Origin: a virus
Reading direction: 5' to 3' (one strand)
Length of the DNA stretch: 64,000 bases
IMG/VR virus record: IMGVR_UViG_3300021430_000595
Shown here: in pieces, positions 1-64,000 of the stretch
Layout: each line of letters starts with the position of its first letter
Numbering within the stretch: the stretch's first letter is position 1
The notes under the pieces: generated by a model
Told to the model about the DNA's origin: nothing
Seen by the model: only the letters and a program-made list of their open reading frames with translations
Databases searched by the model: none
Position numbers and translations under genes: made by a program

Positions 1-5
1 TAAAC

Positions 6-34
6 AAAAAAACCTCGGGAGGTTATCCCGAGGT
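6..34 (-). terminator. Intrinsic terminator after leader peptide (attenuator terminator)
   Basis: Minus strand reads ACCTCGGGA-TAACC-TCCCGAGGT (9-bp perfect stem) followed by a T tract. Confidence 0.85.
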
Positions 35-63
35 CTTCATGTATTTCGTTTCAATTAAAACAA

Positions 64-159
64 TTACACCATCCCTCGGGACACACGAATATCAGCCACC
101 TCTGCCCATTTCGAACAGGTTGTAAATGACATTGTGATAATATGTGTAAATCGTTTCAT
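64..159 (-). CDS. 31-aa putative leader peptide MKRFTHIITMSFTTCSKWAEVADIRVSRGMV
   Basis: ATG at 159, TAA at 64-66. AAGGAG lies 9 nt upstream, a promoter lies further upstream and a terminator lies 30 nt downstream. Too short for the ORF track. Confidence 0.6.
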   Translation of the reverse strand: MKRFTHIITMSFTTCSKWAEVADIRVSRGMV

Positions 160-189
160 TGAATTTTTCTCCTTTTTTTAAATCTTGTA

Positions 190-207
190 CAAAGGTAAAG
201 ATAAATA
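190..207 (-). promoter_or_regulatory. Bacteroidota-type -7 box (TACCTTTG, 190-197) plus TATTTAT motif (201-207)
   Basis: Matches the TAnnTTTG consensus, with TTTG further upstream, and points into the leader ORF. Confidence 0.6.
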
Positions 208-284
208 TTCGAAAAAACAAGAAAAGTCAAAAAAAAATTTAAAAAAAGTTTTTACCGTATATACAGTAATCATAGTTGCCGGGA

Positions 285-291
285 TATTTAT
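285..291 (+). promoter_or_regulatory. TATTTAT putative phage late promoter for the envelope cluster
   Basis: The same motif precedes most virion genes in the window. Confidence 0.5.
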
Positions 292-329
292 GTATAACCA
301 AATAACAAATTAAAACACAAATTACAACT

Positions 330-593
330 ATGAAAAACTTCTTTTCTAAACTTTTCAATGACAACAACACCATTAATGAGAAATCTGTTGTTGGATTCGG
401 AGCATTCGTAATGATGGTAATAACTCTTTTGGTAGACATCACCACTGGTGTTTTAGGAAGAGAAATGCCAATCCACGAGTTCGTTTTTGATGGATTCTTG
501 GTAATCACATTAGGTTCTTTCGGTATTGCATCGGTAGACAAATGGATTAACAATAAAAACAATAAAGGTGAAAATACCCCTTCTGAAGATTAA
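330..593 (+). CDS. Small two-TM membrane protein (holin-like topology, function unknown)
   Basis: Two hydrophobic segments and a charged C-terminus; 87 aa. Confidence 0.6.
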   Translation: MKNFFSKLFNDNNTINEKSVVGFGAFVMMVITLLVDITTGVLGREMPIHEFVFDGFLVITLGSFGIASVDKWINNKNNKGENTPSED

Positions 594-623
594 TTCAGTA
601 GGTTGTTTTAAATAGACATCAAA

Positions 624-1127
624 ATGAAATTCATCAAGAATATTATTCTGTGTGCCCTTATTTTATTACCGATACTATCTTTAAAAGCACAAAACAGTAA
701 AACAATTTTTATTGAGCCTGTAACCAACAATATCAAAGTTGGTGTTTTTGAAGGTAATAAGAATTTATCATTCGGTGTAAGAAATATCATAGAAGAAATC
801 ATAATCGAACAGGACACCTTCTCATTAGTTGGTGATAAATCTTCTGCGGTTTATAGATTACAAGTTGAACTAATCTTTTTTGATATTGTGACCACCAACT
901 CAGGTATAAGTATTTTCCATGAAGATAAAACAACGACAGTTATCAGAATGAAAGGTATACTCTATAAGGGTGATAAAAAAATAAAACAAGAATTTGCTGA
1001 AGGTAAATCAACTGAGATATCAACCTCTACATTAATAATAGATGAAGGTGGTAAATTTAATCAACAATCAGCTAGTTCAGCAATAAAAAAGACAACCCAA
1101 GCACTAATAACTAAATTAATACTATGA
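624..1127 (+). CDS. Secreted alpha/beta protein, possibly CsgG/TolB-N/LptE-like fold
   Basis: Signal peptide ending LKA|Q. Strand-helix-strands-helix pattern resembles the CsgG-like neighbour. Confidence 0.5.
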   Translation: MKFIKNIILCALILLPILSLKAQNSKTIFIEPVTNNIKVGVFEGNKNLSFGVRNIIEEIIIEQDTFSLVGDKSSAVYRLQVELIFFDIVTTNSGISIFHEDKTTTVIRMKGILYKGDKKIKQEFAEGKSTEISTSTLIIDEGGKFNQQSASSAIKKTTQALITKLIL

Positions 1128-3031
1128 AAAAACTAATCCTACTTATCTTAGGGATTGTACTCACAATCTCAGGTTACTCACAAGAAATCGGTAACTATCA
1201 AAATTTTACTACCATAAAGAGAAATGACACAATTGATGTTATTTTTCAGTATAAACCTGATACCACTAAAGATATTAGGTCATTTCAAATTGATTTTCAA
1301 TTTAAAAAACAATTATTTACTCACTTTTCAACCACAGTCGATAGTGACGTTAGTACAATGACTCCAGCAATTTCATACAATCAATATGAAAATTACAAAT
1401 TTGGTTCATATGATACTTTAACTGCTAAATACAATTATGTCTTAGATAGTAATTGGACAGTTGCTAGAAACTATTTGGTTTTATCTAGTGGTAGTCAGAT
1501 AAAAAGTGACATATACATCATACACAATAAATTCATCATAAACAATGTTGGTTCAAACTTCGTTGAGGATAGTGTTCATGTGAATTGGGCTAGAATGTTT
1601 AAAAAAGATGGTGTGACTATCGGAGATAACATTGCAGTACTAACTCATCAAAAAATGGATTTAGAATTAATGGGTAACTTGGTGATTAGTGGTAACGTGG
1701 AATTACCTCCAACCATGAAACTTGATGGTAGAAGACCTACCGTTATTTGTACAAAATACAACACCGGTGAGTTTGTTTCAGAATCATTATGTGACACCAC
1801 AGGATTTTATAGTTTAAATAACGTAGATAAAAATACAAAATATAAGTTACTTTTAAGATTCCCTACCGACAGTATGGAAATGTTTAGAGATTACGCGGTA
1901 ACAATTTCAGATGCGGTTAAAACTTACGATGAGTTTTCATTAACAGATGTGAATCAAAATTTCCAACACCAACATTTAAAATTTGGTTTATCTCACTTAA
2001 TTGCTGATATGAATCAAAACGGTAAACTTGACGGTGGTGACCCTTATTTAATTTATGCAAATGTTAGTGGTCTTAAAAAAATAGACACCACAACCATGAT
2101 AAGGGTATTCCATGCAAGTGTTTATGATTCATTAGTGTTAGGTATAAACCAATGGAATGATTGGCCTAATCACATATCTGCAACGAATTTCATAACTGAT
2201 AGTGTTGGGACAACTAACTTAACTGTTGATATAAAATACTTTATTCAGGGTGATGTTGATAGAACATATTCATCTAGAGTTTGGAATAGTTCGGGTATAT
2301 TAGTTGCTAAAGCGGTGTTTAGAGGTAAGTTAGATATTGACATACCAAATACAGTTGCAACAGGAAAACAACCGGTTTATGTACCTTTTAATATAAACAC
2401 AAATGGTGATATGAATTATGGCTTACAATTTGAAATGAAGTACGAAAAAGACAAAGTTAGATTTGATGAAATAATTTCTAATTTCAATGGTGGTCCTTGG
2501 TTACAATATGTGACTCACGATGAGGTGTCAGGAACAATTAGATTTGGTGGAATGAATAACCAATTCAAAAATGGTTTAATTGGTCAATCAACGCCATTTA
2601 AGGTTAAATTTTCACCGATTGGAAATAATGATGTTGTTTCAAACATCTACATAAGACAATTAATGGATGCTTCCGATGAAAATGGTGACCATTTAAATAT
2701 AAATCTAACAACTCAAATGGCGGTTATGTTATTTAAAAGAGGATTACCGTCGGTAGATGAATATCAAGAAGTGACCGCAATGATTAGACCAAACCCAACA
2801 ACGGGATGGTTTGAATTAGAAGTTAAATTCCCTGAACCTAATATGAAAATGATGGCAACCATCTATGATGTGAATGGTAGGTTAATTCAAAATTTAGGTG
2901 AGGTATCACCAAATTATGCCGAAAGAATCGCATATAAACAAATTGATATGACATCATCCACAAATGGGAATTATTATTTGATTCTAAATAATTATAATAA
3001 ACAATTAACCAAACAATTCATAAAAATTTAA
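1124..3031 (+). CDS. T9SS-secreted protein with cohesin-like and dockerin-like modules and a C-terminal sorting domain
   Basis: Signal peptide GYS|Q; EF-hand-like ADMNQNGKLDGGD; cohesin-like GLQFEMKYEKDKVRFDEI; CTD IRPNPTTG...IYDVNGRLI...GNYYLIL...KQFIKI. Confidence 0.8.
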   Translation: MKKLILLILGIVLTISGYSQEIGNYQNFTTIKRNDTIDVIFQYKPDTTKDIRSFQIDFQFKKQLFTHFSTTVDSDVSTMTPAISYNQYENYKFGSYDTLTAKYNYVLDSNWTVARNYLVLSSGSQIKSDIYIIHNKFIINNVGSNFVEDSVHVNWARMFKKDGVTIGDNIAVLTHQKMDLELMGNLVISGNVELPPTMKLDGRRPTVICTKYNTGEFVSESLCDTTGFYSLNNVDKNTKYKLLLRFPTDSMEMFRDYAVTISDAVKTYDEFSLTDVNQNFQHQHLKFGLSHLIADMNQNGKLDGGDPYLIYANVSGLKKIDTTTMIRVFHASVYDSLVLGINQWNDWPNHISATNFITDSVGTTNLTVDIKYFIQGDVDRTYSSRVWNSSGILVAKAVFRGKLDIDIPNTVATGKQPVYVPFNINTNGDMNYGLQFEMKYEKDKVRFDEIISNFNGGPWLQYVTHDEVSGTIRFGGMNNQFKNGLIGQSTPFKVKFSPIGNNDVVSNIYIRQLMDASDENGDHLNINLTTQMAVMLFKRGLPSVDEYQEVTAMIRPNPTTGWFELEVKFPEPNMKMMATIYDVNGRLIQNLGEVSPNYAERIAYKQIDMTSSTNGNYYLILNNYNKQLTKQFIKI

Positions 3032-3035
3032 AACT

Positions 3036-3377
3036 ATGAGCGAAGAAACAAACGTACCAGAATCTGACGGAACTTGGTCAGGACTAAAAAAGACATTAAT
3101 CGGAACTATCTCCACAATAATTTTAGCTGGAGGTGGATGGTTAACAACAACATTATTTAATGGTGGTGCTGAAGAAAAAGAACCCGCACCGGTTCAACAA
3201 ACCGCACCTATTATTAATTTAAATGTTGATAATTCATCTCAAAATAACTCATCAAATAATGGTGGAGGAACAACAGTTATTAAAGAAAGAATTATTGAGA
3301 AACCAAATAAACAAGAACAACCTTCTAAACCTAAAAAAGAGGGTGATGAATTTAAAGAAAAAGAACCACAATGGTAA
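3036..3377 (+). CDS. Single-TM membrane protein with low-complexity tail
   Basis: Hydrophobic LIGTISTIILAGGGWL, then N/S/P/K-rich tail. Confidence 0.6.
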   Translation: MSEETNVPESDGTWSGLKKTLIGTISTIILAGGGWLTTTLFNGGAEEKEPAPVQQTAPIINLNVDNSSQNNSSNNGGGTTVIKERIIEKPNKQEQPSKPKKEGDEFKEKEPQW

Positions 3378-3910
3378 ATAATAATCAACCTTCAGGATTT
3401 AAAGACCTTCTTAATTCTATGATGAAAAGAAGGTGGTTTATCACCGCAATAGTTTTGGGTGGTTTCATGTTAATAATGGGGGGTATTTTTCTTGCGATTT
3501 TTGAGAGTAGTGAAATTAGTGGTGAATGGAAAGAATTATTACTTCTCCTTTTAGGTGCATTTATTGGTTCATATGGTAAAATAATCGATTACTGGTTTAG
3601 TGATACCGATAAAGATAAAATGTTAGTTCAAAAAATGGATGAAGAGGATGGTGTTTCTTTATCTAACACTTCAGAAATGCCCGTTTCTGCACCAAAACCA
3701 ACATCAACACAAATAACGGATTCGGTTACACAAAAAAGAGTTGAAATTGATGAAGATGGTGATGGTATTATGGATGGTTACGATAATGATGGTGATGGAA
3801 TAATAGATGAATATTTTGAACATCGTCAATGTGAACACATTTGGGGTGATAACGATGGTGATGGTGAGATTGAGTGTTTAAAATGTGGTAAAATACAAGA
3901 CTCTGAATAA
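3371..3910 (+). CDS. Two-TM membrane protein with DxDGDG Ca-binding repeats and C-terminal CxH...CxxC
   Basis: DEDGDG, DNDGDG and DNDGDG; CEH...CLKC. Confidence 0.7.
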   Translation: MVNNNQPSGFKDLLNSMMKRRWFITAIVLGGFMLIMGGIFLAIFESSEISGEWKELLLLLLGAFIGSYGKIIDYWFSDTDKDKMLVQKMDEEDGVSLSNTSEMPVSAPKPTSTQITDSVTQKRVEIDEDGDGIMDGYDNDGDGIIDEYFEHRQCEHIWGDNDGDGEIECLKCGKIQDSE

Positions 3911-3911
3911 T

Positions 3912-4670
3912 ATGGAAAAGACAATCATTAAAAGAGTATTATCACCAATATTGTTGGTAATACTTTGGTTTGTATTGATGTTCTTGTTTGCGAGTACTGC
4001 AACTGCTCAGGTTGTTGGTAAAACACAAACTGAACAATATAAAGCATCATTTGAGACAAGTGTAAACATTGATTCGTTAATGGATTATGAGGGCCCCCAA
4101 ATACCAATACAAATATTAAAAATTGGTATTAGTGATGAAGTTTATGAACAATATCCTGAACTTAAAGAAAAGAAAGTTGGATTGGGTGTTGCAAATATCG
4201 TTCTTGAATACTTGGAGAATCTAAATAGATTTACTTTTACTGAAGACAAAACTGAGATAAAAAATAGAATGGTTAAACAATACCAAGCATCTCAAGCCGG
4301 TATTAGTTACGATACCCTAAATGGTAGAGGTAAGATTAGATTGGCACATTATTTTGTTACAATTGAAGTGTACGATTTCTCAATAAGTGAAGATGAAACA
4401 ATTAACCTATCTGATGGTGTTAAAAATAAAATGGTAACAAGATTAGGTTTACAGGTTAGGTTCACGGACGCAGAAACAGGTCAAATAATTGCTGCTAGTG
4501 GTTTGGGTGAAGCCGTAACAATTAGAGAATTAACGTTACTTAACGATGATAATTTAAGTGAAGTTAAGTTTAATCAGTCAACCATAGGTATTAGTACCAA
4601 GAAAGCATTAGATATTGCATGTTCTAGAATTCTATTAAGAATGATTAAAAAGGGTGTATTCACCAAATAA
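3912..4670 (+). CDS. csgG: CsgG-family (curli assembly/transport-like) outer-membrane protein
   Basis: Signal peptide ATA|Q; LENLNRF..ED; LGLQVRFTDAETGQIIAASGLGEA fits the CsgG-family pattern. Likely start is ATG 3912. Confidence 0.7.
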   Translation: MEKTIIKRVLSPILLVILWFVLMFLFASTATAQVVGKTQTEQYKASFETSVNIDSLMDYEGPQIPIQILKIGISDEVYEQYPELKEKKVGLGVANIVLEYLENLNRFTFTEDKTEIKNRMVKQYQASQAGISYDTLNGRGKIRLAHYFVTIEVYDFSISEDETINLSDGVKNKMVTRLGLQVRFTDAETGQIIAASGLGEAVTIRELTLLNDDNLSEVKFNQSTIGISTKKALDIACSRILLRMIKKGVFTK

Positions 4671-4694
4671 TGAATATGTCTTTAAAAAAAATAT

Positions 4695-4718
4695 AAAAGG
4701 GGGATTTTCCCCCTTTTT
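4695..4718 (+). terminator. Intrinsic terminator within the envelope cluster
   Basis: AAAAGGGGGA-TTT-TCCCCCTTTTT. Confidence 0.75.
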
Positions 4719-4728
4719 AATGTTGTAA

Positions 4729-6237
4729 ATGAAGAACTTAAATTTTAAAAAGATTTTTTTAGTGTTTTTTATTACAATTTTTTGTAATATTGGATTCGCA
4801 CAAGTATCAACGTACACATTTATTGACCCTTGCACAAAAGAGGTGACAAATTTTAGTGTACCATTACAAGGTGGGAAGACGATGATTATATTCTTAAATA
4901 AGATTGGTTATTTTGATGCCAACGATTTATCCAATGGTAGTTTTACTAATTGGGTGAATCAAGTTTATACTGTTTATAGACAAACAAATCCTTGTTCACA
5001 GCAACAAGGTCAAGTAACACAGAATCAAATAACGACTCAAATAATAAGTGGTACAATACAATCATTGGTTGGTTCCATTCTTGCAAATAACCAAGTACAA
5101 TCATCAAATACTGAAAGTGGTTCGGTAAATGCTGGTGGTAATGATGCTGGTGACAAAGACAATAAAAATTCGGATAAGAAAAAAAATAAATCTAAGTCAG
5201 ATGGAAATAACAATTCTTCAGGAGGTGTCACAAATGGTTCTACGAATCAAAATGGAGGACAACCCCAATCAAATTCAGGGACTACTAATCAAAATGGAGG
5301 AAGTGGTGACCAACAAGGAAGTGGAACTCCAACAAACAATACAACGACTCCAAGCACAGGTAACTCAACTACAGGGGGAGGTTCAACGACTCAGCCACCT
5401 GTAAATTCAAATACCAATACCTCAACAAATACTAATACCAATACTTCTACAACAAATGGTGGTGGTAAAACTGATGAAAAACCACCACAAAATAAAACAG
5501 AGGAGGTTGGTACGTCATTAACAATGAATGTTGATGCACACAATGATAATGGGGGTGGTAGTAATAGTGGGGGTAAAGGTAATGGTAGAGCAAATCCGGT
5601 TATTATATCTTCAGATATAACATCAGCACAAAACTTAGATAAAACATTTACTCCGATTATTAATATTGGAACTAGTAAATCATCAATGACAGGTTTATCA
5701 AGTTTTGGTGTGACGGGCATGGTATGGTTAAATTTTAATCAGTTTGCAGTTTCAGGTAGATACACTAAAATTCATTATAATAAATCTAAAAAATTAAAAT
5801 TTATCCATAATTTAAACTTAACGGGAGTTTATACTTATGGAAATTATTTAGGGTTTATTGGTTATAGTGGTATAATAAATGGTGGAAAATATGGTATAAC
5901 AGGTTTTAATGTTAGTGCAGCAGCAACTGTGATTTCAATGGAAAAAAGTGGTTATTATTCACCATCAATAACCGCATTTTATACAAGACCATTTAAGATT
6001 GGTAAAAAATTAATTGTGTCTCCTGAATTATATGTAATTTCAACACCATTAGTTTACTCAACAAAAGAAAAAGTCTCAATAACAGATAGATATATAAGTG
6101 GTTTTGTTGGAAGTGGATTTGATTATCAAATTTCAAAAAGATTCAAAGTGAATGTGAATTATAAAGCAAATTTGAGTACTAATCCCGATTTTCCGGTATT
6201 ATCATTTTTCTTGATTGGAAGTAAGGTTAATTTATGA
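4729..6237 (+). CDS. Secreted protein with G/N/S/T-rich linker and C-terminal outer-membrane beta-barrel
   Basis: Signal peptide GFA|Q; long low-complexity linker; amphipathic strands ending FFLIGSKVNL. Confidence 0.7.
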   Translation: MKNLNFKKIFLVFFITIFCNIGFAQVSTYTFIDPCTKEVTNFSVPLQGGKTMIIFLNKIGYFDANDLSNGSFTNWVNQVYTVYRQTNPCSQQQGQVTQNQITTQIISGTIQSLVGSILANNQVQSSNTESGSVNAGGNDAGDKDNKNSDKKKNKSKSDGNNNSSGGVTNGSTNQNGGQPQSNSGTTNQNGGSGDQQGSGTPTNNTTTPSTGNSTTGGGSTTQPPVNSNTNTSTNTNTNTSTTNGGGKTDEKPPQNKTEEVGTSLTMNVDAHNDNGGGSNSGGKGNGRANPVIISSDITSAQNLDKTFTPIINIGTSKSSMTGLSSFGVTGMVWLNFNQFAVSGRYTKIHYNKSKKLKFIHNLNLTGVYTYGNYLGFIGYSGIINGGKYGITGFNVSAAATVISMEKSGYYSPSITAFYTRPFKIGKKLIVSPELYVISTPLVYSTKEKVSITDRYISGFVGSGFDYQISKRFKVNVNYKANLSTNPDFPVLSFFLIGSKVNL

Positions 6238-7988
6238 GAAAGTTATTTTTGATTTTAATTTTATTAATACCATTGATTGGTTTTTCACAATCGGTAAATT
6301 CACCGTCAGCATCTTCGTATGTACAGAATACAAGTAATCAATCCGCTAGTGGATTTTCTCTTTCAAGTTTTAATTCAAGTGCAACATTATTAGTTACAAT
6401 AGGTTTAGTAAATCCACCACCATCTGTTACGTTGTCTTTAACAACAACAAGTGGTTTGAGTTTAAGTACAGGTTATTCATCGTGGTCTAATTTTAAAAGA
6501 ATTAGTTTTACAGGTACGCAGACAAATATCAATAATGCATTATCTTCATTAAAAATAAATACGGGTTCATCGCCGGGTAATGTTTATATCGCGGTAACCG
6601 CAACAGAAAACCCTTCGGGATATTATTATCTTCCTTCAAACGGTCACTTTTATAGACCTATGAATTGGCCAACAGGTGCTAGTTATACGGGTACAAGTCC
6701 TTCGGTTTATACGAATATTTTGAGTTTAGCATCCTCACAATCATTTAAAGGTCAAACAGGTTATTTAGTAACTGTTACATCACAAGATGAACAAGATTTC
6801 GTTCAAGCGAATGTACCGGGTAGTAATATTTTAATTGCACTCTCAGATAGATTGCAAGAAGGTGTGTGGAAATGGGATGCCGGTCCTGAAAGTGGTACAA
6901 CAATAAAAACGTCTAATTCGGGTGGTAATGTATCGGGACAATATAATAATTGGTGCGGTGGCGAACCAAACAACTGGGGTTCAGGTGAAAATTATACAGT
7001 TACTAAATGGGGTGGTGGTAATTGTTGGAATGACTTTGGTCCACCCGCATCTTCATTTCCGGGTTCTGTTAGTGGTTATGTTATTGAATATGGTACATGG
7101 AGTGACCCATCTAATCAAACATTTACAGATTTTTATACGGGATTCGTTACCCACCAAATTACATGTACACCAACACAAACACCAAATTCCCCAACCGCAA
7201 TAAATGGTTCAAGAATGGGGACAGGTACAGTAACAATATCGGCAACTGTGGGTACAGGTCAAACTGTTGATTGGTATTCAAATTCAACAGGTGGTAATCC
7301 AATAGCGACTAATACAACATCATACACAACACCATCAATATCCACAACAACAAAGTACTACGCACAAGCAAGAAATATGACAACAGGTTGTTTAAGTAAC
7401 TCAAGAACCGAAGTTACAGCAACAGTTATGATAAATGAGAAAATAAGTGGAACAATAAAGATTCCTTCGGGTCTAACAAATAGACCTAAATTAAATCTTT
7501 ATATTGTTGAAGGTGGTGTTGAGACTTTAATCGAAACCGTTGTGGTAAATTCCGATGGTTCATTTATTTTAAATCCAACTAAACACAATTCAACCTATAA
7601 AATTGTGCCTGAATTTACAACATATACCTTAACATCATCTGATTTTGATAGTGTGTTTTTGGAATCACAAAATGAAAACACACCAAATAACATGCCGGTT
7701 GGTCAAGTATTAAATACAGGTTTAAAATTAAGAGCTGGTGATATTAATGAAGATGGTAAAATAACCATATCCGACGCTTTTCTTATTGGTGCAAACATAA
7801 CAGGTATGTTACCATTTAAAGAGATATTGTGGTTCAAATCTTCGGATTATGACTCTATAACCAAAAGTAACTTTAATACGGTAGTATCCTATGATTATTT
7901 TACCGTGAATTTAATCACATCATCAATCACCTTGAATATAAAATACCTAATTAAAGGTGATAGTGATTTGTCTTCTTCATCTAATTAA
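6234..7988 (+). CDS. Secreted adhesin-like protein: C-type lectin, Ig-like domain and dockerin-like module
   Basis: Signal peptide GFS|Q; GYLVTVTSQDEQDF...EGVWKW...WCGGEPNN...WND; Ig-like DWYSNSTGG...TTKYYAQA; AGDINEDGKITISDA. Confidence 0.8.
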   Translation: MRKLFLILILLIPLIGFSQSVNSPSASSYVQNTSNQSASGFSLSSFNSSATLLVTIGLVNPPPSVTLSLTTTSGLSLSTGYSSWSNFKRISFTGTQTNINNALSSLKINTGSSPGNVYIAVTATENPSGYYYLPSNGHFYRPMNWPTGASYTGTSPSVYTNILSLASSQSFKGQTGYLVTVTSQDEQDFVQANVPGSNILIALSDRLQEGVWKWDAGPESGTTIKTSNSGGNVSGQYNNWCGGEPNNWGSGENYTVTKWGGGNCWNDFGPPASSFPGSVSGYVIEYGTWSDPSNQTFTDFYTGFVTHQITCTPTQTPNSPTAINGSRMGTGTVTISATVGTGQTVDWYSNSTGGNPIATNTTSYTTPSISTTTKYYAQARNMTTGCLSNSRTEVTATVMINEKISGTIKIPSGLTNRPKLNLYIVEGGVETLIETVVVNSDGSFILNPTKHNSTYKIVPEFTTYTLTSSDFDSVFLESQNENTPNNMPVGQVLNTGLKLRAGDINEDGKITISDAFLIGANITGMLPFKEILWFKSSDYDSITKSNFNTVVSYDYFTVNLITSSITLNIKYLIKGDSDLSSSSN

Positions 7989-8328
7989 CTTGTACTAACT
8001 GAATTTTGTTGTACAATTCAGTAATTTCGGAACAAAACTCATACTCTTCAGATTCTTCAAAAAATGGTAAAATATCTCTAACCAACACAATTGATTCCTT
8101 TCTAGTAAATTTTAGTTCAGTTTCCCATTGTAATCTGTTTATTTTTGCTGAAAGAATTAATACTAAATTTTGTTTATCTTTTCTTTTAAGACTATTAAAA
8201 AGACTAACGATTGTTTTGTAAATTACTTCTTTATTGGATGAGTAAAAAGATGAAAAATCTTTATATTGTTCTTTGATTGTTAGTTTTTTAACTACAGTAT
8301 CTTTTGGTTTTTTGTTTTGGTCACTCAT
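7981..8328 (-). CDS. Hypothetical protein
   Basis: 115-aa ORF; C-terminal EESEEYEFCSEI helix. Confidence 0.55.
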   Translation of the reverse strand: MSDQNKKPKDTVVKKLTIKEQYKDFSSFYSSNKEVIYKTIVSLFNSLKRKDKQNLVLILSAKINRLQWETELKFTRKESIVLVRDILPFFEESEEYEFCSEITELYNKIQLVQVN

Positions 8329-8402
8329 TTAATTTGACTGTTTTTTTGATTTATACAAACATAATAAAAATAATGGAAGATAACAAATACCTTCCATTAA
8401 CT

Positions 8403-8825
8403 TTACACAGTATGTTCAATTTGTACTCTAACACAATTTTGAGGTAAATGATTAACATGTCTGTAGTTGTTAATATATCCCATGATGTTGGCACTACCAA
8501 TTGCATTTGCTGAATGTGTATAGACATCAACAACATTTTTTCCACTCATCCATCTCTCAACCAACCATTTTGCACAATCATAACCTGTTTTTTCGGTTAT
8601 ATTCTCATAGTTAAGTGTGTAGTTGTGATAAACATTTTTATGCCATTCCTTCATAGCACTATCACCCAAATCGTGGTCTAATGATATACACTCAATATTA
8701 TCTAAACCAATTTTACTTACTGTTTCTACGAACTCATCGTAATTGCGAACAACCACCCAACTTGGGTCAATTGGGGTTCTTACATCGTCAAGGTAGATAC
8801 GGTAAGTTTTTAAATTTTTTCCCAT
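8403..8825 (-). CDS. Cyclic-phosphate-processing receiver-domain protein
   Basis: IYLDDVRTP, ISLDHDLG, TGYDCAKWL and HSAN motifs; lies next to an RNA ligase. Confidence 0.8.
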   Translation of the reverse strand: MGKNLKTYRIYLDDVRTPIDPSWVVVRNYDEFVETVSKIGLDNIECISLDHDLGDSAMKEWHKNVYHNYTLNYENITEKTGYDCAKWLVERWMSGKNVVDVYTHSANAIGSANIMGYINNYRHVNHLPQNCVRVQIEHTV

Positions 8826-9583
8826 AACAAATTTTTAAATTTTTTTTCTTTTATTCCTTTATAGATTAACCCACATGACATGTTTAAACCGATAATTGCA
8901 TCCCCAATTGAATTAAAAATTGTTATATTGTTAGTTAGTAGACAAGTTACTTTTAATTCAATTGGTTTAACACCTCGTTTTTTTAATGGGGTTGGTTTGA
9001 AATCATTTTTTTCATTCTCATAACACCACAAAAAACCTAATGCCGAAGGTAACTTTTTTTTAAGACAATTTGTTATCGATGTGGTATAATTACTGTTTAA
9101 TGATTTTGCCGCTTCTTGTAAACTATTGTGAACCATAATAAAATTACCATCTTTATCGAACTGACATATTTTTTTATATTGTGATTCCTTTATTTTTTGG
9201 TTAGTGTCATTACTTCTCTTATGTCCCATGTGACTCACACTTAATTTTCTCTTAGTTTCGTCAGATAACTTAATTCCCAAATTACTATTAACAATTAATC
9301 TTTTGTTGTAACCATAATTGGGGTTGTTCGCATTAAGTGTTTCAATCCAATATTTCTCTTTTAACAATAATTCATTTATATTGGTGATTTCAATAATCTC
9401 ATATTGAAAATTTTCAATCCCATACATATTAAATGACGATTGTAAATGACTATTGTAATGTTTATTATTCTTTAATAGTCTTTTATGTGTTTTAAATCTA
9501 TTATTAATATTAATTGCACTACCAACATAAACTTTATTATTTTTTATGTTTGTAATTTTATACACCCCAATTATTTTTTTCAT
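8810..9583 (-). mobile_element. Free-standing GIY-YIG homing endonuclease with NUMOD3/NUMOD1-like domains
   Basis: GVYKITN...YVGSA...R...H; KLSDETKRKLS; KICQFDKDG...NSLQEAAK...GFLW. Confidence 0.9.
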
Positions 9584-9646
9584 AAAATTGTTTTATCATA
9601 AATATTAAAATTTAAGAAAAAAAAAACAATATCGTCTAAATATATT

Positions 9647-10717
9647 TTATACTTCATTTTTTTTAAAAGGTTTTGAGTATTTTGGGTAAAGTAATTTCCA
9701 TATTTGTTCTGAATATTCTTTACCGTCTAACATTGAAAATAAAATACCCGGATGTTTGTATTTTTTTGCATATTCTGCAAACACCGCTCTATTTTCAACA
9801 TTTGGTACTCTATTAATTATTTTGAATATCCATTTGTATTCGTTATCTAATGTCGCGTATTGAGTCAAAAAATTCTCCTTGGTTTCCCTAACCCAATTAT
9901 AGAATTCGTCCGGTACCTTTTCAATAATCTCATCCAAAGGTTTACCTTCTTTTAGGTATTCCCATATGTCACGATTAGAGATGTTGGTCAATATTCTATG
10001 TAAACGAACATACTCCTCAAACTTTATTTTCATTCTAAAATTTGATGGATAGAATCGTATAACGAACCCTTCTTTGTTTGGTGAGTTTAATTGTTTATAA
10101 ACATCAAACGTGTTCTTGTTGAAGGTTACCATTGAACTCTCAACTATATCCTCTTCTTTAATCTCTGACGAGTGAAAAATTGCACGTGCAGTACCCCAAT
10201 TTAACTCACCTTCTGAAGGTCTTGTAACTGTTAAGAATGTGATTTTCTCACAACCGTAATCGATTACAATCCTATTCTCGGGATAAATTATTTCACACAA
10301 ATATGTGAATTCCTTGTAGAATTTATCTAAATCATATTTTGATTTTAGAATTTGCATTCCACGTATAGACTGTTCGGAGGTAAATGAACCTCTGGTTGCC
10401 ATTATCCATTCCCCATCGTAGAAAAAAAGAATACCTAACGAACCGTCCATTTTATCTTGTATGTATGCATATTCACTATCCCACGGAATTAAGTTTTTAT
10501 CAATCACTTCTTCGTAATTGAAGAACTTACCGAATGGTTCTGCAACAATGTTTCCTTGACTGTCAGTTATAAGTCCGCGACAACGCATGGTAATATCATC
10601 CCACAAAGATTCATATTGAACTTTTGGTGAATAATTCCAAATCAATAGGTCTTTGGTTGGGTGGGATTGTTTTTGTAACAATCCATCTTCATGATATTTT
10701 ATTAATATTTCAATCAT
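9647..10717 (-). CDS. rnlA: T4 Rnl1/RnlA-like RNA ligase
   Basis: CRGLI, PFGKFFNY, motif I KMDGSLG, EGFV, MKIK. Likely start is ATG 10717. Confidence 0.9.
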   Translation of the reverse strand: MIEILIKYHEDGLLQKQSHPTKDLLIWNYSPKVQYESLWDDITMRCRGLITDSQGNIVAEPFGKFFNYEEVIDKNLIPWDSEYAYIQDKMDGSLGILFFYDGEWIMATRGSFTSEQSIRGMQILKSKYDLDKFYKEFTYLCEIIYPENRIVIDYGCEKITFLTVTRPSEGELNWGTARAIFHSSEIKEEDIVESSMVTFNKNTFDVYKQLNSPNKEGFVIRFYPSNFRMKIKFEEYVRLHRILTNISNRDIWEYLKEGKPLDEIIEKVPDEFYNWVRETKENFLTQYATLDNEYKWIFKIINRVPNVENRAVFAEYAKKYKHPGILFSMLDGKEYSEQIWKLLYPKYSKPFKKNEV

Positions 10718-10719
10718 AA

Positions 10720-10830
10720 TTATTTTTTCGTTTCCAAACGAATCCACCACATTTTCTTGTTGGGTGATTTAATACGTTTCTTATCCCATTTATTTTTAAT
10801 TCGTCTTCCGCCATCACAGTCGTCCCCCAT
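10720..10830 (-). CDS. 36-aa basic small protein MGDDCDGGRRIKNKWDKKRIKSPNKKMWWIRLETKK
   Basis: Fills the gap between the kinase and ligase genes with ATG and TAA; not in the ORF track. Confidence 0.4.
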   Translation of the reverse strand: MGDDCDGGRRIKNKWDKKRIKSPNKKMWWIRLETKK

Positions 10831-10837
10831 TCTTTTA

Positions 10838-11251
10838 TTACAAGGAAACGTCAAAACGATTTTTCATAATTTCTAACTTTTCGTCCGGTACTCCGTGAAC
10901 ATTATTACCGCCGTGTCTATTTTCAACAATAAGGGTATGTACACGATAACCGTATCTTTCTGCCATTTCAAAATATGGTTTCATTTCCCACTCTTGGGTA
11001 AATGTATTCGCAACCACAATCCTAATAACACCATTCATCATTAGGTTAGCACATCTTTGTTGACAGTCATTATGTGCTTCCTTTAATTTTTCAAAATCAA
11101 AGTTATATGTACCATCGGGCTTGGTGAAATAATCATCCGCAGACAATGGTTTTAGGTTGTTATTTGGTAGATATAAAATAACCTCACCTAATGTTGATTT
11201 ACCTGAACCCGGTAAACCCCTCAACAAAATTAAATCTTTTGGGAAATTCAT
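10838..11251 (-). CDS. P-loop polynucleotide kinase-like protein (AAA_33 type)
   Basis: LRGLPGSGKST, SADDYF, NTF, HGVP. Likely start is ATG 11251. Confidence 0.85.
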   Translation of the reverse strand: MNFPKDLILLRGLPGSGKSTLGEVILYLPNNNLKPLSADDYFTKPDGTYNFDFEKLKEAHNDCQQRCANLMMNGVIRIVVANTFTQEWEMKPYFEMAERYGYRVHTLIVENRHGGNNVHGVPDEKLEIMKNRFDVSL

Positions 11252-11267
11252 AATACTGGTATTTTTA

Positions 11268-11275
11268 CAAATATA
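11268..11275 (-). promoter_or_regulatory. Bacteroidota-type -7 promoter TATATTTG for the RNA-repair operon
   Basis: Exact TAnnTTTG about 16 nt upstream of the kinase ATG. Confidence 0.65.
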
Positions 11276-11295
11276 CAATTTTTTTTCGACAGTTC

Positions 11296-11330
11296 AAAAA
11301 AAAAAATCCCCCAACGGTTTGTTGGGGGAT
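11296..11330 (-). terminator. Intrinsic terminator downstream of clpC and the candidate sRNA
   Basis: ATCCCCCAAC-loop-GTTGGGGGAT stem followed by a long T tract on the minus strand; coordinates approximate. Confidence 0.85.
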
Positions 11331-11437
11331 GTGGTCATTTTTGTGGTTTCAAGGCCACAGACTAAAAACGTGAGGATATCGGCAAAGATGTCCTGTGTGA
11401 ATATAAATATATATGATTTTTAGAAAAGTGTAAATAT

Positions 11438-13456
11438 TTACCCCTTTTTCTTAAAAATTTTTATTTCACCGTCTTTGAACTTCAGATTTACACCTTCATT
11501 TTCTTTAATGTCATTACGAAGAATCGCATCACTTAGAAAATCTTCACAAAGATTTTGAATGATTCTTTTAATTGGTCTAGCACCAAAATCTTCTTGTGTA
11601 TTTAATTCTGAAATTCTCTCGACAATCGTTTTATCAAAAGAAATTTTGTAGTTCTTCTCTTTAAGTCTTGAAATTAGTTTATCCAATTCGATACCAATAA
11701 TCTTATGGATTGTTTCTTTATTTAAAGAATTGAAACTAATAATATCGTCAATTCTGTTTAAAAATTCGGGGTTGAAGTGTTGTTTAAGTGATTTTTGAAC
11801 TATAGATTTTTTAACCTCATAGTTTTGTGTGTCACTAAATGATGTGTTAAATCCAACACCTTTACCAAACTCAGATACTTTTTTAGCACCAATGTTTGAT
11901 GTCATAATCACAATTGTGTTTGTGAAGTTAATCTTTCTTCCAAAAGAATCTGTTAAATGTCCTTCATCTAAAATCTGTAGAAGGATGTTGAACACATCTT
12001 TATGTGCTTTTTCAACCTCATCAAATAGGACAACCGCAAATGGGTTATTTTTGATTTTTTCGGTTAATTGACCACCTTCGTCATAACCAACATAACCCGG
12101 AGGAGAACCGATTAATTTTGCAACATTGTGTTTCTCCATATATTCACTCATATCTACACGGATTACTTTTTCAGGGTCTCCAAATAACACCTCAGCAATT
12201 GTTTTTGCCAAGTAAGTTTTACCGACACCTGTTGAACCTAAGAAGATAAATGAACCAATTGGTTTGTTTGCATCTTTAATACCAACACGATTTCTTCTGA
12301 TTGATTTTGAAATGATTGAGATTGCTTCATCTTGACCAATTACCTTAGATTTTAATCTTTCCTCAAGTGCCAATAAGTTGTTAATCTCGTTACTGTCCAC
12401 TTTTGAAATTGGTACACCCGTCATTTGTGAAACAATTTCATAAACATCATTTACCGTAACAGGAACTTTATTATTCTTTTGAGATTCTAACCACTTCTTT
12501 TTCTCATCCTCAAGTTTAGTGGTGATTTTCCTTTCTTCATCTCTTAGTTTTGCAGCTTGCTCATAGTTCTGACTTTTAACAACTTGAATCTTTCTTTCTT
12601 TAATTTCGTCAGATTCTTTTTTAAGTTTTTCTATTGATTCAGGAATTTTTGTGTTGATTTTTTTATCAGAACCTAATTCGTCTAAAATGTCAATCGCCTT
12701 ATCAGGAAATTGTCTATCGGTGATGTATCTTGAAGATAGATTCACAATAGTTTCAGTGACACCATCTTCGTAATGTACTTTATGGAAACTCTCATATGAA
12801 CCTTTTAGATTGTTTAATATCTGTATGGTTTCATTTTTTGATGGTTCTTTTAAGACAATTTTTTGGAATCGTCTAACTAATGCGGCATCCTTTTCAATGT
12901 GTTTTTTAAACTCATCGAATGTTGTTGCTCCAATACATTGTATTTCACCTCTAGCCAATGCAGGTTTTAAAATATTTGCTGCGTCCATTGAACCACTAGC
13001 ATTACCCGCACCAACCATTGTGTGTATTTCATCTATAAAAACAATCACATTTGGTTCGTTTTGTAGTTCATTTAGAATTGCTTTAATTCTTTCTTCAAAC
13101 TGACCCCTGTACTTTGTACCGGCAACTAATGAGGTTAAATCTAAAGACATTATTCTTTTATCTAAAAGGTTTGATGGGCATTCACCTTTTACAATTAATA
13201 ATGCTAGTTTTTCAACCAATGCTGATTTACCAACACCAGCATCACCTACGATAACTACATTGTTCTTTTTCTTTCTTGATAGGATTTGTGCGATTCTCTT
13301 AACTTCAGAATCCCTACCAACAACGGGGTCAATTTTACCTTCCTCTGCTAATTTATTCAAGTCTCTTGAAAAATTATCAAGTATTGGAGTGGTTGAACCT
13401 TTTCTTGTCTTTTTTGGGTTTGATACTTGACCCTCTTCAAAAAAATCTACTGACAT
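11438..13456 (-). CDS. clpC: ClpC-like AAA+ chaperone lacking the N-terminal Clp repeat domain
   Basis: GDAGVGKS, FIDEIH, UVR-like QNYEQAAKLRDEE, GSTGVGKT, GSPPGYVGY, FDEVEKAH, GVGF loop, GARP. Confidence 0.92.
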   Translation of the reverse strand: MSVDFFEEGQVSNPKKTRKGSTTPILDNFSRDLNKLAEEGKIDPVVGRDSEVKRIAQILSRKKKNNVVIVGDAGVGKSALVEKLALLIVKGECPSNLLDKRIMSLDLTSLVAGTKYRGQFEERIKAILNELQNEPNVIVFIDEIHTMVGAGNASGSMDAANILKPALARGEIQCIGATTFDEFKKHIEKDAALVRRFQKIVLKEPSKNETIQILNNLKGSYESFHKVHYEDGVTETIVNLSSRYITDRQFPDKAIDILDELGSDKKINTKIPESIEKLKKESDEIKERKIQVVKSQNYEQAAKLRDEERKITTKLEDEKKKWLESQKNNKVPVTVNDVYEIVSQMTGVPISKVDSNEINNLLALEERLKSKVIGQDEAISIISKSIRRNRVGIKDANKPIGSFIFLGSTGVGKTYLAKTIAEVLFGDPEKVIRVDMSEYMEKHNVAKLIGSPPGYVGYDEGGQLTEKIKNNPFAVVLFDEVEKAHKDVFNILLQILDEGHLTDSFGRKINFTNTIVIMTSNIGAKKVSEFGKGVGFNTSFSDTQNYEVKKSIVQKSLKQHFNPEFLNRIDDIISFNSLNKETIHKIIGIELDKLISRLKEKNYKISFDKTIVERISELNTQEDFGARPIKRIIQNLCEDFLSDAILRNDIKENEGVNLKFKDGEIKIFKKKG

Positions 13457-13500
13457 GTTAAATTACTTTTTGTAAGTATACGGAAAATTATTTCAAAAAA

Positions 13501-13602
13501 CAAATAATAGACATTTTTTCAGTTGTATAAAGATATAACTGTCATATTGTCTATTTTTCTTATTTGGTGCATCATTTGATTATCCTTTTTTAAAAAAAGG
13601 AT
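13501..13602 (+). promoter_or_regulatory. hsp20 upstream control region: inverted repeat, sigma54-like box and RBS hairpin
   Basis: Imperfect palindrome 13501-13566; GG-N10-GA at 13566-13579; ATCCTTTTT/AAAAAGGAT hairpin at 13582-13602. Confidence 0.45.
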
Positions 13603-13607
13603 TAACT

Positions 13608-13976
13608 ATGATAACAAGAAACAAGAACCTGTACAAAGATGTGTTAGACACATTCTTTGACTACCCATCTATCATGGGTGAAACTTCAACAAAAATAATC
13701 AAAGAGGATGGAGAATACCAAATTTATTTTGCCGTTCCCGGATTGACTAAAAATGATTTGACAATTTCGGTTAAAGATGGTTATCTCACGGTATCTCATA
13801 AAAAGGAGTTAAATGAAAAGAATCATTCCTTCGTTTCTTCATTTAAAAAGACATATCAACTACCTGATGATGTTGATGATAAACTAATCACGGGTAAAGT
13901 TGAAAATGGTGTACTAGAAATAAGACTCCCAAAAACAGAGAAAAAATCCTCAGAACGATTAATTTCCCTGAATTAA
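13608..13976 (+). CDS. hsp20: Small heat-shock protein (Hsp20/alpha-crystallin)
   Basis: AVPGL.K, F.K...LPDDVD, ENGVLEIRLPK. Confidence 0.92.
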   Translation: MITRNKNLYKDVLDTFFDYPSIMGETSTKIIKEDGEYQIYFAVPGLTKNDLTISVKDGYLTVSHKKELNEKNHSFVSSFKKTYQLPDDVDDKLITGKVENGVLEIRLPKTEKKSSERLISLN

Positions 13977-13979
13977 ATC

Positions 13980-14004
13980 AAACCCCGAGTAATCGGGGTT
14001 TTTT
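13980..14004 (+). terminator. Intrinsic terminator after hsp20
   Basis: AAACCCCGA-GTAA-TCGGGGTTT followed by T tract. Confidence 0.85.
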
Positions 14005-14048
14005 ATTTGATATTTATTATTTATATTATTCCAAATAAAAAAAACAAT

Positions 14049-14294
14049 ATGGGAATTATTTCTGAAAAAATTGAAGGTAAGATTATTGAAGTTCAAATTT
14101 CGTCTTCTAATCTTAAAGGTGCAAAATACAACACAGAAGATAAAAATCTTTTGGTGGAATTTAATAATGGTGCTATTTATGAGTATGAAGAAGTCCCTTG
14201 GGAGGTCTTCACTAAATTTAGAATGGCGGAATCACAGGGTAGTTTTTTTAGTAAAAACATGTCCAAAGCATACAAATACAAAAAGGTCAAATGA
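14049..14294 (+). CDS. KTSC-domain protein
   Basis: SSNL...Y......L.VEF.NG..YEY..VP......F..AESQGSFF. Likely start is ATG 14049. Confidence 0.85.
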   Translation: MGIISEKIEGKIIEVQISSSNLKGAKYNTEDKNLLVEFNNGAIYEYEEVPWEVFTKFRMAESQGSFFSKNMSKAYKYKKVK

Positions 14295-15070
14295 GTATAA
14301 TAAGTGAACTTATTGAGGATATGAAAAAAGACAAAGAGATTATGAAATCCTTTGTCCCTAAAGATTCTTTATCTAAAGAAATTTTTGATAAGGATGGTGA
14401 TTCTTATGTTATAAAAGAAGAAATTAGAGAAAAATTACTTCAAATTACTAATGAGTTTTTATCTTTTTTGGGTATCGATTTTTTCATATACGATATACAT
14501 TTTACCGGTTCTTTAGCAAACTATAATTGGTCTAGTTATTCTGATTTAGACATACATATTATGGTTGATTTAGATGAATTTAGTAACGGTAAAGAAGATA
14601 GTTCTACATATAACGAAATAGTTAGGGAATTCTTTGAATTAAAAAAGAAAGCTTGGGCATCATCAAACGATATTAAAGTTAAAGGTTTTGAAGTTGAGTT
14701 TTATGTTCAGGATATTGACGATAAAGCGGTGTCAACAGGAGTTTACTCTATTCTTAATAATGAATGGGTTATAGAACCGGAAAGGGGTGAACACAACATA
14801 GACGAGGAAAAAATATTAAAAAAAGGTGAAGAATATGCAAAATCAATAGATGGTCTATTGAGTAAAGCGAAAGATGGTGAAGATGTGACAAAACAAGTTG
14901 ATGAACTAAAGAGTAAGTTAAAGAAGTTCAGACAATCGGGTTTAGAGAGTGGTGGTGAGTATTCTTATGAGAATCTAACTTTTAAATTATTAAGAAGAAA
15001 CGGGTATATTGAAAAATTGTTCAAGATAAAAACATTTGTGAGAAATAAGAAATTATCACTTCCACAATAA
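14291..15070 (+). CDS. Pol-beta-fold nucleotidyltransferase-like protein
   Basis: FTGSLANYNWSSYSDLDIHI (GS..DxD) plus downstream VEFYVQD. Confidence 0.7.
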   Translation: MSIISELIEDMKKDKEIMKSFVPKDSLSKEIFDKDGDSYVIKEEIREKLLQITNEFLSFLGIDFFIYDIHFTGSLANYNWSSYSDLDIHIMVDLDEFSNGKEDSSTYNEIVREFFELKKKAWASSNDIKVKGFEVEFYVQDIDDKAVSTGVYSILNNEWVIEPERGEHNIDEEKILKKGEEYAKSIDGLLSKAKDGEDVTKQVDELKSKLKKFRQSGLESGGEYSYENLTFKLLRRNGYIEKLFKIKTFVRNKKLSLPQ

Positions 15071-15146
15071 ATAACCCGAATTTTTTTCCATATATGCATG
15101 TATTTATAGGATACAAGAATAATATAATTATCAATATTTAAAAAAA

Positions 15147-16136
15147 ATGGCAGACATAAAACCATTAGGTAGTGAAAAACTTCAAGGTGACGATAAATTA
15201 AAGCGTATCCTTGAGTTAACGTATTACGGTAATGATAAAAAATCATCAACCACCAAAACATCATCAACATCTAAAACTGAATACTTATCAGAATCTGTTG
15301 GTGGATTTAAGTATGGTATCGTTAAAGAGAAAGACGGATACTATGTAAAAAAAGGTTTGAATGAAAGTTCACTTGATTACATTGGTGGTCTTTTCATGAA
15401 AAATAAAAATAGATTTAACTCATATGCTGAGGCTCTTAAAAGATTAGAACTATTAAGTGGTTCTGAATTAAATGAAGCCACAAAGTATGTGTTAAAACAA
15501 AAACCTTCAACCGAAGCAACAACAGATATGCCAGCGGTAACAGGTGATGTACCACCTCCACCGGCCGATATACCACCAGCACCTGAAGATACTACTTTAC
15601 CTGATACAGGTATGGAAGAACCTTCAATGGATGCAGGTATGGAAGAACCTTCATCAGAAATGGGTGCTAAACCATCAGATTACATGTCTGAAATTCAAAA
15701 GTTCTCAGGTAAGTTAGGTCAAGAGTTGAGAGACCAAAAAGAAAAAATGGAAAGTGATGATATTAAGTATGTACTTAATATGATTATCTCAGCTGTTGAT
15801 TTAGATAAACTTGACGATGAAGATATCGAAGAAATCGGTAAGAAGTTTGACAGAGATGTTGAATCTGATGCTGAGATGGGTGATGAAATGCCAGATGTCC
15901 CTGCTGATGATGAAACCACTCCCGCAGAACCAACAGGTGATGAGGAATTAGGTGAAATTCACGCAATGGACAAATTGGAAGATTTTATAAACACACCAGT
16001 ATCCACTGATGAAATCGATTTATCTAAATATTCTGATTTAGGTAGTTTAGACGAAACTAAAGAAATTGATTTAGATGAAATTAAAAACGAAATCAACAAA
16101 AGTATAGCTGAAACTTTAGGTAAATACTTTAAGTAA
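15147..16136 (+). CDS. Hypothetical acidic protein, probable head-associated
   Basis: TATTTAT at 15101; LSES/LNES/LNEA motifs; P/D/E-rich linkers. Confidence 0.55.
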   Translation: MADIKPLGSEKLQGDDKLKRILELTYYGNDKKSSTTKTSSTSKTEYLSESVGGFKYGIVKEKDGYYVKKGLNESSLDYIGGLFMKNKNRFNSYAEALKRLELLSGSELNEATKYVLKQKPSTEATTDMPAVTGDVPPPPADIPPAPEDTTLPDTGMEEPSMDAGMEEPSSEMGAKPSDYMSEIQKFSGKLGQELRDQKEKMESDDIKYVLNMIISAVDLDKLDDEDIEEIGKKFDRDVESDAEMGDEMPDVPADDETTPAEPTGDEELGEIHAMDKLEDFINTPVSTDEIDLSKYSDLGSLDETKEIDLDEIKNEINKSIAETLGKYFK

Positions 16137-16137
16137 T

Positions 16138-16539
16138 ATGCGTCTTATATATGTTAATGAAATCGGAACCGATTATAAAGGTCAAAAACAGTATGAATTC
16201 ATTTTTAGTGAATCAACTGAGATTGACATGGACGAATGGTTTGACGTACCGGCTTCATCGACAGTAAGTTCGAAATCTCCCCATGTAGAATATATAGACC
16301 AAGTTGGTCTTCTTAAAGACACCGACATAGTTTTTGAATTAATACAAAATTCGGACTATTTCGGTGTTATTGATGCTGTGGACGGTATAATTGCGATGGC
16401 GTGGGAAAAATCAAATTTTGATTTGGACGAAGATAGATTGTATTTCCGTTTTGGTGAAACATATGAAAATGTTTCAAAAAAATTAAAACAAAGAGGTATA
16501 ACTCTTGACAAAAAAGATTTAAAAGTCAAAAAATCATGA
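16138..16539 (+). CDS. Hypothetical protein
   Basis: 133-aa ORF in the operon. Confidence 0.6.
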   Translation: MRLIYVNEIGTDYKGQKQYEFIFSESTEIDMDEWFDVPASSTVSSKSPHVEYIDQVGLLKDTDIVFELIQNSDYFGVIDAVDGIIAMAWEKSNFDLDEDRLYFRFGETYENVSKKLKQRGITLDKKDLKVKKS

Positions 16540-17462
16540 ATAGAAAAATAACTATTGAAAAATTATTGAAGGAGGGTTTTACTGAAAAAACTCTTTCACG
16601 TTTAAGTGATAAAGAATTAACAACTTTATCTAATACAGTGTTAAAAGAAGAGTCTGCAGGTTCTCTTGTTATGAAAAAAGCTACAACTCCACCCGCAGAA
16701 GTAAAAAAATATACAGATGCCGGTTTTAATGTGGAATTGAGAGAAAAGAAAGATTCGGGTGTTTGTCCTGTTTGCGGTATGAAAAATTGCAAATGCGATG
16801 ACAAAAAACACAAGGAAATTAAAGAGGAAAAACCATCTGCAGGACTTTCAAAAGAAAAGAAAAGTGAAGTAGTTAAGAAAGCAAAAAAAGGTGAAGATAT
16901 AGGAAAGAAAGGTAAATCATTTAAAGACATTGAGAAAAAGGCGAAAGAAAGTGGTGCTAAAGACCCTAAAGCGGTTGCGGCTGCAGCTATGTGGAAAAAT
17001 GTTCAGAGAGAAAATGTTTCTGAAGTTGAGGAATGGGTATTAGATTTGGCAGAATCAAAATACACACAATTCACATCAAAAAACGATATCATGAATGTAA
17101 TTAATGAAAAAATGGAGACATTCCAACCAATGCCAACTTCAAAAGCGAAAAGAGGACATAACAATGTCCCTGAGTTTATGACTTATGATTCAATTGTTGG
17201 AACTCAACCTTCACCATCACAACCCGACATAGATACACCTGTTAAACCAAAAACCCCTGAAAAACCGGTTAAACCGAGAACACCATACGAACCGGGACCG
17301 GGTACAAACCCTAAACCGAAAGCAACATCACCATCAAAACCTGATGTTGATACTCCGGTTAAACCAAAAACACCTGTAAAACCGGTTAAACCGAGAACAC
17401 CATACGAACCGGGACCTGGTACGAACCCTAAACCAAAAGCGTTAGCTGAAAAGAAAAAATAA
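16536..17462 (+). CDS. Hypothetical Lys/Pro-rich protein with CxxC-x4-CxC and a duplicated 39-aa Pro-rich unit
   Basis: CPVCGMKNCKC; tandem repeat near the C-terminus. Confidence 0.6.
   Translation: MNRKITIEKLLKEGFTEKTLSRLSDKELTTLSNTVLKEESAGSLVMKKATTPPAEVKKYTDAGFNVELREKKDSGVCPVCGMKNCKCDDKKHKEIKEEKPSAGLSKEKKSEVVKKAKKGEDIGKKGKSFKDIEKKAKESGAKDPKAVAAAAMWKNVQRENVSEVEEWVLDLAESKYTQFTSKNDIMNVINEKMETFQPMPTSKAKRGHNNVPEFMTYDSIVGTQPSPSQPDIDTPVKPKTPEKPVKPRTPYEPGPGTNPKPKATSPSKPDVDTPVKPKTPVKPVKPRTPYEPGPGTNPKPKALAEKKK
17211..17441 (+). repeat. Two-copy 117-bp in-frame tandem repeat
   Basis: SPSxPDxDTPVKPKTPxKPVKPRTPYEPGPGTNPKPKA twice, units starting at 17211 and 17328. Confidence 0.9.
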
Positions 17463-17466
17463 TAAA

Positions 17467-18798
17467 ATGGAGTTTAGAAAAAAAGAATTGTTATCTTTGT
17501 TGAAAGAAGATATTACAGAAATGCCAATGGATTTTGACACTCCCGATAGACCGTATCAGGGAATACAAACAAAACTTGCACAGGGTGATACACCACTCAA
17601 AAAAGTACCGTTACCTCAAACAGGTGATGAACCAAATAAAAACTTCCAAGAATTATTAGCTTCTGAAAGATACAGACAAGTAATTGCTAAAGTTAGAGAG
17701 TATACAGGTATTCAAACACCATTAAGTGGTGAACAAGGTATAATGCCGTTAGCCCAAATGATGATGAACGCACATAATGAAATTGTTGCAACCGAAAGAA
17801 ATCATAAAGAAGCTTTGGAAAACTTGGCTGTTGAATTGGTTAAGAGAGAAATGTCAATACCTGAAGATGCGTTGCAGTTCGACGCTAAAATCGTAGGATT
17901 GGGTGAAGTTAATACTGAAGATTTTAACAGAGACATGGGTGATGAAGAAAACATGGACACTGTTGATGTTGAAACTGATTTAGCTGATGATTTGGCCACC
18001 ATGAATTTAGAAAAAGCCAAGAGAAGATTAATCAATAACATGATACAAGGGGCATCTAAAAAAGGTCACTATATGTATCATTATGTTGCAGATAAAATTA
18101 GAGAGATTACAGGGTCAGAAACATTACTAAATCAATATGGTATATTGATGTCAATTAACGATACATTGTATTGGCAATTAAGTGATGATACCATGAAAAT
18201 GATGATGGGTGGACCCGGAGGTGGTGGTAGTGTTGCCGGTAAAGAAGAAGTTAAAAGAGAAACTAACCCACCAACAATTGTTGCAAGAGCAGTAAATTTT
18301 CCCGCTCTTGTACATGAGTTAATTAAAGGGGTTATGGAATTATTCGCGATTCAAGGTAGACCAACAGATGAAGAAGGTAATGAAGACCCAAGATGGTCTG
18401 AAATCGAACAATCTGAAGATACTTTAGAGAAAGAAATATGGGATTTACGTTTAGGTCCCGCGATTTGGGATAGAATTAGAAATCAATTCCCTGAAGAAAT
18501 ATTGGTTGATGAGAATAAGTTTGAATTACAGAACTATCTAATGCAATCAATATTCCAATTACCAGCTAAACAGTTTTTGGTTTTCATGAAAGAAGTAATA
18601 TCGGGTTCAGAAAATGGAAAACGATTAATGGGTGAATTGTTGAGGGGTATTGATGAGATGTTCAAAGACCAAAATTATCAAGAGGCATTATCAATGTTCC
18701 AAGACGACTTAGATGACGTTACTGACAATACCGATGATGACGATTTAGGTGATTTCTTAGGTGGTTTAGGTATTAGATTATCCGATGATGACGAGTAA
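17467..18798 (+). CDS. Hypothetical protein upstream of terminase
   Basis: 443-aa acidic ORF; contains VHELIKG. Confidence 0.6.
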   Translation: MEFRKKELLSLLKEDITEMPMDFDTPDRPYQGIQTKLAQGDTPLKKVPLPQTGDEPNKNFQELLASERYRQVIAKVREYTGIQTPLSGEQGIMPLAQMMMNAHNEIVATERNHKEALENLAVELVKREMSIPEDALQFDAKIVGLGEVNTEDFNRDMGDEENMDTVDVETDLADDLATMNLEKAKRRLINNMIQGASKKGHYMYHYVADKIREITGSETLLNQYGILMSINDTLYWQLSDDTMKMMMGGPGGGGSVAGKEEVKRETNPPTIVARAVNFPALVHELIKGVMELFAIQGRPTDEEGNEDPRWSEIEQSEDTLEKEIWDLRLGPAIWDRIRNQFPEEILVDENKFELQNYLMQSIFQLPAKQFLVFMKEVISGSENGKRLMGELLRGIDEMFKDQNYQEALSMFQDDLDDVTDNTDDDDLGDFLGGLGIRLSDDDE

Positions 18799-18817
18799 AT
18801 AAATACAACTATAAAGG

Positions 18818-18845
18818 AAAGGGAGGTTTTTACCTCCCTTTTTTT
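18818..18845 (+). terminator. Intrinsic terminator
   Basis: AAGGGAGGT-TTTT-ACCTCCCTT followed by T tract. Confidence 0.85.
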
Positions 18846-18857
18846 GTATTTATATAT

Positions 18858-20630
18858 ATGAGTAATCAGAAAATACAACAGTTAAAGGAATATGCTCGTA
18901 TAATGAAAGACACTCCTTATGCGTTAAAAACATATTTACAAACATACGATAATACACAGAAAAAATTCGTTCCGTTAGAGTTGTTCCCCGACCAAATACA
19001 ACTATTAAAAGACTACGAATCGTATAATGAGAACATAACAAGAAAATATAGACAGGCCGGTGTTACCACCGTAACTGCTGCGTGGATTTCTAAAAGATTA
19101 CAGTTAGCAAAACCGGAAAATCCCGATAAGGTACTTGTAATTGCAAATAAAAAAGATACCGCAGTTGAGATGGCCAATAAGATTAGACATTTCTTAGAAC
19201 AATGGCCTGACTGGATTAATGTTGGTTTCTCACCCGATAAAAACTCAGAAAGTAGATTTAGATTAAACAACGGTTGTGAAGTTAAAGCAGTAGCAACATC
19301 AGGAGATGCTTTACGTGGTTATACACCAACCATTCTTGTATTTGACGAGGCGGCATATATCGAAGCGGGTGAAGACTTTTGGGCCGCATCTATGGCATCC
19401 CTATCTACAGGTGGTAAGATTATCCTTATTTCAACACCAAACGGTTTTGACCCAATTTACTATGGGGTGTATGACCAAGCAATTAGAGGTGTTAATGATT
19501 TCCATATAACCGATTTAAGATGGTTTAAAGACCCAAGATATACAAAGGATTTAAGATGGGTTAAATGTAACGATATTGTTCATTACATGTTACATAGAGA
19601 TTTATATAACGACGATGAGGTTGTTATGACAGATTTTGACATAACTAAATATAATGAGTACTTGGAACAAGGTTATAAACCACTTTCTTCTTGGTTTGAA
19701 GGTATGTCTAAAAAATTCAAGTTCGATAGAAGAAAAATTGCACAAGAATTGGAATGTGACTTCTTGGGTTCAGGTGATGGTGTAATATCAGGTGAGATAC
19801 AAGACAACATCACTAAAAATATGTTGAGAGAACCTAAAGAAAAGTATATGCAAGGTACTTTTTGGCAATGGAAAGAACCTGTTCAAGGTCACAGATATAT
19901 TATGGGTGTTGATGTTAGTAGAGGTGATAGTGAAGACTTCTCATCAATTAATATAATTGATTTTGATGAAAGAGAACAAGTTGCAGAATATGTCGGTAAA
20001 ATACCCCCAGACGATTTAGCATCACTTGCATACAAATGGGGTGTACTTTATGAAGCGTTTATTGTAATTGATATTACCGGTGGTATGGGTGTTGCAACAT
20101 CAAGAAAATTACAGGAAATGAATTATAGAAATCTTTTTATTGATGGTGTTAATGTCAAAAATATTTGGGAATATAATTCAAAAGCAATGGATAAAATCCC
20201 CGGATTGAATTTTAACAATAAAAGAAGTCAAATAATTGCAGCGTTTGAAGAACAGTTAAGGAAAGGATTTCAAGTTAGGTCATCAAGGTTAATGAACGAA
20301 TTGAACACATTTGTTTATATAAACGGTAGAGCAGACCACATGAAAGGTGCACACGATGATGCCATTATGAGTTTATCTATGGCTCTTTATGCTGCGGATA
20401 TTTCATTCACTCAGTTAGAAAGAAACGAAAATGCAAATAAAGCGATGTTGGAATCTTGGACAATATCCGAGAGAACATATGAACCAAATAAATCATTTTA
20501 CTCATATGGAACCGCATTTGACCAAATAGGTTCAATGTCACTTGATGGTCAACAAGTTTTACCTCAAAGACAAAATGCAACAAAAGAACAATATTCACAA
20601 TATTCATGGTTATTTGGTAAAAAAAGATAA
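18858..20630 (+). CDS. Terminase large subunit (T4 gp17-like)
   Basis: RQAGVTT (variant Walker A), LVFDEAA, ISTPNG, QELEC.F.GS, GVDVSRG, HDDAIMS. Confidence 0.93.
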   Translation: MSNQKIQQLKEYARIMKDTPYALKTYLQTYDNTQKKFVPLELFPDQIQLLKDYESYNENITRKYRQAGVTTVTAAWISKRLQLAKPENPDKVLVIANKKDTAVEMANKIRHFLEQWPDWINVGFSPDKNSESRFRLNNGCEVKAVATSGDALRGYTPTILVFDEAAYIEAGEDFWAASMASLSTGGKIILISTPNGFDPIYYGVYDQAIRGVNDFHITDLRWFKDPRYTKDLRWVKCNDIVHYMLHRDLYNDDEVVMTDFDITKYNEYLEQGYKPLSSWFEGMSKKFKFDRRKIAQELECDFLGSGDGVISGEIQDNITKNMLREPKEKYMQGTFWQWKEPVQGHRYIMGVDVSRGDSEDFSSINIIDFDEREQVAEYVGKIPPDDLASLAYKWGVLYEAFIVIDITGGMGVATSRKLQEMNYRNLFIDGVNVKNIWEYNSKAMDKIPGLNFNNKRSQIIAAFEEQLRKGFQVRSSRLMNELNTFVYINGRADHMKGAHDDAIMSLSMALYAADISFTQLERNENANKAMLESWTISERTYEPNKSFYSYGTAFDQIGSMSLDGQQVLPQRQNATKEQYSQYSWLFGKKR

Positions 20631-20682
20631 CCATTTATAATAAACCATTTTTTAATTATATTCTTATAAACTATTTATACGT

Positions 20683-22476
20683 ATGGCAGATAATAATTTG
20701 ACGGTGTTTCAGAGATTAACTAGAATGTTTGGTTTCCCAAACAAACCAACCACTGAACAACCACCGTCGTTTAATTTCGATAAAGAAGAAATTCTAAAAA
20801 CAAGTAGTCGAGAAGAGTACGAAAAAGCGATGTTACAGGCTCAACAAAGTCAATACATTGCAGATAAATGGACTAAGTTAGAACAATCATTATACAATCA
20901 ATCAGTTTACTATGAACCAAATAGATTGGCTGCATATTATGATTACGAGTCCATGGAGTTTACTCCTGAAATTTCCGCAGCTTTGGATATATACGCTGAA
21001 GAATCGACCACATTATCAGAAAAAGGTGAAATTCTTACCGTTTTCTCGGAATCAACAAGAATTAAAAGTATTCTTGAAGACCTATTCATTAATCGACTTG
21101 ATTTAAACACTAACCTACAAATGTGGGCTAGAGGTGTTTGTAAGTACGGTGACAATTTTGTGTATTTAAAAATTGACCCCGAAAAAGGTGTTGTTGGTTG
21201 TCAACAATTACCAAACATTGAGATTGAAAGAATGGAAGGTAGGGAAAGTAAAACACCTAATCAACAGAATCCACTACAATTACCGTCAAGAGAGTTGAGG
21301 TTCCAATGGAAAAATAAAGACATGGAATTCCAAGCGTGGGAAATTGCACACTTTAGATTATTGGGTGACGATAGAAAATTACCATACGGTACATCAATGT
21401 TGGACAAGATAAGAAGAATTTGGAAACAATTACTTCTTGCTGAGGATGCGATGTTAATTTATAGAACAACAAGAGCACCCGAAAGACGTGTCTTTAAAGT
21501 GTTCGTTGGTAACATGGATGATAAAGATATTGAGGCTTACGTACAACGTGTTGCGAATAAATTTAAGAGAGACCAAGTGGTTGATTCAAGAAACGGTCAA
21601 GTTGATATGAGATACAATCAAATGGCGGTTGACCAAGATTATTTCATACCTGTACGTGACCCCGCACAAACTAACCCAATTGAAACATTAGCAGGTGCAC
21701 AAAACTTAGGTGAAATCGCAGATATTGAATATATACAAAAGAAAATGTTAGCTGCGTTACGTATACCAAAAGCGTTCTTAGGTTTTGAAGAAGTTGTTGG
21801 TGATGGAAAAACCTTAGCATTAATGGATATTCGTTTTGCTAGAACAATCAACAGAATCCAAAAATCATTAATACAAGAGTTAAATAAAATTGCATTAATT
21901 CACCTTTACCTTCTTGGTATGGAAGATGAATTAAACAATTTCTCACTTTCATTAACAAACCCATCGGCACAATCTGATTTGTTAAGAATTGAACAATGGA
22001 AAGAGAAAATTACATTGTATAAGGACGCAACTTCAGACCAATCTCAGGTTGGTATTTTACCGGTATCACATACTTGGGCTAAGAAAAATATCTTAGGTAT
22101 GAGTGATAGTGAAGTTATCCAAGATTTACAACAACAAAGACTTGAGAGAGCAATTGGTTTTGAATTAACGAATACTCAAAATGTAATTAAACGTTCTGGT
22201 GTCTTTGATGATGTTGACGCTAAATACGGTGTACCTGAAGAAGAAAGAGTGGAAGGTGGGGAAACACCAGCGGAGGGTGGAATGGATATGGGTGGAGGTG
22301 CACCACCAACACCACCGGCAGGTGGAGGTGAAGGACCTTTAAGTGAAAGTAAAAAAGATAAAATTCTAAGTATGTTGGGTGATAATAACAAATTGGAAGA
22401 CCTTTTTGATATTAATAAAGCACAACAGAATATTTATGAAATAGAAAATAAACTGAAAGATATTTTAAACGAATAA
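20683..22476 (+). CDS. Portal protein (T4 gp20-like)
   Basis: PEISAALDIYA; QLLLAEDAMLIYRTTRAPERRVF.V.VGNM; DYFIPVR; IETLAG; D.RF.R.I.RIQ. Confidence 0.93.
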   Translation: MADNNLTVFQRLTRMFGFPNKPTTEQPPSFNFDKEEILKTSSREEYEKAMLQAQQSQYIADKWTKLEQSLYNQSVYYEPNRLAAYYDYESMEFTPEISAALDIYAEESTTLSEKGEILTVFSESTRIKSILEDLFINRLDLNTNLQMWARGVCKYGDNFVYLKIDPEKGVVGCQQLPNIEIERMEGRESKTPNQQNPLQLPSRELRFQWKNKDMEFQAWEIAHFRLLGDDRKLPYGTSMLDKIRRIWKQLLLAEDAMLIYRTTRAPERRVFKVFVGNMDDKDIEAYVQRVANKFKRDQVVDSRNGQVDMRYNQMAVDQDYFIPVRDPAQTNPIETLAGAQNLGEIADIEYIQKKMLAALRIPKAFLGFEEVVGDGKTLALMDIRFARTINRIQKSLIQELNKIALIHLYLLGMEDELNNFSLSLTNPSAQSDLLRIEQWKEKITLYKDATSDQSQVGILPVSHTWAKKNILGMSDSEVIQDLQQQRLERAIGFELTNTQNVIKRSGVFDDVDAKYGVPEEERVEGGETPAEGGMDMGGGAPPTPPAGGGEGPLSESKKDKILSMLGDNNKLEDLFDINKAQQNIYEIENKLKDILNE

Positions 22477-22481
22477 ATAAA

Positions 22482-23222
22482 ATGACAAACTTCGGAGAAT
22501 TAAAAACAAAACTCTTAACTAAATTAACAGAGTCTTACGCCAATAAAAAAAATGGTGAAGTTAAGGATTTAGTAAAGAAATTAAAATCAAATAAACCATT
22601 AGTGGAGATGTATGTCTTCTACGATGAGATTGAAAACTTGAATATTCAAACAAAAGATAAGGCGAAACTTTATGTGGAGTCTATTGAACCAATCTTAATT
22701 GACAAAATCAAATCTTTGAAAAAAGACATGAAAGAATTTGGAAAAATTCTTAAAGATGTTGTTGTTGAGAACAACGAGTTCTATAGTAGTTTGGATGTTC
22801 TCGCAGAAGAAAATAATATTCACAACATCTCTAAGAAAATTGATGCCAGAGAAAATATTGTTAACTACTTAGTAGCCGAAAAGAAAAAAGAAACAGTTGA
22901 AATACCAACGGTACAAATTGAAAATTTCTCATTACTAAACACAGTTTTGGTAAATAATTTTAACATCAAGTATAGTGAATTCTTAAATGAAGAACAAAAA
23001 GAAACATTTAATAAAATTGTTTCTATGAGTAATGATGAATTGTTGTCAGAAATGACTAACATTAAAAATGAACTAACAACAAAATTAGATAACTTACTTA
23101 GTGAGTCTACAGATGATTCAATGTTAAATAAATTGAAATCTGTTAAGTCTGAGGTCACTAATTCAGACGTGTCAAGATACAACTATTTTAAACTATTGGA
23201 ATTAAAAAACGGATTAATTTGA
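22482..23222 (+). CDS. Hypothetical helical protein in the head module
   Basis: 246 aa; LTES and LSES motifs. Confidence 0.6.
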   Translation: MTNFGELKTKLLTKLTESYANKKNGEVKDLVKKLKSNKPLVEMYVFYDEIENLNIQTKDKAKLYVESIEPILIDKIKSLKKDMKEFGKILKDVVVENNEFYSSLDVLAEENNIHNISKKIDARENIVNYLVAEKKKETVEIPTVQIENFSLLNTVLVNNFNIKYSEFLNEEQKETFNKIVSMSNDELLSEMTNIKNELTTKLDNLLSESTDDSMLNKLKSVKSEVTNSDVSRYNYFKLLELKNGLI

Positions 23223-23414
23223 TTTTTCCTCGTTTGTTCTAATTTGTTGTTTATATGCTGCTTTTAATTTTTTAGCTCTATTAACAACTGACGGTTTAAC
23301 ATACTGTTGTTTTTCTCTTAACTTTTCAGTTTGTTTTGTTTTTTGAACCTTGTATTTGTATTTTTTAAGTGCAGATTCAAGGTTCTTTTCTTTTTTGACG
23401 TTTATTATAATCAT
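23214..23414 (-). CDS. rpsU: Ribosomal protein bS21
   Basis: MIIINV...NLESALKKYK.KV.K....KLRE.Q.YVKPSV.NR....KAAY. Confidence 0.9.
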   Translation of the reverse strand: MIIINVKKEKNLESALKKYKYKVQKTKQTEKLREKQQYVKPSVVNRAKKLKAAYKQQIRTNEEKSN

Positions 23415-23513
23415 AGTCTTTTTATTTAAATATAATGATAAAATTTTGATTTGTTAAGTTTATTGTGTATATTTTGCATACACCATAAAGTATATAAGTA
23501 TTATGAAAAATTA

Positions 23514-23939
23514 ATGAAGAAAGGTAAATTTATCACGGTTGGTAACCACAATAATGTAAAGATTGGTTATGGTACAGTTGATTATAAAAATTTGAAGACA
23601 ATATACATTCAACTAAATTCGTGGACACAACCAACAGTTGAGGAACATGATTTTGACAGATTGATTCTCAAAACCCGCAGAAAAATAAAAGAAAACATCT
23701 ACAATTTAAATTCTGAGTTCTTTAAGAAAGAATCCATTGTTGATTTAGATATAAAAACAAACGGAATTAAGACCAATAAAAGGTCTTTCATGGACTTGGA
23801 AGTTACTCTATACGTAAACAAACCATTCGATGTAAGGTCTAAAGAAATTAAAGATATAGTTAACAATCTATCAAAAAACATAATTGATACAACTTTGACA
23901 GACGAAACTTTATTTAATTTCTTCGAAAAAAAGAATTAA
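23514..23939 (+). CDS. Hypothetical protein
   Basis: Likely start is ATG 23514 (MKKGKF...); divergent from bS21. Confidence 0.6.
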   Translation: MKKGKFITVGNHNNVKIGYGTVDYKNLKTIYIQLNSWTQPTVEEHDFDRLILKTRRKIKENIYNLNSEFFKKESIVDLDIKTNGIKTNKRSFMDLEVTLYVNKPFDVRSKEIKDIVNNLSKNIIDTTLTDETLFNFFEKKN

Positions 23940-23977
23940 TCCAAGATTCAACGTATTTATTATAAAAAATACGTTGG

Positions 23978-24661
23978 ATGAAAATACTTGGACCAAACGA
24001 GACCGGAAAAGGAATATTAATAGAGTACGACGCCGGATTTATATCTCCAAAAGATAATCAAAGAATTATATCTGAGATGAAGGACATCGACTTCTCTGAC
24101 GATATAATTCTTTATGCTGTTTTACAGAAATACGACACTCCAAATAAAAACGGAAGGATTTATCCCGAAGTTCTCTTAAAAAGAGAAAATGAAAAATACC
24201 AAACGTTAATAAAAAAAGGAAGTGCGTTAAACGAATTAAATCACCCAACTTCATCCTTAATTGACTTAGACAGAGTTTCACATTCTATTCTTGAAACTTG
24301 GTGGGATGGAAAAATCTTAATGGGTAAAATAAAATTATTTACATCACCCGGATGGAAAAAAATGGGTATTGTAAGTACCAAAGGTGACCAAGCTGCAATG
24401 TTGTTAATGAATGGTGCAACATTAGGTATTTCTTCAAGAGGTGTTGGTTCACTAAAAAATGTTAAAGGACAAAATATCGTACAAGACGACTTTGAATTGG
24501 TTTGTTTTGATTTGGTGTCATCTCCAAGTACACCCGGAGCATATGTGTTCTCAGATATAAAAGACAGAGAACAGTATCAAGAATCAATAGACGAAAAACC
24601 CCAAGACACAGATAAGATGAAAAATCTCATGTCAAAATTAGACTCCTTTTTAGGTAGATAA
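23978..24661 (+). CDS. Prohead core protease (T4 gp21-like)
   Basis: NKNGRIYP, ELNHP, RVSH, LGISSRGVGSL, FDLVSSPSTPGAY. Confidence 0.93.
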   Translation: MKILGPNETGKGILIEYDAGFISPKDNQRIISEMKDIDFSDDIILYAVLQKYDTPNKNGRIYPEVLLKRENEKYQTLIKKGSALNELNHPTSSLIDLDRVSHSILETWWDGKILMGKIKLFTSPGWKKMGIVSTKGDQAAMLLMNGATLGISSRGVGSLKNVKGQNIVQDDFELVCFDLVSSPSTPGAYVFSDIKDREQYQESIDEKPQDTDKMKNLMSKLDSFLGR

Positions 24662-24741
24662 TAAATTTATTAGAGATTATAATACTATAAACTGTATTTT
24701 TTTACAATAACGACATATTTATTAGTAAACAATTCAATAAA

Positions 24742-25980
24742 ATGAGTAATAAATCAATCCTAGAACAAGCGTTACTTCAAGTACAAACACTTGAAGAAGC
24801 AGTGAAAGCAAATGCAAAGGGTATACTTGCATCAACCATGAAGCAAGAACTAAATGATTTGCTAAAAGAATCTATGGAAGAAGAGGAAGAGGTTGACGAA
24901 CAACCAATTCCTGATGAAGAGACAACAGATGATGTACCGGCAGACGCTGGTGATGAAACAGGTCTTGATAATTCAGATATGGGAGATGATGAAGTATCAT
25001 CTGACGATGACGAACCGTCAAAAGATATCGATTCATTAGATTCAGACGAAAACCCAATGGATGACATGATGGGTAATGAAATGTCTGATGAAGATGATGA
25101 AGATGTTGTTGACATGACCGGTGCCGGTGAAGACGAAATTTTAAAAGTTTTCAAAGCAATGGGTCCAAATGATGGTGTTATCGTTAAGAAAGATGAAGAA
25201 CACATCGAATTATCTGATGGTGATGATGAGTATATCATCAAGTTAGACGAAGAAATGAATTCTGACGAAGATTTAGATGAAGAAATGGACGATGAGTCTA
25301 TGGGTTCAGAAGAATCAATGGAAGAAGGAATGATGTCTGATGAAGAAACAGAAGAAACTGTTTACGAAATTGAACTTGATGCTGATGAAGAATACGTAAG
25401 TGAAGATTGGAACGAAGGAGAGTCACACGATGGTGAAGGTCATGAAGATGACATGAACGAAGGTGATGACGATTCTGAGGAAGAAACTCACGAAAGCGAT
25501 GTTGAAGAATCTGCTCGTACCATGGGTAACGGTTATCACGGAGGATTAAAATCTAAAAAGAAATTCTACGCTGGTAATAAAAGAGAAGAAATCAACGAAG
25601 AAGTTAGTAAACTTAAAAAACAAAACGATGAATACAAGAAAGCTCTTGTACTATTCAAAGAAAAGTTAAATGAGGTTGCAGTATTCAACGCTAACTTAGC
25701 ATACGCTACACGTATATTCACAGAACACTCAACTACCAAACAAGAGAAGTTGAACATACTTAAAAGATTCGATTCAATCTCAACCTTGAAAGAATCTAAA
25801 AATCTTTACAGTGTTATTAAATCTGAATTAGAAACTAAAACACCTGTAACAGAATCAGTGGTTGAAAAAATAACTACAGCACCAACGTCTTCATCTTCAG
25901 GAAAAGTATTGTCGGAATCAAAAGCATACGAAAATCCACAATTCAAGAGAATGAAAGATTTGATGTCAAAGTTAAAATAA
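24742..25980 (+). CDS. Prohead scaffold/core protein (gp22-like position)
   Basis: Highly acidic with a coiled-coil C-terminus; lies between the protease and capsid genes. Confidence 0.75.
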   Translation: MSNKSILEQALLQVQTLEEAVKANAKGILASTMKQELNDLLKESMEEEEEVDEQPIPDEETTDDVPADAGDETGLDNSDMGDDEVSSDDDEPSKDIDSLDSDENPMDDMMGNEMSDEDDEDVVDMTGAGEDEILKVFKAMGPNDGVIVKKDEEHIELSDGDDEYIIKLDEEMNSDEDLDEEMDDESMGSEESMEEGMMSDEETEETVYEIELDADEEYVSEDWNEGESHDGEGHEDDMNEGDDDSEEETHESDVEESARTMGNGYHGGLKSKKKFYAGNKREEINEEVSKLKKQNDEYKKALVLFKEKLNEVAVFNANLAYATRIFTEHSTTKQEKLNILKRFDSISTLKESKNLYSVIKSELETKTPVTESVVEKITTAPTSSSSGKVLSESKAYENPQFKRMKDLMSKLK

Positions 25981-26020
25981 AAATAAAAAATAAACTTAAA
26001 AAACCAAAAAATACAAAAAA

Positions 26021-27751
26021 ATGGGAGCATTATTAGAATCAGGTATGGTTGGTAACATCGGTCTTAAGCACCTTCGCGTTATCAAAGAAGATACCATTAA
26101 AAAATGGGATGACTTAGGATTCCTAGAGGGTCTTAACGGTCACCAAAAAGACAACATCGCACAATTGTATGAAAACCAAGCTTCATACCTAATCAACGAA
26201 GCGGCAGTAGCAGATGCTTCAGGTTCATTCGAAACTGTAGTATTCCCTATCATCCGTCGTGTTTTCTCTAAATTGTTAGCGAATGACATCGTATCAGTAC
26301 AAGCAATGAACTTACCAATCGGTAAATTGTTCTACTTCGTACCTAAAATCCAAGAAAGAACAGCAGGTAACGGACACTATCAACCATATGGTTTCCCTAG
26401 CAGCTTAACTGACCCTAACACTGGTTATACAGGTAACAACTTATATGACCGTTTCTATGAGGGTAGTGATGCTAACGACCAAGGTTTGTTCGACTACTCA
26501 AAAGGTGCATTCAGTACCATTAGTGTAAACCCACATGCGTTTGTTACTTTCTCAGCTGGTTCAGCATCTACATCTGCGGCAGCATTGTCAGGAGCAAGTG
26601 TATCAAGTTTCATTATCGCCGTATCAGGTTTCACAACTTATGATGGTGGTAGTAAACTTGCAGGTCCTAATGGTCACCCAATGGACACTGAAGAATTCTT
26701 AGCTTCATTAGGTGTAACTATCGCGGGTAACACAACTGCTAACAACGGTGCTAAAAACTTCAACGTAGTAACACAGAAGTATGGTAAGGGTATCGTTGAA
26801 TACGGTAGTAAATCTGCGGGTAGAACAGGTAACTACTTTAATGTATGTGACGCTGAAGGTGTTATCTACCTAAGTGTTGACGTAGAAACTTACACTAACA
26901 CATCAGGTTACACTGCAGCTGACTACTCAAGTAACGATTTAGCGTTAGCTAACATCACTGTTTCTTGGAGAGAGTACAGTTCATTAGAATTCGAAGAAGA
27001 AATCGGTGAGGTTTCATTCGACTTGGAATCAGTAACAGTTTCTGTAACTGAAAGAAAATTAAGAGCTAGCTGGTCTCCTGAATTAGCTCAAGACGTAAGT
27101 GCATTCCACAACATCGACGCTGAAGCTGAGTTAACAGCATTGTTATCTGAGCAAATCGCAGCTGAGATTGACCGTGAAATCTTACGTGACCTTCGTAAAG
27201 GTGCAGCTTGGACAGCTAAGTGGGACTATAACGAGTGGAAATACGGTAATGGTGGTTCATCATACGCTGGTTACACTCAAAAAGATTGGAACCAAACATT
27301 GGTTACCAAAATTAACCAAATCTCAGCTCAAATCCACAAAACTACTTTAAGAGGTGGTGCTAACTGGATTGTTGTATCTTCTGAGGTATCAGCAGTATTT
27401 GATGACTTGGAATACTTCCACGTATCAAACGCTCAACCTGAGCAAGACCAATACAACATGGGTATCGAGAAAATCGGTTCATTAGCAGGTCGTTACCAAG
27501 TTTACCGTGACCCTTATTTACCAGCAGGTAAAATCATCATCGGTCACAAAGGTAAATCATTGTTGGACGCTGGTTACATATACGCACCATACGTTCCATT
27601 ACAATTAACACCTACAATGTACAATCCATTTAACTTCACACCAATCAAAGGTATCATGACAAGATACGCTAAGAAAATGGTTAACAACCGTTACTTCGGT
27701 GTGATTAACGTAAATGGTCTACAGACTTTCAGTCTTGACACATTGAGATAA
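26021..27751 (+). CDS. Major capsid protein (T4 gp23-like)
   Basis: LANDIVSVQAMNLP.G; RKLRASWSPELAQD..AFH.IDAEAELT; AEIDREI; DAGYIYAPYVPL; P..GIMTRY. Confidence 0.96.
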   Translation: MGALLESGMVGNIGLKHLRVIKEDTIKKWDDLGFLEGLNGHQKDNIAQLYENQASYLINEAAVADASGSFETVVFPIIRRVFSKLLANDIVSVQAMNLPIGKLFYFVPKIQERTAGNGHYQPYGFPSSLTDPNTGYTGNNLYDRFYEGSDANDQGLFDYSKGAFSTISVNPHAFVTFSAGSASTSAAALSGASVSSFIIAVSGFTTYDGGSKLAGPNGHPMDTEEFLASLGVTIAGNTTANNGAKNFNVVTQKYGKGIVEYGSKSAGRTGNYFNVCDAEGVIYLSVDVETYTNTSGYTAADYSSNDLALANITVSWREYSSLEFEEEIGEVSFDLESVTVSVTERKLRASWSPELAQDVSAFHNIDAEAELTALLSEQIAAEIDREILRDLRKGAAWTAKWDYNEWKYGNGGSSYAGYTQKDWNQTLVTKINQISAQIHKTTLRGGANWIVVSSEVSAVFDDLEYFHVSNAQPEQDQYNMGIEKIGSLAGRYQVYRDPYLPAGKIIIGHKGKSLLDAGYIYAPYVPLQLTPTMYNPFNFTPIKGIMTRYAKKMVNNRYFGVINVNGLQTFSLDTLR

Positions 27752-27772
27752 TCATTAAACATCTCGAAATAG

Positions 27773-27803
27773 AAAGGGGGGACAATGTCCCTCCTTTTTT
27801 TTT
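27773..27803 (+). terminator. Intrinsic terminator after the capsid gene
   Basis: AAAGGGGGGAC-AAT-GTCCCTCCTTT followed by T tract. Confidence 0.8.
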
Positions 27804-27835
27804 GTATAAAAAAGAAAATTGTTTATATTTGCGTT

Positions 27836-28126
27836 ATGAAAAATTATAAATTAGAGAAGTTACAGAATGGTGAAACATTCGTGACAAGTGAGAAAGGTAA
27901 TTCAATGATACCACTAATTAAGTCGGGTCAAGAGCACAAATTAGAACCATGTGATTGGGTTAACACACAACCCGGTGATATTGTTTATTGTAAAGTTAAA
28001 GGTAATTATTATACACATTTAGTTATATCAAAAAACAATGACCGAGGTTGTTTAATTGGTAATAATCGTGGTGGTATTAATGGTTGGACAAAACAAATAT
28101 ACGGTAAAGTAATTGAAGTTCTATAA
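27836..28126 (+). CDS. Peptidase S24/S26-like small protein
   Basis: KGNSMIPLI..G, PGDIV.C, THLV. TATATTTG (27824-27831) lies just before ATG 27836. Confidence 0.65.
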   Translation: MKNYKLEKLQNGETFVTSEKGNSMIPLIKSGQEHKLEPCDWVNTQPGDIVYCKVKGNYYTHLVISKNNDRGCLIGNNRGGINGWTKQIYGKVIEVL

Positions 28127-28127
28127 T

Positions 28128-28481
28128 ATGGGTAAATTATCAAAAAAACAAATTGACAAGACACTGAAGTCTGATGAACCAATCGAGTATGATAAATTAA
28201 GGTTGGATGTTTTAAAAAGTTTGGTTGAAAGTAGAAATATCGATTGTAAACCAACAAAAGAAGTTATGGTTAAAACATTAATCATGGACGATGAGGGGAA
28301 ATATATAAGACCAATAGAGTATCAAAAACAAAGTGATAATAAGTTTATGGTTGGGATTGATATTAGAGACTCCGATAACTGTAGAGAGATGGGAAAATTA
28401 GTGGAAAAAGGAATTGCACATAGAATGAACCTTTACAGTAACGACAGAGTTTATTATATTTCAAGTCAAAAACTATCATGA
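28128..28481 (+). CDS. Hypothetical protein with possible SAP/HeH-like N-terminal motif
   Basis: YDKLRLDVLKSLVESRNI....TKEVMVKTL. Confidence 0.5.
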   Translation: MGKLSKKQIDKTLKSDEPIEYDKLRLDVLKSLVESRNIDCKPTKEVMVKTLIMDDEGKYIRPIEYQKQSDNKFMVGIDIRDSDNCREMGKLVEKGIAHRMNLYSNDRVYYISSQKLS

Positions 28482-28918
28482 ACTGGACCGAATACTTTTT
28501 AAACATTGCGGAAAACGTAAAAATCAAATCTAAAGACCAATCAACACAGATTGGTGCTGTTATAGTGGGTGAGGATAATGAAGTGTTATCTACGGGTTAT
28601 AACTCATTCCCAAGAGGATTGGATGACACTAAACAAGAACGTCAAGAAAGACCCGAAAAATACTTTTGGTTTGAACACGCTGAAAGAAATGCAATATATA
28701 ACGCCGCAAGGGTTGGAACACCTTTAAAAAATGCATCAATTTACATCACATCGGGAGTTCCTTGTATGGATTGTGCGAGAGGTATTGTAAATGCCGGTAT
28801 TAAGAAAGTTTATTGTAAAACTGTCTGTACAACAACTAATAAAGAAAAATGGGAAGAGTCCCAAAAAAGGAGTATCGAACTATTAAATGAGTGTGGTGTT
28901 GAGGTTATTTATTACTAA
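28478..28918 (+). CDS. dCMP deaminase
   Basis: SKD.STQIGAVIV, TGYN, HAERNAI, PCMDC. Confidence 0.93.
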   Translation: MNWTEYFLNIAENVKIKSKDQSTQIGAVIVGEDNEVLSTGYNSFPRGLDDTKQERQERPEKYFWFEHAERNAIYNAARVGTPLKNASIYITSGVPCMDCARGIVNAGIKKVYCKTVCTTTNKEKWEESQKRSIELLNECGVEVIYY

Positions 28919-29186
28919 GTTTTTTAACTTTAACCATTAAGTCTCCACTTCCTTTTATAATTCTGTGATAAACACCTTCAGGTATGTGAATGGGGGTGTT
29001 TTTTTTTATCTTTACAGGTAATTCATCATCCATTTGAAACAACCAATCGGTTTCATATTCACACACAACAATACGGTCTTCTTCATCGAAATGCCACTTT
29101 AATTCCATTTCGGATAAGTCTGAAGAAAATGTTCTGACGTAAAACCCGTCTTTTAATTGTTCTATAAATGGTAATTCTTTTACCAT
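28905..29186 (-). CDS. Small cupin-like protein
   Basis: WH.D.EDR and IPEGVYHRIIKG. Confidence 0.6.
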   Translation of the reverse strand: MVKELPFIEQLKDGFYVRTFSSDLSEMELKWHFDEEDRIVVCEYETDWLFQMDDELPVKIKKNTPIHIPEGVYHRIIKGSGDLMVKVKKLSNK

Positions 29187-30721
29187 GGATTAGATGATTT
29201 TATTCCTAAAGCCTTACGATATCTAGAAATGTTACATGACCAATATCCTGCGGTTGTTCTATCTTTCTTTTGGTCACACTTGTGACGAGCTCTGAATGAT
29301 TTTGCTGCCTTTTTATTACTACTTCTAATTTTTAAGTTAGGGTCACCAAAAGTCACTTTAACAATATTACCACTTTTATTTTTAACGTATACTGCGAATT
29401 TTTTAGGTCCACCCGGTGTTCTAAATGGTTTATTTAGTTTTACGTTTCTACCTCTGTGTTTCGCCTCAACAAGATATTCTTCTTCTCCGAGTATGAATGG
29501 TATATCTAAATAAACTTCTTCACCTTCGTAAATTCCTGTTTTACCAATATCGGTCATTAGTAATTCATAGTCCTCACCATATACCTCTATATACCCTTTT
29601 TTCAACAATTCTCTAGACTCATTAAATAGGTTAAAGAATTTCTCAGAATATACTCGATAAACATTCTCAATTAACGGTTTTTCTTTAGTTATATGGAAGT
29701 TTAAACCTTCACTAATGATAACCTTTGATTCGGACAATGTCGTCAATCTCGGTGGGTTATATGAGTCAATAACCTCATCAATATCTAATGTAATTATATT
29801 ATTTTCATTCATAGTGTGACTCATACCCATGTAACCGTTTTTCATATAGTATTTGTTATATGTTTCCATGATTTTCTCATAATCCTCACCCAATCCATTT
29901 TCATTCATTAAATTCTTAAACCAACTTAATGTGTGTTCATCATTTAAATCATTATAAACGGCACCATTGTTTAAATCATCAAACATGTGTCTGTATATTG
30001 CAAATTTACCCGATTTTAATTTTTCTCTATAATTAGAATTTCTAATAATAATGTAAACTAATAAACCTGATTCAATATGTTCGATAAAGTCTTCATCATC
30101 GTGTCTTTTTGTTGTACACCATTTAGTGTTTGCACCATATTTACACGATGCGTTGTGTGTAAATGGAACAACCATTAAGAAATCGGGTGTTTGTAAAATC
30201 TTGTTATACTCATTTGGTGAAACATCAAATGCTTCACTAATTGATTTTACATTCTCATCGTATCTAGTAAATGTGGGTTTATTACCTTTACCGGGTTTTG
30301 GGTCTTTCTTTTCTGCTCTTCTTTTCTGTGATGTCATTGATTTCTTCTCTTTTTTACTATATGAAGAAGCCAATTTTGGTGTATCTTTTGAAACCTTTTT
30401 TAATGGTCTACATTTTGGATAACCTTTTCTACCTTTCTCACCATCCGCAGATTTTCTACCGCAAGGGGGATGTTTACCGTCAATCTTTCTTGACACGTCA
30501 ACCCATTTTTCTTTAAACCACCTACCCAAATCTTCGGTAAGTACTTCACCACTTTCAATGGATTCTTTTACATATTGAAAATCCTCTTCACTAATGTGGA
30601 TTTTAGTTGTGTAGTCTTCAGTGTTGTCGTTACCACACTTGTGGCACACATATGGGTCATTACCCCCTTCTGAGAGTTTCCAATTCCACCCACATTCATG
30701 ACAAGTAATTTTTTTATCCAT
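29180..30721 (-). CDS. Multi-module hypothetical protein with N-terminal Zn ribbon and basic Cys-containing modules
   Basis: CHEC...CHKC; RWFKEKWVD..PCGR..YPKC; YGANTKWCT; C-terminal KLNKPFR...FGDP...SFRARHKC...GYWSC. Confidence 0.65.
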   Translation of the reverse strand: MDKKITCHECGWNWKLSEGGNDPYVCHKCGNDNTEDYTTKIHISEEDFQYVKESIESGEVLTEDLGRWFKEKWVDVSRKIDGKHPPCGRKSADGEKGRKGYPKCRPLKKVSKDTPKLASSYSKKEKKSMTSQKRRAEKKDPKPGKGNKPTFTRYDENVKSISEAFDVSPNEYNKILQTPDFLMVVPFTHNASCKYGANTKWCTTKRHDDEDFIEHIESGLLVYIIIRNSNYREKLKSGKFAIYRHMFDDLNNGAVYNDLNDEHTLSWFKNLMNENGLGEDYEKIMETYNKYYMKNGYMGMSHTMNENNIITLDIDEVIDSYNPPRLTTLSESKVIISEGLNFHITKEKPLIENVYRVYSEKFFNLFNESRELLKKGYIEVYGEDYELLMTDIGKTGIYEGEEVYLDIPFILGEEEYLVEAKHRGRNVKLNKPFRTPGGPKKFAVYVKNKSGNIVKVTFGDPNLKIRSSNKKAAKSFRARHKCDQKKDRTTAGYWSCNISRYRKALGIKSSNPW

Positions 30722-30723
30722 TA

Positions 30724-31209
30724 TTAATAAATATTTGGTTTTATTAGTTTTAAAAATTCAACCCAAACATCTTGTGAGCTTTCATTTCTACCAATATTAG
30801 CACTATAACAACTTAATACAACATTACCTTTAATATAACCAAAGTTAATATCTAAACGGTCTAATGACGGTTGTTGGGGGTGTTTTTTAATTTCGGAAGG
30901 TATTAAATCGACACCGAACCAATAACATTTACCGTTTTGTTTTTTAAATAAATAATTTATATAATCAACATCAATATCTATTTCATGATTTCTATATTTA
31001 CAATCGTGTAATAGTGTATTTTGCCACAATCTAATTCTTCTTTCTTTTTGTTTAGTTGATTCTTCTTTGCGAAATTCAGGACTTTCTCTTTTTTTCCTTT
31101 TGTATTCTCTCGTAACAATTAAATGACAATTTTTACATGTTGAACTTCTTTTTGGATTATAAAAATCGATGTCATCTTTAATTATGTTACATTTATTACA
31201 TTTTTTCAT
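30724..31209 (-). mobile_element. Free-standing His-Me-finger (HNH/EndoVII-like) endonuclease
   Basis: CNKC...CKNC; QNGKCYW; PSLDRLD...GY.KGNVVLSC..AN. Confidence 0.8.
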
Positions 31210-31213
31210 AAAA

Positions 31214-31249
31214 TATGTTTATCCATTTATAAATATGTGGATAAACATA
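31214..31249 (-). promoter_or_regulatory. 12-bp hairpin over the endonuclease initiation region with TATTTAT in the loop
   Basis: TATGTTTATCCA / TGGATAAACATA perfect inverted repeat; the loop carries the motif at 31229-31235. Confidence 0.75.
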
Positions 31250-31262
31250 GAAAATTGGTAAA

Positions 31263-31688
31263 TTAAATTTTTTTCCATTTACCTCCCTTTGATTTGTATC
31301 TTTTAGCTGCCGCACCATTACAATACGCACTTGGACAAACTTTATATTTAGATTTAGCCCATGATAAACATGATGCCCAAAGTTTTGGATTTGTTGGTTT
31401 ATTTTTAGACTCGTCAATTTGATTTTCCTCATTTAATGAATCTTTAGTTGTGTTCATTAAAAAGTCAAATACTTGGTCCATATTCTCTTTCGCAACTGTG
31501 ATATGGTCATCAGCCCAATCATGACCATTTTGTAATATTTCCTCAACAACCATAGGGTCTAATTCTAACAGAAGTTGACATTGTCTATGTATTTGTTTTA
31601 GATTACTGAAGAACATGTAGTTCTCAGTTTTTTCCTCACTTTTGTAAGGTGCTAATTGTTGTTTTATAATTCCTTCTAAATTGTCCAT
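31263..31688 (-). CDS. Hypothetical protein with basic C-terminal module
   Basis: GHDWA.DHI; PTNPKLW...AKSKY...PSAY.NG....Y...GGKW. TATTTAT at 31693-31699. Confidence 0.65.
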   Translation of the reverse strand: MDNLEGIIKQQLAPYKSEEKTENYMFFSNLKQIHRQCQLLLELDPMVVEEILQNGHDWADDHITVAKENMDQVFDFLMNTTKDSLNEENQIDESKNKPTNPKLWASCLSWAKSKYKVCPSAYCNGAAAKRYKSKGGKWKKI

Positions 31689-31702
31689 AATGATAAATAT
31701 TT

Positions 31703-33079
31703 TTATTTTTCTGATAGTATTTCAAACTTCACGTAGTTATCATAGAATATCTCTTCCGTGTAAGTTTTGGCTTTAAATTCCATGTAATATTCCCTTGGAA
31801 TCATATATGAGGTATCCAAGAAGAAAGAGTTCTCATTTGTGACATCAGTTTTTGTCCAATCATATATAACAACATTGGTGTTACCTTCTTTAATGAATAT
31901 TCTGTAATAAACTTCATCAAATAGAATTGTTCTAGATTGTTCAATTGACTTTAGATTTAATACTACTTTTTTTAATTCTCCTCTGATTATTTTCTCATTT
32001 TGTTTAATACCGGAGAATTGTATTTTGTATGATTGCGTTTCTGTTGGATTTTCACCGACTGTATACCCAAAAGTATATGGTTTAGGAACGAATTTTTGGG
32101 TAACATCCGCAATAGATACCCCATCTAAACTTAAATTTTTCCATTTATCATAAAAGAATCTTTTACCATCACAAAGTTGTCCGGTAATACCAAATGATAC
32201 CTTATAAACACCTTTCCTAATCTTTGTAGTTGTAAGACCCGTTAAACCCGAAATAGAAACACTACTTGAGTTTAAAATGTCAACTGTAGGGTTAGTGTCT
32301 AAATCATAGAAATTAGTCCCTTTGGTAACATACAAGTAAAGGTTATTTGTTCTTTCCGCAATAAAATTCTGTCTATTATCTTCTATGGTATCATCAAATA
32401 TCGTCTCCACAAATGGTTCAAAGAATGTTTGGGTGTATTTTGTGAAAAAAGATACTGATTGTTCGGTATCTAAATTATCAATTGTCTCATATTGATTATC
32501 AAACTTAATACCCAAACCATTATCGGTATTACCTGAAAGAATTATTCCATTAACATAATTGGTAATGTCTAAGTTAATATTCTCATTACCATTGGTAAAA
32601 TGGATAGTGTTAATAACTGTTGAACCTGTTGAATATATACCCTGAGTTGTCCAACCACTTAATGTTGTTTTATTAAACCAATTCGATGGTCTATTATCAA
32701 AAACCTTGTTACCTAAACTATCATCATAGTTAACAAATTCATAGTCAAAACCAACACCTTCATCCCAAGATTCATCTATTTTGAAAACAACCAAATCAAA
32801 AGAAGTTGCTCTTTGTCTACCGGTGGCTCTATCATCACCAATTAATTTGGGGTCACCAATAACAGTATTTGTCATTTTTAAATAATGACGGGTATTTGCG
32901 TTGATTACTAAGTCACCGTTATTTACCTTATTTTGTAAATCAGTGAAATCCACTTTAAAAATAAATCTAGAAAGTCCTAATCCGTAATAAATCTCTGTTG
33001 TTGGATTTTTTGCGGTATTGACATTACTATCTTTTATTATAGTGTTATTTTTTGAGAAATATGAACGATAATATGACAT
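31703..33079 (-). CDS. Putative virion structural protein
   Basis: Beta-rich, SWDEGVG, several [ST]GxT motifs; TATTTAT at 33093-33099. Confidence 0.6.
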   Translation of the reverse strand: MSYYRSYFSKNNTIIKDSNVNTAKNPTTEIYYGLGLSRFIFKVDFTDLQNKVNNGDLVINANTRHYLKMTNTVIGDPKLIGDDRATGRQRATSFDLVVFKIDESWDEGVGFDYEFVNYDDSLGNKVFDNRPSNWFNKTTLSGWTTQGIYSTGSTVINTIHFTNGNENINLDITNYVNGIILSGNTDNGLGIKFDNQYETIDNLDTEQSVSFFTKYTQTFFEPFVETIFDDTIEDNRQNFIAERTNNLYLYVTKGTNFYDLDTNPTVDILNSSSVSISGLTGLTTTKIRKGVYKVSFGITGQLCDGKRFFYDKWKNLSLDGVSIADVTQKFVPKPYTFGYTVGENPTETQSYKIQFSGIKQNEKIIRGELKKVVLNLKSIEQSRTILFDEVYYRIFIKEGNTNVVIYDWTKTDVTNENSFFLDTSYMIPREYYMEFKAKTYTEEIFYDNYVKFEILSEK

Positions 33080-33104
33080 TGGCTTTTATCTAATAAATAT
33101 CTTT

Positions 33105-34694
33105 TTAGTTCAATTTAATAGAAGTATTTATTAAATCTTGTCTTAACTTGTTGTATAGTCGTTCCATTTCGGTATGTGCATCATAATCACCCTTCACATA
33201 CGGTTTATTTATATTGTGTACGTGAGTTGTGAGAACTTTATATACCGCATCGATAAATTCTAGTAGTATTTCACCTCTAACAAATGAATAAGTATTGGGG
33301 TCAATTTTTTCAATATAATCCTCTTGTGTATATTCGTAAGTGTTTAAATTAGAAAAATCAACTGTCTTGTCTGTGAAATTAGTATCAGTTGAAAGTAAGT
33401 ATAGTTTGTCCGCTGTTATGTTTGCAAAAGTTTGTTCCTTAACCGTGGTATCTGTTTTTAACACCTGTTTGGTTTTTTCAATATTTCTTTCAGGTGGTGA
33501 TATTTTATCGGTACTAAAAACCAACCCTGAACCTGAAGTTGTACTTGAAGTCAAATAAATCTTTGAAAAAATTAATGTTCTATTTTGAAATTCCGTACTT
33601 GAGGATGTTACCCTATTTTTAAATTCAAATGTTGGTCTAAAATAAAATGGGTGTATTTCAATTAATTCATTTGGGTTAAATGTACCTACATTAGTTACTA
33701 TTAGATTAGTTAATATTTTAAATGGTAAAATACCGTTAAACCCCTTTTTATGAACATCTTTTAAATTGTTTCGTATTGAAAGGTATGTTTGATAAATTTT
33801 GTTGTTCAATGTTGAGCCGGTAAATCCATCAACTTCATTTAAATCTATTCTATATGTGTACGTATTACCCGATTCAGTTAAAAATACCGTTTCTCCCTGT
33901 AACATTTCTGTAGATTCTGTAAAGTTGTTTGAATCGTATTTTGGTACTGAAAAATTTGGTGAAATTTGATAAACATAAAAATTACAGTATCTTGGGTTAC
34001 TTAAATCATCAACATCATATTCAATAATAAATTTAAGTCTTTTACTTTCAACTACACGTTGTGTTTCAACTTCCTCAACTAAAAACTTCTTTTCTGCGAA
34101 TTTTTTTAAATGAAGTTTCGCAGCCTTTTTTGACATTAACGGGAAACCCTTAGCAATTAATTCTCGTTCAGAAGTACTTGCTCTATTTTTAGATAATAAT
34201 TTACCACCCCTCAAAACAACACCACCCTCGGTAAAAACCGCATCAGAACCGTATTTACCCGATATCGAATAATCTTTATATTTCGAAAGTGCATTTTTTG
34301 AGTTTTCTGGTAATTCACCATTCTCATTTTTTATAATATCGTCTTTTGGTTTAACTGAAACACCATAAGACGTGTCCGCAATCTGTTCATTAAACGTCTG
34401 AGAATTAAAATCGAATCTAGTAGTAAACGGACCCGCGATGTATTCTTGGTTAACTGTTGTTTTTTCAGTGTCGTATCTGATTATTTTAACAGTTTGTTTT
34501 AATTCAGGTATGAAGTTTATATTGTTCGGTAAAAACGGTATTGCTAAAAATGGGTCATCTTTACTCCATTTTTCATAATTGTCTTTTATATTGGATTTAC
34601 CCCCAACAAAATCATCATAATCAATAACACGTATTCTACCCAAACCCTTTGGGTCGTTATTATCAATACAAACACCTAAATCAACTATTTTCAT
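33105..34694 (-). CDS. Baseplate hub/spike protein (gp5/VgrG OB-fold-like N-terminus)
   Basis: GVCIDNNDPKGLGRIRV; C-terminal VRGE.LL...THVH metal-tip-like motif. Confidence 0.7.
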   Translation of the reverse strand: MKIVDLGVCIDNNDPKGLGRIRVIDYDDFVGGKSNIKDNYEKWSKDDPFLAIPFLPNNINFIPELKQTVKIIRYDTEKTTVNQEYIAGPFTTRFDFNSQTFNEQIADTSYGVSVKPKDDIIKNENGELPENSKNALSKYKDYSISGKYGSDAVFTEGGVVLRGGKLLSKNRASTSERELIAKGFPLMSKKAAKLHLKKFAEKKFLVEEVETQRVVESKRLKFIIEYDVDDLSNPRYCNFYVYQISPNFSVPKYDSNNFTESTEMLQGETVFLTESGNTYTYRIDLNEVDGFTGSTLNNKIYQTYLSIRNNLKDVHKKGFNGILPFKILTNLIVTNVGTFNPNELIEIHPFYFRPTFEFKNRVTSSSTEFQNRTLIFSKIYLTSSTTSGSGLVFSTDKISPPERNIEKTKQVLKTDTTVKEQTFANITADKLYLLSTDTNFTDKTVDFSNLNTYEYTQEDYIEKIDPNTYSFVRGEILLEFIDAVYKVLTTHVHNINKPYVKGDYDAHTEMERLYNKLRQDLINTSIKLN

Positions 34695-34891
34695 TATAAT
34701 TTTCTGTTTTCAATTTCTTTCACAACCTTTTCGTATAACTCTTCAATCTTTTCAAGTTTATGAGTTAAATCAATAATTAACGTTTTTAACTCCTCATGTT
34801 GTTTATACAAAAATTCTTCAGTTTCAAACAAATCTTTGTTTGATTTATGTTCTATGTTCTCTATTACATTTACAAATTTATCTTTGTCCAT
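34694..34891 (-). CDS. Small coiled-coil hypothetical protein
   Basis: Likely start is ATG 34891. Confidence 0.5.
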   Translation of the reverse strand: MDKDKFVNVIENIEHKSNKDLFETEEFLYKQHEELKTLIIDLTHKLEKIEELYEKVVKEIENRKL

Positions 34892-34892
34892 A

Positions 34893-36872
34893 TTAAAACT
34901 TTTTACCAACACCCGATATTACTCCGGGTGGTATTATCGCACCACCTGCCAATGGTGGTCCAGGTAATGCCCCTCCTTGTAGAACTATTTTAACAAACGA
35001 ATTGGAATCCTCTTCTTCGGTGTGACCATCAACAATCGATTTTACCAAATTACCTATATCATTACTTTCACCATAAAGTGGTCCTGTTGGTACACCTGAA
35101 GCTTCTAATCTGTTCATAATATTCATAAACGCTCTGTCTTGACTATATCCCGGTAATGCATCTGAAAATAGTAAAAGAATTGGTGGTACCGATATTGGTG
35201 TTCTCGCGGAAAGTGCAGCTTCGATGGTTGATAGTATTGTTTGAAATAAATCATAACAATTGTTCAATTCATTATCCAATACTTTCCTTAATAACATTAT
35301 TAATGATGTTATAATTAACAAGTATCTTTTGTACTTATTTTTGATTATTTTTTGTACAATTTTACTTACAAATGCAATTAAATCTATTTTAATTAATCTC
35401 CAAAATTCTTTGATAAAAATCCAAAATAAATCTGACACTATTTTAGAGATTGCTTTATAGAACTTTTTAACCAAATCTTTTATATTGATGTATGCATTTA
35501 TTAAACCTGTTTTGAATATCTTATAAAGGATAATTAATGGTAAAAATAATTTAGCGGACAATATAGACATCATTAATGCCTTTGGTAAATTAAGTATGAA
35601 ATTGTTAAGTAAATTATTTAAAAAATCTGCAATAGATAGTGATGAATCTGACTGTTCAAATGCGTCTCTTGCAACATTTTCTAACGTATCGTCTATCGAA
35701 TTTAAAGTACCTTTATTATTTGATAAATAAATAAAATCTTCAACATGTGAATCATCAATAGGGATTTCAAAATTGTAACAATCTTTAAATCTTAAAACTC
35801 TTCTAAATCTTGCATTTTCATCATCCAAATCAATTCCCTCAACATCATCAAAATCAAAATAAAACTCAAGGTCTTCTTCGTCTTCATCAAACATATCTAC
35901 AGGTGTTTGATTTTTTAATTCATCTTTGTTTTTTTCACTACCACAAAACGATAATAACTTATTTATAAGTCTCATTATCTTATCCAACGAAACGTTAAAC
36001 TTATTCGAATCACTACAACTAGACCCTCCTTGAATTGTTAATAACATTGATTGTTTTACAATATCATTGATGTCAGGAAACTCTAACGAACTGTAGTAAT
36101 TTTGAATAAAATCTTGTACTTTAACCGCATTTGGTGTTCCTTGGGTTAATCCAGTAAAAACAAATTGTTGGGTTGAAGCACTCCATGTTGCGGTAAATAA
36201 ATCCGTACCACTATTTGAACTAAACGTGTATGTATTTCCGTTTGAAATTATATCGTAAAGTTCTCTATTTGTTTTTTGTTTGTTTTTGTCAGGTGATTTG
36301 GGTTCATACACTAATTGGCCACAAGTACTATCAGGGTCAATTGTAAAAATATCTAAGAAATCAAATTCATCGGGTCTTAATGCGATTGTATCAATAGCGA
36401 ATAAAGATTCACTACCACAAATTCCATCACCCATAAACAACGCTTCTGATAATCTTTTTACTGCAATTTCTTTAGATTGACCAAGAGTTGTTTTAGTTGC
36501 ACTAATTGCATGTCTTTTGATTTTTCCTTTTGCTGGGTTTTTATCAACATTTACGTCAATACCAATCTTTGATGGATTAATTGTATTAATGTTACCAGCA
36601 CCTTCTCTTAATGTCTTCTTAGATGTTGTTATGAATTGTTCTGTTACTGTGATAAGTTCTGTAAAAATATCACTTTTATTGTCTTTTTTTTGTTTTCTCT
36701 TATTGTTTTTAAGTGCATCTAACTTATTACCAATAAGTTCTTCAGGATTCGGTAGATTATTTTGAAACGCATTAGAAAGTGAACCAAGACTCTCTTTTGG
36801 GTCATCATTGATTTTTTTAATTCCTTCAATTTTTGCTTGAAGAGTTTTTTTGGTTTCCTGTGTTTTACTCAT
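34893..36872 (-). CDS. Hypothetical protein, probable baseplate/virion-associated
   Basis: 659 aa in the operon with the gp5-like gene; contains a hydrophobic helical stretch. Confidence 0.55.
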   Translation of the reverse strand: MSKTQETKKTLQAKIEGIKKINDDPKESLGSLSNAFQNNLPNPEELIGNKLDALKNNKRKQKKDNKSDIFTELITVTEQFITTSKKTLREGAGNINTINPSKIGIDVNVDKNPAKGKIKRHAISATKTTLGQSKEIAVKRLSEALFMGDGICGSESLFAIDTIALRPDEFDFLDIFTIDPDSTCGQLVYEPKSPDKNKQKTNRELYDIISNGNTYTFSSNSGTDLFTATWSASTQQFVFTGLTQGTPNAVKVQDFIQNYYSSLEFPDINDIVKQSMLLTIQGGSSCSDSNKFNVSLDKIMRLINKLLSFCGSEKNKDELKNQTPVDMFDEDEEDLEFYFDFDDVEGIDLDDENARFRRVLRFKDCYNFEIPIDDSHVEDFIYLSNNKGTLNSIDDTLENVARDAFEQSDSSLSIADFLNNLLNNFILNLPKALMMSILSAKLFLPLIILYKIFKTGLINAYINIKDLVKKFYKAISKIVSDLFWIFIKEFWRLIKIDLIAFVSKIVQKIIKNKYKRYLLIITSLIMLLRKVLDNELNNCYDLFQTILSTIEAALSARTPISVPPILLLFSDALPGYSQDRAFMNIMNRLEASGVPTGPLYGESNDIGNLVKSIVDGHTEEEDSNSFVKIVLQGGALPGPPLAGGAIIPPGVISGVGKKF

Positions 36873-37252
36873 TATTCTCTATATGTACTTTCTTCATTTG
36901 AGTTATCACTCGTTTCGTTCATTAGTTTTTCAAGTAACGCCCTGTCTTCATCAGTTATTTGGAGTTTACCACCATTCGAATTGGGTCCCGAACCGTGCAT
37001 TTGTTTTAATAGAGCACTTTGTAATTTAACTAATGATATTTTTTTCTCGGTACAGTCATTTAGTATCTTTTGTTGCTCTTTAATGACAGGTCCGATAACA
37101 CTCATATCTTCCGCATCTTTCATAAATGTTAACATTTTCTTTGTTATCAACGATGCTGTGTTTTTTTGTTCTACAATATCATTATAAATCTCTTGCATTA
37201 GTGCAAGAGCGGAATCGGTGTCCAATGATATGATGTTTTTCCTCTGTCTCAT
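36872..37252 (-). CDS. Hypothetical coiled-coil protein
   Basis: 126 aa; TATTTAT at 37258-37264. Confidence 0.6.
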   Translation of the reverse strand: MRQRKNIISLDTDSALALMQEIYNDIVEQKNTASLITKKMLTFMKDAEDMSVIGPVIKEQQKILNDCTEKKISLVKLQSALLKQMHGSGPNSNGGKLQITDEDRALLEKLMNETSDNSNEESTYRE

Positions 37253-37273
37253 ACACTATAAATAGATAATAAG

Positions 37274-37972
37274 TTAATTTATGAACCCTGAAACAATTCC
37301 CTCATACACTTTTTTGTACTTTTTTAAAGATACCCTAATTTCTTTTGTTGAAAGTGAGGTCATTTCTCTTAGAGATAGTAAAATCAAGTTTTTGTTGAAT
37401 TTGTTACCGTCACCTATTTGGAATATTTTCTCAAAATTTGCAAAGACTTCAATCAATGCATAACCTAGTTTCTGTTCATTCTCATTAAGTTCTTCGGATT
37501 CCATAAAATTTTCTAGTTCGGTAACAAATTTCACTATCACATCTTTATAATCTAAGTGAAATTCATCAATTGAATAAGAAAATTCCATACTTTCTTCAAT
37601 GTCTGATGAAATATCATCATAAGACACATTTCTATTTAATTCTTTAGCATCCTTTTGGATTGCTCCCATTAAATAGTTTTTACAAATCGTACCAAAATAT
37701 GAATATGCTTTGTGATTCTTAGTATGGTCAAATTTGTTTATTTTAGTCATCAGAAATGACATAGTATCTGCATGAATATCGTCAAATTCTATGTCTTTTC
37801 TGTACAACTTATAACGTCGAATAATACTTTCGACCATTATTGTGAGAGGTTCTCTTAAATATTCATTGAATATCTTATTCTTATCTGTTTCGGATTCGGA
37901 TTCTAGGTATCGTACAACCGCTTGTTCTTGTTCCTCCCCAAAATATATTTTTTGGGTTCGTTTACGCGGCAT
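37274..37972 (-). CDS. Phage sigma factor (sigma70 region 2, T4 gp55-like)
   Basis: YF..EQE..V..Y...L..MVESII..Y...KINKFD.TK..KAYSYFGTICKNYL. Confidence 0.7.
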   Translation of the reverse strand: MPRKRTQKIYFGEEQEQAVVRYLESESETDKNKIFNEYLREPLTIMVESIIRRYKLYRKDIEFDDIHADTMSFLMTKINKFDHTKNHKAYSYFGTICKNYLMGAIQKDAKELNRNVSYDDISSDIEESMEFSYSIDEFHLDYKDVIVKFVTELENFMESEELNENEQKLGYALIEVFANFEKIFQIGDGNKFNKNLILLSLREMTSLSTKEIRVSLKKYKKVYEGIVSGFIN

Positions 37973-37975
37973 TTT

Positions 37976-38755
37976 TTAATTTTCTACATAATTTATATCT
38001 CTTATGTTCTTAAAGAAAAATTCTTTTTTCGCTGTGTCCAACCAGAACTTAACTTCTTTTTCAGATAACTTAACATCTTCAGAGTTTTTATAACTCCAAA
38101 ATAGTGAGTTTTCTCTAAAATTAACGTGTTGATAACCAACTCTCGGTACCGACATAATTAACACGTTGTTATGTGTTAATCTTAGAAGGAACTCATACCC
38201 AAAAGTAAGTTTAATGTTTGTTTTAAATTTACCATATTCTTTAACAATTGAGGTTTTATACAAACCACCACTAATTTGAAAATTTTGATATTCCAATAGT
38301 GCTTGATTATCTAAGAATCCTTGTTTATCGGTAAATCCATATGCCCATGTTGATTCATTGGTGTAACTTAAAAATTTACCATCAACATTAATGTCTTTAA
38401 CCAACGGAAGAAATACATTCACTTCGGGGTTTTCCCTCATATAAGTTGTCATTGACGGTAACCAATTTTTTGTGTATTCATCATCAATTTCTAATATTGA
38501 AAACCACTCGGTTTCACAATTTTCAATACCTAAATTAATTTGACTACAGAAATCAATCTCACCACTGTTCTCAACAAATCTATATTCCAAATTTGTTTCT
38601 TCTATTTTAATAGAAGATAAAACATTATTGGGTGCAACGATTAATAGTACAACGTCATTATAGAATTGTTCAACAGATTCTAATGCGTTTTTGAACATAT
38701 ACATATGTTCTTCGTCCCATTTATGAATGGGTAATATTACTGAGATGTTTTTCAT
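37976..38755 (-). CDS. Glycosyltransferase family 2 (GT-A)
   Basis: ISVILPIH; INLGIE..ETEWFSILEIDDEY; EFLLRL. Confidence 0.85.
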   Translation of the reverse strand: MKNISVILPIHKWDEEHMYMFKNALESVEQFYNDVVLLIVAPNNVLSSIKIEETNLEYRFVENSGEIDFCSQINLGIENCETEWFSILEIDDEYTKNWLPSMTTYMRENPEVNVFLPLVKDINVDGKFLSYTNESTWAYGFTDKQGFLDNQALLEYQNFQISGGLYKTSIVKEYGKFKTNIKLTFGYEFLLRLTHNNVLIMSVPRVGYQHVNFRENSLFWSYKNSEDVKLSEKEVKFWLDTAKKEFFFKNIRDINYVEN

Positions 38756-39834
38756 GCTACTTCTTGGGTTTCTTTATCTTCTTCTTTTATTTTAGACAAT
38801 GCTTTATCGATTGCCTCAATACGTTTATTTCTAAATGAATCAAAAATGTTCAAAATGTTATTTTTAGTTACATCTGTGGTGTACGGTAATAATGTATCCT
38901 TCATTTTTTGTTTTACCTCATCATTAATTTCAATACCCTCCAACCAAGCTGAAACGTATGTTCCGATGATTTCAACAATTTTTGATTCATCGTATGTCCA
39001 CATTCCATTTTCAGATAACCAATCCGGTTCATTTTTTGGAATTTTACCAATAACAGGGATACCACATTTCATTGATTCTAACGGGAATGTTCCAAATGTT
39101 GAGTCATCATCAACCCATACAGATACCATACATTCTTTAAGACCTGTTGAGAAGTCACTATATGACATGTTAATCATATCTCTAAATGTAATCCATCTCA
39201 AATGAGGATATCGTATGTAGAATTCTGAAATAATCTTCTTACTGATTGACCTGTCTTTACAAGAGATTGCAATAATAGGTTTTTGGGTTTTTTCACTTGG
39301 AGTGAAATCATCACCCATAATTGGTGGGATGATGTGAACTAAACATTCACTGAATATTTCACTAATGTATTTTTTTGAATGTTCTGTTGTTGTGATAACT
39401 CGGTCGAAACCATAATCAGACCATCTACTACCAATAGGTAACGTTTCAAAGATATATTCTTTTTGTTGTACTAACATAACTTTAACACATCTAATGTTTG
39501 CTAAAGATTCCAATACGTTTGAATAGTATTCAGGTACAACAATTATATCCTCGATTTTAATCTCGACTCTGTCGTCTTTAATTGTAACAACATCCAATTC
39601 ATTGTACTTATCACCTAACCAACCGGAAACACCCGTATAGGTTTTATCTTCAACAAGTATTTTTACGTTGTTACCGTCTTCTTTTAGTGTCAATGCTAAA
39701 TCGTAAATATATTTAACAGACGCTCTTGGGTTATTTCTTGTGTCATATACTAAAAAATAAATGACATTTTTTTTGCTGTTTAAATTATCTAATGCTGTTG
39801 ATAATTTTTCGATGTTTTCTTTATTCTTGTTCAT
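38752..39834 (-). CDS. Glycosyltransferase (GT-B, GT4-like)
   Basis: IIVVPE; STFGTFPLESMKCGIPVIG. Confidence 0.8.
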   Translation of the reverse strand: MNKNKENIEKLSTALDNLNSKKNVIYFLVYDTRNNPRASVKYIYDLALTLKEDGNNVKILVEDKTYTGVSGWLGDKYNELDVVTIKDDRVEIKIEDIIVVPEYYSNVLESLANIRCVKVMLVQQKEYIFETLPIGSRWSDYGFDRVITTTEHSKKYISEIFSECLVHIIPPIMGDDFTPSEKTQKPIIAISCKDRSISKKIISEFYIRYPHLRWITFRDMINMSYSDFSTGLKECMVSVWVDDDSTFGTFPLESMKCGIPVIGKIPKNEPDWLSENGMWTYDESKIVEIIGTYVSAWLEGIEINDEVKQKMKDTLLPYTTDVTKNNILNIFDSFRNKRIEAIDKALSKIKEEDKETQEVA

Positions 39835-40108
39835 CTTCAGGTATTAATATTTCATATTTTATTAAGGTGTTGAATGCGATTTTAAATGAGATTGATAATC
39901 CGTTACTACCGAATTCTCCCAATTCTTCATCCGCTTCATCATATTCGTTTAAAACTCTTTCAATACAAGTTTTTATTACTTCATATTTGAAAATGTTTAT
40001 TTCTAATGTTGTTGTGCCATCATCATTTTCTATTTGATTGCCTGTTTGACACTTTTTACTAATCCCATCAATGTCGATGTAATAGTTTTTTCCGAGTACT
40101 TCAACCAT
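39821..40108 (-). CDS. Hypothetical protein
   Basis: 95 aa; overlaps the upstream gene by 79 nt. Confidence 0.55.
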   Translation of the reverse strand: MVEVLGKNYYIDIDGISKKCQTGNQIENDDGTTTLEINIFKYEVIKTCIERVLNEYDEADEELGEFGSNGLSISFKIAFNTLIKYEILIPEDEQE

Positions 40109-40683
40109 TTTTTGTCTATTTCAGATAATTTATTTATTTGTTGTTTATTTGTAAAGTGATTATTGTAAAACGTATTAAACTTTACAACTTTCTTTTTGGA
40201 TGGGCAATTACTCACAACGTGAATGTCATCGGTAATCCACATATCACATTTTTTCCATAAATCTTTTATTTTTTCAGGTGTTGAGAAGATGATGTTATCA
40301 CAAATAATACCATTCTTGGATAGAAAGAATAGAGTTGCTGGTTTTGCTTTACCTTTCTCACTTAAACCGACAAGAGTGAATTTAATATTTGGATTCTCAA
40401 AAACCATGGTGTTGAATTCCGTGGCTGCTTGATTATAACTTAACCCCGCATGTCCGTATATTTCTATGGGGAAGTCAAAATACAAAAACTTATTGAACTC
40501 ATCGGCAGACTGAAATCTGTATGTGCTCAATAAGTTTTCTATTGAAATTGGTGTACCGTTTATTCCGTAGTCGAAAGATTCTTCAGCATCCGGTTCAGTA
40601 TTCAGGTAATAATCCTTATAATGATAATCAAATTTTTGTATAGTGTTCCTTAAAACACCGTCTATACTTACAAATATTTCCAT
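40030..40683 (-). CDS. HAD/5'-nucleotidase-like protein with degenerate motif I
   Basis: IFVSIDGVLRN (SxD where DxD is expected); DMWITDD; FNT.YN. Confidence 0.65.
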   Translation of the reverse strand: MEIFVSIDGVLRNTIQKFDYHYKDYYLNTEPDAEESFDYGINGTPISIENLLSTYRFQSADEFNKFLYFDFPIEIYGHAGLSYNQAATEFNTMVFENPNIKFTLVGLSEKGKAKPATLFFLSKNGIICDNIIFSTPEKIKDLWKKCDMWITDDIHVVSNCPSKKKVVKFNTFYNNHFTNKQQINKLSEIDKKWLKYSEKTITSTLMGLVKSVKQAIK

Positions 40684-40720
40684 GAAGGAAATATAACATA
40701 CAAAAAATTATAAGTAAAGG

Positions 40721-41437
40721 TTAATCGTACCTTTTCAGAATTTGCGTGATAATCGGGTTTCTAACAATATCTTCATTTCCGAATTCGAAAACACCAACAT
40801 TTTTTAAATCACCTAATCTTACTTTTGCATCATATAAACCCGTTTTGGTTTTGTCCTTAAATTTATCAGATTGTTCTAAGTCACCCGATATGAAAAATTT
40901 AGAATTAAAACCAATCCTAGTTAATAGGAGTTTCATTTGAGATGGTGTTGTATTCTGTGCTTCTTCAAAAACAAGAATTGTATTATCTACATTCCAACCT
41001 CTCATGTAAGCCAATGCAGCAATTTCGATGAACCCTTCGTCTTTTAATTTTTCTCTAGCTTCCTTACCAATTATTTTGTTTAACAAATAGTAAGATGGGT
41101 AAATGTAAGGGTCGAGTTTTTCTTCTAATCCACCCGGTAATGAACCTAACTTTTCTTCTGCTTCAACTGCTGGTCTAACTATGATAATTTTTTCATACTT
41201 GTTGGTGTCATCCCACAATAATTCGATTGCTTTTTTCATGGCAATATAGGATTTACCAACACCTGCAGGTCCGAAACATAATGTTATTTCATTTTCACCA
41301 AGTGTTTTCCAATACTGTTCTTGGTTCTTAGTTAGGAACTTCTCTTTAGGTTGTTTGATTAGTTCTCTAATTCTCTGTTTTTTATTAACCTTTTTTTCCT
41401 CAACAGAGTTTGTTGTTTTTGATGTTGCTCTTCTCAA
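40721..41437 (-). CDS. phoH: PhoH-family ATPase
   Basis: GPAGVGKS, RPAVEAEEKLGSLPG, LAYMRG, EEAQN, LTRIG, GDLEQSD, DIVRNP. Confidence 0.95.
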   Translation of the reverse strand: MRRATSKTTNSVEEKKVNKKQRIRELIKQPKEKFLTKNQEQYWKTLGENEITLCFGPAGVGKSYIAMKKAIELLWDDTNKYEKIIIVRPAVEAEEKLGSLPGGLEEKLDPYIYPSYYLLNKIIGKEAREKLKDEGFIEIAALAYMRGWNVDNTILVFEEAQNTTPSQMKLLLTRIGFNSKFFISGDLEQSDKFKDKTKTGLYDAKVRLGDLKNVGVFEFGNEDIVRNPIITQILKRYD

Positions 41438-41464
41438 TTTTTTATTGTATTATAATAATAATTA

Positions 41465-42070
41465 TTATGAACCTGTAGAACCAAATCCACCTTGACCTCT
41501 TTCGGTATCACTTAATTCATCCGTTTCAACGAATGTAACTTGAGGATATGGTACTATCATGATTTGAGCAATACGGTCACCGACCTTATAATCTGTTTGG
41601 TCAATCCTAACATCATTAGGTCCATAAACCTTTTTAAAGGTCGCTTGTATTTCACCTCTATACCCACTATCAATAACACCAACAGAGTTTGTTAAACTTA
41701 AATCTGTTTTTCTTATTGAAGAACGAGGGAAAATTAACCCGACATATCCTTTGGGAATTTCCATTGCGATGTCTGTCCCATATGTTACATGAAAACTTGT
41801 GTTTTCAATAATTTTTGTTGCAACTAAGTCCATGCCTGCATCACCATCTTTTGCATATTTTGGAATAACCGCATTAGGTGATAATTTTTTAACTTTCACC
41901 TCGAACTTATTGACATTGTGTTCAACTTGGTTTTTAATGTTATTACCAAGTGTGTTTAATAACTTATTTAAGTCACCCATAATTGAAGACTCGTCACCAT
42001 CTTCACTTAGAATTTCTTTTTCTAAATCTTGGAGTTTCTTAATGTAGGATTCAATTTCTTTTTTGTCCAT
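41465..42070 (-). CDS. dut: Trimeric dUTPase with N-terminal extension
   Basis: GDAGMDL, PRSSI, GVIDSGYRGEI, RIAQ, RGQGGFGSTG. Confidence 0.95.
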   Translation of the reverse strand: MDKKEIESYIKKLQDLEKEILSEDGDESSIMGDLNKLLNTLGNNIKNQVEHNVNKFEVKVKKLSPNAVIPKYAKDGDAGMDLVATKIIENTSFHVTYGTDIAMEIPKGYVGLIFPRSSIRKTDLSLTNSVGVIDSGYRGEIQATFKKVYGPNDVRIDQTDYKVGDRIAQIMIVPYPQVTFVETDELSDTERGQGGFGSTGS

Positions 42071-42623
42071 TTTTTTCTTCTATTATAGATAATTCAAAAC
42101 CCATTCTAACAACGTTTGATAAGTTACTTGAACGGTATTTCGCCATTTTATCATCAGATTCTTTATCTGAATTTAGTAATGATTGAAACTCTTCTTCAGT
42201 TAGGTTAACACCGTATTTGGTTGCATAATGAACTGACCTTTCACCGGCTTTCATTGAAACCTCGTGTTCGGTAAAATCATACATTTTACCCAACGTCTTT
42301 TTCTGCCATTCATTATCGTTTAACTTAAACATGAATGTTTTACCTATTTGAGATAAGAACACACATTTTAAAATCGACGATGTTTGACTTCTCATACTTT
42401 CAGGTAATAAATCATTTATTTTAACAGCGTATTTTGCTGCTTTAAAACAATGACTTAACAAACCACCCGGATAACAACCATACATATCTAATGATGTGGA
42501 TGCTGGAGCAATAAAGAAGTCTTCACCTAAGAAATCTTCTAATTCCTTAGTGAAGATATTGTATTTAGAGTTTGTGTCTAAAAACTTTTTTTTGTTTGAT
42601 TGAATTTGTTCAGCGGTTAACAT
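42051..42623 (-). CDS. HD-domain-like protein with degenerate metal ligands
   Basis: APAS....GCYPGGLLSH; LSQIGK where LHDxGK is expected. Confidence 0.6.
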   Translation of the reverse strand: MLTAEQIQSNKKKFLDTNSKYNIFTKELEDFLGEDFFIAPASTSLDMYGCYPGGLLSHCFKAAKYAVKINDLLPESMRSQTSSILKCVFLSQIGKTFMFKLNDNEWQKKTLGKMYDFTEHEVSMKAGERSVHYATKYGVNLTEEEFQSLLNSDKESDDKMAKYRSSNLSNVVRMGFELSIIEEKNGQKRN

Positions 42624-42626
42624 AGG

Positions 42627-42860
42627 TTACTTTTTGTAGTACTCAGGAGTGTTGTTTTGGTCGATGATACATTCAATTGGCATCTTTACGATTGACAAAC
42701 TTTCAGAAGAACGCATGTCACCCGCACGATATTTTGATGCAATTATGGTTGCTTCTTCAACTGATTGTGCTTCGACAATGTACTTCAATTTTTGTAATCT
42801 AGGATTACCGTTTCTGTCCACGTTTTCGGTTTCATAACCGATTGTTACTAAGTAGTGCAT
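42627..42860 (-). CDS. Small protein resembling Bacteroidota DUF4494
   Basis: Y.V.IGYE...NG....K.KYIVEAQSVEEA. Confidence 0.5.
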   Translation of the reverse strand: MHYLVTIGYETENVDRNGNPRLQKLKYIVEAQSVEEATIIASKYRAGDMRSSESLSIVKMPIECIIDQNNTPEYYKK

Positions 42861-42882
42861 AATTTTTGATTTTTTTTTGTTT

Positions 42883-44106
42883 TTAAATTATTGATTTGAA
42901 AAATTCTGTTCTGTCTTTTGAGACTGTTACTAATGAGTATTTGTCTTTTACTGTATTGTATAGACGGTTACCTAAATCCTCAATCATATTCGGATTTTCA
43001 ATTAACAGTTTCATGTATTTTGTCCACTGTTTGTGATTTTTATTCTGTGGTACTAATAGTGCATTACCATCATCCATTAACTTACCATCCCTATACGCGT
43101 TTTTCAAGTCAATCGTATATGGCATACTTTCACTTGCAATAATAGGTTTTTTATGGAAACCCGCCTCAATAATTTTTAATTGGGATTTGTTGGCGTTAAA
43201 TTCGGAAGGTAGAATTGGTGCTAATGAAATATCGAATAGGTTGTAATTTGTTCCATATCTTCCGATTGGTTGTGTCCAAACTCTTTCGTACTTTTTATCA
43301 CTTGTATCAATTTTAGGATTTTCCATAAAATTCATTAAGTGTGCTTTATAATCATTATCAACTGATTTATAGTTGTCGGTGAAAATTTGTTCATATTTGA
43401 ACCAAACAGTTTCTTTTGGTTGAATGGGTCTCATTTTTCTCTCACCAGTTTGTGCATTTACCTCAGTAACAGTACCTCTTAAATCAAACCCACATAAAAC
43501 AAATTTAACGTTGTCATATTGATTTGTTATCATGGAAATACCACCTCTAAGTAACTCTAAATCATGTAAGTGAGTAGAACCACCTAACCAACCAAAACGA
43601 ATTTTGTCTGATTTTGTTGGTGACGGATTAAATTGGGTTTCTTTAGGGTCAATCGCATTTGGAAATACGTGTACATTTTTAATACCCAATCTTGTTTTTA
43701 TAGTGTTTGCAAAAAATTCGGTTGTACATGTAACATGGTCAGCCAATCTCATCATTTCTACCTTTTTCTTAGGTAACTCATTTTGTCTGATTTGATGATA
43801 CATAGGATGTTTTTGGTCGGGTGACCAAAAATCGTCAATGTCCATTACAACCTTAATTCCTTGGGATTTTAAGAAGTTGATTCTCTTAATATTGTCTTCG
43901 TGACTTGTTTGATGGATAAAACTATGAAAGACAACGATATCGTAGTTTTTAAAGAAATTATCATCATTTTCCGCATTAAGCGTAATATCCACATGAAATT
44001 CTCCTGAATAGTTATCCCCTATGTATTTGAAGGGGTCTAGGATTCTGTATTTACCTACACCGTGAGAATCCGGCGGTATTGCTAATATTCTAATTTTTGA
44101 CATCAA
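42883..44106 (-). CDS. Glycosyltransferase (GT-B, GT4-like)
   Basis: GVGKYRI..P; MDIDDFW; FPNAID; GWLGGSTH..DL; DISLAP...FN..KSQLKIIEAG. Confidence 0.88.
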   Translation of the reverse strand: MMSKIRILAIPPDSHGVGKYRILDPFKYIGDNYSGEFHVDITLNAENDDNFFKNYDIVVFHSFIHQTSHEDNIKRINFLKSQGIKVVMDIDDFWSPDQKHPMYHQIRQNELPKKKVEMMRLADHVTCTTEFFANTIKTRLGIKNVHVFPNAIDPKETQFNPSPTKSDKIRFGWLGGSTHLHDLELLRGGISMITNQYDNVKFVLCGFDLRGTVTEVNAQTGERKMRPIQPKETVWFKYEQIFTDNYKSVDNDYKAHLMNFMENPKIDTSDKKYERVWTQPIGRYGTNYNLFDISLAPILPSEFNANKSQLKIIEAGFHKKPIIASESMPYTIDLKNAYRDGKLMDDGNALLVPQNKNHKQWTKYMKLLIENPNMIEDLGNRLYNTVKDKYSLVTVSKDRTEFFKSII

Positions 44107-44153
44107 TTAATTCTCTTTTCCAAATAATAAGAAAAAAAATTGAAAAATCAAAC

Positions 44154-44738
44154 TTACTTTGCTTTATTTACTCCGGTAATTTTTCCTTTGAATACAGAAT
44201 CACCAACTTTCAATACCAAATTTTCGTGAATTGACATCGTTTGCTGTGCGGTTAATATCTGATTTAGCTTGGTATCCAATATCTCCATAACCGTCTTTCT
44301 AACGATATTTTCAATAACAGGAGTAAGTTGTTTAACTAAATCTGAAGAGTTGGTTTGAGGTACTGATGATTGGGTATTACTTTTACTTACCTGACTTTTT
44401 TTGGTTGATACACCTTCAGATTCCATTAGTCTTTTAGTTTTTTCAACAAAATTTATATCTAATGAATCACTTAAACTAATTTGAGGTATAGGGTTTTCAA
44501 TCATCGCTCTTTTAATTGCTTCAGGTAATTTAGATTCCTGTATTCTTTGTACATTAGTTACTTGTTGTTTAGGTAATGATGTTTGTGGTATTTCTTCGGG
44601 ACTCACTCTTAATATTTCTTCATTAACCGAACCTTTTTCAAAATCACCGGTTTCAACTTTGTTCATAACTTTTTTTGCTTGTACTAATCTCTGCATCAAA
44701 TCGTTTTGAGATAATACACCTTGTCCTGTTTTTTCCAT
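44154..44738 (-). CDS. Hypothetical protein
   Basis: 194 aa; SKLPEAIKRAMIENPI. Confidence 0.6.
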   Translation of the reverse strand: MEKTGQGVLSQNDLMQRLVQAKKVMNKVETGDFEKGSVNEEILRVSPEEIPQTSLPKQQVTNVQRIQESKLPEAIKRAMIENPIPQISLSDSLDINFVEKTKRLMESEGVSTKKSQVSKSNTQSSVPQTNSSDLVKQLTPVIENIVRKTVMEILDTKLNQILTAQQTMSIHENLVLKVGDSVFKGKITGVNKAK

Positions 44739-44765
44739 AATACTTTTTTTATATAATAACTATTT

Positions 44766-45620
44766 TTAAAAGAATATTAAAGTTTTCATTCTTTTTATTT
44801 CTTCCTGTAAATTTAGATTAGGTTCAACCTCTTCCGGTTTGACTACCTGAACATTGTCTTGTTTCAGTAATTTGTATAGGTCGGTTTCCGAATCTTTTTC
44901 AAGTCTTCTTCTCGTACCTTCACCCGGTGTTAAGTTACCACCAATTTCTTTTTGTGAATTTTTCCAATCGTCCAATTTTCTTTTGTATAAATCGTCGATA
45001 GCTAGTTTTAATTCATCAGGAGTTATTTGTTTTTGGTTATTAATCACTTTTATTTTACTCTTTAAGTCATCATAGACCTCGACATCCCTTTTAATTTCAG
45101 GTGACGGAGTTATAGGTGGTTTTTCTTTTGGTTTTGGTTGTGGTAGTTCCTCTTTCTTTTTTGGTTCAGGTTTAGTCGGTTGTGGTGCCGGTTTTTCTGT
45201 TTTAGGTTGTTTTGATGTGTCCCAATCCGAAGTGACATAGGTTACTGTGAAACTTGAATCATCACCTTCTTTATATTGTGGTCTTTTACTGTCAAACTGT
45301 TCATCTTCATACATTGTTATCGAACCCGGCGAAATTCTACTAATTAAAAATGTCCTCCAACCGTGTTCCGTAAAACCCTTTTTTGATACCGATGGTGGTT
45401 GTACCCAACCCCTAATCGCAAGATTACCCTTTTTCGTTAATCCCGATGCAACCGCTTCGACTTTTATTCTTCTACCTGATTGTACTTCACCTGAAGGTCC
45501 TCTATAATAAAAAGATACTGGTATCCTATTTTTAATGGCATACTCAAGTTTTGCTCTGATTGTAGTTTTCGGAGCATCTTCATTGATTAAGTTATCCAAT
45601 ATGTTATTGAAGTTTACCAT
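44766..45620 (-). CDS. WYL-domain protein with Pro/Lys linker and no HTH
   Basis: AIKNR..VSFYY...R.KVEA...G....GN..IRGW...GWRTF.ISRI. Confidence 0.7.
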   Translation of the reverse strand: MVNFNNILDNLINEDAPKTTIRAKLEYAIKNRIPVSFYYRGPSGEVQSGRRIKVEAVASGLTKKGNLAIRGWVQPPSVSKKGFTEHGWRTFLISRISPGSITMYEDEQFDSKRPQYKEGDDSSFTVTYVTSDWDTSKQPKTEKPAPQPTKPEPKKKEELPQPKPKEKPPITPSPEIKRDVEVYDDLKSKIKVINNQKQITPDELKLAIDDLYKRKLDDWKNSQKEIGGNLTPGEGTRRRLEKDSETDLYKLLKQDNVQVVKPEEVEPNLNLQEEIKRMKTLIFF

Positions 45621-46279
45621 TAAAAATCAGGATATGTCTTTGAACTTCCGTATTTATTTTTTGCTTGTAATGTAACTCTTTCGTTTACGTCGGTTTTAGT
45701 ACCAACATTACCTGAATTTTCACCTCTACCTTTCTCATCACCATCAGATATTGCGTTCGGGTTTACCGAAGAATATTCAAAAGCCCCATTATATGTGTTT
45801 TTTGCTAACAAAGTTTTTCTTTCATTAATATCAGTTTTAGTACCAATATTACCCGAATTCTCCCCTCTTCCTCTTTCATCGCCGTCAGATAATGCGTTTG
45901 GATTTCCTGATGAATATTCAAATGAATTATTATATGTGTTTTTTGCTAACAAAGTTTTTCTTTCATTAATGTCGGTTTTTGAACCGATACTACCTGAGAG
46001 TTCACCCTTACCTTTATCATCACCATCAGATAATGCATTTGAGTTTCCTGATGAATATTGATTTGTTGGTCCGTATATGTTTCTTGCTTGTAATGTGGTT
46101 CTTTCCGCGATATCAGTTTTTGAACCAATACTACCCGAAAGTTCACCTTTACCTCTTTCATCACCGTCAGATAATGCTCCCGTGTTTACTGAACTGTATA
46201 GGTCACCATAGTTATATTCATTTCTTGCGAGTAGAATGTTTCTTTCTCTGTCTGCTATTATTTCTAATTGTGTTGGCAT
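45620..46279 (-). CDS. Protein built from about 4.5 copies of a 47-aa repeat
   Basis: ALSDGDxxG(K/R)GExSGxIGxKTDxxERxTLxAxNxY unit with a 141-bp period. Confidence 0.85.
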   Translation of the reverse strand: MPTQLEIIADRERNILLARNEYNYGDLYSSVNTGALSDGDERGKGELSGSIGSKTDIAERTTLQARNIYGPTNQYSSGNSNALSDGDDKGKGELSGSIGSKTDINERKTLLAKNTYNNSFEYSSGNPNALSDGDERGRGENSGNIGTKTDINERKTLLAKNTYNGAFEYSSVNPNAISDGDEKGRGENSGNVGTKTDVNERVTLQAKNKYGSSKTYPDF

Positions 46280-46280
46280 A

Positions 46281-46778
46281 TTAGTAACTAATTAATTTTT
46301 TTATTTTATCCATTTCCTCAAATAACTTTAAGGATGTTAATGGTGATATACTTGTTTTATGTGAGTTACTCTTAACGAGATTTGTTGGGACTTTAAAACT
46401 GAATCTTTTTTTATGTGATTTTAGATAACTATTTTTTCTTTCACCGGTCATTCCAATCATTTCATCACTGTTCTTTTTTGATTCTTTTCTTCCCTTAATC
46501 AAATCTCTTTCTCCTTGAAGGTATTGATTAGCCCATTTTTCCATTAAATCACCACCACACAAATCATACTTAACTCTATCTTTTGTTTTATCCATGTTTT
46601 GAATGTCGTGGATAATTCTTTTAAGTTGACCGTATTTCACTTTTTTATCGACTAATAATTTCTTAGCTCTTTGAATACCTCGCACATTCTCACCATTTAA
46701 ACCACTTACTGTATGGTTTATTTTGTCTAAAATGTTTTGTGGAATATCAAAAATCCTACCTTTTAAGTCTTTATTCAT
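46281..46778 (-). CDS. Hypothetical basic protein
   Basis: 165 aa; ends LFEEMDKIKKLISY. Confidence 0.6.
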   Translation of the reverse strand: MNKDLKGRIFDIPQNILDKINHTVSGLNGENVRGIQRAKKLLVDKKVKYGQLKRIIHDIQNMDKTKDRVKYDLCGGDLMEKWANQYLQGERDLIKGRKESKKNSDEMIGMTGERKNSYLKSHKKRFSFKVPTNLVKSNSHKTSISPLTSLKLFEEMDKIKKLISY

Positions 46779-47526
46779 CTTCTTTAGAGTCTTTTAGGTC
46801 ACCTATAACATCGTTAATTGAAAGATTATTCTTTTTTAACGTATTTTTTAATGCTTCAATTTGTTTTTTAATTATTGGATTTAATTCTGCTTTTACATCT
46901 TCAGTTTGGTCTTTTTTTACCAAATCGTCAGATGATGTTCTTTTTTTTAAAACACTTTCAACGTAGTCACTTACGTATTTTTTGGGGTTTTCAATTAGTC
47001 TAACTTTATCACCACTTAAATCTTCATCATAACCATATGATGATAATCTTTCTTCTGTTTCATCATCACCCATACCCAAATCGTCCATAAAATAATCCTC
47101 AGCATCTTCCATGTCTTTGTCTTGACCCATGGTCTTCTCAAAACCAAGTGCTTTACTCATATCTGCCTCTGCCCAATATTTTAAAGTCGTGTGTGTACCA
47201 TGGACACCATGTGTACCCATTTGTCCCGCTCCGGTTTTAATAACTTGGTCGGTCGTTGCTTTGGATGCTCCACCACTATCCTTTGTTTGTGGTATTTTTT
47301 TTACTGTAATGTTACCTTTTTCATCAACAATCTCATCAACTTCAGTTTCTACCGCATCCGGTATTTTTTCAAAATCAGTATCTGCGGAAAATTCTTTAGC
47401 CCACTTTGACCATTTTTTTCTTTCTTTTTTAGGTAAAGATTTGTCAGAAGCCTTAGCGTAGAAGTATCTCTGTTGTTTTTTAGACGCAAAAGTTTCTTCA
47501 ATAATATGTTTAATGTAATTATCCAT
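46771..47526 (-). CDS. Hypothetical protein
   Basis: Starts IKHIIEETFASKKQQRYF; TATTTAT at 47545-47551. Confidence 0.6.
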   Translation of the reverse strand: MDNYIKHIIEETFASKKQQRYFYAKASDKSLPKKERKKWSKWAKEFSADTDFEKIPDAVETEVDEIVDEKGNITVKKIPQTKDSGGASKATTDQVIKTGAGQMGTHGVHGTHTTLKYWAEADMSKALGFEKTMGQDKDMEDAEDYFMDDLGMGDDETEERLSSYGYDEDLSGDKVRLIENPKKYVSDYVESVLKKRTSSDDLVKKDQTEDVKAELNPIIKKQIEALKNTLKKNNLSINDVIGDLKDSKEDE

Positions 47527-47544
47527 GTAATTATCTTTTTAAAT

Positions 47545-47575
47545 ATAAATATCAAAAGAAAGGAAAGATATTTAT
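47545..47575. promoter_or_regulatory. Back-to-back divergent TATTTAT late-promoter motifs
   Basis: ATAAATA at 47545-47551 and TATTTAT at 47569-47575, each facing its own operon. Confidence 0.65.
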
Positions 47576-47583
47576 AGAATAAC

Positions 47584-48942
47584 ATGAATAGTCAAAACAT
47601 ACTTAAATTTTGGGGTAGTAAATTGGATTTACAACTGGATTCTTCGGAATTTCACGATTACGAAGTATATAAAACCGATTTGGATTACGATGATTTAGTT
47701 TTGGATTTAAATAATAGTATCACCTATACCGGTTTGACTATTAATACCACAGGTCTATCAGATACCGATTGTACCCGAGACACAATATCCCTTGTAGAAT
47801 ATGATAATAGCGTAAATAATAGTGGTTATACGTATTCCGCACTTACTTGGACATTATCATACTCCGCATTAACCAACACATTAAATAATTCGGATATTAT
47901 TTTAGAGAATGACGTTTATAGTTACGAATTGAATGGAAATACCCATTATCTTACAATAGATTCGTATAATGACCCACTTTCTAATCCGTTTTCATTATCA
48001 ACAAGTGGATTTACAACAGGGATAACCGGAGCATCATATTCATGTATTCAAAAACTTGAGGATGAGACTAATTGTTGTCCACAAGACCCAATTCAAAATG
48101 CAAAACCATGGGCGTACCAAATTAATCATGGTGACGGAGCAGACAATTGTAATTACATAGTAAACAGGAGAACGGAAAAAGGTTGGACAATTGATTTGGT
48201 ATTGAATAAAGATAGTAATCCGTGGTCTGATGGTAATATGATTTATTATTTAGGTGTAAGAGGTGAAAATGATTTAGTTGATTATGCCGATAATAATTTA
48301 TCATTTTCATTTAGTGATGACGGCAGGATAGAATGGAGAGCAATCAGATATTCGGGTGTTTGTATAACGGATAGTGGTTACACAGAAACATTTTACACAT
48401 CTTCAGGTCAAACACCGGTGTTATGTACAAATGGAACATCATCAGATTTCAACATAACAATAACATTTGAAAGGGATAAATATTATTTAGATTGTGATAT
48501 TGAAAATAAAGGTGGGTGGAATGATTTAATAACAGGTAAAACACTTTTAACCACAATTAAAGATTGGTTAACAGGTGAAACTCCGACTTACGAATATGTT
48601 GAGACATTAAATAAAAAATGGGCTGACGAAAGAAATCGAAGATTGGGTACTTTAAAAATTTATCTAAACGGTAGAACAATCTATAAAATAAAGAATTGGG
48701 AGGAGGTTATACCCTCAACAAGAGGATATCAACCAATGATACAATCTTGGGCGGGTGGTACTCAATATTCCGGTGGAATACATAACAAAGGAATATCTTG
48801 TTTTAACTTTAAAAGGGTGCAGTACTACGAAGAACCTTTGAATTTCGTGAGAGTTAGACACCACTATTTGGTTGATACTAAACCAAATTACGATATAATT
48901 GAATGTAACGAAGATTGTGTAGACAATGTGGTTGGATTATAA
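47584..48942 (+). CDS. Putative virion protein (beta-rich, possibly LamG-like)
   Basis: GTLKIYLNG; many [ST]GxT motifs; several Cys pairs. Confidence 0.6.
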   Translation: MNSQNILKFWGSKLDLQLDSSEFHDYEVYKTDLDYDDLVLDLNNSITYTGLTINTTGLSDTDCTRDTISLVEYDNSVNNSGYTYSALTWTLSYSALTNTLNNSDIILENDVYSYELNGNTHYLTIDSYNDPLSNPFSLSTSGFTTGITGASYSCIQKLEDETNCCPQDPIQNAKPWAYQINHGDGADNCNYIVNRRTEKGWTIDLVLNKDSNPWSDGNMIYYLGVRGENDLVDYADNNLSFSFSDDGRIEWRAIRYSGVCITDSGYTETFYTSSGQTPVLCTNGTSSDFNITITFERDKYYLDCDIENKGGWNDLITGKTLLTTIKDWLTGETPTYEYVETLNKKWADERNRRLGTLKIYLNGRTIYKIKNWEEVIPSTRGYQPMIQSWAGGTQYSGGIHNKGISCFNFKRVQYYEEPLNFVRVRHHYLVDTKPNYDIIECNEDCVDNVVGL

Positions 48943-48987
48943 AATATCTCTACAAAAAAAGTTAATTATTACATATATTGAAAATTA

Positions 48988-50091
48988 ATGGATACTTTAA
49001 AAATAATATCAAATAACTACAACGGACAGACAGCTGTAATTACATATTATCCAGATACGGGTGGTACAATTAATATCGGTACTGTAACATTACCATATGA
49101 TTATGTTGCACCATATTTTTATGGTACATATTCATTGTTTTTTCCCGCGTTTGGTAGTACGTGTACTCTTTTTGTTGAGGATGAGAGTTGTAATTTCTTA
49201 TTACAAGAAAATGGTGATTTTATTTTTCAAGAAAACTATTATAAGATATGTATTGAACCTATCGCCCCCACACCATCTATCACACCATCTGTGACTCCAA
49301 CACCTACACCAACAAGAACACCTTCAGTTACCCCTTCGGTAACACCATCCATAACACCATCCATTACACCTTCAGTCACCCCAACACCATCAACAAGTGT
49401 AGTTTCAGGTGGTATTGTTACGGATAATCTATTCATGGAATTAGATGCATCAAATTACACAAGTGGTACTTGGACTGACGAGACCGGTAATGGTAATAAT
49501 GCAACAATTAATGGTGCAACTTGGTTATCAACAGATGGTGGTATTTTTGATTTAGATGGTACAAATGATACAATCAGTGTACCTCACGTATCTAATCTAA
49601 GTTTAACAACCACAGGACAAAAAACAGTTCAGGTTTGGGTTAAATTTGACGCATTACCAGCATTGAATGTTCAAGTACCTGTTTTTGGTAAACTATCAAG
49701 TGCATCAGGTTTTGATGGATATTGGGGTGGGTTATTTTCAAATGGTGGTGTTGTTAGATGTGTAACAAATGGTACTGCAGTTCAAAGAATCAGTACATCA
49801 ACATTAACAATAACAACTAACACTTGGTATTTATTTACATTCATATCACAAATAACCGCAACCTCAAATACCACTAAAGTTTATATAAACAATACCGAAT
49901 ACATAACCGCAGCTCACGGTAATGATAGTTATGGGGAAACTAATCCATTCTATTTAGGTTGGATTGGTTCAGGTGTTTCGTCACAATATTTAAACGGAAA
50001 AATAGGTGCGTGTTATTTTTACACAAAAGGTTTAAACACCACAGAAATATCAACAAACTTTAATGCAACTAAAACCAAATATGGTTTATAA
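48988..50091 (+). CDS. Virion fibre/decoration protein: P/T/S linker and LamG/concanavalin-A-like domain
   Basis: LLQENGD motif; (TPS/TPT)n linker; LDASNY..GTWTD..GNGNNAT; TVQVWVK; NTWY; YLNGKIG....Y.K.L...EI..NF. Confidence 0.8.
   Translation: MDTLKIISNNYNGQTAVITYYPDTGGTINIGTVTLPYDYVAPYFYGTYSLFFPAFGSTCTLFVEDESCNFLLQENGDFIFQENYYKICIEPIAPTPSITPSVTPTPTPTRTPSVTPSVTPSITPSITPSVTPTPSTSVVSGGIVTDNLFMELDASNYTSGTWTDETGNGNNATINGATWLSTDGGIFDLDGTNDTISVPHVSNLSLTTTGQKTVQVWVKFDALPALNVQVPVFGKLSSASGFDGYWGGLFSNGGVVRCVTNGTAVQRISTSTLTITTNTWYLFTFISQITATSNTTKVYINNTEYITAAHGNDSYGETNPFYLGWIGSGVSSQYLNGKIGACYFYTKGLNTTEISTNFNATKTKYGL
49267..49395 (+). repeat. Pro-Thr-Ser linker repeat
   Basis: PTPSITPSVTPTPTP... Confidence 0.85.
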
Positions 50092-50112
50092 TTAAAACAA
50101 TATTTATAGAAT

Positions 50113-50784
50113 ATGTCAAACTTACCAATATCTCAATTACCAATAACCCTTACAGCAAATACCGATTCCCAAATTGTGATTGTTGTTGATGGTGTGACAT
50201 GTCAAATGTCAAAAAATGATTTTTTATATAATATACCTAATTTCTCAGGTAACACGGATAATTTTAATGGTTCAACAATGAGAACCATTTATTCGAGAAC
50301 TAATGTAATCACTTATAATGAGGGTGATACTACAGACTTATTTAGTGGTAGTACTAATTTTGGTTCTAGAAATTTTCCCCAATCTTTTTTTACAAATAGT
50401 ATAAATTACAATAATAAAATTGTTTATTTTAGAATTACAGGAAAATGGGGTGGTGAAGATAACTCTCCTGAAATTGATATCACAACTAAATTTGGTAATG
50501 ATACATTATCAACAATAACAATTAGTGGTTCCAACACCATAGGTGCTAATAATCATCCTGCTGAAATTTACGGTGAAATAATTTTTAATGGTGGTAACGC
50601 AATTTGTTGTTATTCTATAGGATGGTGCAATAACACGGGTGATTATAAAAGATATGCTCTTAGTGATGCATCTATACCTATAAGTGTTACCGGATTTACG
50701 GGTGGTGATTTTCAATTAATAATGAATAGTAATACCTCAAATGATTACACATCTTATTTAGGATATATTCAAATTTGGAATTAA
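50113..50784 (+). CDS. Putative tail-fibre-like virion protein
   Basis: N-terminal NLPISQLP; TATTTAT at 50101-50107. Confidence 0.5.
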   Translation: MSNLPISQLPITLTANTDSQIVIVVDGVTCQMSKNDFLYNIPNFSGNTDNFNGSTMRTIYSRTNVITYNEGDTTDLFSGSTNFGSRNFPQSFFTNSINYNNKIVYFRITGKWGGEDNSPEIDITTKFGNDTLSTITISGSNTIGANNHPAEIYGEIIFNGGNAICCYSIGWCNNTGDYKRYALSDASIPISVTGFTGGDFQLIMNSNTSNDYTSYLGYIQIWN

Positions 50785-50795
50785 ATTAATATAAT

Positions 50796-51164
50796 ATGGA
50801 ATTTTTTATAAGACAAGGGTCATCAGAACCAATTTTAAAAATGAAAATGGTTGATGACGGTAAAAACGACAAATCGGGTTTCAATGACAGGTTAGAAAGT
50901 TGTGATATCACCTTAGCTATGTACAACGTGGAAACGGGTGAACCCGAAATATTAAATTCTACCTGTCAAATAACCACAAGAACAAAAAAATATAATCAAA
51001 CCACTGACGAGTATTATATTGTTCACCAATTTACTGAATCTCAGACTTCTAAGGTCGGGAGATATGAGGGTATTATTACAATTCAATTTTTGGATACGAG
51101 TTTAATTCCCACAACCAAGTTGATTTTACCGGTTAAAGAAAAATTGTTTATCACAATATTTTGA
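50796..51164 (+). CDS. BppU-like Ig-fold baseplate protein
   Basis: FFIRQG...PIL; Y.F...T..VGRYEG..TI.F; LILP. Confidence 0.5.
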   Translation: MEFFIRQGSSEPILKMKMVDDGKNDKSGFNDRLESCDITLAMYNVETGEPEILNSTCQITTRTKKYNQTTDEYYIVHQFTESQTSKVGRYEGIITIQFLDTSLIPTTKLILPVKEKLFITIF

Positions 51165-51184
51165 TAAGTCATTTTTAATTCGTA

Positions 51185-51232
51185 TATTTTTGGTAAGACA
51201 AATTATAACATGGTGTTATAAGCGAATGTGTC
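51185..51232 (+). promoter_or_regulatory. Host-type promoter (TATTTTTG) and 5'-UTR hairpin of the DNA polymerase gene
   Basis: TAnnTTTG at 51185-51192; TTATAACA-TGG-TGTTATAA stem at 51203-51221 flanked by GACA/TGTC. Confidence 0.5.
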
Positions 51233-51251
51233 AAACTAAAAATAATACGTT

Positions 51252-54149
51252 ATGTCAGAAGTAATTTCACAAGAAATCATTGAGAGTTTCTTAAACGGTT
51301 GGGACCCCGAACAATACATAGTAGGGGTAGAGTATGATTATCGAACCAACACAATCTACAAAATCATTCAAGACCCTGACAAGGGTAAAGTTGTTAAATC
51401 CGATTCATTCACACCATTTCTATGGGTTGGTGACTTATCAGGTCTGAATTTCTATCAAGGAAACAAATCACTGCAGAAGAAAAAAATGGGTGAGTATGGT
51501 ATTCTTATTGAAAAATTAGATACCCATGGAAATGAAAGATTGGAAAGTGGTCAAAACTATTTGGTAAAAAGTTTGAAGGGTTATTCAGAACTCATAAACT
51601 TTTTTAAACAGGGTGGGATTGACCCATGGGGTGAAAAGTTTAAACCATTCTTTACAATATTATCACCCGTAGAACAGTATCTAATTCAAAAGAAAAAAAG
51701 ACTTTTCAAGGGGATTGATGATTACTCGGGAGTCCATCGATTTGTATTCGATATTGAGACCACAGGTTTAGAGCCTGAAACCAACAACATAATCTTGATT
51801 GGTGTTAAGGATAACCGTGGTCTACATAAAACAATACCGGCATTTGGTGAGGATGGTGAAAAGAAGTGTATTGAGGAGTTTTTCCAAATCATTAAAGACT
51901 TAAAACCAACGATTATTGGTGGTTACAACTCAGCATCATTCGACTTTCCGTTTATATTAAAAAGGGCGGAAATATTAGGTGTTGATATAAGAGAATCAAC
52001 GGCAATATTGACACATGATGGTATAAAACAGAAAGAGGGAGTGTTAAAACTCGCCAATGAAATCGAACCATACACTCAGCACGTTATTTGGGGTCACAAT
52101 ATTGTTGATATTGCACATGCGGTTCGTAGAGCCCAAGCAATCAATTCAGAGATTAAATCTTGGGGTTTGAAATATATTACCCAATATCTTGAAAAAGAGA
52201 AACCTAATCGAGTTTATGTAGATGGTGCGTTTATTTCCAAAATCTATTTAGATAATCATAGTTACTATGTGAACCCTAAAACGGGTAAATACAAAAAAAT
52301 AGGTGAACCCGGAACTGAAAATCTATTAGATAGATATCCCGGTAAATATGAAATATGGCCAGGTCAAAGAATTATCGAACAATATCTTGATGATGACTTG
52401 TATGAAACCATGATTGTGGACGATTCATTCTCTCAATCAACATTCTTACTATCAAAGCTAGTACCAACAACTTACGAAAGAATCGCAACTATGGGTACTG
52501 CCACATTATGGAAAATCATCATGTTGGCGTGGTCTTACGAAAATAACTTAGCGATTCCCGCAAAAGATGAAAAAAGAGCAATTACAGGTGGTTTATCCCG
52601 ATTGTTAAATGTGGGTTATGCAAAGAACATCGTTAAATTTGACTATGCATCACTTTATCCATCAATTCAACTTGTATATGATGTATTCCCTGAGTGTGAC
52701 GTAATGGGTGTACAGAAATCGATGTTAAAGTACTTCCGTAATATTCGTATCAAATACAAACGTCTTGCTGGTGAACTTAAAGATAAAGACCCGGTACAAG
52801 CGGAAATGTATGACCGTAAACAATTACCAATTAAGATTTTCATCAACGCATATTTTGGTTCATTATCCGCACCACAGGTATTCCCATGGGGTGATATGAA
52901 TAAAGGTGAAACAATCACATGTACAGGTCGTCAATGTCTTCGTATGATGATTATGTTTTTCGAGAAGAAAGGTTACAAACCACTGGTAATGGACACGGAC
53001 GGTGTGAACTTCTCAACTCCTGATAATGTGCAAGACCACGTTTATATCGGTAAAGGTTATAATGAATTGGTTGAGGAGGGGAAGGAATATCGTGGTATTG
53101 AGGCCGACACCGCAGAATTTAATGATACGTTTATGAGAAATGAGATGGGTCTTGATATTGATTATACTGCACCGGCTTGTATTAATGTATCAAGAAAAAA
53201 TTACATCATCAAATTACTCAAAAAAGGTAAAGAAAAAATCAAATTAACGGGTAACACAATCAAATCTAAGAAGTTACAACAATACATTGTTGAATTCTTA
53301 GATGAAGGATTAAAACATCTTTTAAATGGTGATGGTTTATCTTTTGTTGAACTTTATTACAGATATGTTGAACAAATATATAATAAACAGATTCCATTAT
53401 CTAAGATTGCGAATAAATCTCGTGTTAAACAGTCTGTAGATGACTACAAAAAACACATCAAGAAAACAACTAAGGCGGGTTCTTTGATGTCAAGACAAGC
53501 TCACATGGAGTTAATTATTCAAAATAATTATCCTGCAACTCTTGGTGAGACGATTTATTATATCAATAATGGTGTGAAGAAGTCTGACGGTGATGTTCAA
53601 AAGATAACAAAACCGACAAAGAAACAACAAGAAGAACATATGAAACAATATGGTATTCCAATGCAACCAAATCATATTGAAATTAATTGTTATATGGTAT
53701 CAGAAAGGGATTTAACAACCAACCCTGATATGACAGGAGATTATAATGTTGCACGTTATTTAACCAACTTCAATAAGAGAATAGAACCTCTTTTAGTTGT
53801 GTTTAGTCCTGAGATTAGACAAGATATTTTAGTTGAAAATCCCGCAGATAGACAATACTTCACAAAAAGTCAATGTGAGTTAGTTAGTGGATTCCCATTA
53901 AAAGAGGATGGTCAAGACAAATATGATGAGGTTATGACTCTTTCTGATAGTGAAGTACTATTTTGGAATAGAGTGAATAGAGACCCATTCTTTATGTACG
54001 TTGAGGACAGTCTAAAACTTGCTGACCCTTATTGGGTTGAACACAACAGAAAAGTTGTTTCTTTAGAAGCTAACAGTATAAAGAGTAACGAGGACGAAAT
54101 AATCGAAAACAATGGTAATGATTATGCGTACCACGCAACCAATATTTAG
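51252..54149 (+). CDS. polB: Family B DNA polymerase
   Basis: ExoI FDIETTG, ExoII YNSASFDFPF, DYASLYPSI, K..IN.YFG, MDTDG, KNY. Confidence 0.95.
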   Translation: MSEVISQEIIESFLNGWDPEQYIVGVEYDYRTNTIYKIIQDPDKGKVVKSDSFTPFLWVGDLSGLNFYQGNKSLQKKKMGEYGILIEKLDTHGNERLESGQNYLVKSLKGYSELINFFKQGGIDPWGEKFKPFFTILSPVEQYLIQKKKRLFKGIDDYSGVHRFVFDIETTGLEPETNNIILIGVKDNRGLHKTIPAFGEDGEKKCIEEFFQIIKDLKPTIIGGYNSASFDFPFILKRAEILGVDIRESTAILTHDGIKQKEGVLKLANEIEPYTQHVIWGHNIVDIAHAVRRAQAINSEIKSWGLKYITQYLEKEKPNRVYVDGAFISKIYLDNHSYYVNPKTGKYKKIGEPGTENLLDRYPGKYEIWPGQRIIEQYLDDDLYETMIVDDSFSQSTFLLSKLVPTTYERIATMGTATLWKIIMLAWSYENNLAIPAKDEKRAITGGLSRLLNVGYAKNIVKFDYASLYPSIQLVYDVFPECDVMGVQKSMLKYFRNIRIKYKRLAGELKDKDPVQAEMYDRKQLPIKIFINAYFGSLSAPQVFPWGDMNKGETITCTGRQCLRMMIMFFEKKGYKPLVMDTDGVNFSTPDNVQDHVYIGKGYNELVEEGKEYRGIEADTAEFNDTFMRNEMGLDIDYTAPACINVSRKNYIIKLLKKGKEKIKLTGNTIKSKKLQQYIVEFLDEGLKHLLNGDGLSFVELYYRYVEQIYNKQIPLSKIANKSRVKQSVDDYKKHIKKTTKAGSLMSRQAHMELIIQNNYPATLGETIYYINNGVKKSDGDVQKITKPTKKQQEEHMKQYGIPMQPNHIEINCYMVSERDLTTNPDMTGDYNVARYLTNFNKRIEPLLVVFSPEIRQDILVENPADRQYFTKSQCELVSGFPLKEDGQDKYDEVMTLSDSEVLFWNRVNRDPFFMYVEDSLKLADPYWVEHNRKVVSLEANSIKSNEDEIIENNGNDYAYHATNI

Positions 54150-55264
54150 ATTACGTTAAATGGTGATTGGAAAGGTCTGAACTTTAAAGCCTTGTTTAGG
54201 TTTTCTGCTTCATTGGCCTTTCTTTCCATCATTTTATCCGGTCTTAGTCTTTCCAATCTCCCCATTAGTTCCTCAATTAATTTCAATTTCTCATCTTTAC
54301 CTTCGGTCAGTAGGGTGCTGTAATCTAATTTAATAGAACTGTCAGGTACTTGTAAATCACCTGAGAATTTACCCCAAATTCTACCTAAACCTTCTTTTGA
54401 GTAAGCAATAAGGTATTTTCTAACCCAATTCTGTGCGGGTTTATTTAACATATCCCAAGTCAATTCTTCGGTATCAACATCTGAAGGTAATTTAACTATA
54501 CCACTATTTTTATCTAAACAAGTGTCAGTACCTGTTGTATCATAATACCAATACCAAACTTTACTTCTATTGTTTTGTATTGAACCAAAATCAAAACGAC
54601 CACCCGGTACATTATAAAGATGCACAACCTTTGTTCCATTAGGTCCGGCAGTTATTCTGTATGTTAAATCACCACCAATTAGTCGGTTTTTAATATTTCT
54701 ATCACCCATCCTTAACAATAAGTCATATGCTGGTAATAGGAAATATGAACCTGACGCTCCTTGTTGTGCAAAACCACCAACACCACCAAATGCAACACCA
54801 CCAAGACCACCAAATCCACCTAAGAATGGGTCAACAATAGAGTCGGTTAATTCCGCTCTTGTGAACCATAAAAGTTCATTTATTTCTCTTCCGGCAGGAA
54901 TAATATATGTTTGAGTGTTTGCCGATAATTCAATATAATCTTTTTTTAACTCACTATCACCACCTGTTTGTAAACCAACAATTTTTGAATATGGGTGTGT
55001 ATATTGTGTCTCATAATCTAAACTTCTTGTTGTAAATGCTCTTGTTAATGACTGAGTATCAACATCAAGACCCGCTAATGCAGACCATTGTGATTCAATC
55101 AACCAATCACTCACATACTGTTCATATTCCGATAGAGAAAGTTCTAAAAACGTGTCCATTTGTTCCTCGGTTAATTCAACCCCTCTAACGGGTAAACCAA
55201 GTAAATGAAACACTTGTGTGTATAATTTTTGTTTTTCGGTATTTGAAATTACGGTTGTGCTCAT
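54146..55264 (-). CDS. Neck/head-completion protein (T4 gp13-like)
   Basis: LGLPV..VELT.EQ; WVRKY..A..KE.LG.I.GKF.G...P; TATTTAT at 55280-55286. Confidence 0.75.
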   Translation of the reverse strand: MSTTVISNTEKQKLYTQVFHLLGLPVRGVELTEEQMDTFLELSLSEYEQYVSDWLIESQWSALAGLDVDTQSLTRAFTTRSLDYETQYTHPYSKIVGLQTGGDSELKKDYIELSANTQTYIIPAGREINELLWFTRAELTDSIVDPFLGGFGGLGGVAFGGVGGFAQQGASGSYFLLPAYDLLLRMGDRNIKNRLIGGDLTYRITAGPNGTKVVHLYNVPGGRFDFGSIQNNRSKVWYWYYDTTGTDTCLDKNSGIVKLPSDVDTEELTWDMLNKPAQNWVRKYLIAYSKEGLGRIWGKFSGDLQVPDSSIKLDYSTLLTEGKDEKLKLIEELMGRLERLRPDKMMERKANEAENLNKALKFRPFQSPFNVI

Positions 55265-55319
55265 GATTTTGTTTTATCAATAAATATCCGTATATTTGTC
55301 TTATATAACTCATAATTTA

Positions 55320-56486
55320 ATGTTCCCAATAAATGTAAAAAAAAATATTCATTCACACTTTGTACAAATAACAAGTTTTAGTGGTCCGAACAAGAGAAAA
55401 TTCCTAAAATCATGGGAGGAATTGTGTAAGGAAATTTATTCTGAATACAATCAGTATGGTTTCTGCCATAAAAATAATACAACAGGGGTTTTAACTCCAA
55501 GAGGTAATTGGTCTCCTTTGAACCAATTCAACACAAACTATACAATAAACGTCGAATTATCCGAAAAAATAAACGAATGGATTATGAACGACCATATTTT
55601 CAGGGGAGTTCAAGAAATAGACGGTAAGGAAGTGAAACAGATTACATTTGATAAAACCGAATACCCCAATTCTGACGATTATGTTAGTGATGAGATTGAT
55701 AACTATTTCTTTTGGTTAAGGTATTATCGTAATAGGATTTTTATTGACCAAAATAATATGGGTCAAAGTGATTTTCTTTACTCTTTATTTGAAACGGCAT
55801 CCAAAACACTTGGTTCGGGCACATATGGTGAGTTTTGTATTGAATATTTTTATAAGAAAAAATTTCCATTTTCTAACATTTTTAGAACATCAGTTAAAAG
55901 AGGAGATTTAACCGATATGATTGGTGGTTGTGATTTGTTTATTTATGACAAAGATGACCCGAGTATCATAAAGAAATTTCAATCTAAACTAATCAGGATT
56001 GACAATAATAACGTGTTTAAAAAACACATAGACATAAACACTTACATAAAGAAAGGTATAGACTATCTGGTTTTAGTTGAATTAAACTATGACTTTAAAT
56101 ATGGAAGTATCAATCCTAATAAAATGATATTTCTAAGGATTGATGAAGATATGTTAATTAAATTAATAGATGGATATACTTACAACAAAGAAAATTTAAT
56201 TATGCAAGAAAAAATTGACGATATATTTCATTCACAAGTATTTTTCGAATTCTTTATATATTGCACAAAGAATGATGTTGAATTCTCTCTTGAGGTTGGT
56301 GATGAGACATCTTTTGATTTTAAAGAAGAAGAAAGAAAGATAAACGTAATCTTACCTAAAGAGAGTAAAAATTTTAACCCAAACGAAATTAAGGACGTTT
56401 GGATTAAAATTATTGAATCAATAACAACAAAAGAGGAAGATAAAAAATCTATGTTGAATAAATTAGAGTATCTCTTTAAGGATTGA
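55320..56486 (+). CDS. Hypothetical protein, possible PD-(D/E)xK-type nuclease
   Basis: G..GE....F...D..GG.D......FQSK pattern; TATATTTG at 55291-55298; likely start is ATG 55320. Confidence 0.45.
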   Translation: MFPINVKKNIHSHFVQITSFSGPNKRKFLKSWEELCKEIYSEYNQYGFCHKNNTTGVLTPRGNWSPLNQFNTNYTINVELSEKINEWIMNDHIFRGVQEIDGKEVKQITFDKTEYPNSDDYVSDEIDNYFFWLRYYRNRIFIDQNNMGQSDFLYSLFETASKTLGSGTYGEFCIEYFYKKKFPFSNIFRTSVKRGDLTDMIGGCDLFIYDKDDPSIIKKFQSKLIRIDNNNVFKKHIDINTYIKKGIDYLVLVELNYDFKYGSINPNKMIFLRIDEDMLIKLIDGYTYNKENLIMQEKIDDIFHSQVFFEFFIYCTKNDVEFSLEVGDETSFDFKEEERKINVILPKESKNFNPNEIKDVWIKIIESITTKEEDKKSMLNKLEYLFKD

Positions 56487-58217
56487 TTCCGCAAAACTTT
56501 CAGAGAACTCACCGTCACCCATCACTTGGTCAATAATATTCTTTTTCTTTTGTAACATATTGTATACAATTCTTTCAATTGTATTTTCAAATATTGGATA
56601 ATACACCAAGACGTTTTTCTTTTGTCCATATCTGAACGCCCTATCTTCCGCTTGACTATGGTGAGCTGGTACAAATGACAAATCGTTCATAATAACAACT
56701 TCAGCTTCAGTTAAGGTAATACCAACACCACCGGCCACAATATTTGAAATGAATAATTTTATTTTCTTTTCATTCTGAAATCTATCAACTGACTGTTGTC
56801 TTTTTTCTTTAGACATTCTACCATCTAAAACAACAGAATTTTTTTTGTACTTTTCATGCAACATGTCTAAGGTTGAGGTGAAATTTGTAAAGACAATTAC
56901 TTTCTTATCTTGTTCCAAACATTTATCAATTAATTCACATGTGTAATTAACCTTTTCCTGTGCAATTATTTGTCTAATTTTCATTAAACGATTAATAGTC
57001 ACAGAAAGTGATTCTTTATGTTTATTTTCACTAGTAATTCTCATGAATTCTTCCAATTCTTCATCATAAAAAGTACTTTTTAAATCCAAGAATACAGGTG
57101 CAATAATTTTATCAGGTAAATCCAAGATATCGGTCTTCATTCTTCTTAAAACAAGGTTTTTAGTCCTCATTCTAAGTTCATCTAAATTAGTTGCACCGTC
57201 AGTTTTCCAAATCTTCTTTTTGTTTACAGTAAATTGGTAACCACCACAGTATCTTTTTACATATGATTGCCAATTTAAAGTTACATTTGAATTTACGATT
57301 CTCAAAAGATTATAGAAATTGATTGGTCGGGATGTCATCGGAGTACCGGTTAACAACCAAACTTTCGGGATTGTCTTTAGAATATCATTAATAAGTTTTG
57401 TTCGTTGTGCGGTATTGTTTGAAATATAGTGAGCCTCATCAACTATTGCTAAATCAAACTTTTCATTAAGAATTTGGTTGTTTCTTTCTTCACCTATTTC
57501 AGGTTCACCAATTGTGTGGTAGTTTTTCACAATATCATAGTTGATTATATAATAATCAAACGTAGAACCCCATTTTCTACCCTCAACAATCAATGTTTTT
57601 CTGTTAGAATAGTTTTCAATCTCTCTCTGCCAGTTTATTTTTAATGTTGCGGGACAAATGATTAAAATCTTTTTAGCACCACTTTCCAATGATGCGATGA
57701 TTGCAGACGTTGTTTTACCTAAACCCATATCATCAGCAAGGATATACTTGTCATTCGCCAATAATTTCTCAATCGCAACCTTTTGGTGAGGTAATGGGGG
57801 TCTTTTAGAATAAGGACTGTAGTCAACTTCTCTATTTAATTTCTTCTCCTCTTGAATGATTGCAAATTTAGGTAACCACATTGCGTGGTTTTTTTCAGTA
57901 TCTATAACTCTACCCCAAATATGGTAAGCCATGTCACTTTCACATAGTAATTTTTCACACCATATTTTATCAGGTACTTTAGTTAGGTGTTTTGATTGCA
58001 TCAATTTCTCACCGAAATTTTCAACAATCGAGATATATTTTTTTGCAACACGAGGAACTACCTCATGGTATTTCAGAACATATTCAGCTTGTGGACGAGT
58101 AAGTTGAAAATTTTTCATTTCCTCAAACTTTTTCTTCCATTCGAGCAATTGGTTATTAAAACCTTGGTATCTATTTAATATGTCCCTAGCTTCTATTTCA
58201 GGAATGTTAGTCTGCAT
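56463..58217 (-). CDS. SNF2-family (HARP/SMARCAL1-like) helicase
   Basis: LADDMGLGKT, ICPA.LK.NW, DEAH, LTGTP, GVGITLT, QAEDRA.R.GQ. Likely start is ATG 58217. Confidence 0.92.
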   Translation of the reverse strand: MQTNIPEIEARDILNRYQGFNNQLLEWKKKFEEMKNFQLTRPQAEYVLKYHEVVPRVAKKYISIVENFGEKLMQSKHLTKVPDKIWCEKLLCESDMAYHIWGRVIDTEKNHAMWLPKFAIIQEEKKLNREVDYSPYSKRPPLPHQKVAIEKLLANDKYILADDMGLGKTTSAIIASLESGAKKILIICPATLKINWQREIENYSNRKTLIVEGRKWGSTFDYYIINYDIVKNYHTIGEPEIGEERNNQILNEKFDLAIVDEAHYISNNTAQRTKLINDILKTIPKVWLLTGTPMTSRPINFYNLLRIVNSNVTLNWQSYVKRYCGGYQFTVNKKKIWKTDGATNLDELRMRTKNLVLRRMKTDILDLPDKIIAPVFLDLKSTFYDEELEEFMRITSENKHKESLSVTINRLMKIRQIIAQEKVNYTCELIDKCLEQDKKVIVFTNFTSTLDMLHEKYKKNSVVLDGRMSKEKRQQSVDRFQNEKKIKLFISNIVAGGVGITLTEAEVVIMNDLSFVPAHHSQAEDRAFRYGQKKNVLVYYPIFENTIERIVYNMLQKKKNIIDQVMGDGEFSESFAESILKEIL

Positions 58218-58270
58218 ACAATACTTTAAATATAAAGAAATAGATTCAATAATGGAACTATTTATATGAT

Positions 58271-58783
58271 ATGAAAAATAAATTACCAATCACAAGAATT
58301 AGTAAATTTTGGTCACAAACAGACTTTGACCTTAATATTCAAATGGGTGAAGAATATCTTCATGGTGATTTGGGTATGAAATTGGTACTATTTAGAGTAG
58401 ACAGACAAAAAACTGATACTGACAACGTTTATGGTGAAGTGGGTAAAGACCAAATAAAGTTTTTACCACCTGTTGAATTTTATGGTCTAGTTAAAATAGA
58501 TGAACCTAAAAATAATTCATATAATAAGGGTGTAAATAGATACTTAGAACCCGGTAATATGACATTATCCGTTTACTTGAAACATCTTCAAGAGTTGGAT
58601 ATTGATATTAGATACGGTGATTTTATCGGATACCCCGAATCTGAGGAAAAAATTAGATATTACACCGTAACAAACGATGGGAAAGTAACATCAGATAATA
58701 AACACAATATGTTTGGTTATAAACCTTTCTATAGAACAATAACGTGTGTACCAGCACAAGAATCTGAATTTAGAGGAATTTAA
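58271..58783 (+). CDS. Head-closure/neck protein (gp14-like)
   Basis: VYGE....KF.PPVE; next to the gp15-like and sheath genes; TATTTAT at 58259-58265. Confidence 0.55.
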
Positions 58784-58785
58784 TT

Positions 58786-61236
58786 ATGGGATTACCAAAA
58801 AGAAAAACAAATATTAAAGTATACGGTGCAAATAAAAATACCGATGGTCCTGCGGTAGTTGGTAGAAGAAAAGAGTTATTAGAAGAAATAATAAAATCTG
58901 ACACTTTTCTACCTGATTCCATATTGCACGATGACCTCGATTTAGGTATGCTTGAATTTGTACAGGAAAACTTTAAAGTGATTTCTGATGGTGAACAAAT
59001 ACCTGTTATTCCAAAAATATTAACAATTCAAAGATGGGCGGAATATACAAATAATTGGTCTTTTTCTGATGATGATGGTAATATTAAGTTACCATTCGTT
59101 GCTGTTGTGAGAAAACCTGACGTTCAGTTAGGTACAAACCCGTCTATACAAAGAACAATACCCGATAGAAGAGATTTCTTTTATGCTTCAGTTCCAACAT
59201 GGGACGGTAATCAAATGGGTGCGGACATCTATAAAATACCTCAACCTATTGCAGTTGATATAAGTTTTGATGTAACAATTATATGTACTAAATTTAGAGA
59301 CATTAACAAGTTCAACCAAAAGGTTTTACAAAAATTCTCATCAAGACAAGCATACACAAGAGTTAAAGGACATTATATTCCAATTATTTTAGATAGGATT
59401 GAAGATAATACACCAATGGACACATTAGATGGTAGAAGATTTTATGTTCAAAATTATTCTTTCACCATGTTGGGATTCTTGATTGATGAAGAAGAATTCG
59501 ATGTTTCACCGGCAATTGCTAGGTCTATCTTAATGAGTGAGGTTGATACAAGAGCAACTAAATTAAGTAAAAAATCTAATCCAATAACTATTAGAAGTAA
59601 TTACTCAAGTGGTTCAATTATTGCAAATTATAGTGCAACATCATTATTTAAAGTGGATAAAACTATTAAGATTTCTTTTAATGATGTTTTAGAAAAAACA
59701 AATGGTGATGATGTGATTATACCTGTTGATATTTTCATTGATACGAATCAAATGTCAGGTACAACTCAATATGTGGTTAATGAAAATTATAATAACTTAA
59801 CATTTAATAATACGTTTAGTGGAATCACAATAGACTCAATAGGTAAGACAAAGTATAATTTCAGTTATCAAACAGAATCAACTTTTCAACCAATCATTAC
59901 TCCAACACCAACACCAACACCTAGCGTAACATCAACACCAACACCGTCGATAACCAATAGTGTTACACCAACTCCAAGTGTTACCCCATCGATAACCAAT
60001 AGTGTTACCCCGACTTCAAGTGTTACCCCATCAGTAACTCCGAGTATTACTCCGTCGATAACTAATAGTGTTACACCAACTCCGAGTACTACTCCATCGG
60101 TGACACCAACTATCACACCAACACCGAGCGTTACCAAAACCCCAACACCTTCCTCAATGGCGGATGATAAACTTTTAATTACGGGTGGATTTGGTACATA
60201 TAATGGTGCAATTCATAACAACATAGTTAAATTAAATTCAGATGGTTCTGTTGATAATACATTCAATAGTGGTACCGGATTTAATACTTTTTTAGAAAAT
60301 CACGTAGTTTATAACAATAAGATATATGGTACGGGATATTTTACATCATATAGTGGTTCAACATCTAATTATGTCGTTAGATTAAATTTAGATGGTTCAA
60401 TTGATAACACATTTAATATTGGAACAGGATTTAATAACATTACAAAATGTGTTGTTCCACAACCAGATGGTAAGTTGTTAATTGGTGGATTTTTTACATC
60501 GTATAGTGGTGATACATCAGCCACTAGAATAGTTAGGTTAAATTCCGATGGTAGTGTTGATAAAACATTTAGTGGTGCCACATCAACTATTTTATCATCG
60601 ACCGTTTATGATATCAGTTTACAATCAGATGGTAAAATGATTCTTTGTGGTGTTATGACTCTTAAAAGAATTGAAAGACTTAACCCTGATAAAAGCTACG
60701 ACGTTAGTTTTAATACAACAATAGGTGTTGGTTTTAATGCTCTAACATATATGTCATCAGTACAATCTGATGGTAAGATTGTTGTTGGTGGTGATTTTAC
60801 AACTTTCAGTGGAGTAACATCTAATAGAATAATAAGGTTAAATTCCGATGGTTCAATTGATAACACATTTAATATTGGAACAGGATTTAATAATGGTGTT
60901 TATTTTGTGTCAGCACTCTCAGATGGTAAAATAATGGTTGGAGGTAATTTCACTTCATATAATGGAACATCTGTGAATCGAATTGTAAGATTGAATTCGG
61001 ACGGTTCAATCGACAATACGTTTAATATTGGTACAGGATTTGATAATCAAGTGCTTAGTATTTATGTTCAGACAAATAGTAAAATATTGGTAAGTGGTAA
61101 TTTCACTTCATATAATGGAACATCTGTAGATAAAATTGTAAGATTGTTCTCTGATGGAACATTAGATACAACACTTAATACCGGCACAGGATTTAGTTCA
61201 GGGGCAACTGTTACAACAATAACACCAATACCGTAA
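58786..61236 (+). CDS. Tail terminator/sheath-stabiliser-like N-terminus fused to a PTS linker and Delta-60 repeat beta-propeller
   Basis: LPF..V.R; IPQP..VDI.FDV.I; repeats of QSDGK..VGG.FT.Y.G....[20 protein letters not shown]. Confidence 0.75.
59896..60150 (+). repeat. Pro-Thr-Ser linker repeat
   Basis: [14 protein letters not shown] units. Confidence 0.85.
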
Positions 61237-61241
61237 AAAAT

Positions 61242-61469
61242 ATGACAATACAAGAATTTTTAAACGAAAAAACGTGTTCACATATTGAAATATGTGAAAA
61301 TTTAATAATTAATTTAGTTGTTGATGATGTGGTATACGGTATTAATGTCGACACATCCCATATCGAATCGTCATTAATTTTGGAAAGAACTGATAATTTT
61401 ATTATCGAGGGAAATTCTTTAATTAGTGGTAATATTGTTATTGATATTACATCAACAAATATGTTGTAA
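61242..61469 (+). CDS. Hypothetical protein
   Basis: 75-aa ORF directly after the propeller gene. Confidence 0.45.
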   Translation: MTIQEFLNEKTCSHIEICENLIINLVVDDVVYGINVDTSHIESSLILERTDNFIIEGNSLISGNIVIDITSTNML

Positions 61470-61646
61470 TTAATCTCCGTAGATATCCTTCTTCTTTGAT
61501 ATCTCATTAACCTTGTTTGGTTTACAAGTATCATCTATCCATTTTTGGATTACCTTATAAATTTTCAATCCGTTTTTGTCACAATACTCTTTGAGCATAT
61601 TGTGGTGCTTCTCACTAATCTTAACGTTTTTAAAGGGTTCTGACAT
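61470..61646 (-). CDS. 58-aa ribbon-helix-helix-like DNA-binding protein
   Basis: MSEPFKNVKISEKHHNMLKEYCDKNGLKIYKVIQKWIDD: a strand with alternating residues followed by two helices. Below the ORF-track cutoff. Confidence 0.65.
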   Translation of the reverse strand: MSEPFKNVKISEKHHNMLKEYCDKNGLKIYKVIQKWIDDTCKPNKVNEISKKKDIYGD

Positions 61647-61784
61647 ATCAAAGATAAATATAGATAGAAAAGGATAATTTACTATCCTTAAATATAATTT
61701 TTCGAAAAATCAAGGAAATCTTTGCTAAAAACAAAGATATTTATTGATAAAGAAATAAAATATTAACAACCAAACAATTTAAAA

Positions 61785-64000
61785 ATGGCAAATTCAAATA
61801 GAGTTTTTGTGTCTCCGGGTGTCTATACTTCGGAAAAGGATTTAACCTTCGTTGCACAAAGCGTTGGTGTAAGCACATTAGGTTTGGTGGGTGAAACCTT
61901 AAAAGGTCCCGCTTTTGAACCTATCCTAATAACAAGTTATGATGAATTTAGGTCATATTTTGGTAACACAAGTCCGTTGAAAGATGGAAATGGTAACCCA
62001 AAATATGAATTACCTTATTTCGCAAAATCATATTTAGAAGAATCGAATCAATTATTTGTAACAAGAATATTGGGTCTTACAGGTTACAAACCAGTTAAGA
62101 CATTCGGTATACAAACAATAGGGGGTATTGTTTTGGGTGATTACAGTGGTTCAACTAGTGGTACTACAGTTCCGACATTAACGGGCGTAACAGGAAGTAC
62201 ATTCTACACCGAATTATCTGATAAGGTATCGGTTGATGGTTCTTTCATTACAGATTACATCGTTTCAAATTATAGTGGTAACACATCGGCTCAACACGGT
62301 CAATGGTTCGTTATGGGTTTAGTACCTGATTCATCTATCGTAAGTTTAACCGCCTCACTTGAGGAAACTTCTCCTTTAACAGGTTTAAGTAACGCAACAA
62401 ACAATAACGGTAAAGAATGGTATAACGTACTTGTGAATAACACAAATGATGAAGTTTATTCTTACTTATTTGTTTACAATAGTGGAACATCAGAATTTGA
62501 TGTGACAAGATTTACATATGAAGCATCATTAAATACAGATTACGATGGTAAGGTTGTTGTGGCTTTCAGGTCAAGAGGTTCTTACTCAGGACAGGTTCTT
62601 AACTTAGAAGTAACAGGAAACACAAGTTTTGTAATTAGTGGTAGTGGTTTATCTGTAAACCCTCTATCTGAATTTACCGTGAATGTTACAGGTTCAACAA
62701 GTGGTGCTAAAACATTCACTTGTAGTATGGATAATACATCATCAAAATACGTAACAAAAGTATTTGGTACTGATGTATATGACAAATTAAGAAGTGAAGT
62801 TCCGGTTTATGTTTATGAATCATATCCAAACTTCCTATCTGAAGCATATAAACAAGGTTTTGTTAGAGGTTTAAGTTTAACTGAAGTGTTTGAAGATGAT
62901 GGTAACTCATTCTTAACAAGATGGGACACACCAATCTCTCCAACAGTAGTTTCTGAAGTTCGTGGTGGTGAAGTTGATGACCTATTTGATATAATCACAA
63001 TTTCAGATGGTGAGTCAGGTAATTATGAAGTTAAAATTTCAATTATCAATATTAACATTGATACAGCAGAATTCGACTTAATTGTTCGTGACTTTAATGA
63101 TACTGATGATAACTTAGTTGTTCTTGAAAAATTCTCAAGATGTTCAATGAATCCTGATTTACCGGGTTACGTTGCAAGAAAAATCGGTACTTCAGATGGT
63201 GAATATGAATTACGTTCAAGATACATTATGTTATCAATGTCACCTAATCACCCTGTAGATGCATATCCAGCTGGTTTCAAAGGATTCACTGCAAATACTT
63301 CTTTTGGTTCAGCGAAAACTTTAGGTTCGGTGATGTATAAAACAGAATTTTACGATGCCGGTGATACTATAGGTTACGAAGCAGACGGAACACCTATCAT
63401 ATCTTCAGGAGATAAAGTAAGAAGAACGTACTTTGGTTTATCAAATCAAGTAAATCAAGTGAGTTTTGATAGAGATTTATTCAAATTTAAAGGAACAAGT
63501 GCTGTAGGTTCTACGGATGGTTTCCACTTATCAACAAATGCATCAACTATCACAGGTACAACATATCAAACAACATCTTATGATTTAGAAGGTCAAACAG
63601 GTGTTGATAACGTACTAACAAACATTAACTACCGTAAATTTACATTGGCAGTTGGTGGAGGTTTTGACGGTTGGGACATTTATAGAAATGTTAGAACCTA
63701 CGGAGATGCTTATATCTTCGGTAAATCAACATATACAAGTGGTAACACAAACAATGGTGGGGTGTTCAACCCAACTGTTGGTAACTCAGATTATTACGCA
63801 TACCAACAAGGTATTGATGTGTTTTCAAATCCTGAAGCGGTTGATATCAATATATTTGCAACTCCGGGTATTAACTTCTATGACCATAGTTCATTAACAG
63901 CATACGCAATCGACATGATTGAAGAAGATAGAGCGGATTCATTATATGTAATGTCTTCACCTAACTTAACTACAGCTGATGAGGTTATAGATGCGTTAGA
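61785..64000 (+). CDS. Contractile tail sheath protein (gp18-like), truncated by the window end
   Basis: MANSNRVFVSPGVYTSEKDL...GLVGETLKGPAFEP...; NPEAVDINIFATPGI...RADSLY. Open to the end of the window; TATTTAT at 61738-61744. Confidence 0.93.
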   Translation, partial: MANSNRVFVSPGVYTSEKDLTFVAQSVGVSTLGLVGETLKGPAFEPILITSYDEFRSYFGNTSPLKDGNGNPKYELPYFAKSYLEESNQLFVTRILGLTGYKPVKTFGIQTIGGIVLGDYSGSTSGTTVPTLTGVTGSTFYTELSDKVSVDGSFITDYIVSNYSGNTSAQHGQWFVMGLVPDSSIVSLTASLEETSPLTGLSNATNNNGKEWYNVLVNNTNDEVYSYLFVYNSGTSEFDVTRFTYEASLNTDYDGKVVVAFRSRGSYSGQVLNLEVTGNTSFVISGSGLSVNPLSEFTVNVTGSTSGAKTFTCSMDNTSSKYVTKVFGTDVYDKLRSEVPVYVYESYPNFLSEAYKQGFVRGLSLTEVFEDDGNSFLTRWDTPISPTVVSEVRGGEVDDLFDIITISDGESGNYEVKISIININIDTAEFDLIVRDFNDTDDNLVVLEKFSRCSMNPDLPGYVARKIGTSDGEYELRSRYIMLSMSPNHPVDAYPAGFKGFTANTSFGSAKTLGSVMYKTEFYDAGDTIGYEADGTPIISSGDKVRRTYFGLSNQVNQVSFDRDLFKFKGTSAVGSTDGFHLSTNASTITGTTYQTTSYDLEGQTGVDNVLTNINYRKFTLAVGGGFDGWDIYRNVRTYGDAYIFGKSTYTSGNTNNGGVFNPTVGNSDYYAYQQGIDVFSNPEAVDINIFATPGINFYDHSSLTAYAIDMIEEDRADSLYVMSSPNLTTADEVIDAL

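Follow-up and report, generated by a model that had tools for sequence, protein, structure and literature searches.

A putative leader-peptide attenuator with a many-codon checklist ahead of the tRNA gene array in a large phage of Bacteroidota

Phage tRNA genes have been known for more than 50 years, and their purpose is debated between codon compensation and the replacement of tRNAs destroyed by host defences; the control of their expression has, to our knowledge, hardly been asked about. Attenuation by a leader peptide is a textbook mechanism for amino-acid genes. The left end of the window, by which we mean the whole stretch of 64,000 nucleotides analysed here (IMG/VR virus record IMGVR_UViG_3300021430_000595), carries on its minus strand a promoter, a short open reading frame (ORF) and a terminator, and the question arises which genes such a unit might control and what it might sense. 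Our reading, which we hold to be probable, is that it forms a polyvalent ribosome-mediated leader-peptide attenuator that gates the first block of a tRNA gene array (block 1), and that its ORF serves as a checklist of the codons read by the block-1 tRNAs.

The features of the leader are given below in the order of its transcription, with window positions.

218-220, minus strand: -33 element TTG, read from the sequence, inside a block conserved in 12 relatives.
190-197, minus strand: -7 box TACCTTTG of the TAnnTTTG type, read from the sequence; relatives have TATCTTTG at the matching place.
169-174, minus strand: AAGGAG, Shine-Dalgarno-like, 9 nt ahead of the ATG (159-157), read from the sequence and peculiar to the window copy.
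64-159, minus strand: leader ORF of 31 codons plus the stop TAA (66-64), read from the sequence.
91-156, minus strand: putative sensor zone, codons 2-23, placed by inferred geometry; codon 23 (Asp) is borderline.
102-118, minus strand: small conserved hairpin in the ORF core, an RNAalifold consensus helix (columns 76-94 of alignment A1).
74-83, minus strand: antiterminator strand, codons 26-29, complementary to 33-24; based on duplex energy, nascent fold and covariation.
39-69, minus strand: predicted hairpin nested in the antiterminator loop and including the stop codon; analogous hairpins occur in single-sequence folds of relatives.
6-38, minus strand: intrinsic terminator with 5' arm 34-26 (extendable to 38), loop 25-21, 3' arm 20-12 and T run 12-6.

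The TTG (220-218) and TACCTTTG are separated by a spacer of 20 nt, a combination that fits the Bacteroidota promoter type. This promoter is located immediately upstream of the short ORF and is conserved in relatives. The initial annotation had listed two promoters; TACCTTTG stood, but TATTTAT (207-201) falls inside that promoter, between its -33 and -7 elements, and we saw no sign of a promoter of its own there. The region 5' of the ORF is A-rich and includes the AAGGAG. The ORF contains the two CGA codons already annotated, plus one CGT, and its 31-residue peptide matched no family in Pfam. In its extended form (38-26 with 20-8) the terminator stem has 13 pairs, six of them G-C. Two freshwater metatranscriptome runs cover only positions 312-613, that is, the neighbouring plus-strand gene; a 151-nt contig covers 67-216 including promoter DNA, and the RNA label of its source run is a guess.

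Megablast of window positions 1-3000 against GenBank phages returned no match, and in a search for the window's left flank an exact 21-mer was absent from IMG/VR. Relatives were found through the neighbouring CsgG-like protein, which gave 80 loci on IMG/VR contigs of up to 335 kb. By blastn the leader was recognisable at the same place in 18 of these 80 loci with 73-79% identity, and pattern scans enlarged the set to 38 distinct leader ORFs. A pattern scan of metagenomes recovered relatives only (best identity 77.6%); most of its 120 matches are chance ones, the pattern having 18 positions (16 specified bases). The relatives are uncultured large phages, and the phage of the window is a large freshwater phage of Bacteroidota.

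Promoter, ATG, frame and stop are kept in 38/38 distinct leader ORFs, whose length in the relatives is 29-34 codons and whose indels are all in-frame (6 nt inserted in the window leader, 3 nt in another lineage). The T run is invariant in all 24 aligned leaders, and the terminator is present in all relatives except one decayed lineage. The sequences fall into few clades and the counts are thus not independent. Variable sites at codon positions 1, 2 and 3 number 5, 8 and 11, and the pairwise differences among leader ORFs comprise 477 synonymous and 1168 nonsynonymous changes; such statistics hint, in a suggestive way only, that the ORF may be translated. The N-terminal 20 residues of the peptide are well conserved in both order and composition, and the peptide tails are unrelated between the window's subfamily and the other subfamily.

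Leader 1 is decayed in L095 (2177-2441, plus strand) and likewise in L232: a 25-nt deletion takes out its antiterminator strand, the 3' arm is mismatched, no T run is left and the -7 box has degenerated. Downstream of this copy, the array is replaced by an odd tRNA-like gene.

These comparisons bear on whether the ORF is read at all. The leader might instead be an untranslated RNA, either an element of pre-tRNA processing or stability or a terminator-ended small RNA, with the ORF as a by-product. Such a role is consistent with a fold more stable than shuffled sequences (z -4.7), with the conserved hairpin in the ORF core and with the missing Shine-Dalgarno site in most relatives. However, Bacteroidota rarely use Shine-Dalgarno sites anyway, no Rfam family matches, and an untranslated RNA would leave unexplained both the in-frame conservation from ATG to stop across 38 variants and the match between the codon set and the downstream tRNAs (see below). 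We regard this reading as quite improbable.

The ORF-core hairpin itself (102-118) has 8 bp, is rich in G-U, and spans the Ile/Thr-Cys-Ser-Lys-Trp-Ala codons, which are the most conserved part of the ORF. Changes at third positions preserve its pairs, though they are one-sided only; our guess from the predicted fold is that it may act as a polymerase pause site.

The AAGGAG had been given a role in the initial annotation, in which the rare Shine-Dalgarno site could make the leader a reporter of ribosome state, namely of the occupancy of the anti-Shine-Dalgarno sequence by bS21, with a tie to the phage bS21 gene. The site is indeed unusual here, as SD-like cores were found in only 1-2 of 57 long ORFs of the window, and the phage does encode bS21 (23214-23414, minus strand, 66 residues, Pfam PF01165, 41.6 bits against a cut-off of 27). 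That ORF lies antisense, between plus-strand genes, and nothing connecting it to the leader was found. The proposal is not supported by the comparison with relatives: AAGGAG exists only in the window copy, while most of the 24 aligned relatives are A/T-rich at this place, a few with partial purine cores, and yet they retain everything else. Since it is not conserved with the device, the site cannot be a defining part of it, and we consider a bS21 sensor highly improbable. At most, AAGGAG would raise initiation on the window's leader only.

The regulatory choice lies in two helices. Positions 83-74 pair with 33-24 over 10 bp, with one G-U, and this pairing and the terminator are mutually exclusive; the attenuator layout of promoter, 31-codon ORF, terminator and competing helix that was first read from these letters is confirmed. 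The duplex has an energy of -17.8 kcal/mol against a mean of -8.8 in shuffled leaders, and one of 500 shuffles was as good. The full-length window RNA folds into the terminator and not the antiterminator, and the nascent RNA minus the terminator 3' arm has the antiterminator in its minimum-energy fold. As the naked nascent RNA folds in this way, failed initiation would open the block too, which supports the earlier proposal that stalling or failed initiation leads to read-through.

Covariation was examined in alignment A2 of 22 distinct sequences, which was trimmed to start at a strand picked for complementarity and so leans toward structure. The terminator is paired in 100% of cells, with three of nine pairs changed on both sides. 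For the antiterminator, 92.9% of cells are paired, four of eight pairs are changed on both sides, no shuffle of 500 was as high, and the signal is lost when the partner is slid by one to three columns. Five states of the antiterminator pair were seen, for example TCCCGAGG/CCTCGGGA (the window), TCTCGAGG/CCTCGAGA, TTCCGAG/CTCGGAA and GTCTCAG/CTGAGAC. At column 70, in the 5' arm, G is replaced by A; the antiterminator strand compensates with U in place of C, and the partner in the terminator is U throughout. This change is tracked by the antiterminator and not by the terminator, so the antiterminator strand is no mere passive copy of the 3' arm. The covariation that the initial annotation had named as a check was thus observed in the relatives for both helices.

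The first base of the strand is a third codon position in the window's subfamily (frame 2) and a second codon position in the other subfamily (frame 1). The frame of the strand thus shifts between subfamilies, which points to selection on the RNA and not on the peptide tail. The strand ends 6 nt ahead of the stop in the window. The long-tail subfamily has 13-18 nt between the end of the strand and the stop, so a terminating ribosome would mask the strand only partly; there the antiterminator has just 7 bp, about -10 kcal/mol and P about 0.05 per sequence. The antiterminator is outside the minimum-energy structure in 9 of 24 naked nascent folds.

The loose geometry of the long-tail subfamily, together with the mechanistic details being unproven, leaves room for a switch that depends on translation but has an opposite or different output, acting through Rho, RNA decay or access of RNase P. 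The invariant T run with its stem and the covariation of both helices argue instead for the classical choice between two hairpins, and we give such other outputs little credence.

A conserved 1:2 hairpin was sought with RNAalifold, and the consensus contains only the small ORF-core hairpin. Many copies in the L085-L112 subfamily start with ATGAGAC, which can pair with their antiterminator strand GTCTC(A/G)G and recurs as part of their terminator 5' arm (CTGAGAC). The folds of some relatives pair the antiterminator strand with this start region, which could equal a trp-like 1:2 pairing; this candidate was dropped, as copies with ATGAAAC retain the same strand and there is hence no covariation. 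The window fold also joined the surroundings of the start codon to the region after the stop in a long-range helix; as the consensus structure lacks this helix, it was dropped likewise.

The regulated genes had been placed to the left of the window, and the relatives agree with this: their tRNA array starts right after the T run. An array of about 25 tRNA genes was found downstream on the same strand in every relative with enough sequence. In L004, L007, L016, L018 and L020, no more than about 14 nt lie between the terminator stem and the start of tRNA-Ala(TGC), just past the T run, which leaves no space for a promoter, so that block 1 is reachable only by read-through. The window's last eight bases in this direction (TTTGTTTA) are those preceding tRNA-Ala in L018 and L020. 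The window's own tRNA block would be located left of position 1, and its target is therefore deduced from the relatives. In L008-L015 and L017 (e.g. L011, 4904-5168, minus strand), a tRNA-like gene not called by ARAGORN lies right after the T run of leader 1, with the anticodon loop TGC (Ala) and an unusual D-arm region.

In the relatives the array is split in two blocks, each behind its own leader. The second unit (leader 2) consists of a promoter, an ORF of 32-36 codons and a terminator, and has an antiterminator strand of 6-7 bp in the tail of the ORF. The tRNAs of the two blocks are as follows.

Block 1: Ala, Phe, Lys, Val, Trp, Arg(ACG), Cys, His, Ile(GAT), Met, Thr, Asp, Ser(TGA), Glu.
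Block 2: Leu(TAA), Arg(TCT), Pro, Asn, Leu(TAG), Tyr, Ile(TAT), Met, Gly(GCC), Gly(TCC), Gln, Ser(GCT).

The codons of each leader match the tRNAs of its own block. Over about 30 variants, leader 1 has a codon for all of the 9-15 block-1 tRNAs in every lineage with a readable block, and leader 2 for all of the 10-13 block-2 tRNAs; the sole exception to full cover is a doubtful Val-GAC call. Split codon families are separated between the two, with CGN, TCN and ATY in leader 1 and AGA, AGT and ATA in the sensor part of leader 2. With stretches of 31-34 codons from real genes as the null, the P value of full cover is about 1e-4 to 1e-3 in the case of leader 1 and about 7e-3 in that of leader 2. 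Own-block codon runs of 26/29 and 19/34 were seen in 0 of 300,000 draws (P<3e-6), and when the tRNAs are assigned to two blocks at random, the assignment matches both ORFs with P of 2.6e-5 to 2.6e-3.

The 14 canonical block-1 tRNAs can read 30 of the 31 codons in the window leader, all but a GGG in its tail. Each of the 14 species has a codon in the leader, and each has one inside the sensor zone (codons 2-23). Among 14,860 stretches of 31 codons from 38 long genes of the window, neither 30/31 readable codons nor cover of all 14 tRNAs occurred. All three Arg codons of the leader are CGN, the box read by block-1 tRNA-Arg(ACG), and CGN makes up 16% of the Arg codons in the window's genes; its Ser codons are all TCN and its Ile codons all ATY.

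In leader 2, codons of its own block account for 19/19 upstream of the antiterminator and 2/10 in the tail, as a stalling sensor predicts. Thr codons number 2-4 in leader 2 where tRNA-Thr(TGT) belongs to block 2, and where tRNA-Val(TAC) is gone from block 1, most copies of leader 1 are without Val; these co-changes go the predicted way but probably reflect one or two evolutionary events. As a counterpoint, leader 1 of many relatives opens with AGA CAA, which are block-2 codons.

The initial annotation, noting no run of one amino acid, had proposed that the leader may sense general translational stress such as tRNA cleavage. The direction of that proposal is supported, but a general gauge is not, since the ORF reads as a list of codons for the very tRNAs it would control.

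It could also be supposed that the ORF is an ordinary small protein gene, that the array is expressed by constant leakage of the terminator or from other promoters, and that the codon match is incidental. The conservation of the N-terminal 20 residues in their order goes beyond the need of a codon checklist and would suit a protein, and block 2 may have a promoter of its own past its terminator. On the other hand, the peptide has no Pfam match, the tail peptide is not conserved while the RNA strand within it is, in another frame, and the antiterminator covaries; moreover, the two leaders divide the tRNAs exactly at the block boundary and a promoter cannot fit before the first tRNA. A small protein gene is therefore unlikely in our view.

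Under the attenuator reading, the unit would work as follows. Transcription would start from the TAnnTTTG promoter and the 31-codon ORF would be translated behind the polymerase. If all codons are decoded promptly, the ribosome would come to the stop (66-64) and cover roughly the last 15-18 nt of the ORF including 83-74, so that the terminator (38-6) would form and transcription would end ahead of the first tRNA gene. A ribosome footprint usually extends about 12-13 nt 3' of the A-site codon, which is the basis for the geometry of the sensor zone. A ribosome that stalls on any of codons 2-22 (in part also on codon 23) because one of about 14 tRNA species is lacking would leave 83-74 free; the free strand would pair with 33-24, no terminator would form and the polymerase would continue into the tRNA genes. 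With no initiation, 83-74 would pair with 33-24 likewise and give read-through. RNase P would then cleave the leader from the first tRNA. The outcome would be a demand-driven supply of exactly those tRNAs that are in shortage. That the ORF is translated, that ribosomes stall on it, and in which direction and how strongly the leader responds are points that we infer.

The nearest known systems are the enterobacterial leaders of ilvGMEDA (Ile/Leu/Val) and thr (Thr/Ile), which are multivalent leader-peptide attenuators of amino-acid operons. The likeness includes a promoter, a short ORF with regulatory codons of more than one kind, an antiterminator strand at the 3' end of the ORF and an intrinsic terminator before the regulated genes. 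In contrast to these, the leaders described here address 12-15 tRNA species, most of them through 1-3 codons that are scattered and never form runs; what is regulated is tRNA genes and not biosynthetic enzymes, and the host is a phage of Bacteroidota. A further difference is that no conserved 1:2 hairpin was found here, from which read-through is predicted for the untranslated state. The single-amino-acid leaders trpL, hisL, pheL and leuL follow the same hairpin logic, whereas no single-codon run exists here.

The Rfam family His_leader (RF00514) gave a full-length match at 3-140 (minus strand) with 22.7 bits against a gathering score of 49 and E=1. This score is far under the threshold, so the window leader is not a member, and the match is an echo of shared architecture; no other Rfam family came near threshold for the window leader.

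Attenuation that tunes the translation apparatus by tRNA status is likewise seen in the pheM leader of pheST and in T-boxes. Those elements control synthetases and sense one tRNA species, whereas here tRNA genes would be controlled and many species sensed through decoding; T-boxes also bind tRNA directly and need no ribosome.

In a search of the literature, including full texts, we found no published attenuator ahead of tRNA genes in phages or cells, and no sensing element in front of phage tRNA genes. The nearest functional parallel to the phage array is the trn operon of Anabaena sp. PCC 7120, a set of about 26 extra tRNA genes that is normally silent and is induced when translation is impaired (PMC8421152). 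Its control is at promoter level, with direct repeats over the -10 box and start site (PMC8421152) and a repressor, TrcR (PMC10272220). The text of PMC8421152 on this operon contains neither "leader" nor any word beginning with "attenuat".

As for the purpose, phage tRNAs have been reported to counter host tRNA-cleaving defences (PMC10264068, PMC11464382, PMC11555353), and these papers, by their titles and abstracts, treat what phage tRNAs do. This role gives a plausible reason why supply should follow tRNA loss. A tentative possibility is that the two leaders together form a sensor of the tRNA pool which answers host tRNA-cleaving defences, or a shut-off of tRNA supply, species by species. 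The loss of any of about 14 tRNAs (block 1) or about 12 (block 2) would stall the test ribosome, and the stalled test ribosome would turn on the block that holds the replacement tRNA.

If true, no earlier regulated counter-defence of such a kind would be known, and no earlier attenuator that controls tRNA genes. A leader that lists codons would show a phage gauging decoding speed for each tRNA species and supplying tRNAs on demand. Leader-peptide attenuation, so far a matter of amino-acid metabolism in Proteobacteria and Firmicutes with one to three kinds of codon sensed, would thereby reach the translation apparatus itself, phages of Bacteroidota, and a dozen or more kinds of codon in one leader. 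The finding would also make the debate on the purpose of phage tRNAs experimentally approachable, and such a small modular part (about 200 nt) could double as a reporter of tRNA availability.

Some further features of the array were noted. A conserved spacer of about 60 nt separates the leader-2 terminator from tRNA-Leu(TAA) (L013, reverse strand, about 13732-13799), and the same region was found in L008-L020, L049, L070 and L111. The spacer has a TAnnTTTG-like box about 21-32 nt past the T run, for which the T run plus G could serve as the -33 TTG, and just ahead of tRNA-Leu(TAA) lies the motif CTTTGACAT, which hardly varies (9 of 11 copies read CTTTGACATATTGG). The spacer may provide block 2 with a second promoter that is not gated, or with a processing signal.

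Past block 2 (L008, 601-673; L077, 1290-1683; minus strand of the loci) there are a tRNA with the anticodon CTA, an amber reader given as Pyl by ARAGORN, and a tmRNA gene whose tag has 8 residues; the leaders sample neither the CTA tRNA nor the tmRNA.

The tRNA array of L013 (reverse strand) has the following gaps, in which protein-coding ORFs are located.

850-1300, reverse strand: gap in the tRNA array.
2508-2780, reverse strand: gap in the tRNA array.
3977-4531, reverse strand: gap in the tRNA array.
4686-5231, reverse strand: gap in the tRNA array.
5305-5819, reverse strand: gap in the tRNA array.

If the blocks are single transcripts, ORFs between the tRNAs would come under the same attenuator control. 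On the reverse strand of L013, ORFs of 80-150 residues are located among the tRNA genes of both blocks, one of them with CxxC pairs and an HNH-like motif.

Follow-up and report, generated by a model that had tools for sequence, protein, structure and literature searches.

Partial clusters for curli (type VIII) secretion have been described in the pelagimyophages and in the OM43 phage Melnitz, where uptake, aggregation ('sibling capture') and lysis timing have been put forward as speculative roles for the phage CsgG (PMC7029224, PMC9004378). A survey of outer-membrane β-barrels encoded by huge phages counted 1,603 barrel proteins across 1,303 such phages, 678 from freshwater, with envelope-related neighbours around barrels of 10, 12, 16 and 22 strands; CsgG, T9SS, lectin and cohesin go unmentioned in its main text, and it does not describe the gene module analysed here (bioRxiv 10.64898/2026.10.24.761521). 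Other points of comparison are the CsgG/CsgE/CsgF curli channel of Escherichia coli, the ring lipoprotein and barrel exporters PelC–PelB and LptE–LptD, and the cohesin–dockerin scaffolds and type-A cargo of the type IX secretion system (T9SS) in Bacteroidota.

The locus analysed here occupies positions 330–7988 of a 64,000-nucleotide stretch of viral DNA (the window). Like the pelagimyophage and Melnitz clusters, it belongs to a lytic aquatic phage and combines a CsgG-type protein with small exported neighbours but no CsgA or CsgB. Those clusters differ in having Proteobacteria hosts, recognizable CsgG and CsgF, and a location within a hypervariable region. The CsgG-like protein of the present module is too divergent for Pfam, has no lipobox or CsgF partner, and is duplicated (g6 and g2); it is linked to a 12-strand barrel, a T9SS cargo protein, a lectin and three inner-membrane proteins. 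The initial annotation knew of no characterized system with this composition. A curlin-free CsgG in a phage, however, has a precedent in the pelagimyophages (PMC7029224, PMC9004378).

Organization of the locus

All eight open reading frames reported in the initial annotation as co-oriented, mostly abutting genes are present, and all lie on the + strand. Three of the gene junctions overlap by 4–7 nt, and the only intergenic gap longer than 35 nt (4671–4728) separates g6 from g7. This gap contains a G+C-rich hairpin (4695–4717) with A/T runs on both sides, a possible terminator or attenuator that would divide the block into g1–g6 and g7–g8. To the left of g1 is an AT-rich, divergent intergenic region (161–329) presumed to contain the promoter of the block, beyond which a minus-strand reading frame begins near position 160. 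A single TATTTAT (285–291) lies in this region, as chance alone would give. The heptamer had been taken as a mark of late expression, an argument that lacks a statistical basis because the window contains 42 copies against 43.8 expected.

The phage origin of the DNA is confirmed by terminase, portal and major head protein genes within the window. A Bacteroidota host is indicated by Gln residues following the signal peptides, by a T9SS sorting domain, and by the sole cultured relative, Flavobacterium phage immuto. The five signal peptides can be read directly from the translations of g2 (LKA↓Q), g3 (GYS↓Q), g6 (ATA↓Q), g7 (GFA↓Q) and g8 (GFS↓Q), where the arrow marks the cleavage site. The Gln after the hydrophobic segment is invariant in the g3, g7 and g8 alignments and is found in most g2 and g6 homologues, in keeping with the rule that Gln follows the cleavage site in Bacteroidetes signal peptidase I substrates (PMC5837995).

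CsgG-like proteins and the outer-membrane barrel

The 252-residue product of g6 (3912–4670; ATG start at 3912, alternative GTG at 3885) matches no Pfam or NCBIfam model at E ≤ 1. The CsgG model PF03783 is nevertheless matched by 18 of 33 aligned relatives (best E 1.9e-17), the family profile aligns with E. coli CsgG chains over positions 1–183 (E 0.004), and a fold search recovers the CsgG fold. By profile and fold, g6 is a divergent member of the CsgG/HfaB family, as first proposed.

The CsgG pore is a 36-strand nonamer formed from two amphipathic hairpins, with Tyr, Asn and Phe in its constriction loop. The hairpins predicted for g6 are similar in length to those of CsgG, and the first is amphipathic like its E. 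coli counterpart (0.73/−1.69 versus 0.36/−1.65). The second is poorly so, and in the constriction loop a Tyr-Pro is conserved but the Asn-Phe is not. The E. coli channel also differs in its partners, as the module encodes no curlin, CsgE or CsgF. The lipobox cysteine is absent from g6 and its phage homologues, whose cleavage site (A↓Q) is instead of the signal peptidase I type; distant relatives and the copy in a marine lineage contain L-x-G-C. CsgG needs this lipid-anchor cysteine for outer-membrane targeting, and its absence, together with the weak second hairpin, counts against the envelope-display role considered below.

The smaller g2 product (624–1127; 167 residues) had been flagged as a possible second CsgG-like fold, and intermediate sequences support this assignment. 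Direct alignment of the g2 and g6 families with hhalign gives 85% probability over 33 columns. The g2 profile matches genes adjacent to CsgG-like genes, or one gene further on, in three other contigs (L092, L082 and L096; E 1e-10 to 9e-12), and the g6 profile matches these same proteins (E 2.7e-23 to 1.6e-7). A CsgG-like and g2-like gene pair is also present in a chromosomal-looking Ignavibacteriales contig. On these profile relationships, g2 is a small paralogue of g6.

The C-terminal region (5581–6234) of g7 (4729–6237; 502 residues) is a 12-strand outer-membrane β-barrel, confirming the original assignment. The mature protein begins with a domain of ∼90 residues containing two invariant cysteines, followed by an amphipathic helix and a variable, low-complexity linker. 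The FapF, autotransporter and KdgM barrels tie as the closest family. An N-terminal domain, a long flexible linker and a 12-strand C-terminal barrel are likewise found in FapF and in the type Va autotransporter translocators. Characteristic of the FapF family, besides the barrel, are a plug helix, an N-terminal coiled coil and the setting of a Fap operon. The barrels of PelB and LptD have 16 and 26 strands, respectively, and serve export of polysaccharide or LPS; no sequence relationship between them and g7 was found.

Inner-membrane proteins

Kyte–Doolittle windows reveal hydrophobic segments in each of the three proteins initially described as membrane proteins: two in g1, one strong and one weaker but invariant segment in g5, and a weaker, Thr/Gly-rich segment in g4.

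The g4 gene (3036–3377; 113 residues) is present in 76 of 81 loci. Its alignment shows an acidic N-terminus, a Lys-Lys pair ahead of the hydrophobic segment, a Gln/Asn/Pro-rich spacer and a conserved C-terminal DEFxE..P.W motif. The charge distribution suggests a probable bitopic topology in the inner membrane, with a predicted periplasmic part that has no heptad pattern and appears to be disordered. Highly constrained is g5 (3371–3910; 179 residues), a two-segment inner-membrane protein in which a 43-residue stretch (residues 52–94; 3524–3652) is exact in 71 of 76 loci. This stretch is encoded by 33 nucleotide versions in which 39 of the 43 third codon positions vary, i.e. by synonymous change. 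The acidic DxDGDG/Cys-His tail of g5 is optional. Homologues form 7,459 clusters, none of them in cultured phages.

The 87-residue g1 product (330–593) matches nothing in family-model searches, Pfam and NCBIfam among them, but agrees with phage holins in its size, two hydrophobic segments and charged C-terminus. Its position differs between loci. Six contig lineages place it next to a GH19 endolysin gene or no more than 1 kb away (adjoining it in L059–L061 and L081, 833 nt upstream in L087, and in immuto, where the homologue gp79 immediately precedes a GH19 'chitinase' and a holin). The two genes are not adjacent in the window. Because it is mobile and recurs near the endolysin, g1 is probably a lysis protein; it is a co-oriented but loosely attached member of the block, and its inclusion as a fixed component does not stand.

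A T9SS cargo protein, a lectin and a shared module

The 635-residue g3 product (1124–3031) consists of an N-terminal domain, a dockerin-like module (1676–2305), a cohesin-like domain (2306–2791) and a T9SS C-terminal sorting domain (CTD; about 2789–3028). The sorting domain (residues 555–634) scores above curated cut-offs, as had been anticipated, for both PF18962 (30.9 bits, cut-off 27; E 3.5e-7) and TIGR04183 (26 bits, cut-off 23; E 6.7e-6). Together with the Sec signal peptide, this gives g3 the predicted features of T9SS type-A cargo. A sorting domain is recognizable in only 10 of 17 g3 homologues and some lineages have none, which sits uneasily with a general role in display. The g3 sequence itself has no Pfam cohesin (PF00963) match at E ≤ 0.1; Pfam detects this domain only in relatives of g3, another point against that role. 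Nine of the 17 homologues match it (best E 7.8e-6), and the profile of the g3 cohesin region matches immuto gp15 at 7e-19, which contains a clear cohesin (36.7 bits, cut-off 24.1; E 5.9e-9) and a CTD (E 2.4e-8).

The g8 product (6234–7988; 584 residues) has no T9SS sorting domain, and the CTD is matched by none of its 15 aligned homologues. Its N-terminal domain is followed by a C-type lectin domain (6753–6992; PF00059, 26.6 bits, cut-off 22.6; E 1.1e-5), in agreement with the initial annotation and detected in 14 of the 15 homologues. Residues E244-P245-N246 and W265-N266-D267 are nearly invariant, and g8 is therefore classed as an EPN/WND C-type lectin with predicted sugar-binding activity. 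The next domain is an Ig_7 (7182–7427; E 5.2e-15), a type typical of Cytophaga T9SS surface proteins.

The C-terminal region of g8 (7431–7985) is a ∼190-residue dockerin-like module common to g3 and g8. In g8, the Dockerin_1 model (PF00404) aligns over positions 1–22 only, at 14.9 bits against a cut-off of 22.9 (E 0.032), and 7 of the 15 homologues give weak matches (best E 0.0079). Type I dockerins contain a duplicated 22-residue calcium-binding segment and score above threshold, whereas the shared module has one conserved calcium-loop-like DxNxDGxxxxxD motif rather than the usual pair. The module may work like a dockerin, although the sub-threshold match weighs against the display reading.

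In immuto, the parts of g3 are encoded separately: gp14 comprises the N-terminal part and the module (E 1.8e-10), gp15 the cohesin and CTD, and each has its own signal peptide. Together they correspond to the g3 of the window, and gp13 contains lectin and module. Since g3 is divided there into a module protein and a cohesin–CTD protein, the arrangement points to a non-covalent assembly of the predicted parts. The combination of cohesin and type-A sorting domain, clearest in gp15, is shared with Bacteroidota cohesin–dockerin scaffolds and T9SS cargo, as is the placement of the calcium-loop-like motif on separate proteins. The differences are that the putative dockerin is a ∼190-residue, one-loop module below the Pfam threshold and that the whole set is phage-encoded.

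Conservation of the module

Of 80 IMG/VR phage contigs, at least 70 carry g2–g8 in this order. Immuto has the module as well, and so do phage-like contigs assigned to Flavobacterium, Sediminibacterium and Bacteroidetes MAGs; a marine lineage has a reduced version. The phages that carry the module form a group that is very abundant, has large members and infects Flavobacterium-like bacteria; a tblastn search with g6 and a 37%-identical relative returned immuto as the only match among 50,697 phage records. The marine contig (L097; g6 at 37% identity) has one run of related genes encoding a 985-residue cohesin/CTD-like protein, a membrane and coiled-coil protein, and CsgG-like, g7-like and g2-like proteins; core and cargo are conserved over deep divergence. 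Across lineages the genes have the character of a core set. The machinery proteins g5 and g6 retain 70–91% identity, and the exposed g3 and g8 retain 22–77% with domain swaps (PA14, Ig), a pattern that counts in favour of envelope display.

The gene set is not a chance association, because it is syntenic in dozens of independent contigs. A host-contig chimera is likewise excluded, since dozens of independent contigs, drawn from different samples, show identical junctions and gene order. Contigs sharing the junctions reach 321 kb, a cultured and fully sequenced phage (immuto) carries the module, and its GC content (0.31–0.34) matches the remainder of the window. The module does begin close to the window's left end, and its products are similar to surface proteins of the host, but an assembly artefact, or virion structural proteins misread as exported, is very improbable; the conservation of five cleavable signal peptides speaks against parts of the virion.

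Alternative roles

The frequent physical tie to an endolysin opens a lysis-linked reading, in which the envelope-spanning set would act as spanins or control lysis timing. Here g4 would serve in the inner membrane, whereas g6, g2 and g7 would act at the outer one; g1 and g5 would be of holin type or would set the timing, and the lectin and cohesin proteins would be accessories. In 34 of 81 loci a GH19 endolysin is encoded within the module or next to it, an observation that also counts against envelope display. In several lineages it is a PG_binding_1 and GH19 protein encoded within about 2 kb, at varying positions: after g8 (L023–L050), between g5 and g6 (L022), before g1/g2 (L059–L061, L087) or after g6 (L088). 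The g1 homologue belongs to the lysis cassette of immuto, and a core set that no lineage has lost is more readily reconciled with an essential step, for example lysis, than with an accessory adhesin. A timing role has been proposed for phage CsgGF (PMC9004378). The marine lineage encodes a membrane and coiled-coil protein of i-spanin-like architecture at the g4 position together with a lipoprotein CsgG-like gene. The freshwater module does not follow this pattern: it has no o-spanin type lipoprotein partner, with no lipobox in g2, g6 or g7, and the g4 periplasmic part is Pro/Gln-rich and seems to be disordered rather than coiled-coil. The endolysin gene is ∼31 kb away in L012, a 93%-complete contig, and 30 kb away in immuto. 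The lectin, cohesin and T9SS sorting signal, which to our knowledge have no part in lysis, stay with the core over deep divergence. We consider a lysis or egress module possible but doubtful.

Superinfection exclusion is still less likely. By exclusion or receptor masking, the exported proteins would hide or modify the phage receptor, be it surface glycans or surface proteins associated with T9SS and gliding, so that other phages, or the phage's own progeny, fail to adsorb to debris and infected cells. Exclusion genes tend to occur sporadically and in particular lineages, whereas the module is a seven-gene core at 80–90% identity, and matches to TraT are weak. Improbable, too, is an uptake pore in which the CsgG-like and barrel proteins provide a diffusion path by which larger solutes sustain the prolonged infection by a ∼300-kb phage. 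One lineage does have a TonB-dependent-receptor-like gene, a lipoprotein and a class-3 lipase inserted between g6 and g7, huge-phage barrels often adjoin transport genes (bioRxiv 10.64898/2026.10.24.761521), and uptake was offered as the 'simplest explanation' for pelagimyophage CsgG (PMC7029224). The extra transport genes are, however, restricted to one clade, and uptake leaves the cohesin, lectin, T9SS signal, g4 and g5 unexplained.

A model for envelope remodelling of the infected cell

The block probably rebuilds the surface of the infected cell. We tentatively favour, at somewhat less than even likelihood, a conserved phage module that inserts phage-made proteins into the envelope of the infected Bacteroidota cell as an outer-membrane core and a surface part. 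The core would comprise the CsgG-like paralogues g6 and g2 and the barrel protein g7, with its small disulfide-type N-terminal domain hung on a long flexible linker, and would probably be tied to the inner membrane via bitopic g4 and the highly constrained two-helix g5. On the surface side, g3 would exit through the host T9SS by its sorting domain, and its cohesin domain would hold proteins bearing the shared dockerin-like module. The chief partner would be the lectin g8, itself equipped with a signal peptide but lacking a sorting domain; we know of no established mechanism for piggy-back export of a partner through T9SS. The infected cell would thereby display a phage sugar-binding protein, and our guess is that, late in infection, this serves adhesion or masks glycans at the cell surface. 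From the sequences we infer the protein–protein contacts, the localization, a possible membrane pore formed by g6 without a lipid anchor, and the joining of the products into one surface structure.

A rather unlikely extension of envelope remodelling is a self-contained phage trans-envelope machine that operates beside T9SS. The two-helix g5, with conserved membrane-embedded Asp and Lys residues, would pair with the single helix of g4, whose spacer is extended and whose conserved C-terminal motif would serve for docking. Coupled to this pair, an outer-membrane complex of two CsgG-like rings and the 12-strand barrel would export or anchor phage proteins that have no host secretion signal, such as the lectin g8, and the hijacked T9SS would deliver the cohesin scaffold alongside. 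If this proposal is correct, the trans-envelope machine would be of a kind not yet described.

Organization of the eight-gene block

Recognizable genes for the large terminase (18858–20630), portal (20683–22476) and major head protein (26021–27751) identify the window as phage DNA. Near-complete relatives of this phage span 310–321 kb, and the g5 product is recorded on a 142-kb contig. The block consists of eight co-oriented plus-strand ORFs, g1–g8 (330–7988), with three overlapping junctions. Its sole sizeable gap, 58 nt between g6 and g7, contains a G+C-rich hairpin (4695–4717; GGGGG-loop-CCCCC, with A and T runs on either side) that could serve in transcription termination or attenuation, in either direction. 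Five of the products start with a basic segment and a hydrophobic core, after which come a small-x-small site and Gln; alignments of homologues show this Gln to be invariant or almost so. Glutamine at +1 is the rule for signal peptidase I substrates of Bacteroidetes (PMC5837995) and has previously been reported for Porphyromonas phage proteins (PMC10367356). Two hydrophobic segments are present in each of g1 and g5, and one in g4.

The observation made in the initial annotation, a run of co-oriented genes with envelope-targeted products, is confirmed and its interpretation is supported in part; its timing argument has to be given up. The upstream TATTTAT, read as a late promoter, occurs 42 times in the window against 43.8 expected, and also precedes unrelated genes. 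A scan for the sigma-70 consensus gave 41 matches, not above the 45.8 found in shuffles.

The surrounding minus strand carries a strong intrinsic-terminator-like hairpin with a 13-bp stem (8–38), located after a short ORF that starts near 160. On the other side of the block, four consecutive genes occupy positions 8403–11278 of the same strand and together look like an RNA-repair set: one for a cyclic-phosphate-processing receiver domain protein (PF20274, 5e-22), a homing-endonuclease-like ORF of 257 aa, one for an RNA ligase (PHROG 562, 1e-66) and one for a protein resembling P-loop kinases (AAA_33). A phage-encoded 672-aa homologue of an ATP-dependent protease lies at 11438–13456, minus strand (PHROG 4871, E 1e-245).

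Distribution and conservation

Homologues of g6 fall into 6,448 clusters and those of g5 into 7,459, nearly all unnamed; these counts, about 6,500–7,500, refer to clusters at 90% identity, on contigs of up to about 320 kb. Phages of this group rank among the commonest large phages in freshwater metagenomes. Relatives of g6 are encoded on 493 IMG/VR contigs, and in the 80 of these that were compared, g2–g8 are each present in 71–77 loci in identical order, the absences falling mostly at contig ends. The module is retained by every lineage examined. The sole relatives in culture are Flavobacterium phages, vB_FspM_immuto (hereafter immuto; about 160 kb), whose genes 13–19 form this module with the gene order rotated. 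Contigs assigned to MAGs of Flavobacterium, Sediminibacterium and others also carry the block. Because it recurs in all three settings, its genes do co-occur elsewhere and a host-contig chimera is not the explanation; the shared g2–g8 order and the immuto module confirm that the block is real and non-random.

A reduced version is kept in a marine large-phage lineage, on a 191-kb contig (L097:4246–12204). It encodes a 985-aa cohesin/CTD-like protein (CTD, the C-terminal sorting domain of the type IX secretion system, T9SS), a protein of 284 aa that has a signal peptide and whose C-terminus is of barrel type, a membrane plus coiled-coil protein, a ferredoxin, a CsgG-like lipoprotein, a g7-like protein of 328 aa and a g2-like protein of 171 aa. 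Additional genes lie between g6 and g7 in one clade (L051:10727–16360; also L052, L054, L057, L067, L070, L075 and L078). They encode a class-3 lipase (PF01764, 4e-31), an 827-aa TonB-dependent-receptor-like protein (CarbopepD_reg, Plug, OMP_b-brl_3) and a 398-aa lipoprotein, with two small lipoprotein genes 3' of g8. The insert resembles an outer-membrane uptake pair of the SusC type, here carried by a phage, and phages of this group evidently collect envelope genes at the g6–g7 site. The additional small ORFs of this lineage were considered as curlin-like repeat proteins and are lipoproteins or unremarkable.

The CsgG-like pair

The g6 product (3912–4670) itself has no match in Pfam or NCBIfam. 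A search of 1.8 billion representatives returned 228 relatives; Pfam CsgG is matched by 18 of 33 aligned relatives (best 1.9e-17), and the g6 profile reaches Escherichia coli CsgG at E 0.004, which bears out the initial reading of g6 as CsgG-like. The top BFVD match is a phage 'CsgG', and a language-model look-alike search agrees. In the segment corresponding to the CsgG constriction loop, Tyr-Pro is invariant and Asn-Phe is not. In amphipathicity the first long hairpin equals the first transmembrane hairpin of CsgG; the second does not reach that level. The freshwater phage copies are not lipoproteins, in contrast to the marine copy and to distant relatives. We place g6 in the CsgG superfamily as a divergent member, with pore formation putative. 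A close relationship to pelagimyophage CsgG was rejected, as tblastn against 50,697 phage records matches immuto only.

Direct comparison of g2 (624–1127) with g6 gives a weak match (hhalign, 85% over 33 columns). At three distant loci, the g2 profile matches the gene adjoining CsgG-like genes or one gene beyond (E about 1e-10), and the same three proteins are matched by the g6 profile (2.7e-23, 1.2e-14 and 1.6e-7). One of these loci, L092, is on a 232-kb Ignavibacteriales contig that looks chromosomal, with a tRNA pseudouridine synthase gene upstream and a CsgG-like gene above the Pfam cut-off. Because both profiles converge on the same proteins in distant loci, including L092, g2 is a small CsgG-like paralogue of g6, and the pair predates this phage group; the second CsgG-like fold proposed at the outset thus gains support. 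Weak, partial matches of g2 to a portal (PHROG 5929, E 8e-4, 62 residues), TraT (E 0.012) and a paramyxovirus phosphoprotein (PDB, E 0.14) were set aside. CsgG-like paralogues also form tandem pairs on Nitrospinota and unclassified bacterial MAG contigs (L094:8386–9838 and L095:7319–8757), so the two-paralogue arrangement exists outside phages.

Proposed scaffold and lectin

The T9SS-CTD protein and the C-type lectin of the initial annotation are g3 and g8. At its C-terminus, g3 (1124–3031) has a T9SS sorting domain of type A that scores above curated thresholds, and g8 (6234–7988) contains a C-type lectin with EPN/WND plus an Ig_7 domain. Nine of 17 homologues score for cohesin in the region preceding the g3 sorting domain, and the immuto protein gp15 contains a clear cohesin (36.7 bits). 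No sorting domain was found in g8 in any of 15 homologues. A stretch of ~190 aa is common to g3 (residues 185–394) and g8 (400–584); the two copies are about 30% identical and have a single DxNxDGxxxxxD loop and the same IKY..GD...SS end. The match of this stretch to Pfam dockerin is below threshold. In immuto, gp14 corresponds to the N-terminal part of g3 plus this dockerin-like stretch (E 1.8e-10) and gp15 to cohesin plus CTD (E 1e-24 to the g3 profile); both proteins carry a signal peptide. The immuto lectin, gp13, has the stretch too; therefore, two proteins that bear it and have no sorting signal adjoin a minimal cohesin–CTD protein. This gene fission is the strongest indirect evidence that the module proteins may assemble.

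Membrane proteins and g7

The g4 product (3036–3377) is a probable bitopic membrane protein with a spacer rich in Gln, Asn and Pro and with DEFxE..P.W conserved at the C-terminus; in the marine lineage its position is occupied by the membrane plus coiled-coil protein. Residues 52–94 of g5 (3371–3910; stretch at 3524–3652), comprising the second hydrophobic helix and then an acidic/basic segment, are letter-identical in 71 of 76 loci across 33 nucleotide versions, with 39 of 43 third codon positions varying. These 43 residues match no family or known motif. The pattern points to protein-level constraint of unusual strength, far above the rest of the module, and may mark a contact under tight constraint, perhaps one with host machinery. 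The acidic Cys/His tail of g5 is dispensable, and immuto is without g5. Matches of g4 to FliL (E 0.12) and of g5 to DUF6498 (E 0.14) were discounted as noise.

The g7 product (4729–6237) has a conserved architecture: a signal peptide, a domain of ~90 aa in which two Cys are invariant, an amphipathic helix, a linker that differs wildly in length and make-up between homologues (Ser/Gly/Asn/Thr-rich or Lys/Glu-rich) and a conserved 218-aa C-terminus whose last residue is hydrophobic or aromatic. Marine contigs encode shorter homologues (328–329 aa) without the long linker, between the CsgG-like and g2-like genes.

Candidate functions

The reading we favor, tentatively and at somewhat less than even odds, is a two-part envelope module. 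Its core would be formed at the outer membrane by the CsgG-like paralogues g6 and g2 with the 12-strand barrel of g7, and would be connected to inner-membrane proteins; its second part would be a cohesin scaffold exported by the T9SS and holding the lectin. A role in lysis or egress is rather unlikely by our estimate, and is kept as a strong rival mainly because linkage to an endolysin is recurrent but rearranged: in 34 of 81 loci, an endolysin made of PG_binding_1 plus GH19 is encoded within the module or next to it, at varied positions. The g1 gene (330–593) also shifts position from locus to locus, and its immuto homologue (gp79) adjoins a GH19 'chitinase' and a holin. The endolysin is distant from the module in immuto and about 31 kb away in the closest g1–g2 lineage (93%-complete contig), and the window contains no endolysin or holin of the immuto or L023 type.

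Clusters of CsgG(+CsgF) without curlin have been described in pelagimyophages and Melnitz, where their function was called a mystery and uptake, 'sibling capture' and lysis timing were proposed (PMC7029224, PMC9004378). For the present module, superinfection exclusion or receptor masking seems less probable still than lysis, and uptake very improbable. A 2026 preprint on huge phages counts barrel proteins, with no CsgG, T9SS, lectin or cohesin in its main text (bioRxiv 10.64898/2026.10.24.761521), and the literature searched contained no description of the composite module.

A cultured system is available in which this abundant, conserved and mechanistically unexplained module can be tested. 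If the module displays the lectin on infected cells, it would clearly exemplify the use of the host type IX secretion system by a lytic phage; the sticking of the infected cell to particles, neighbors or other phages would be altered, with a bearing on carbon flow via particle-attached Flavobacteria. If the module is instead the missing outer-membrane lysis step of Bacteroidota phages, it would represent a new class of lysis proteins. Under either reading, the question of why phages carry CsgG without curlin gains a tractable system, because one member, immuto, is in culture.
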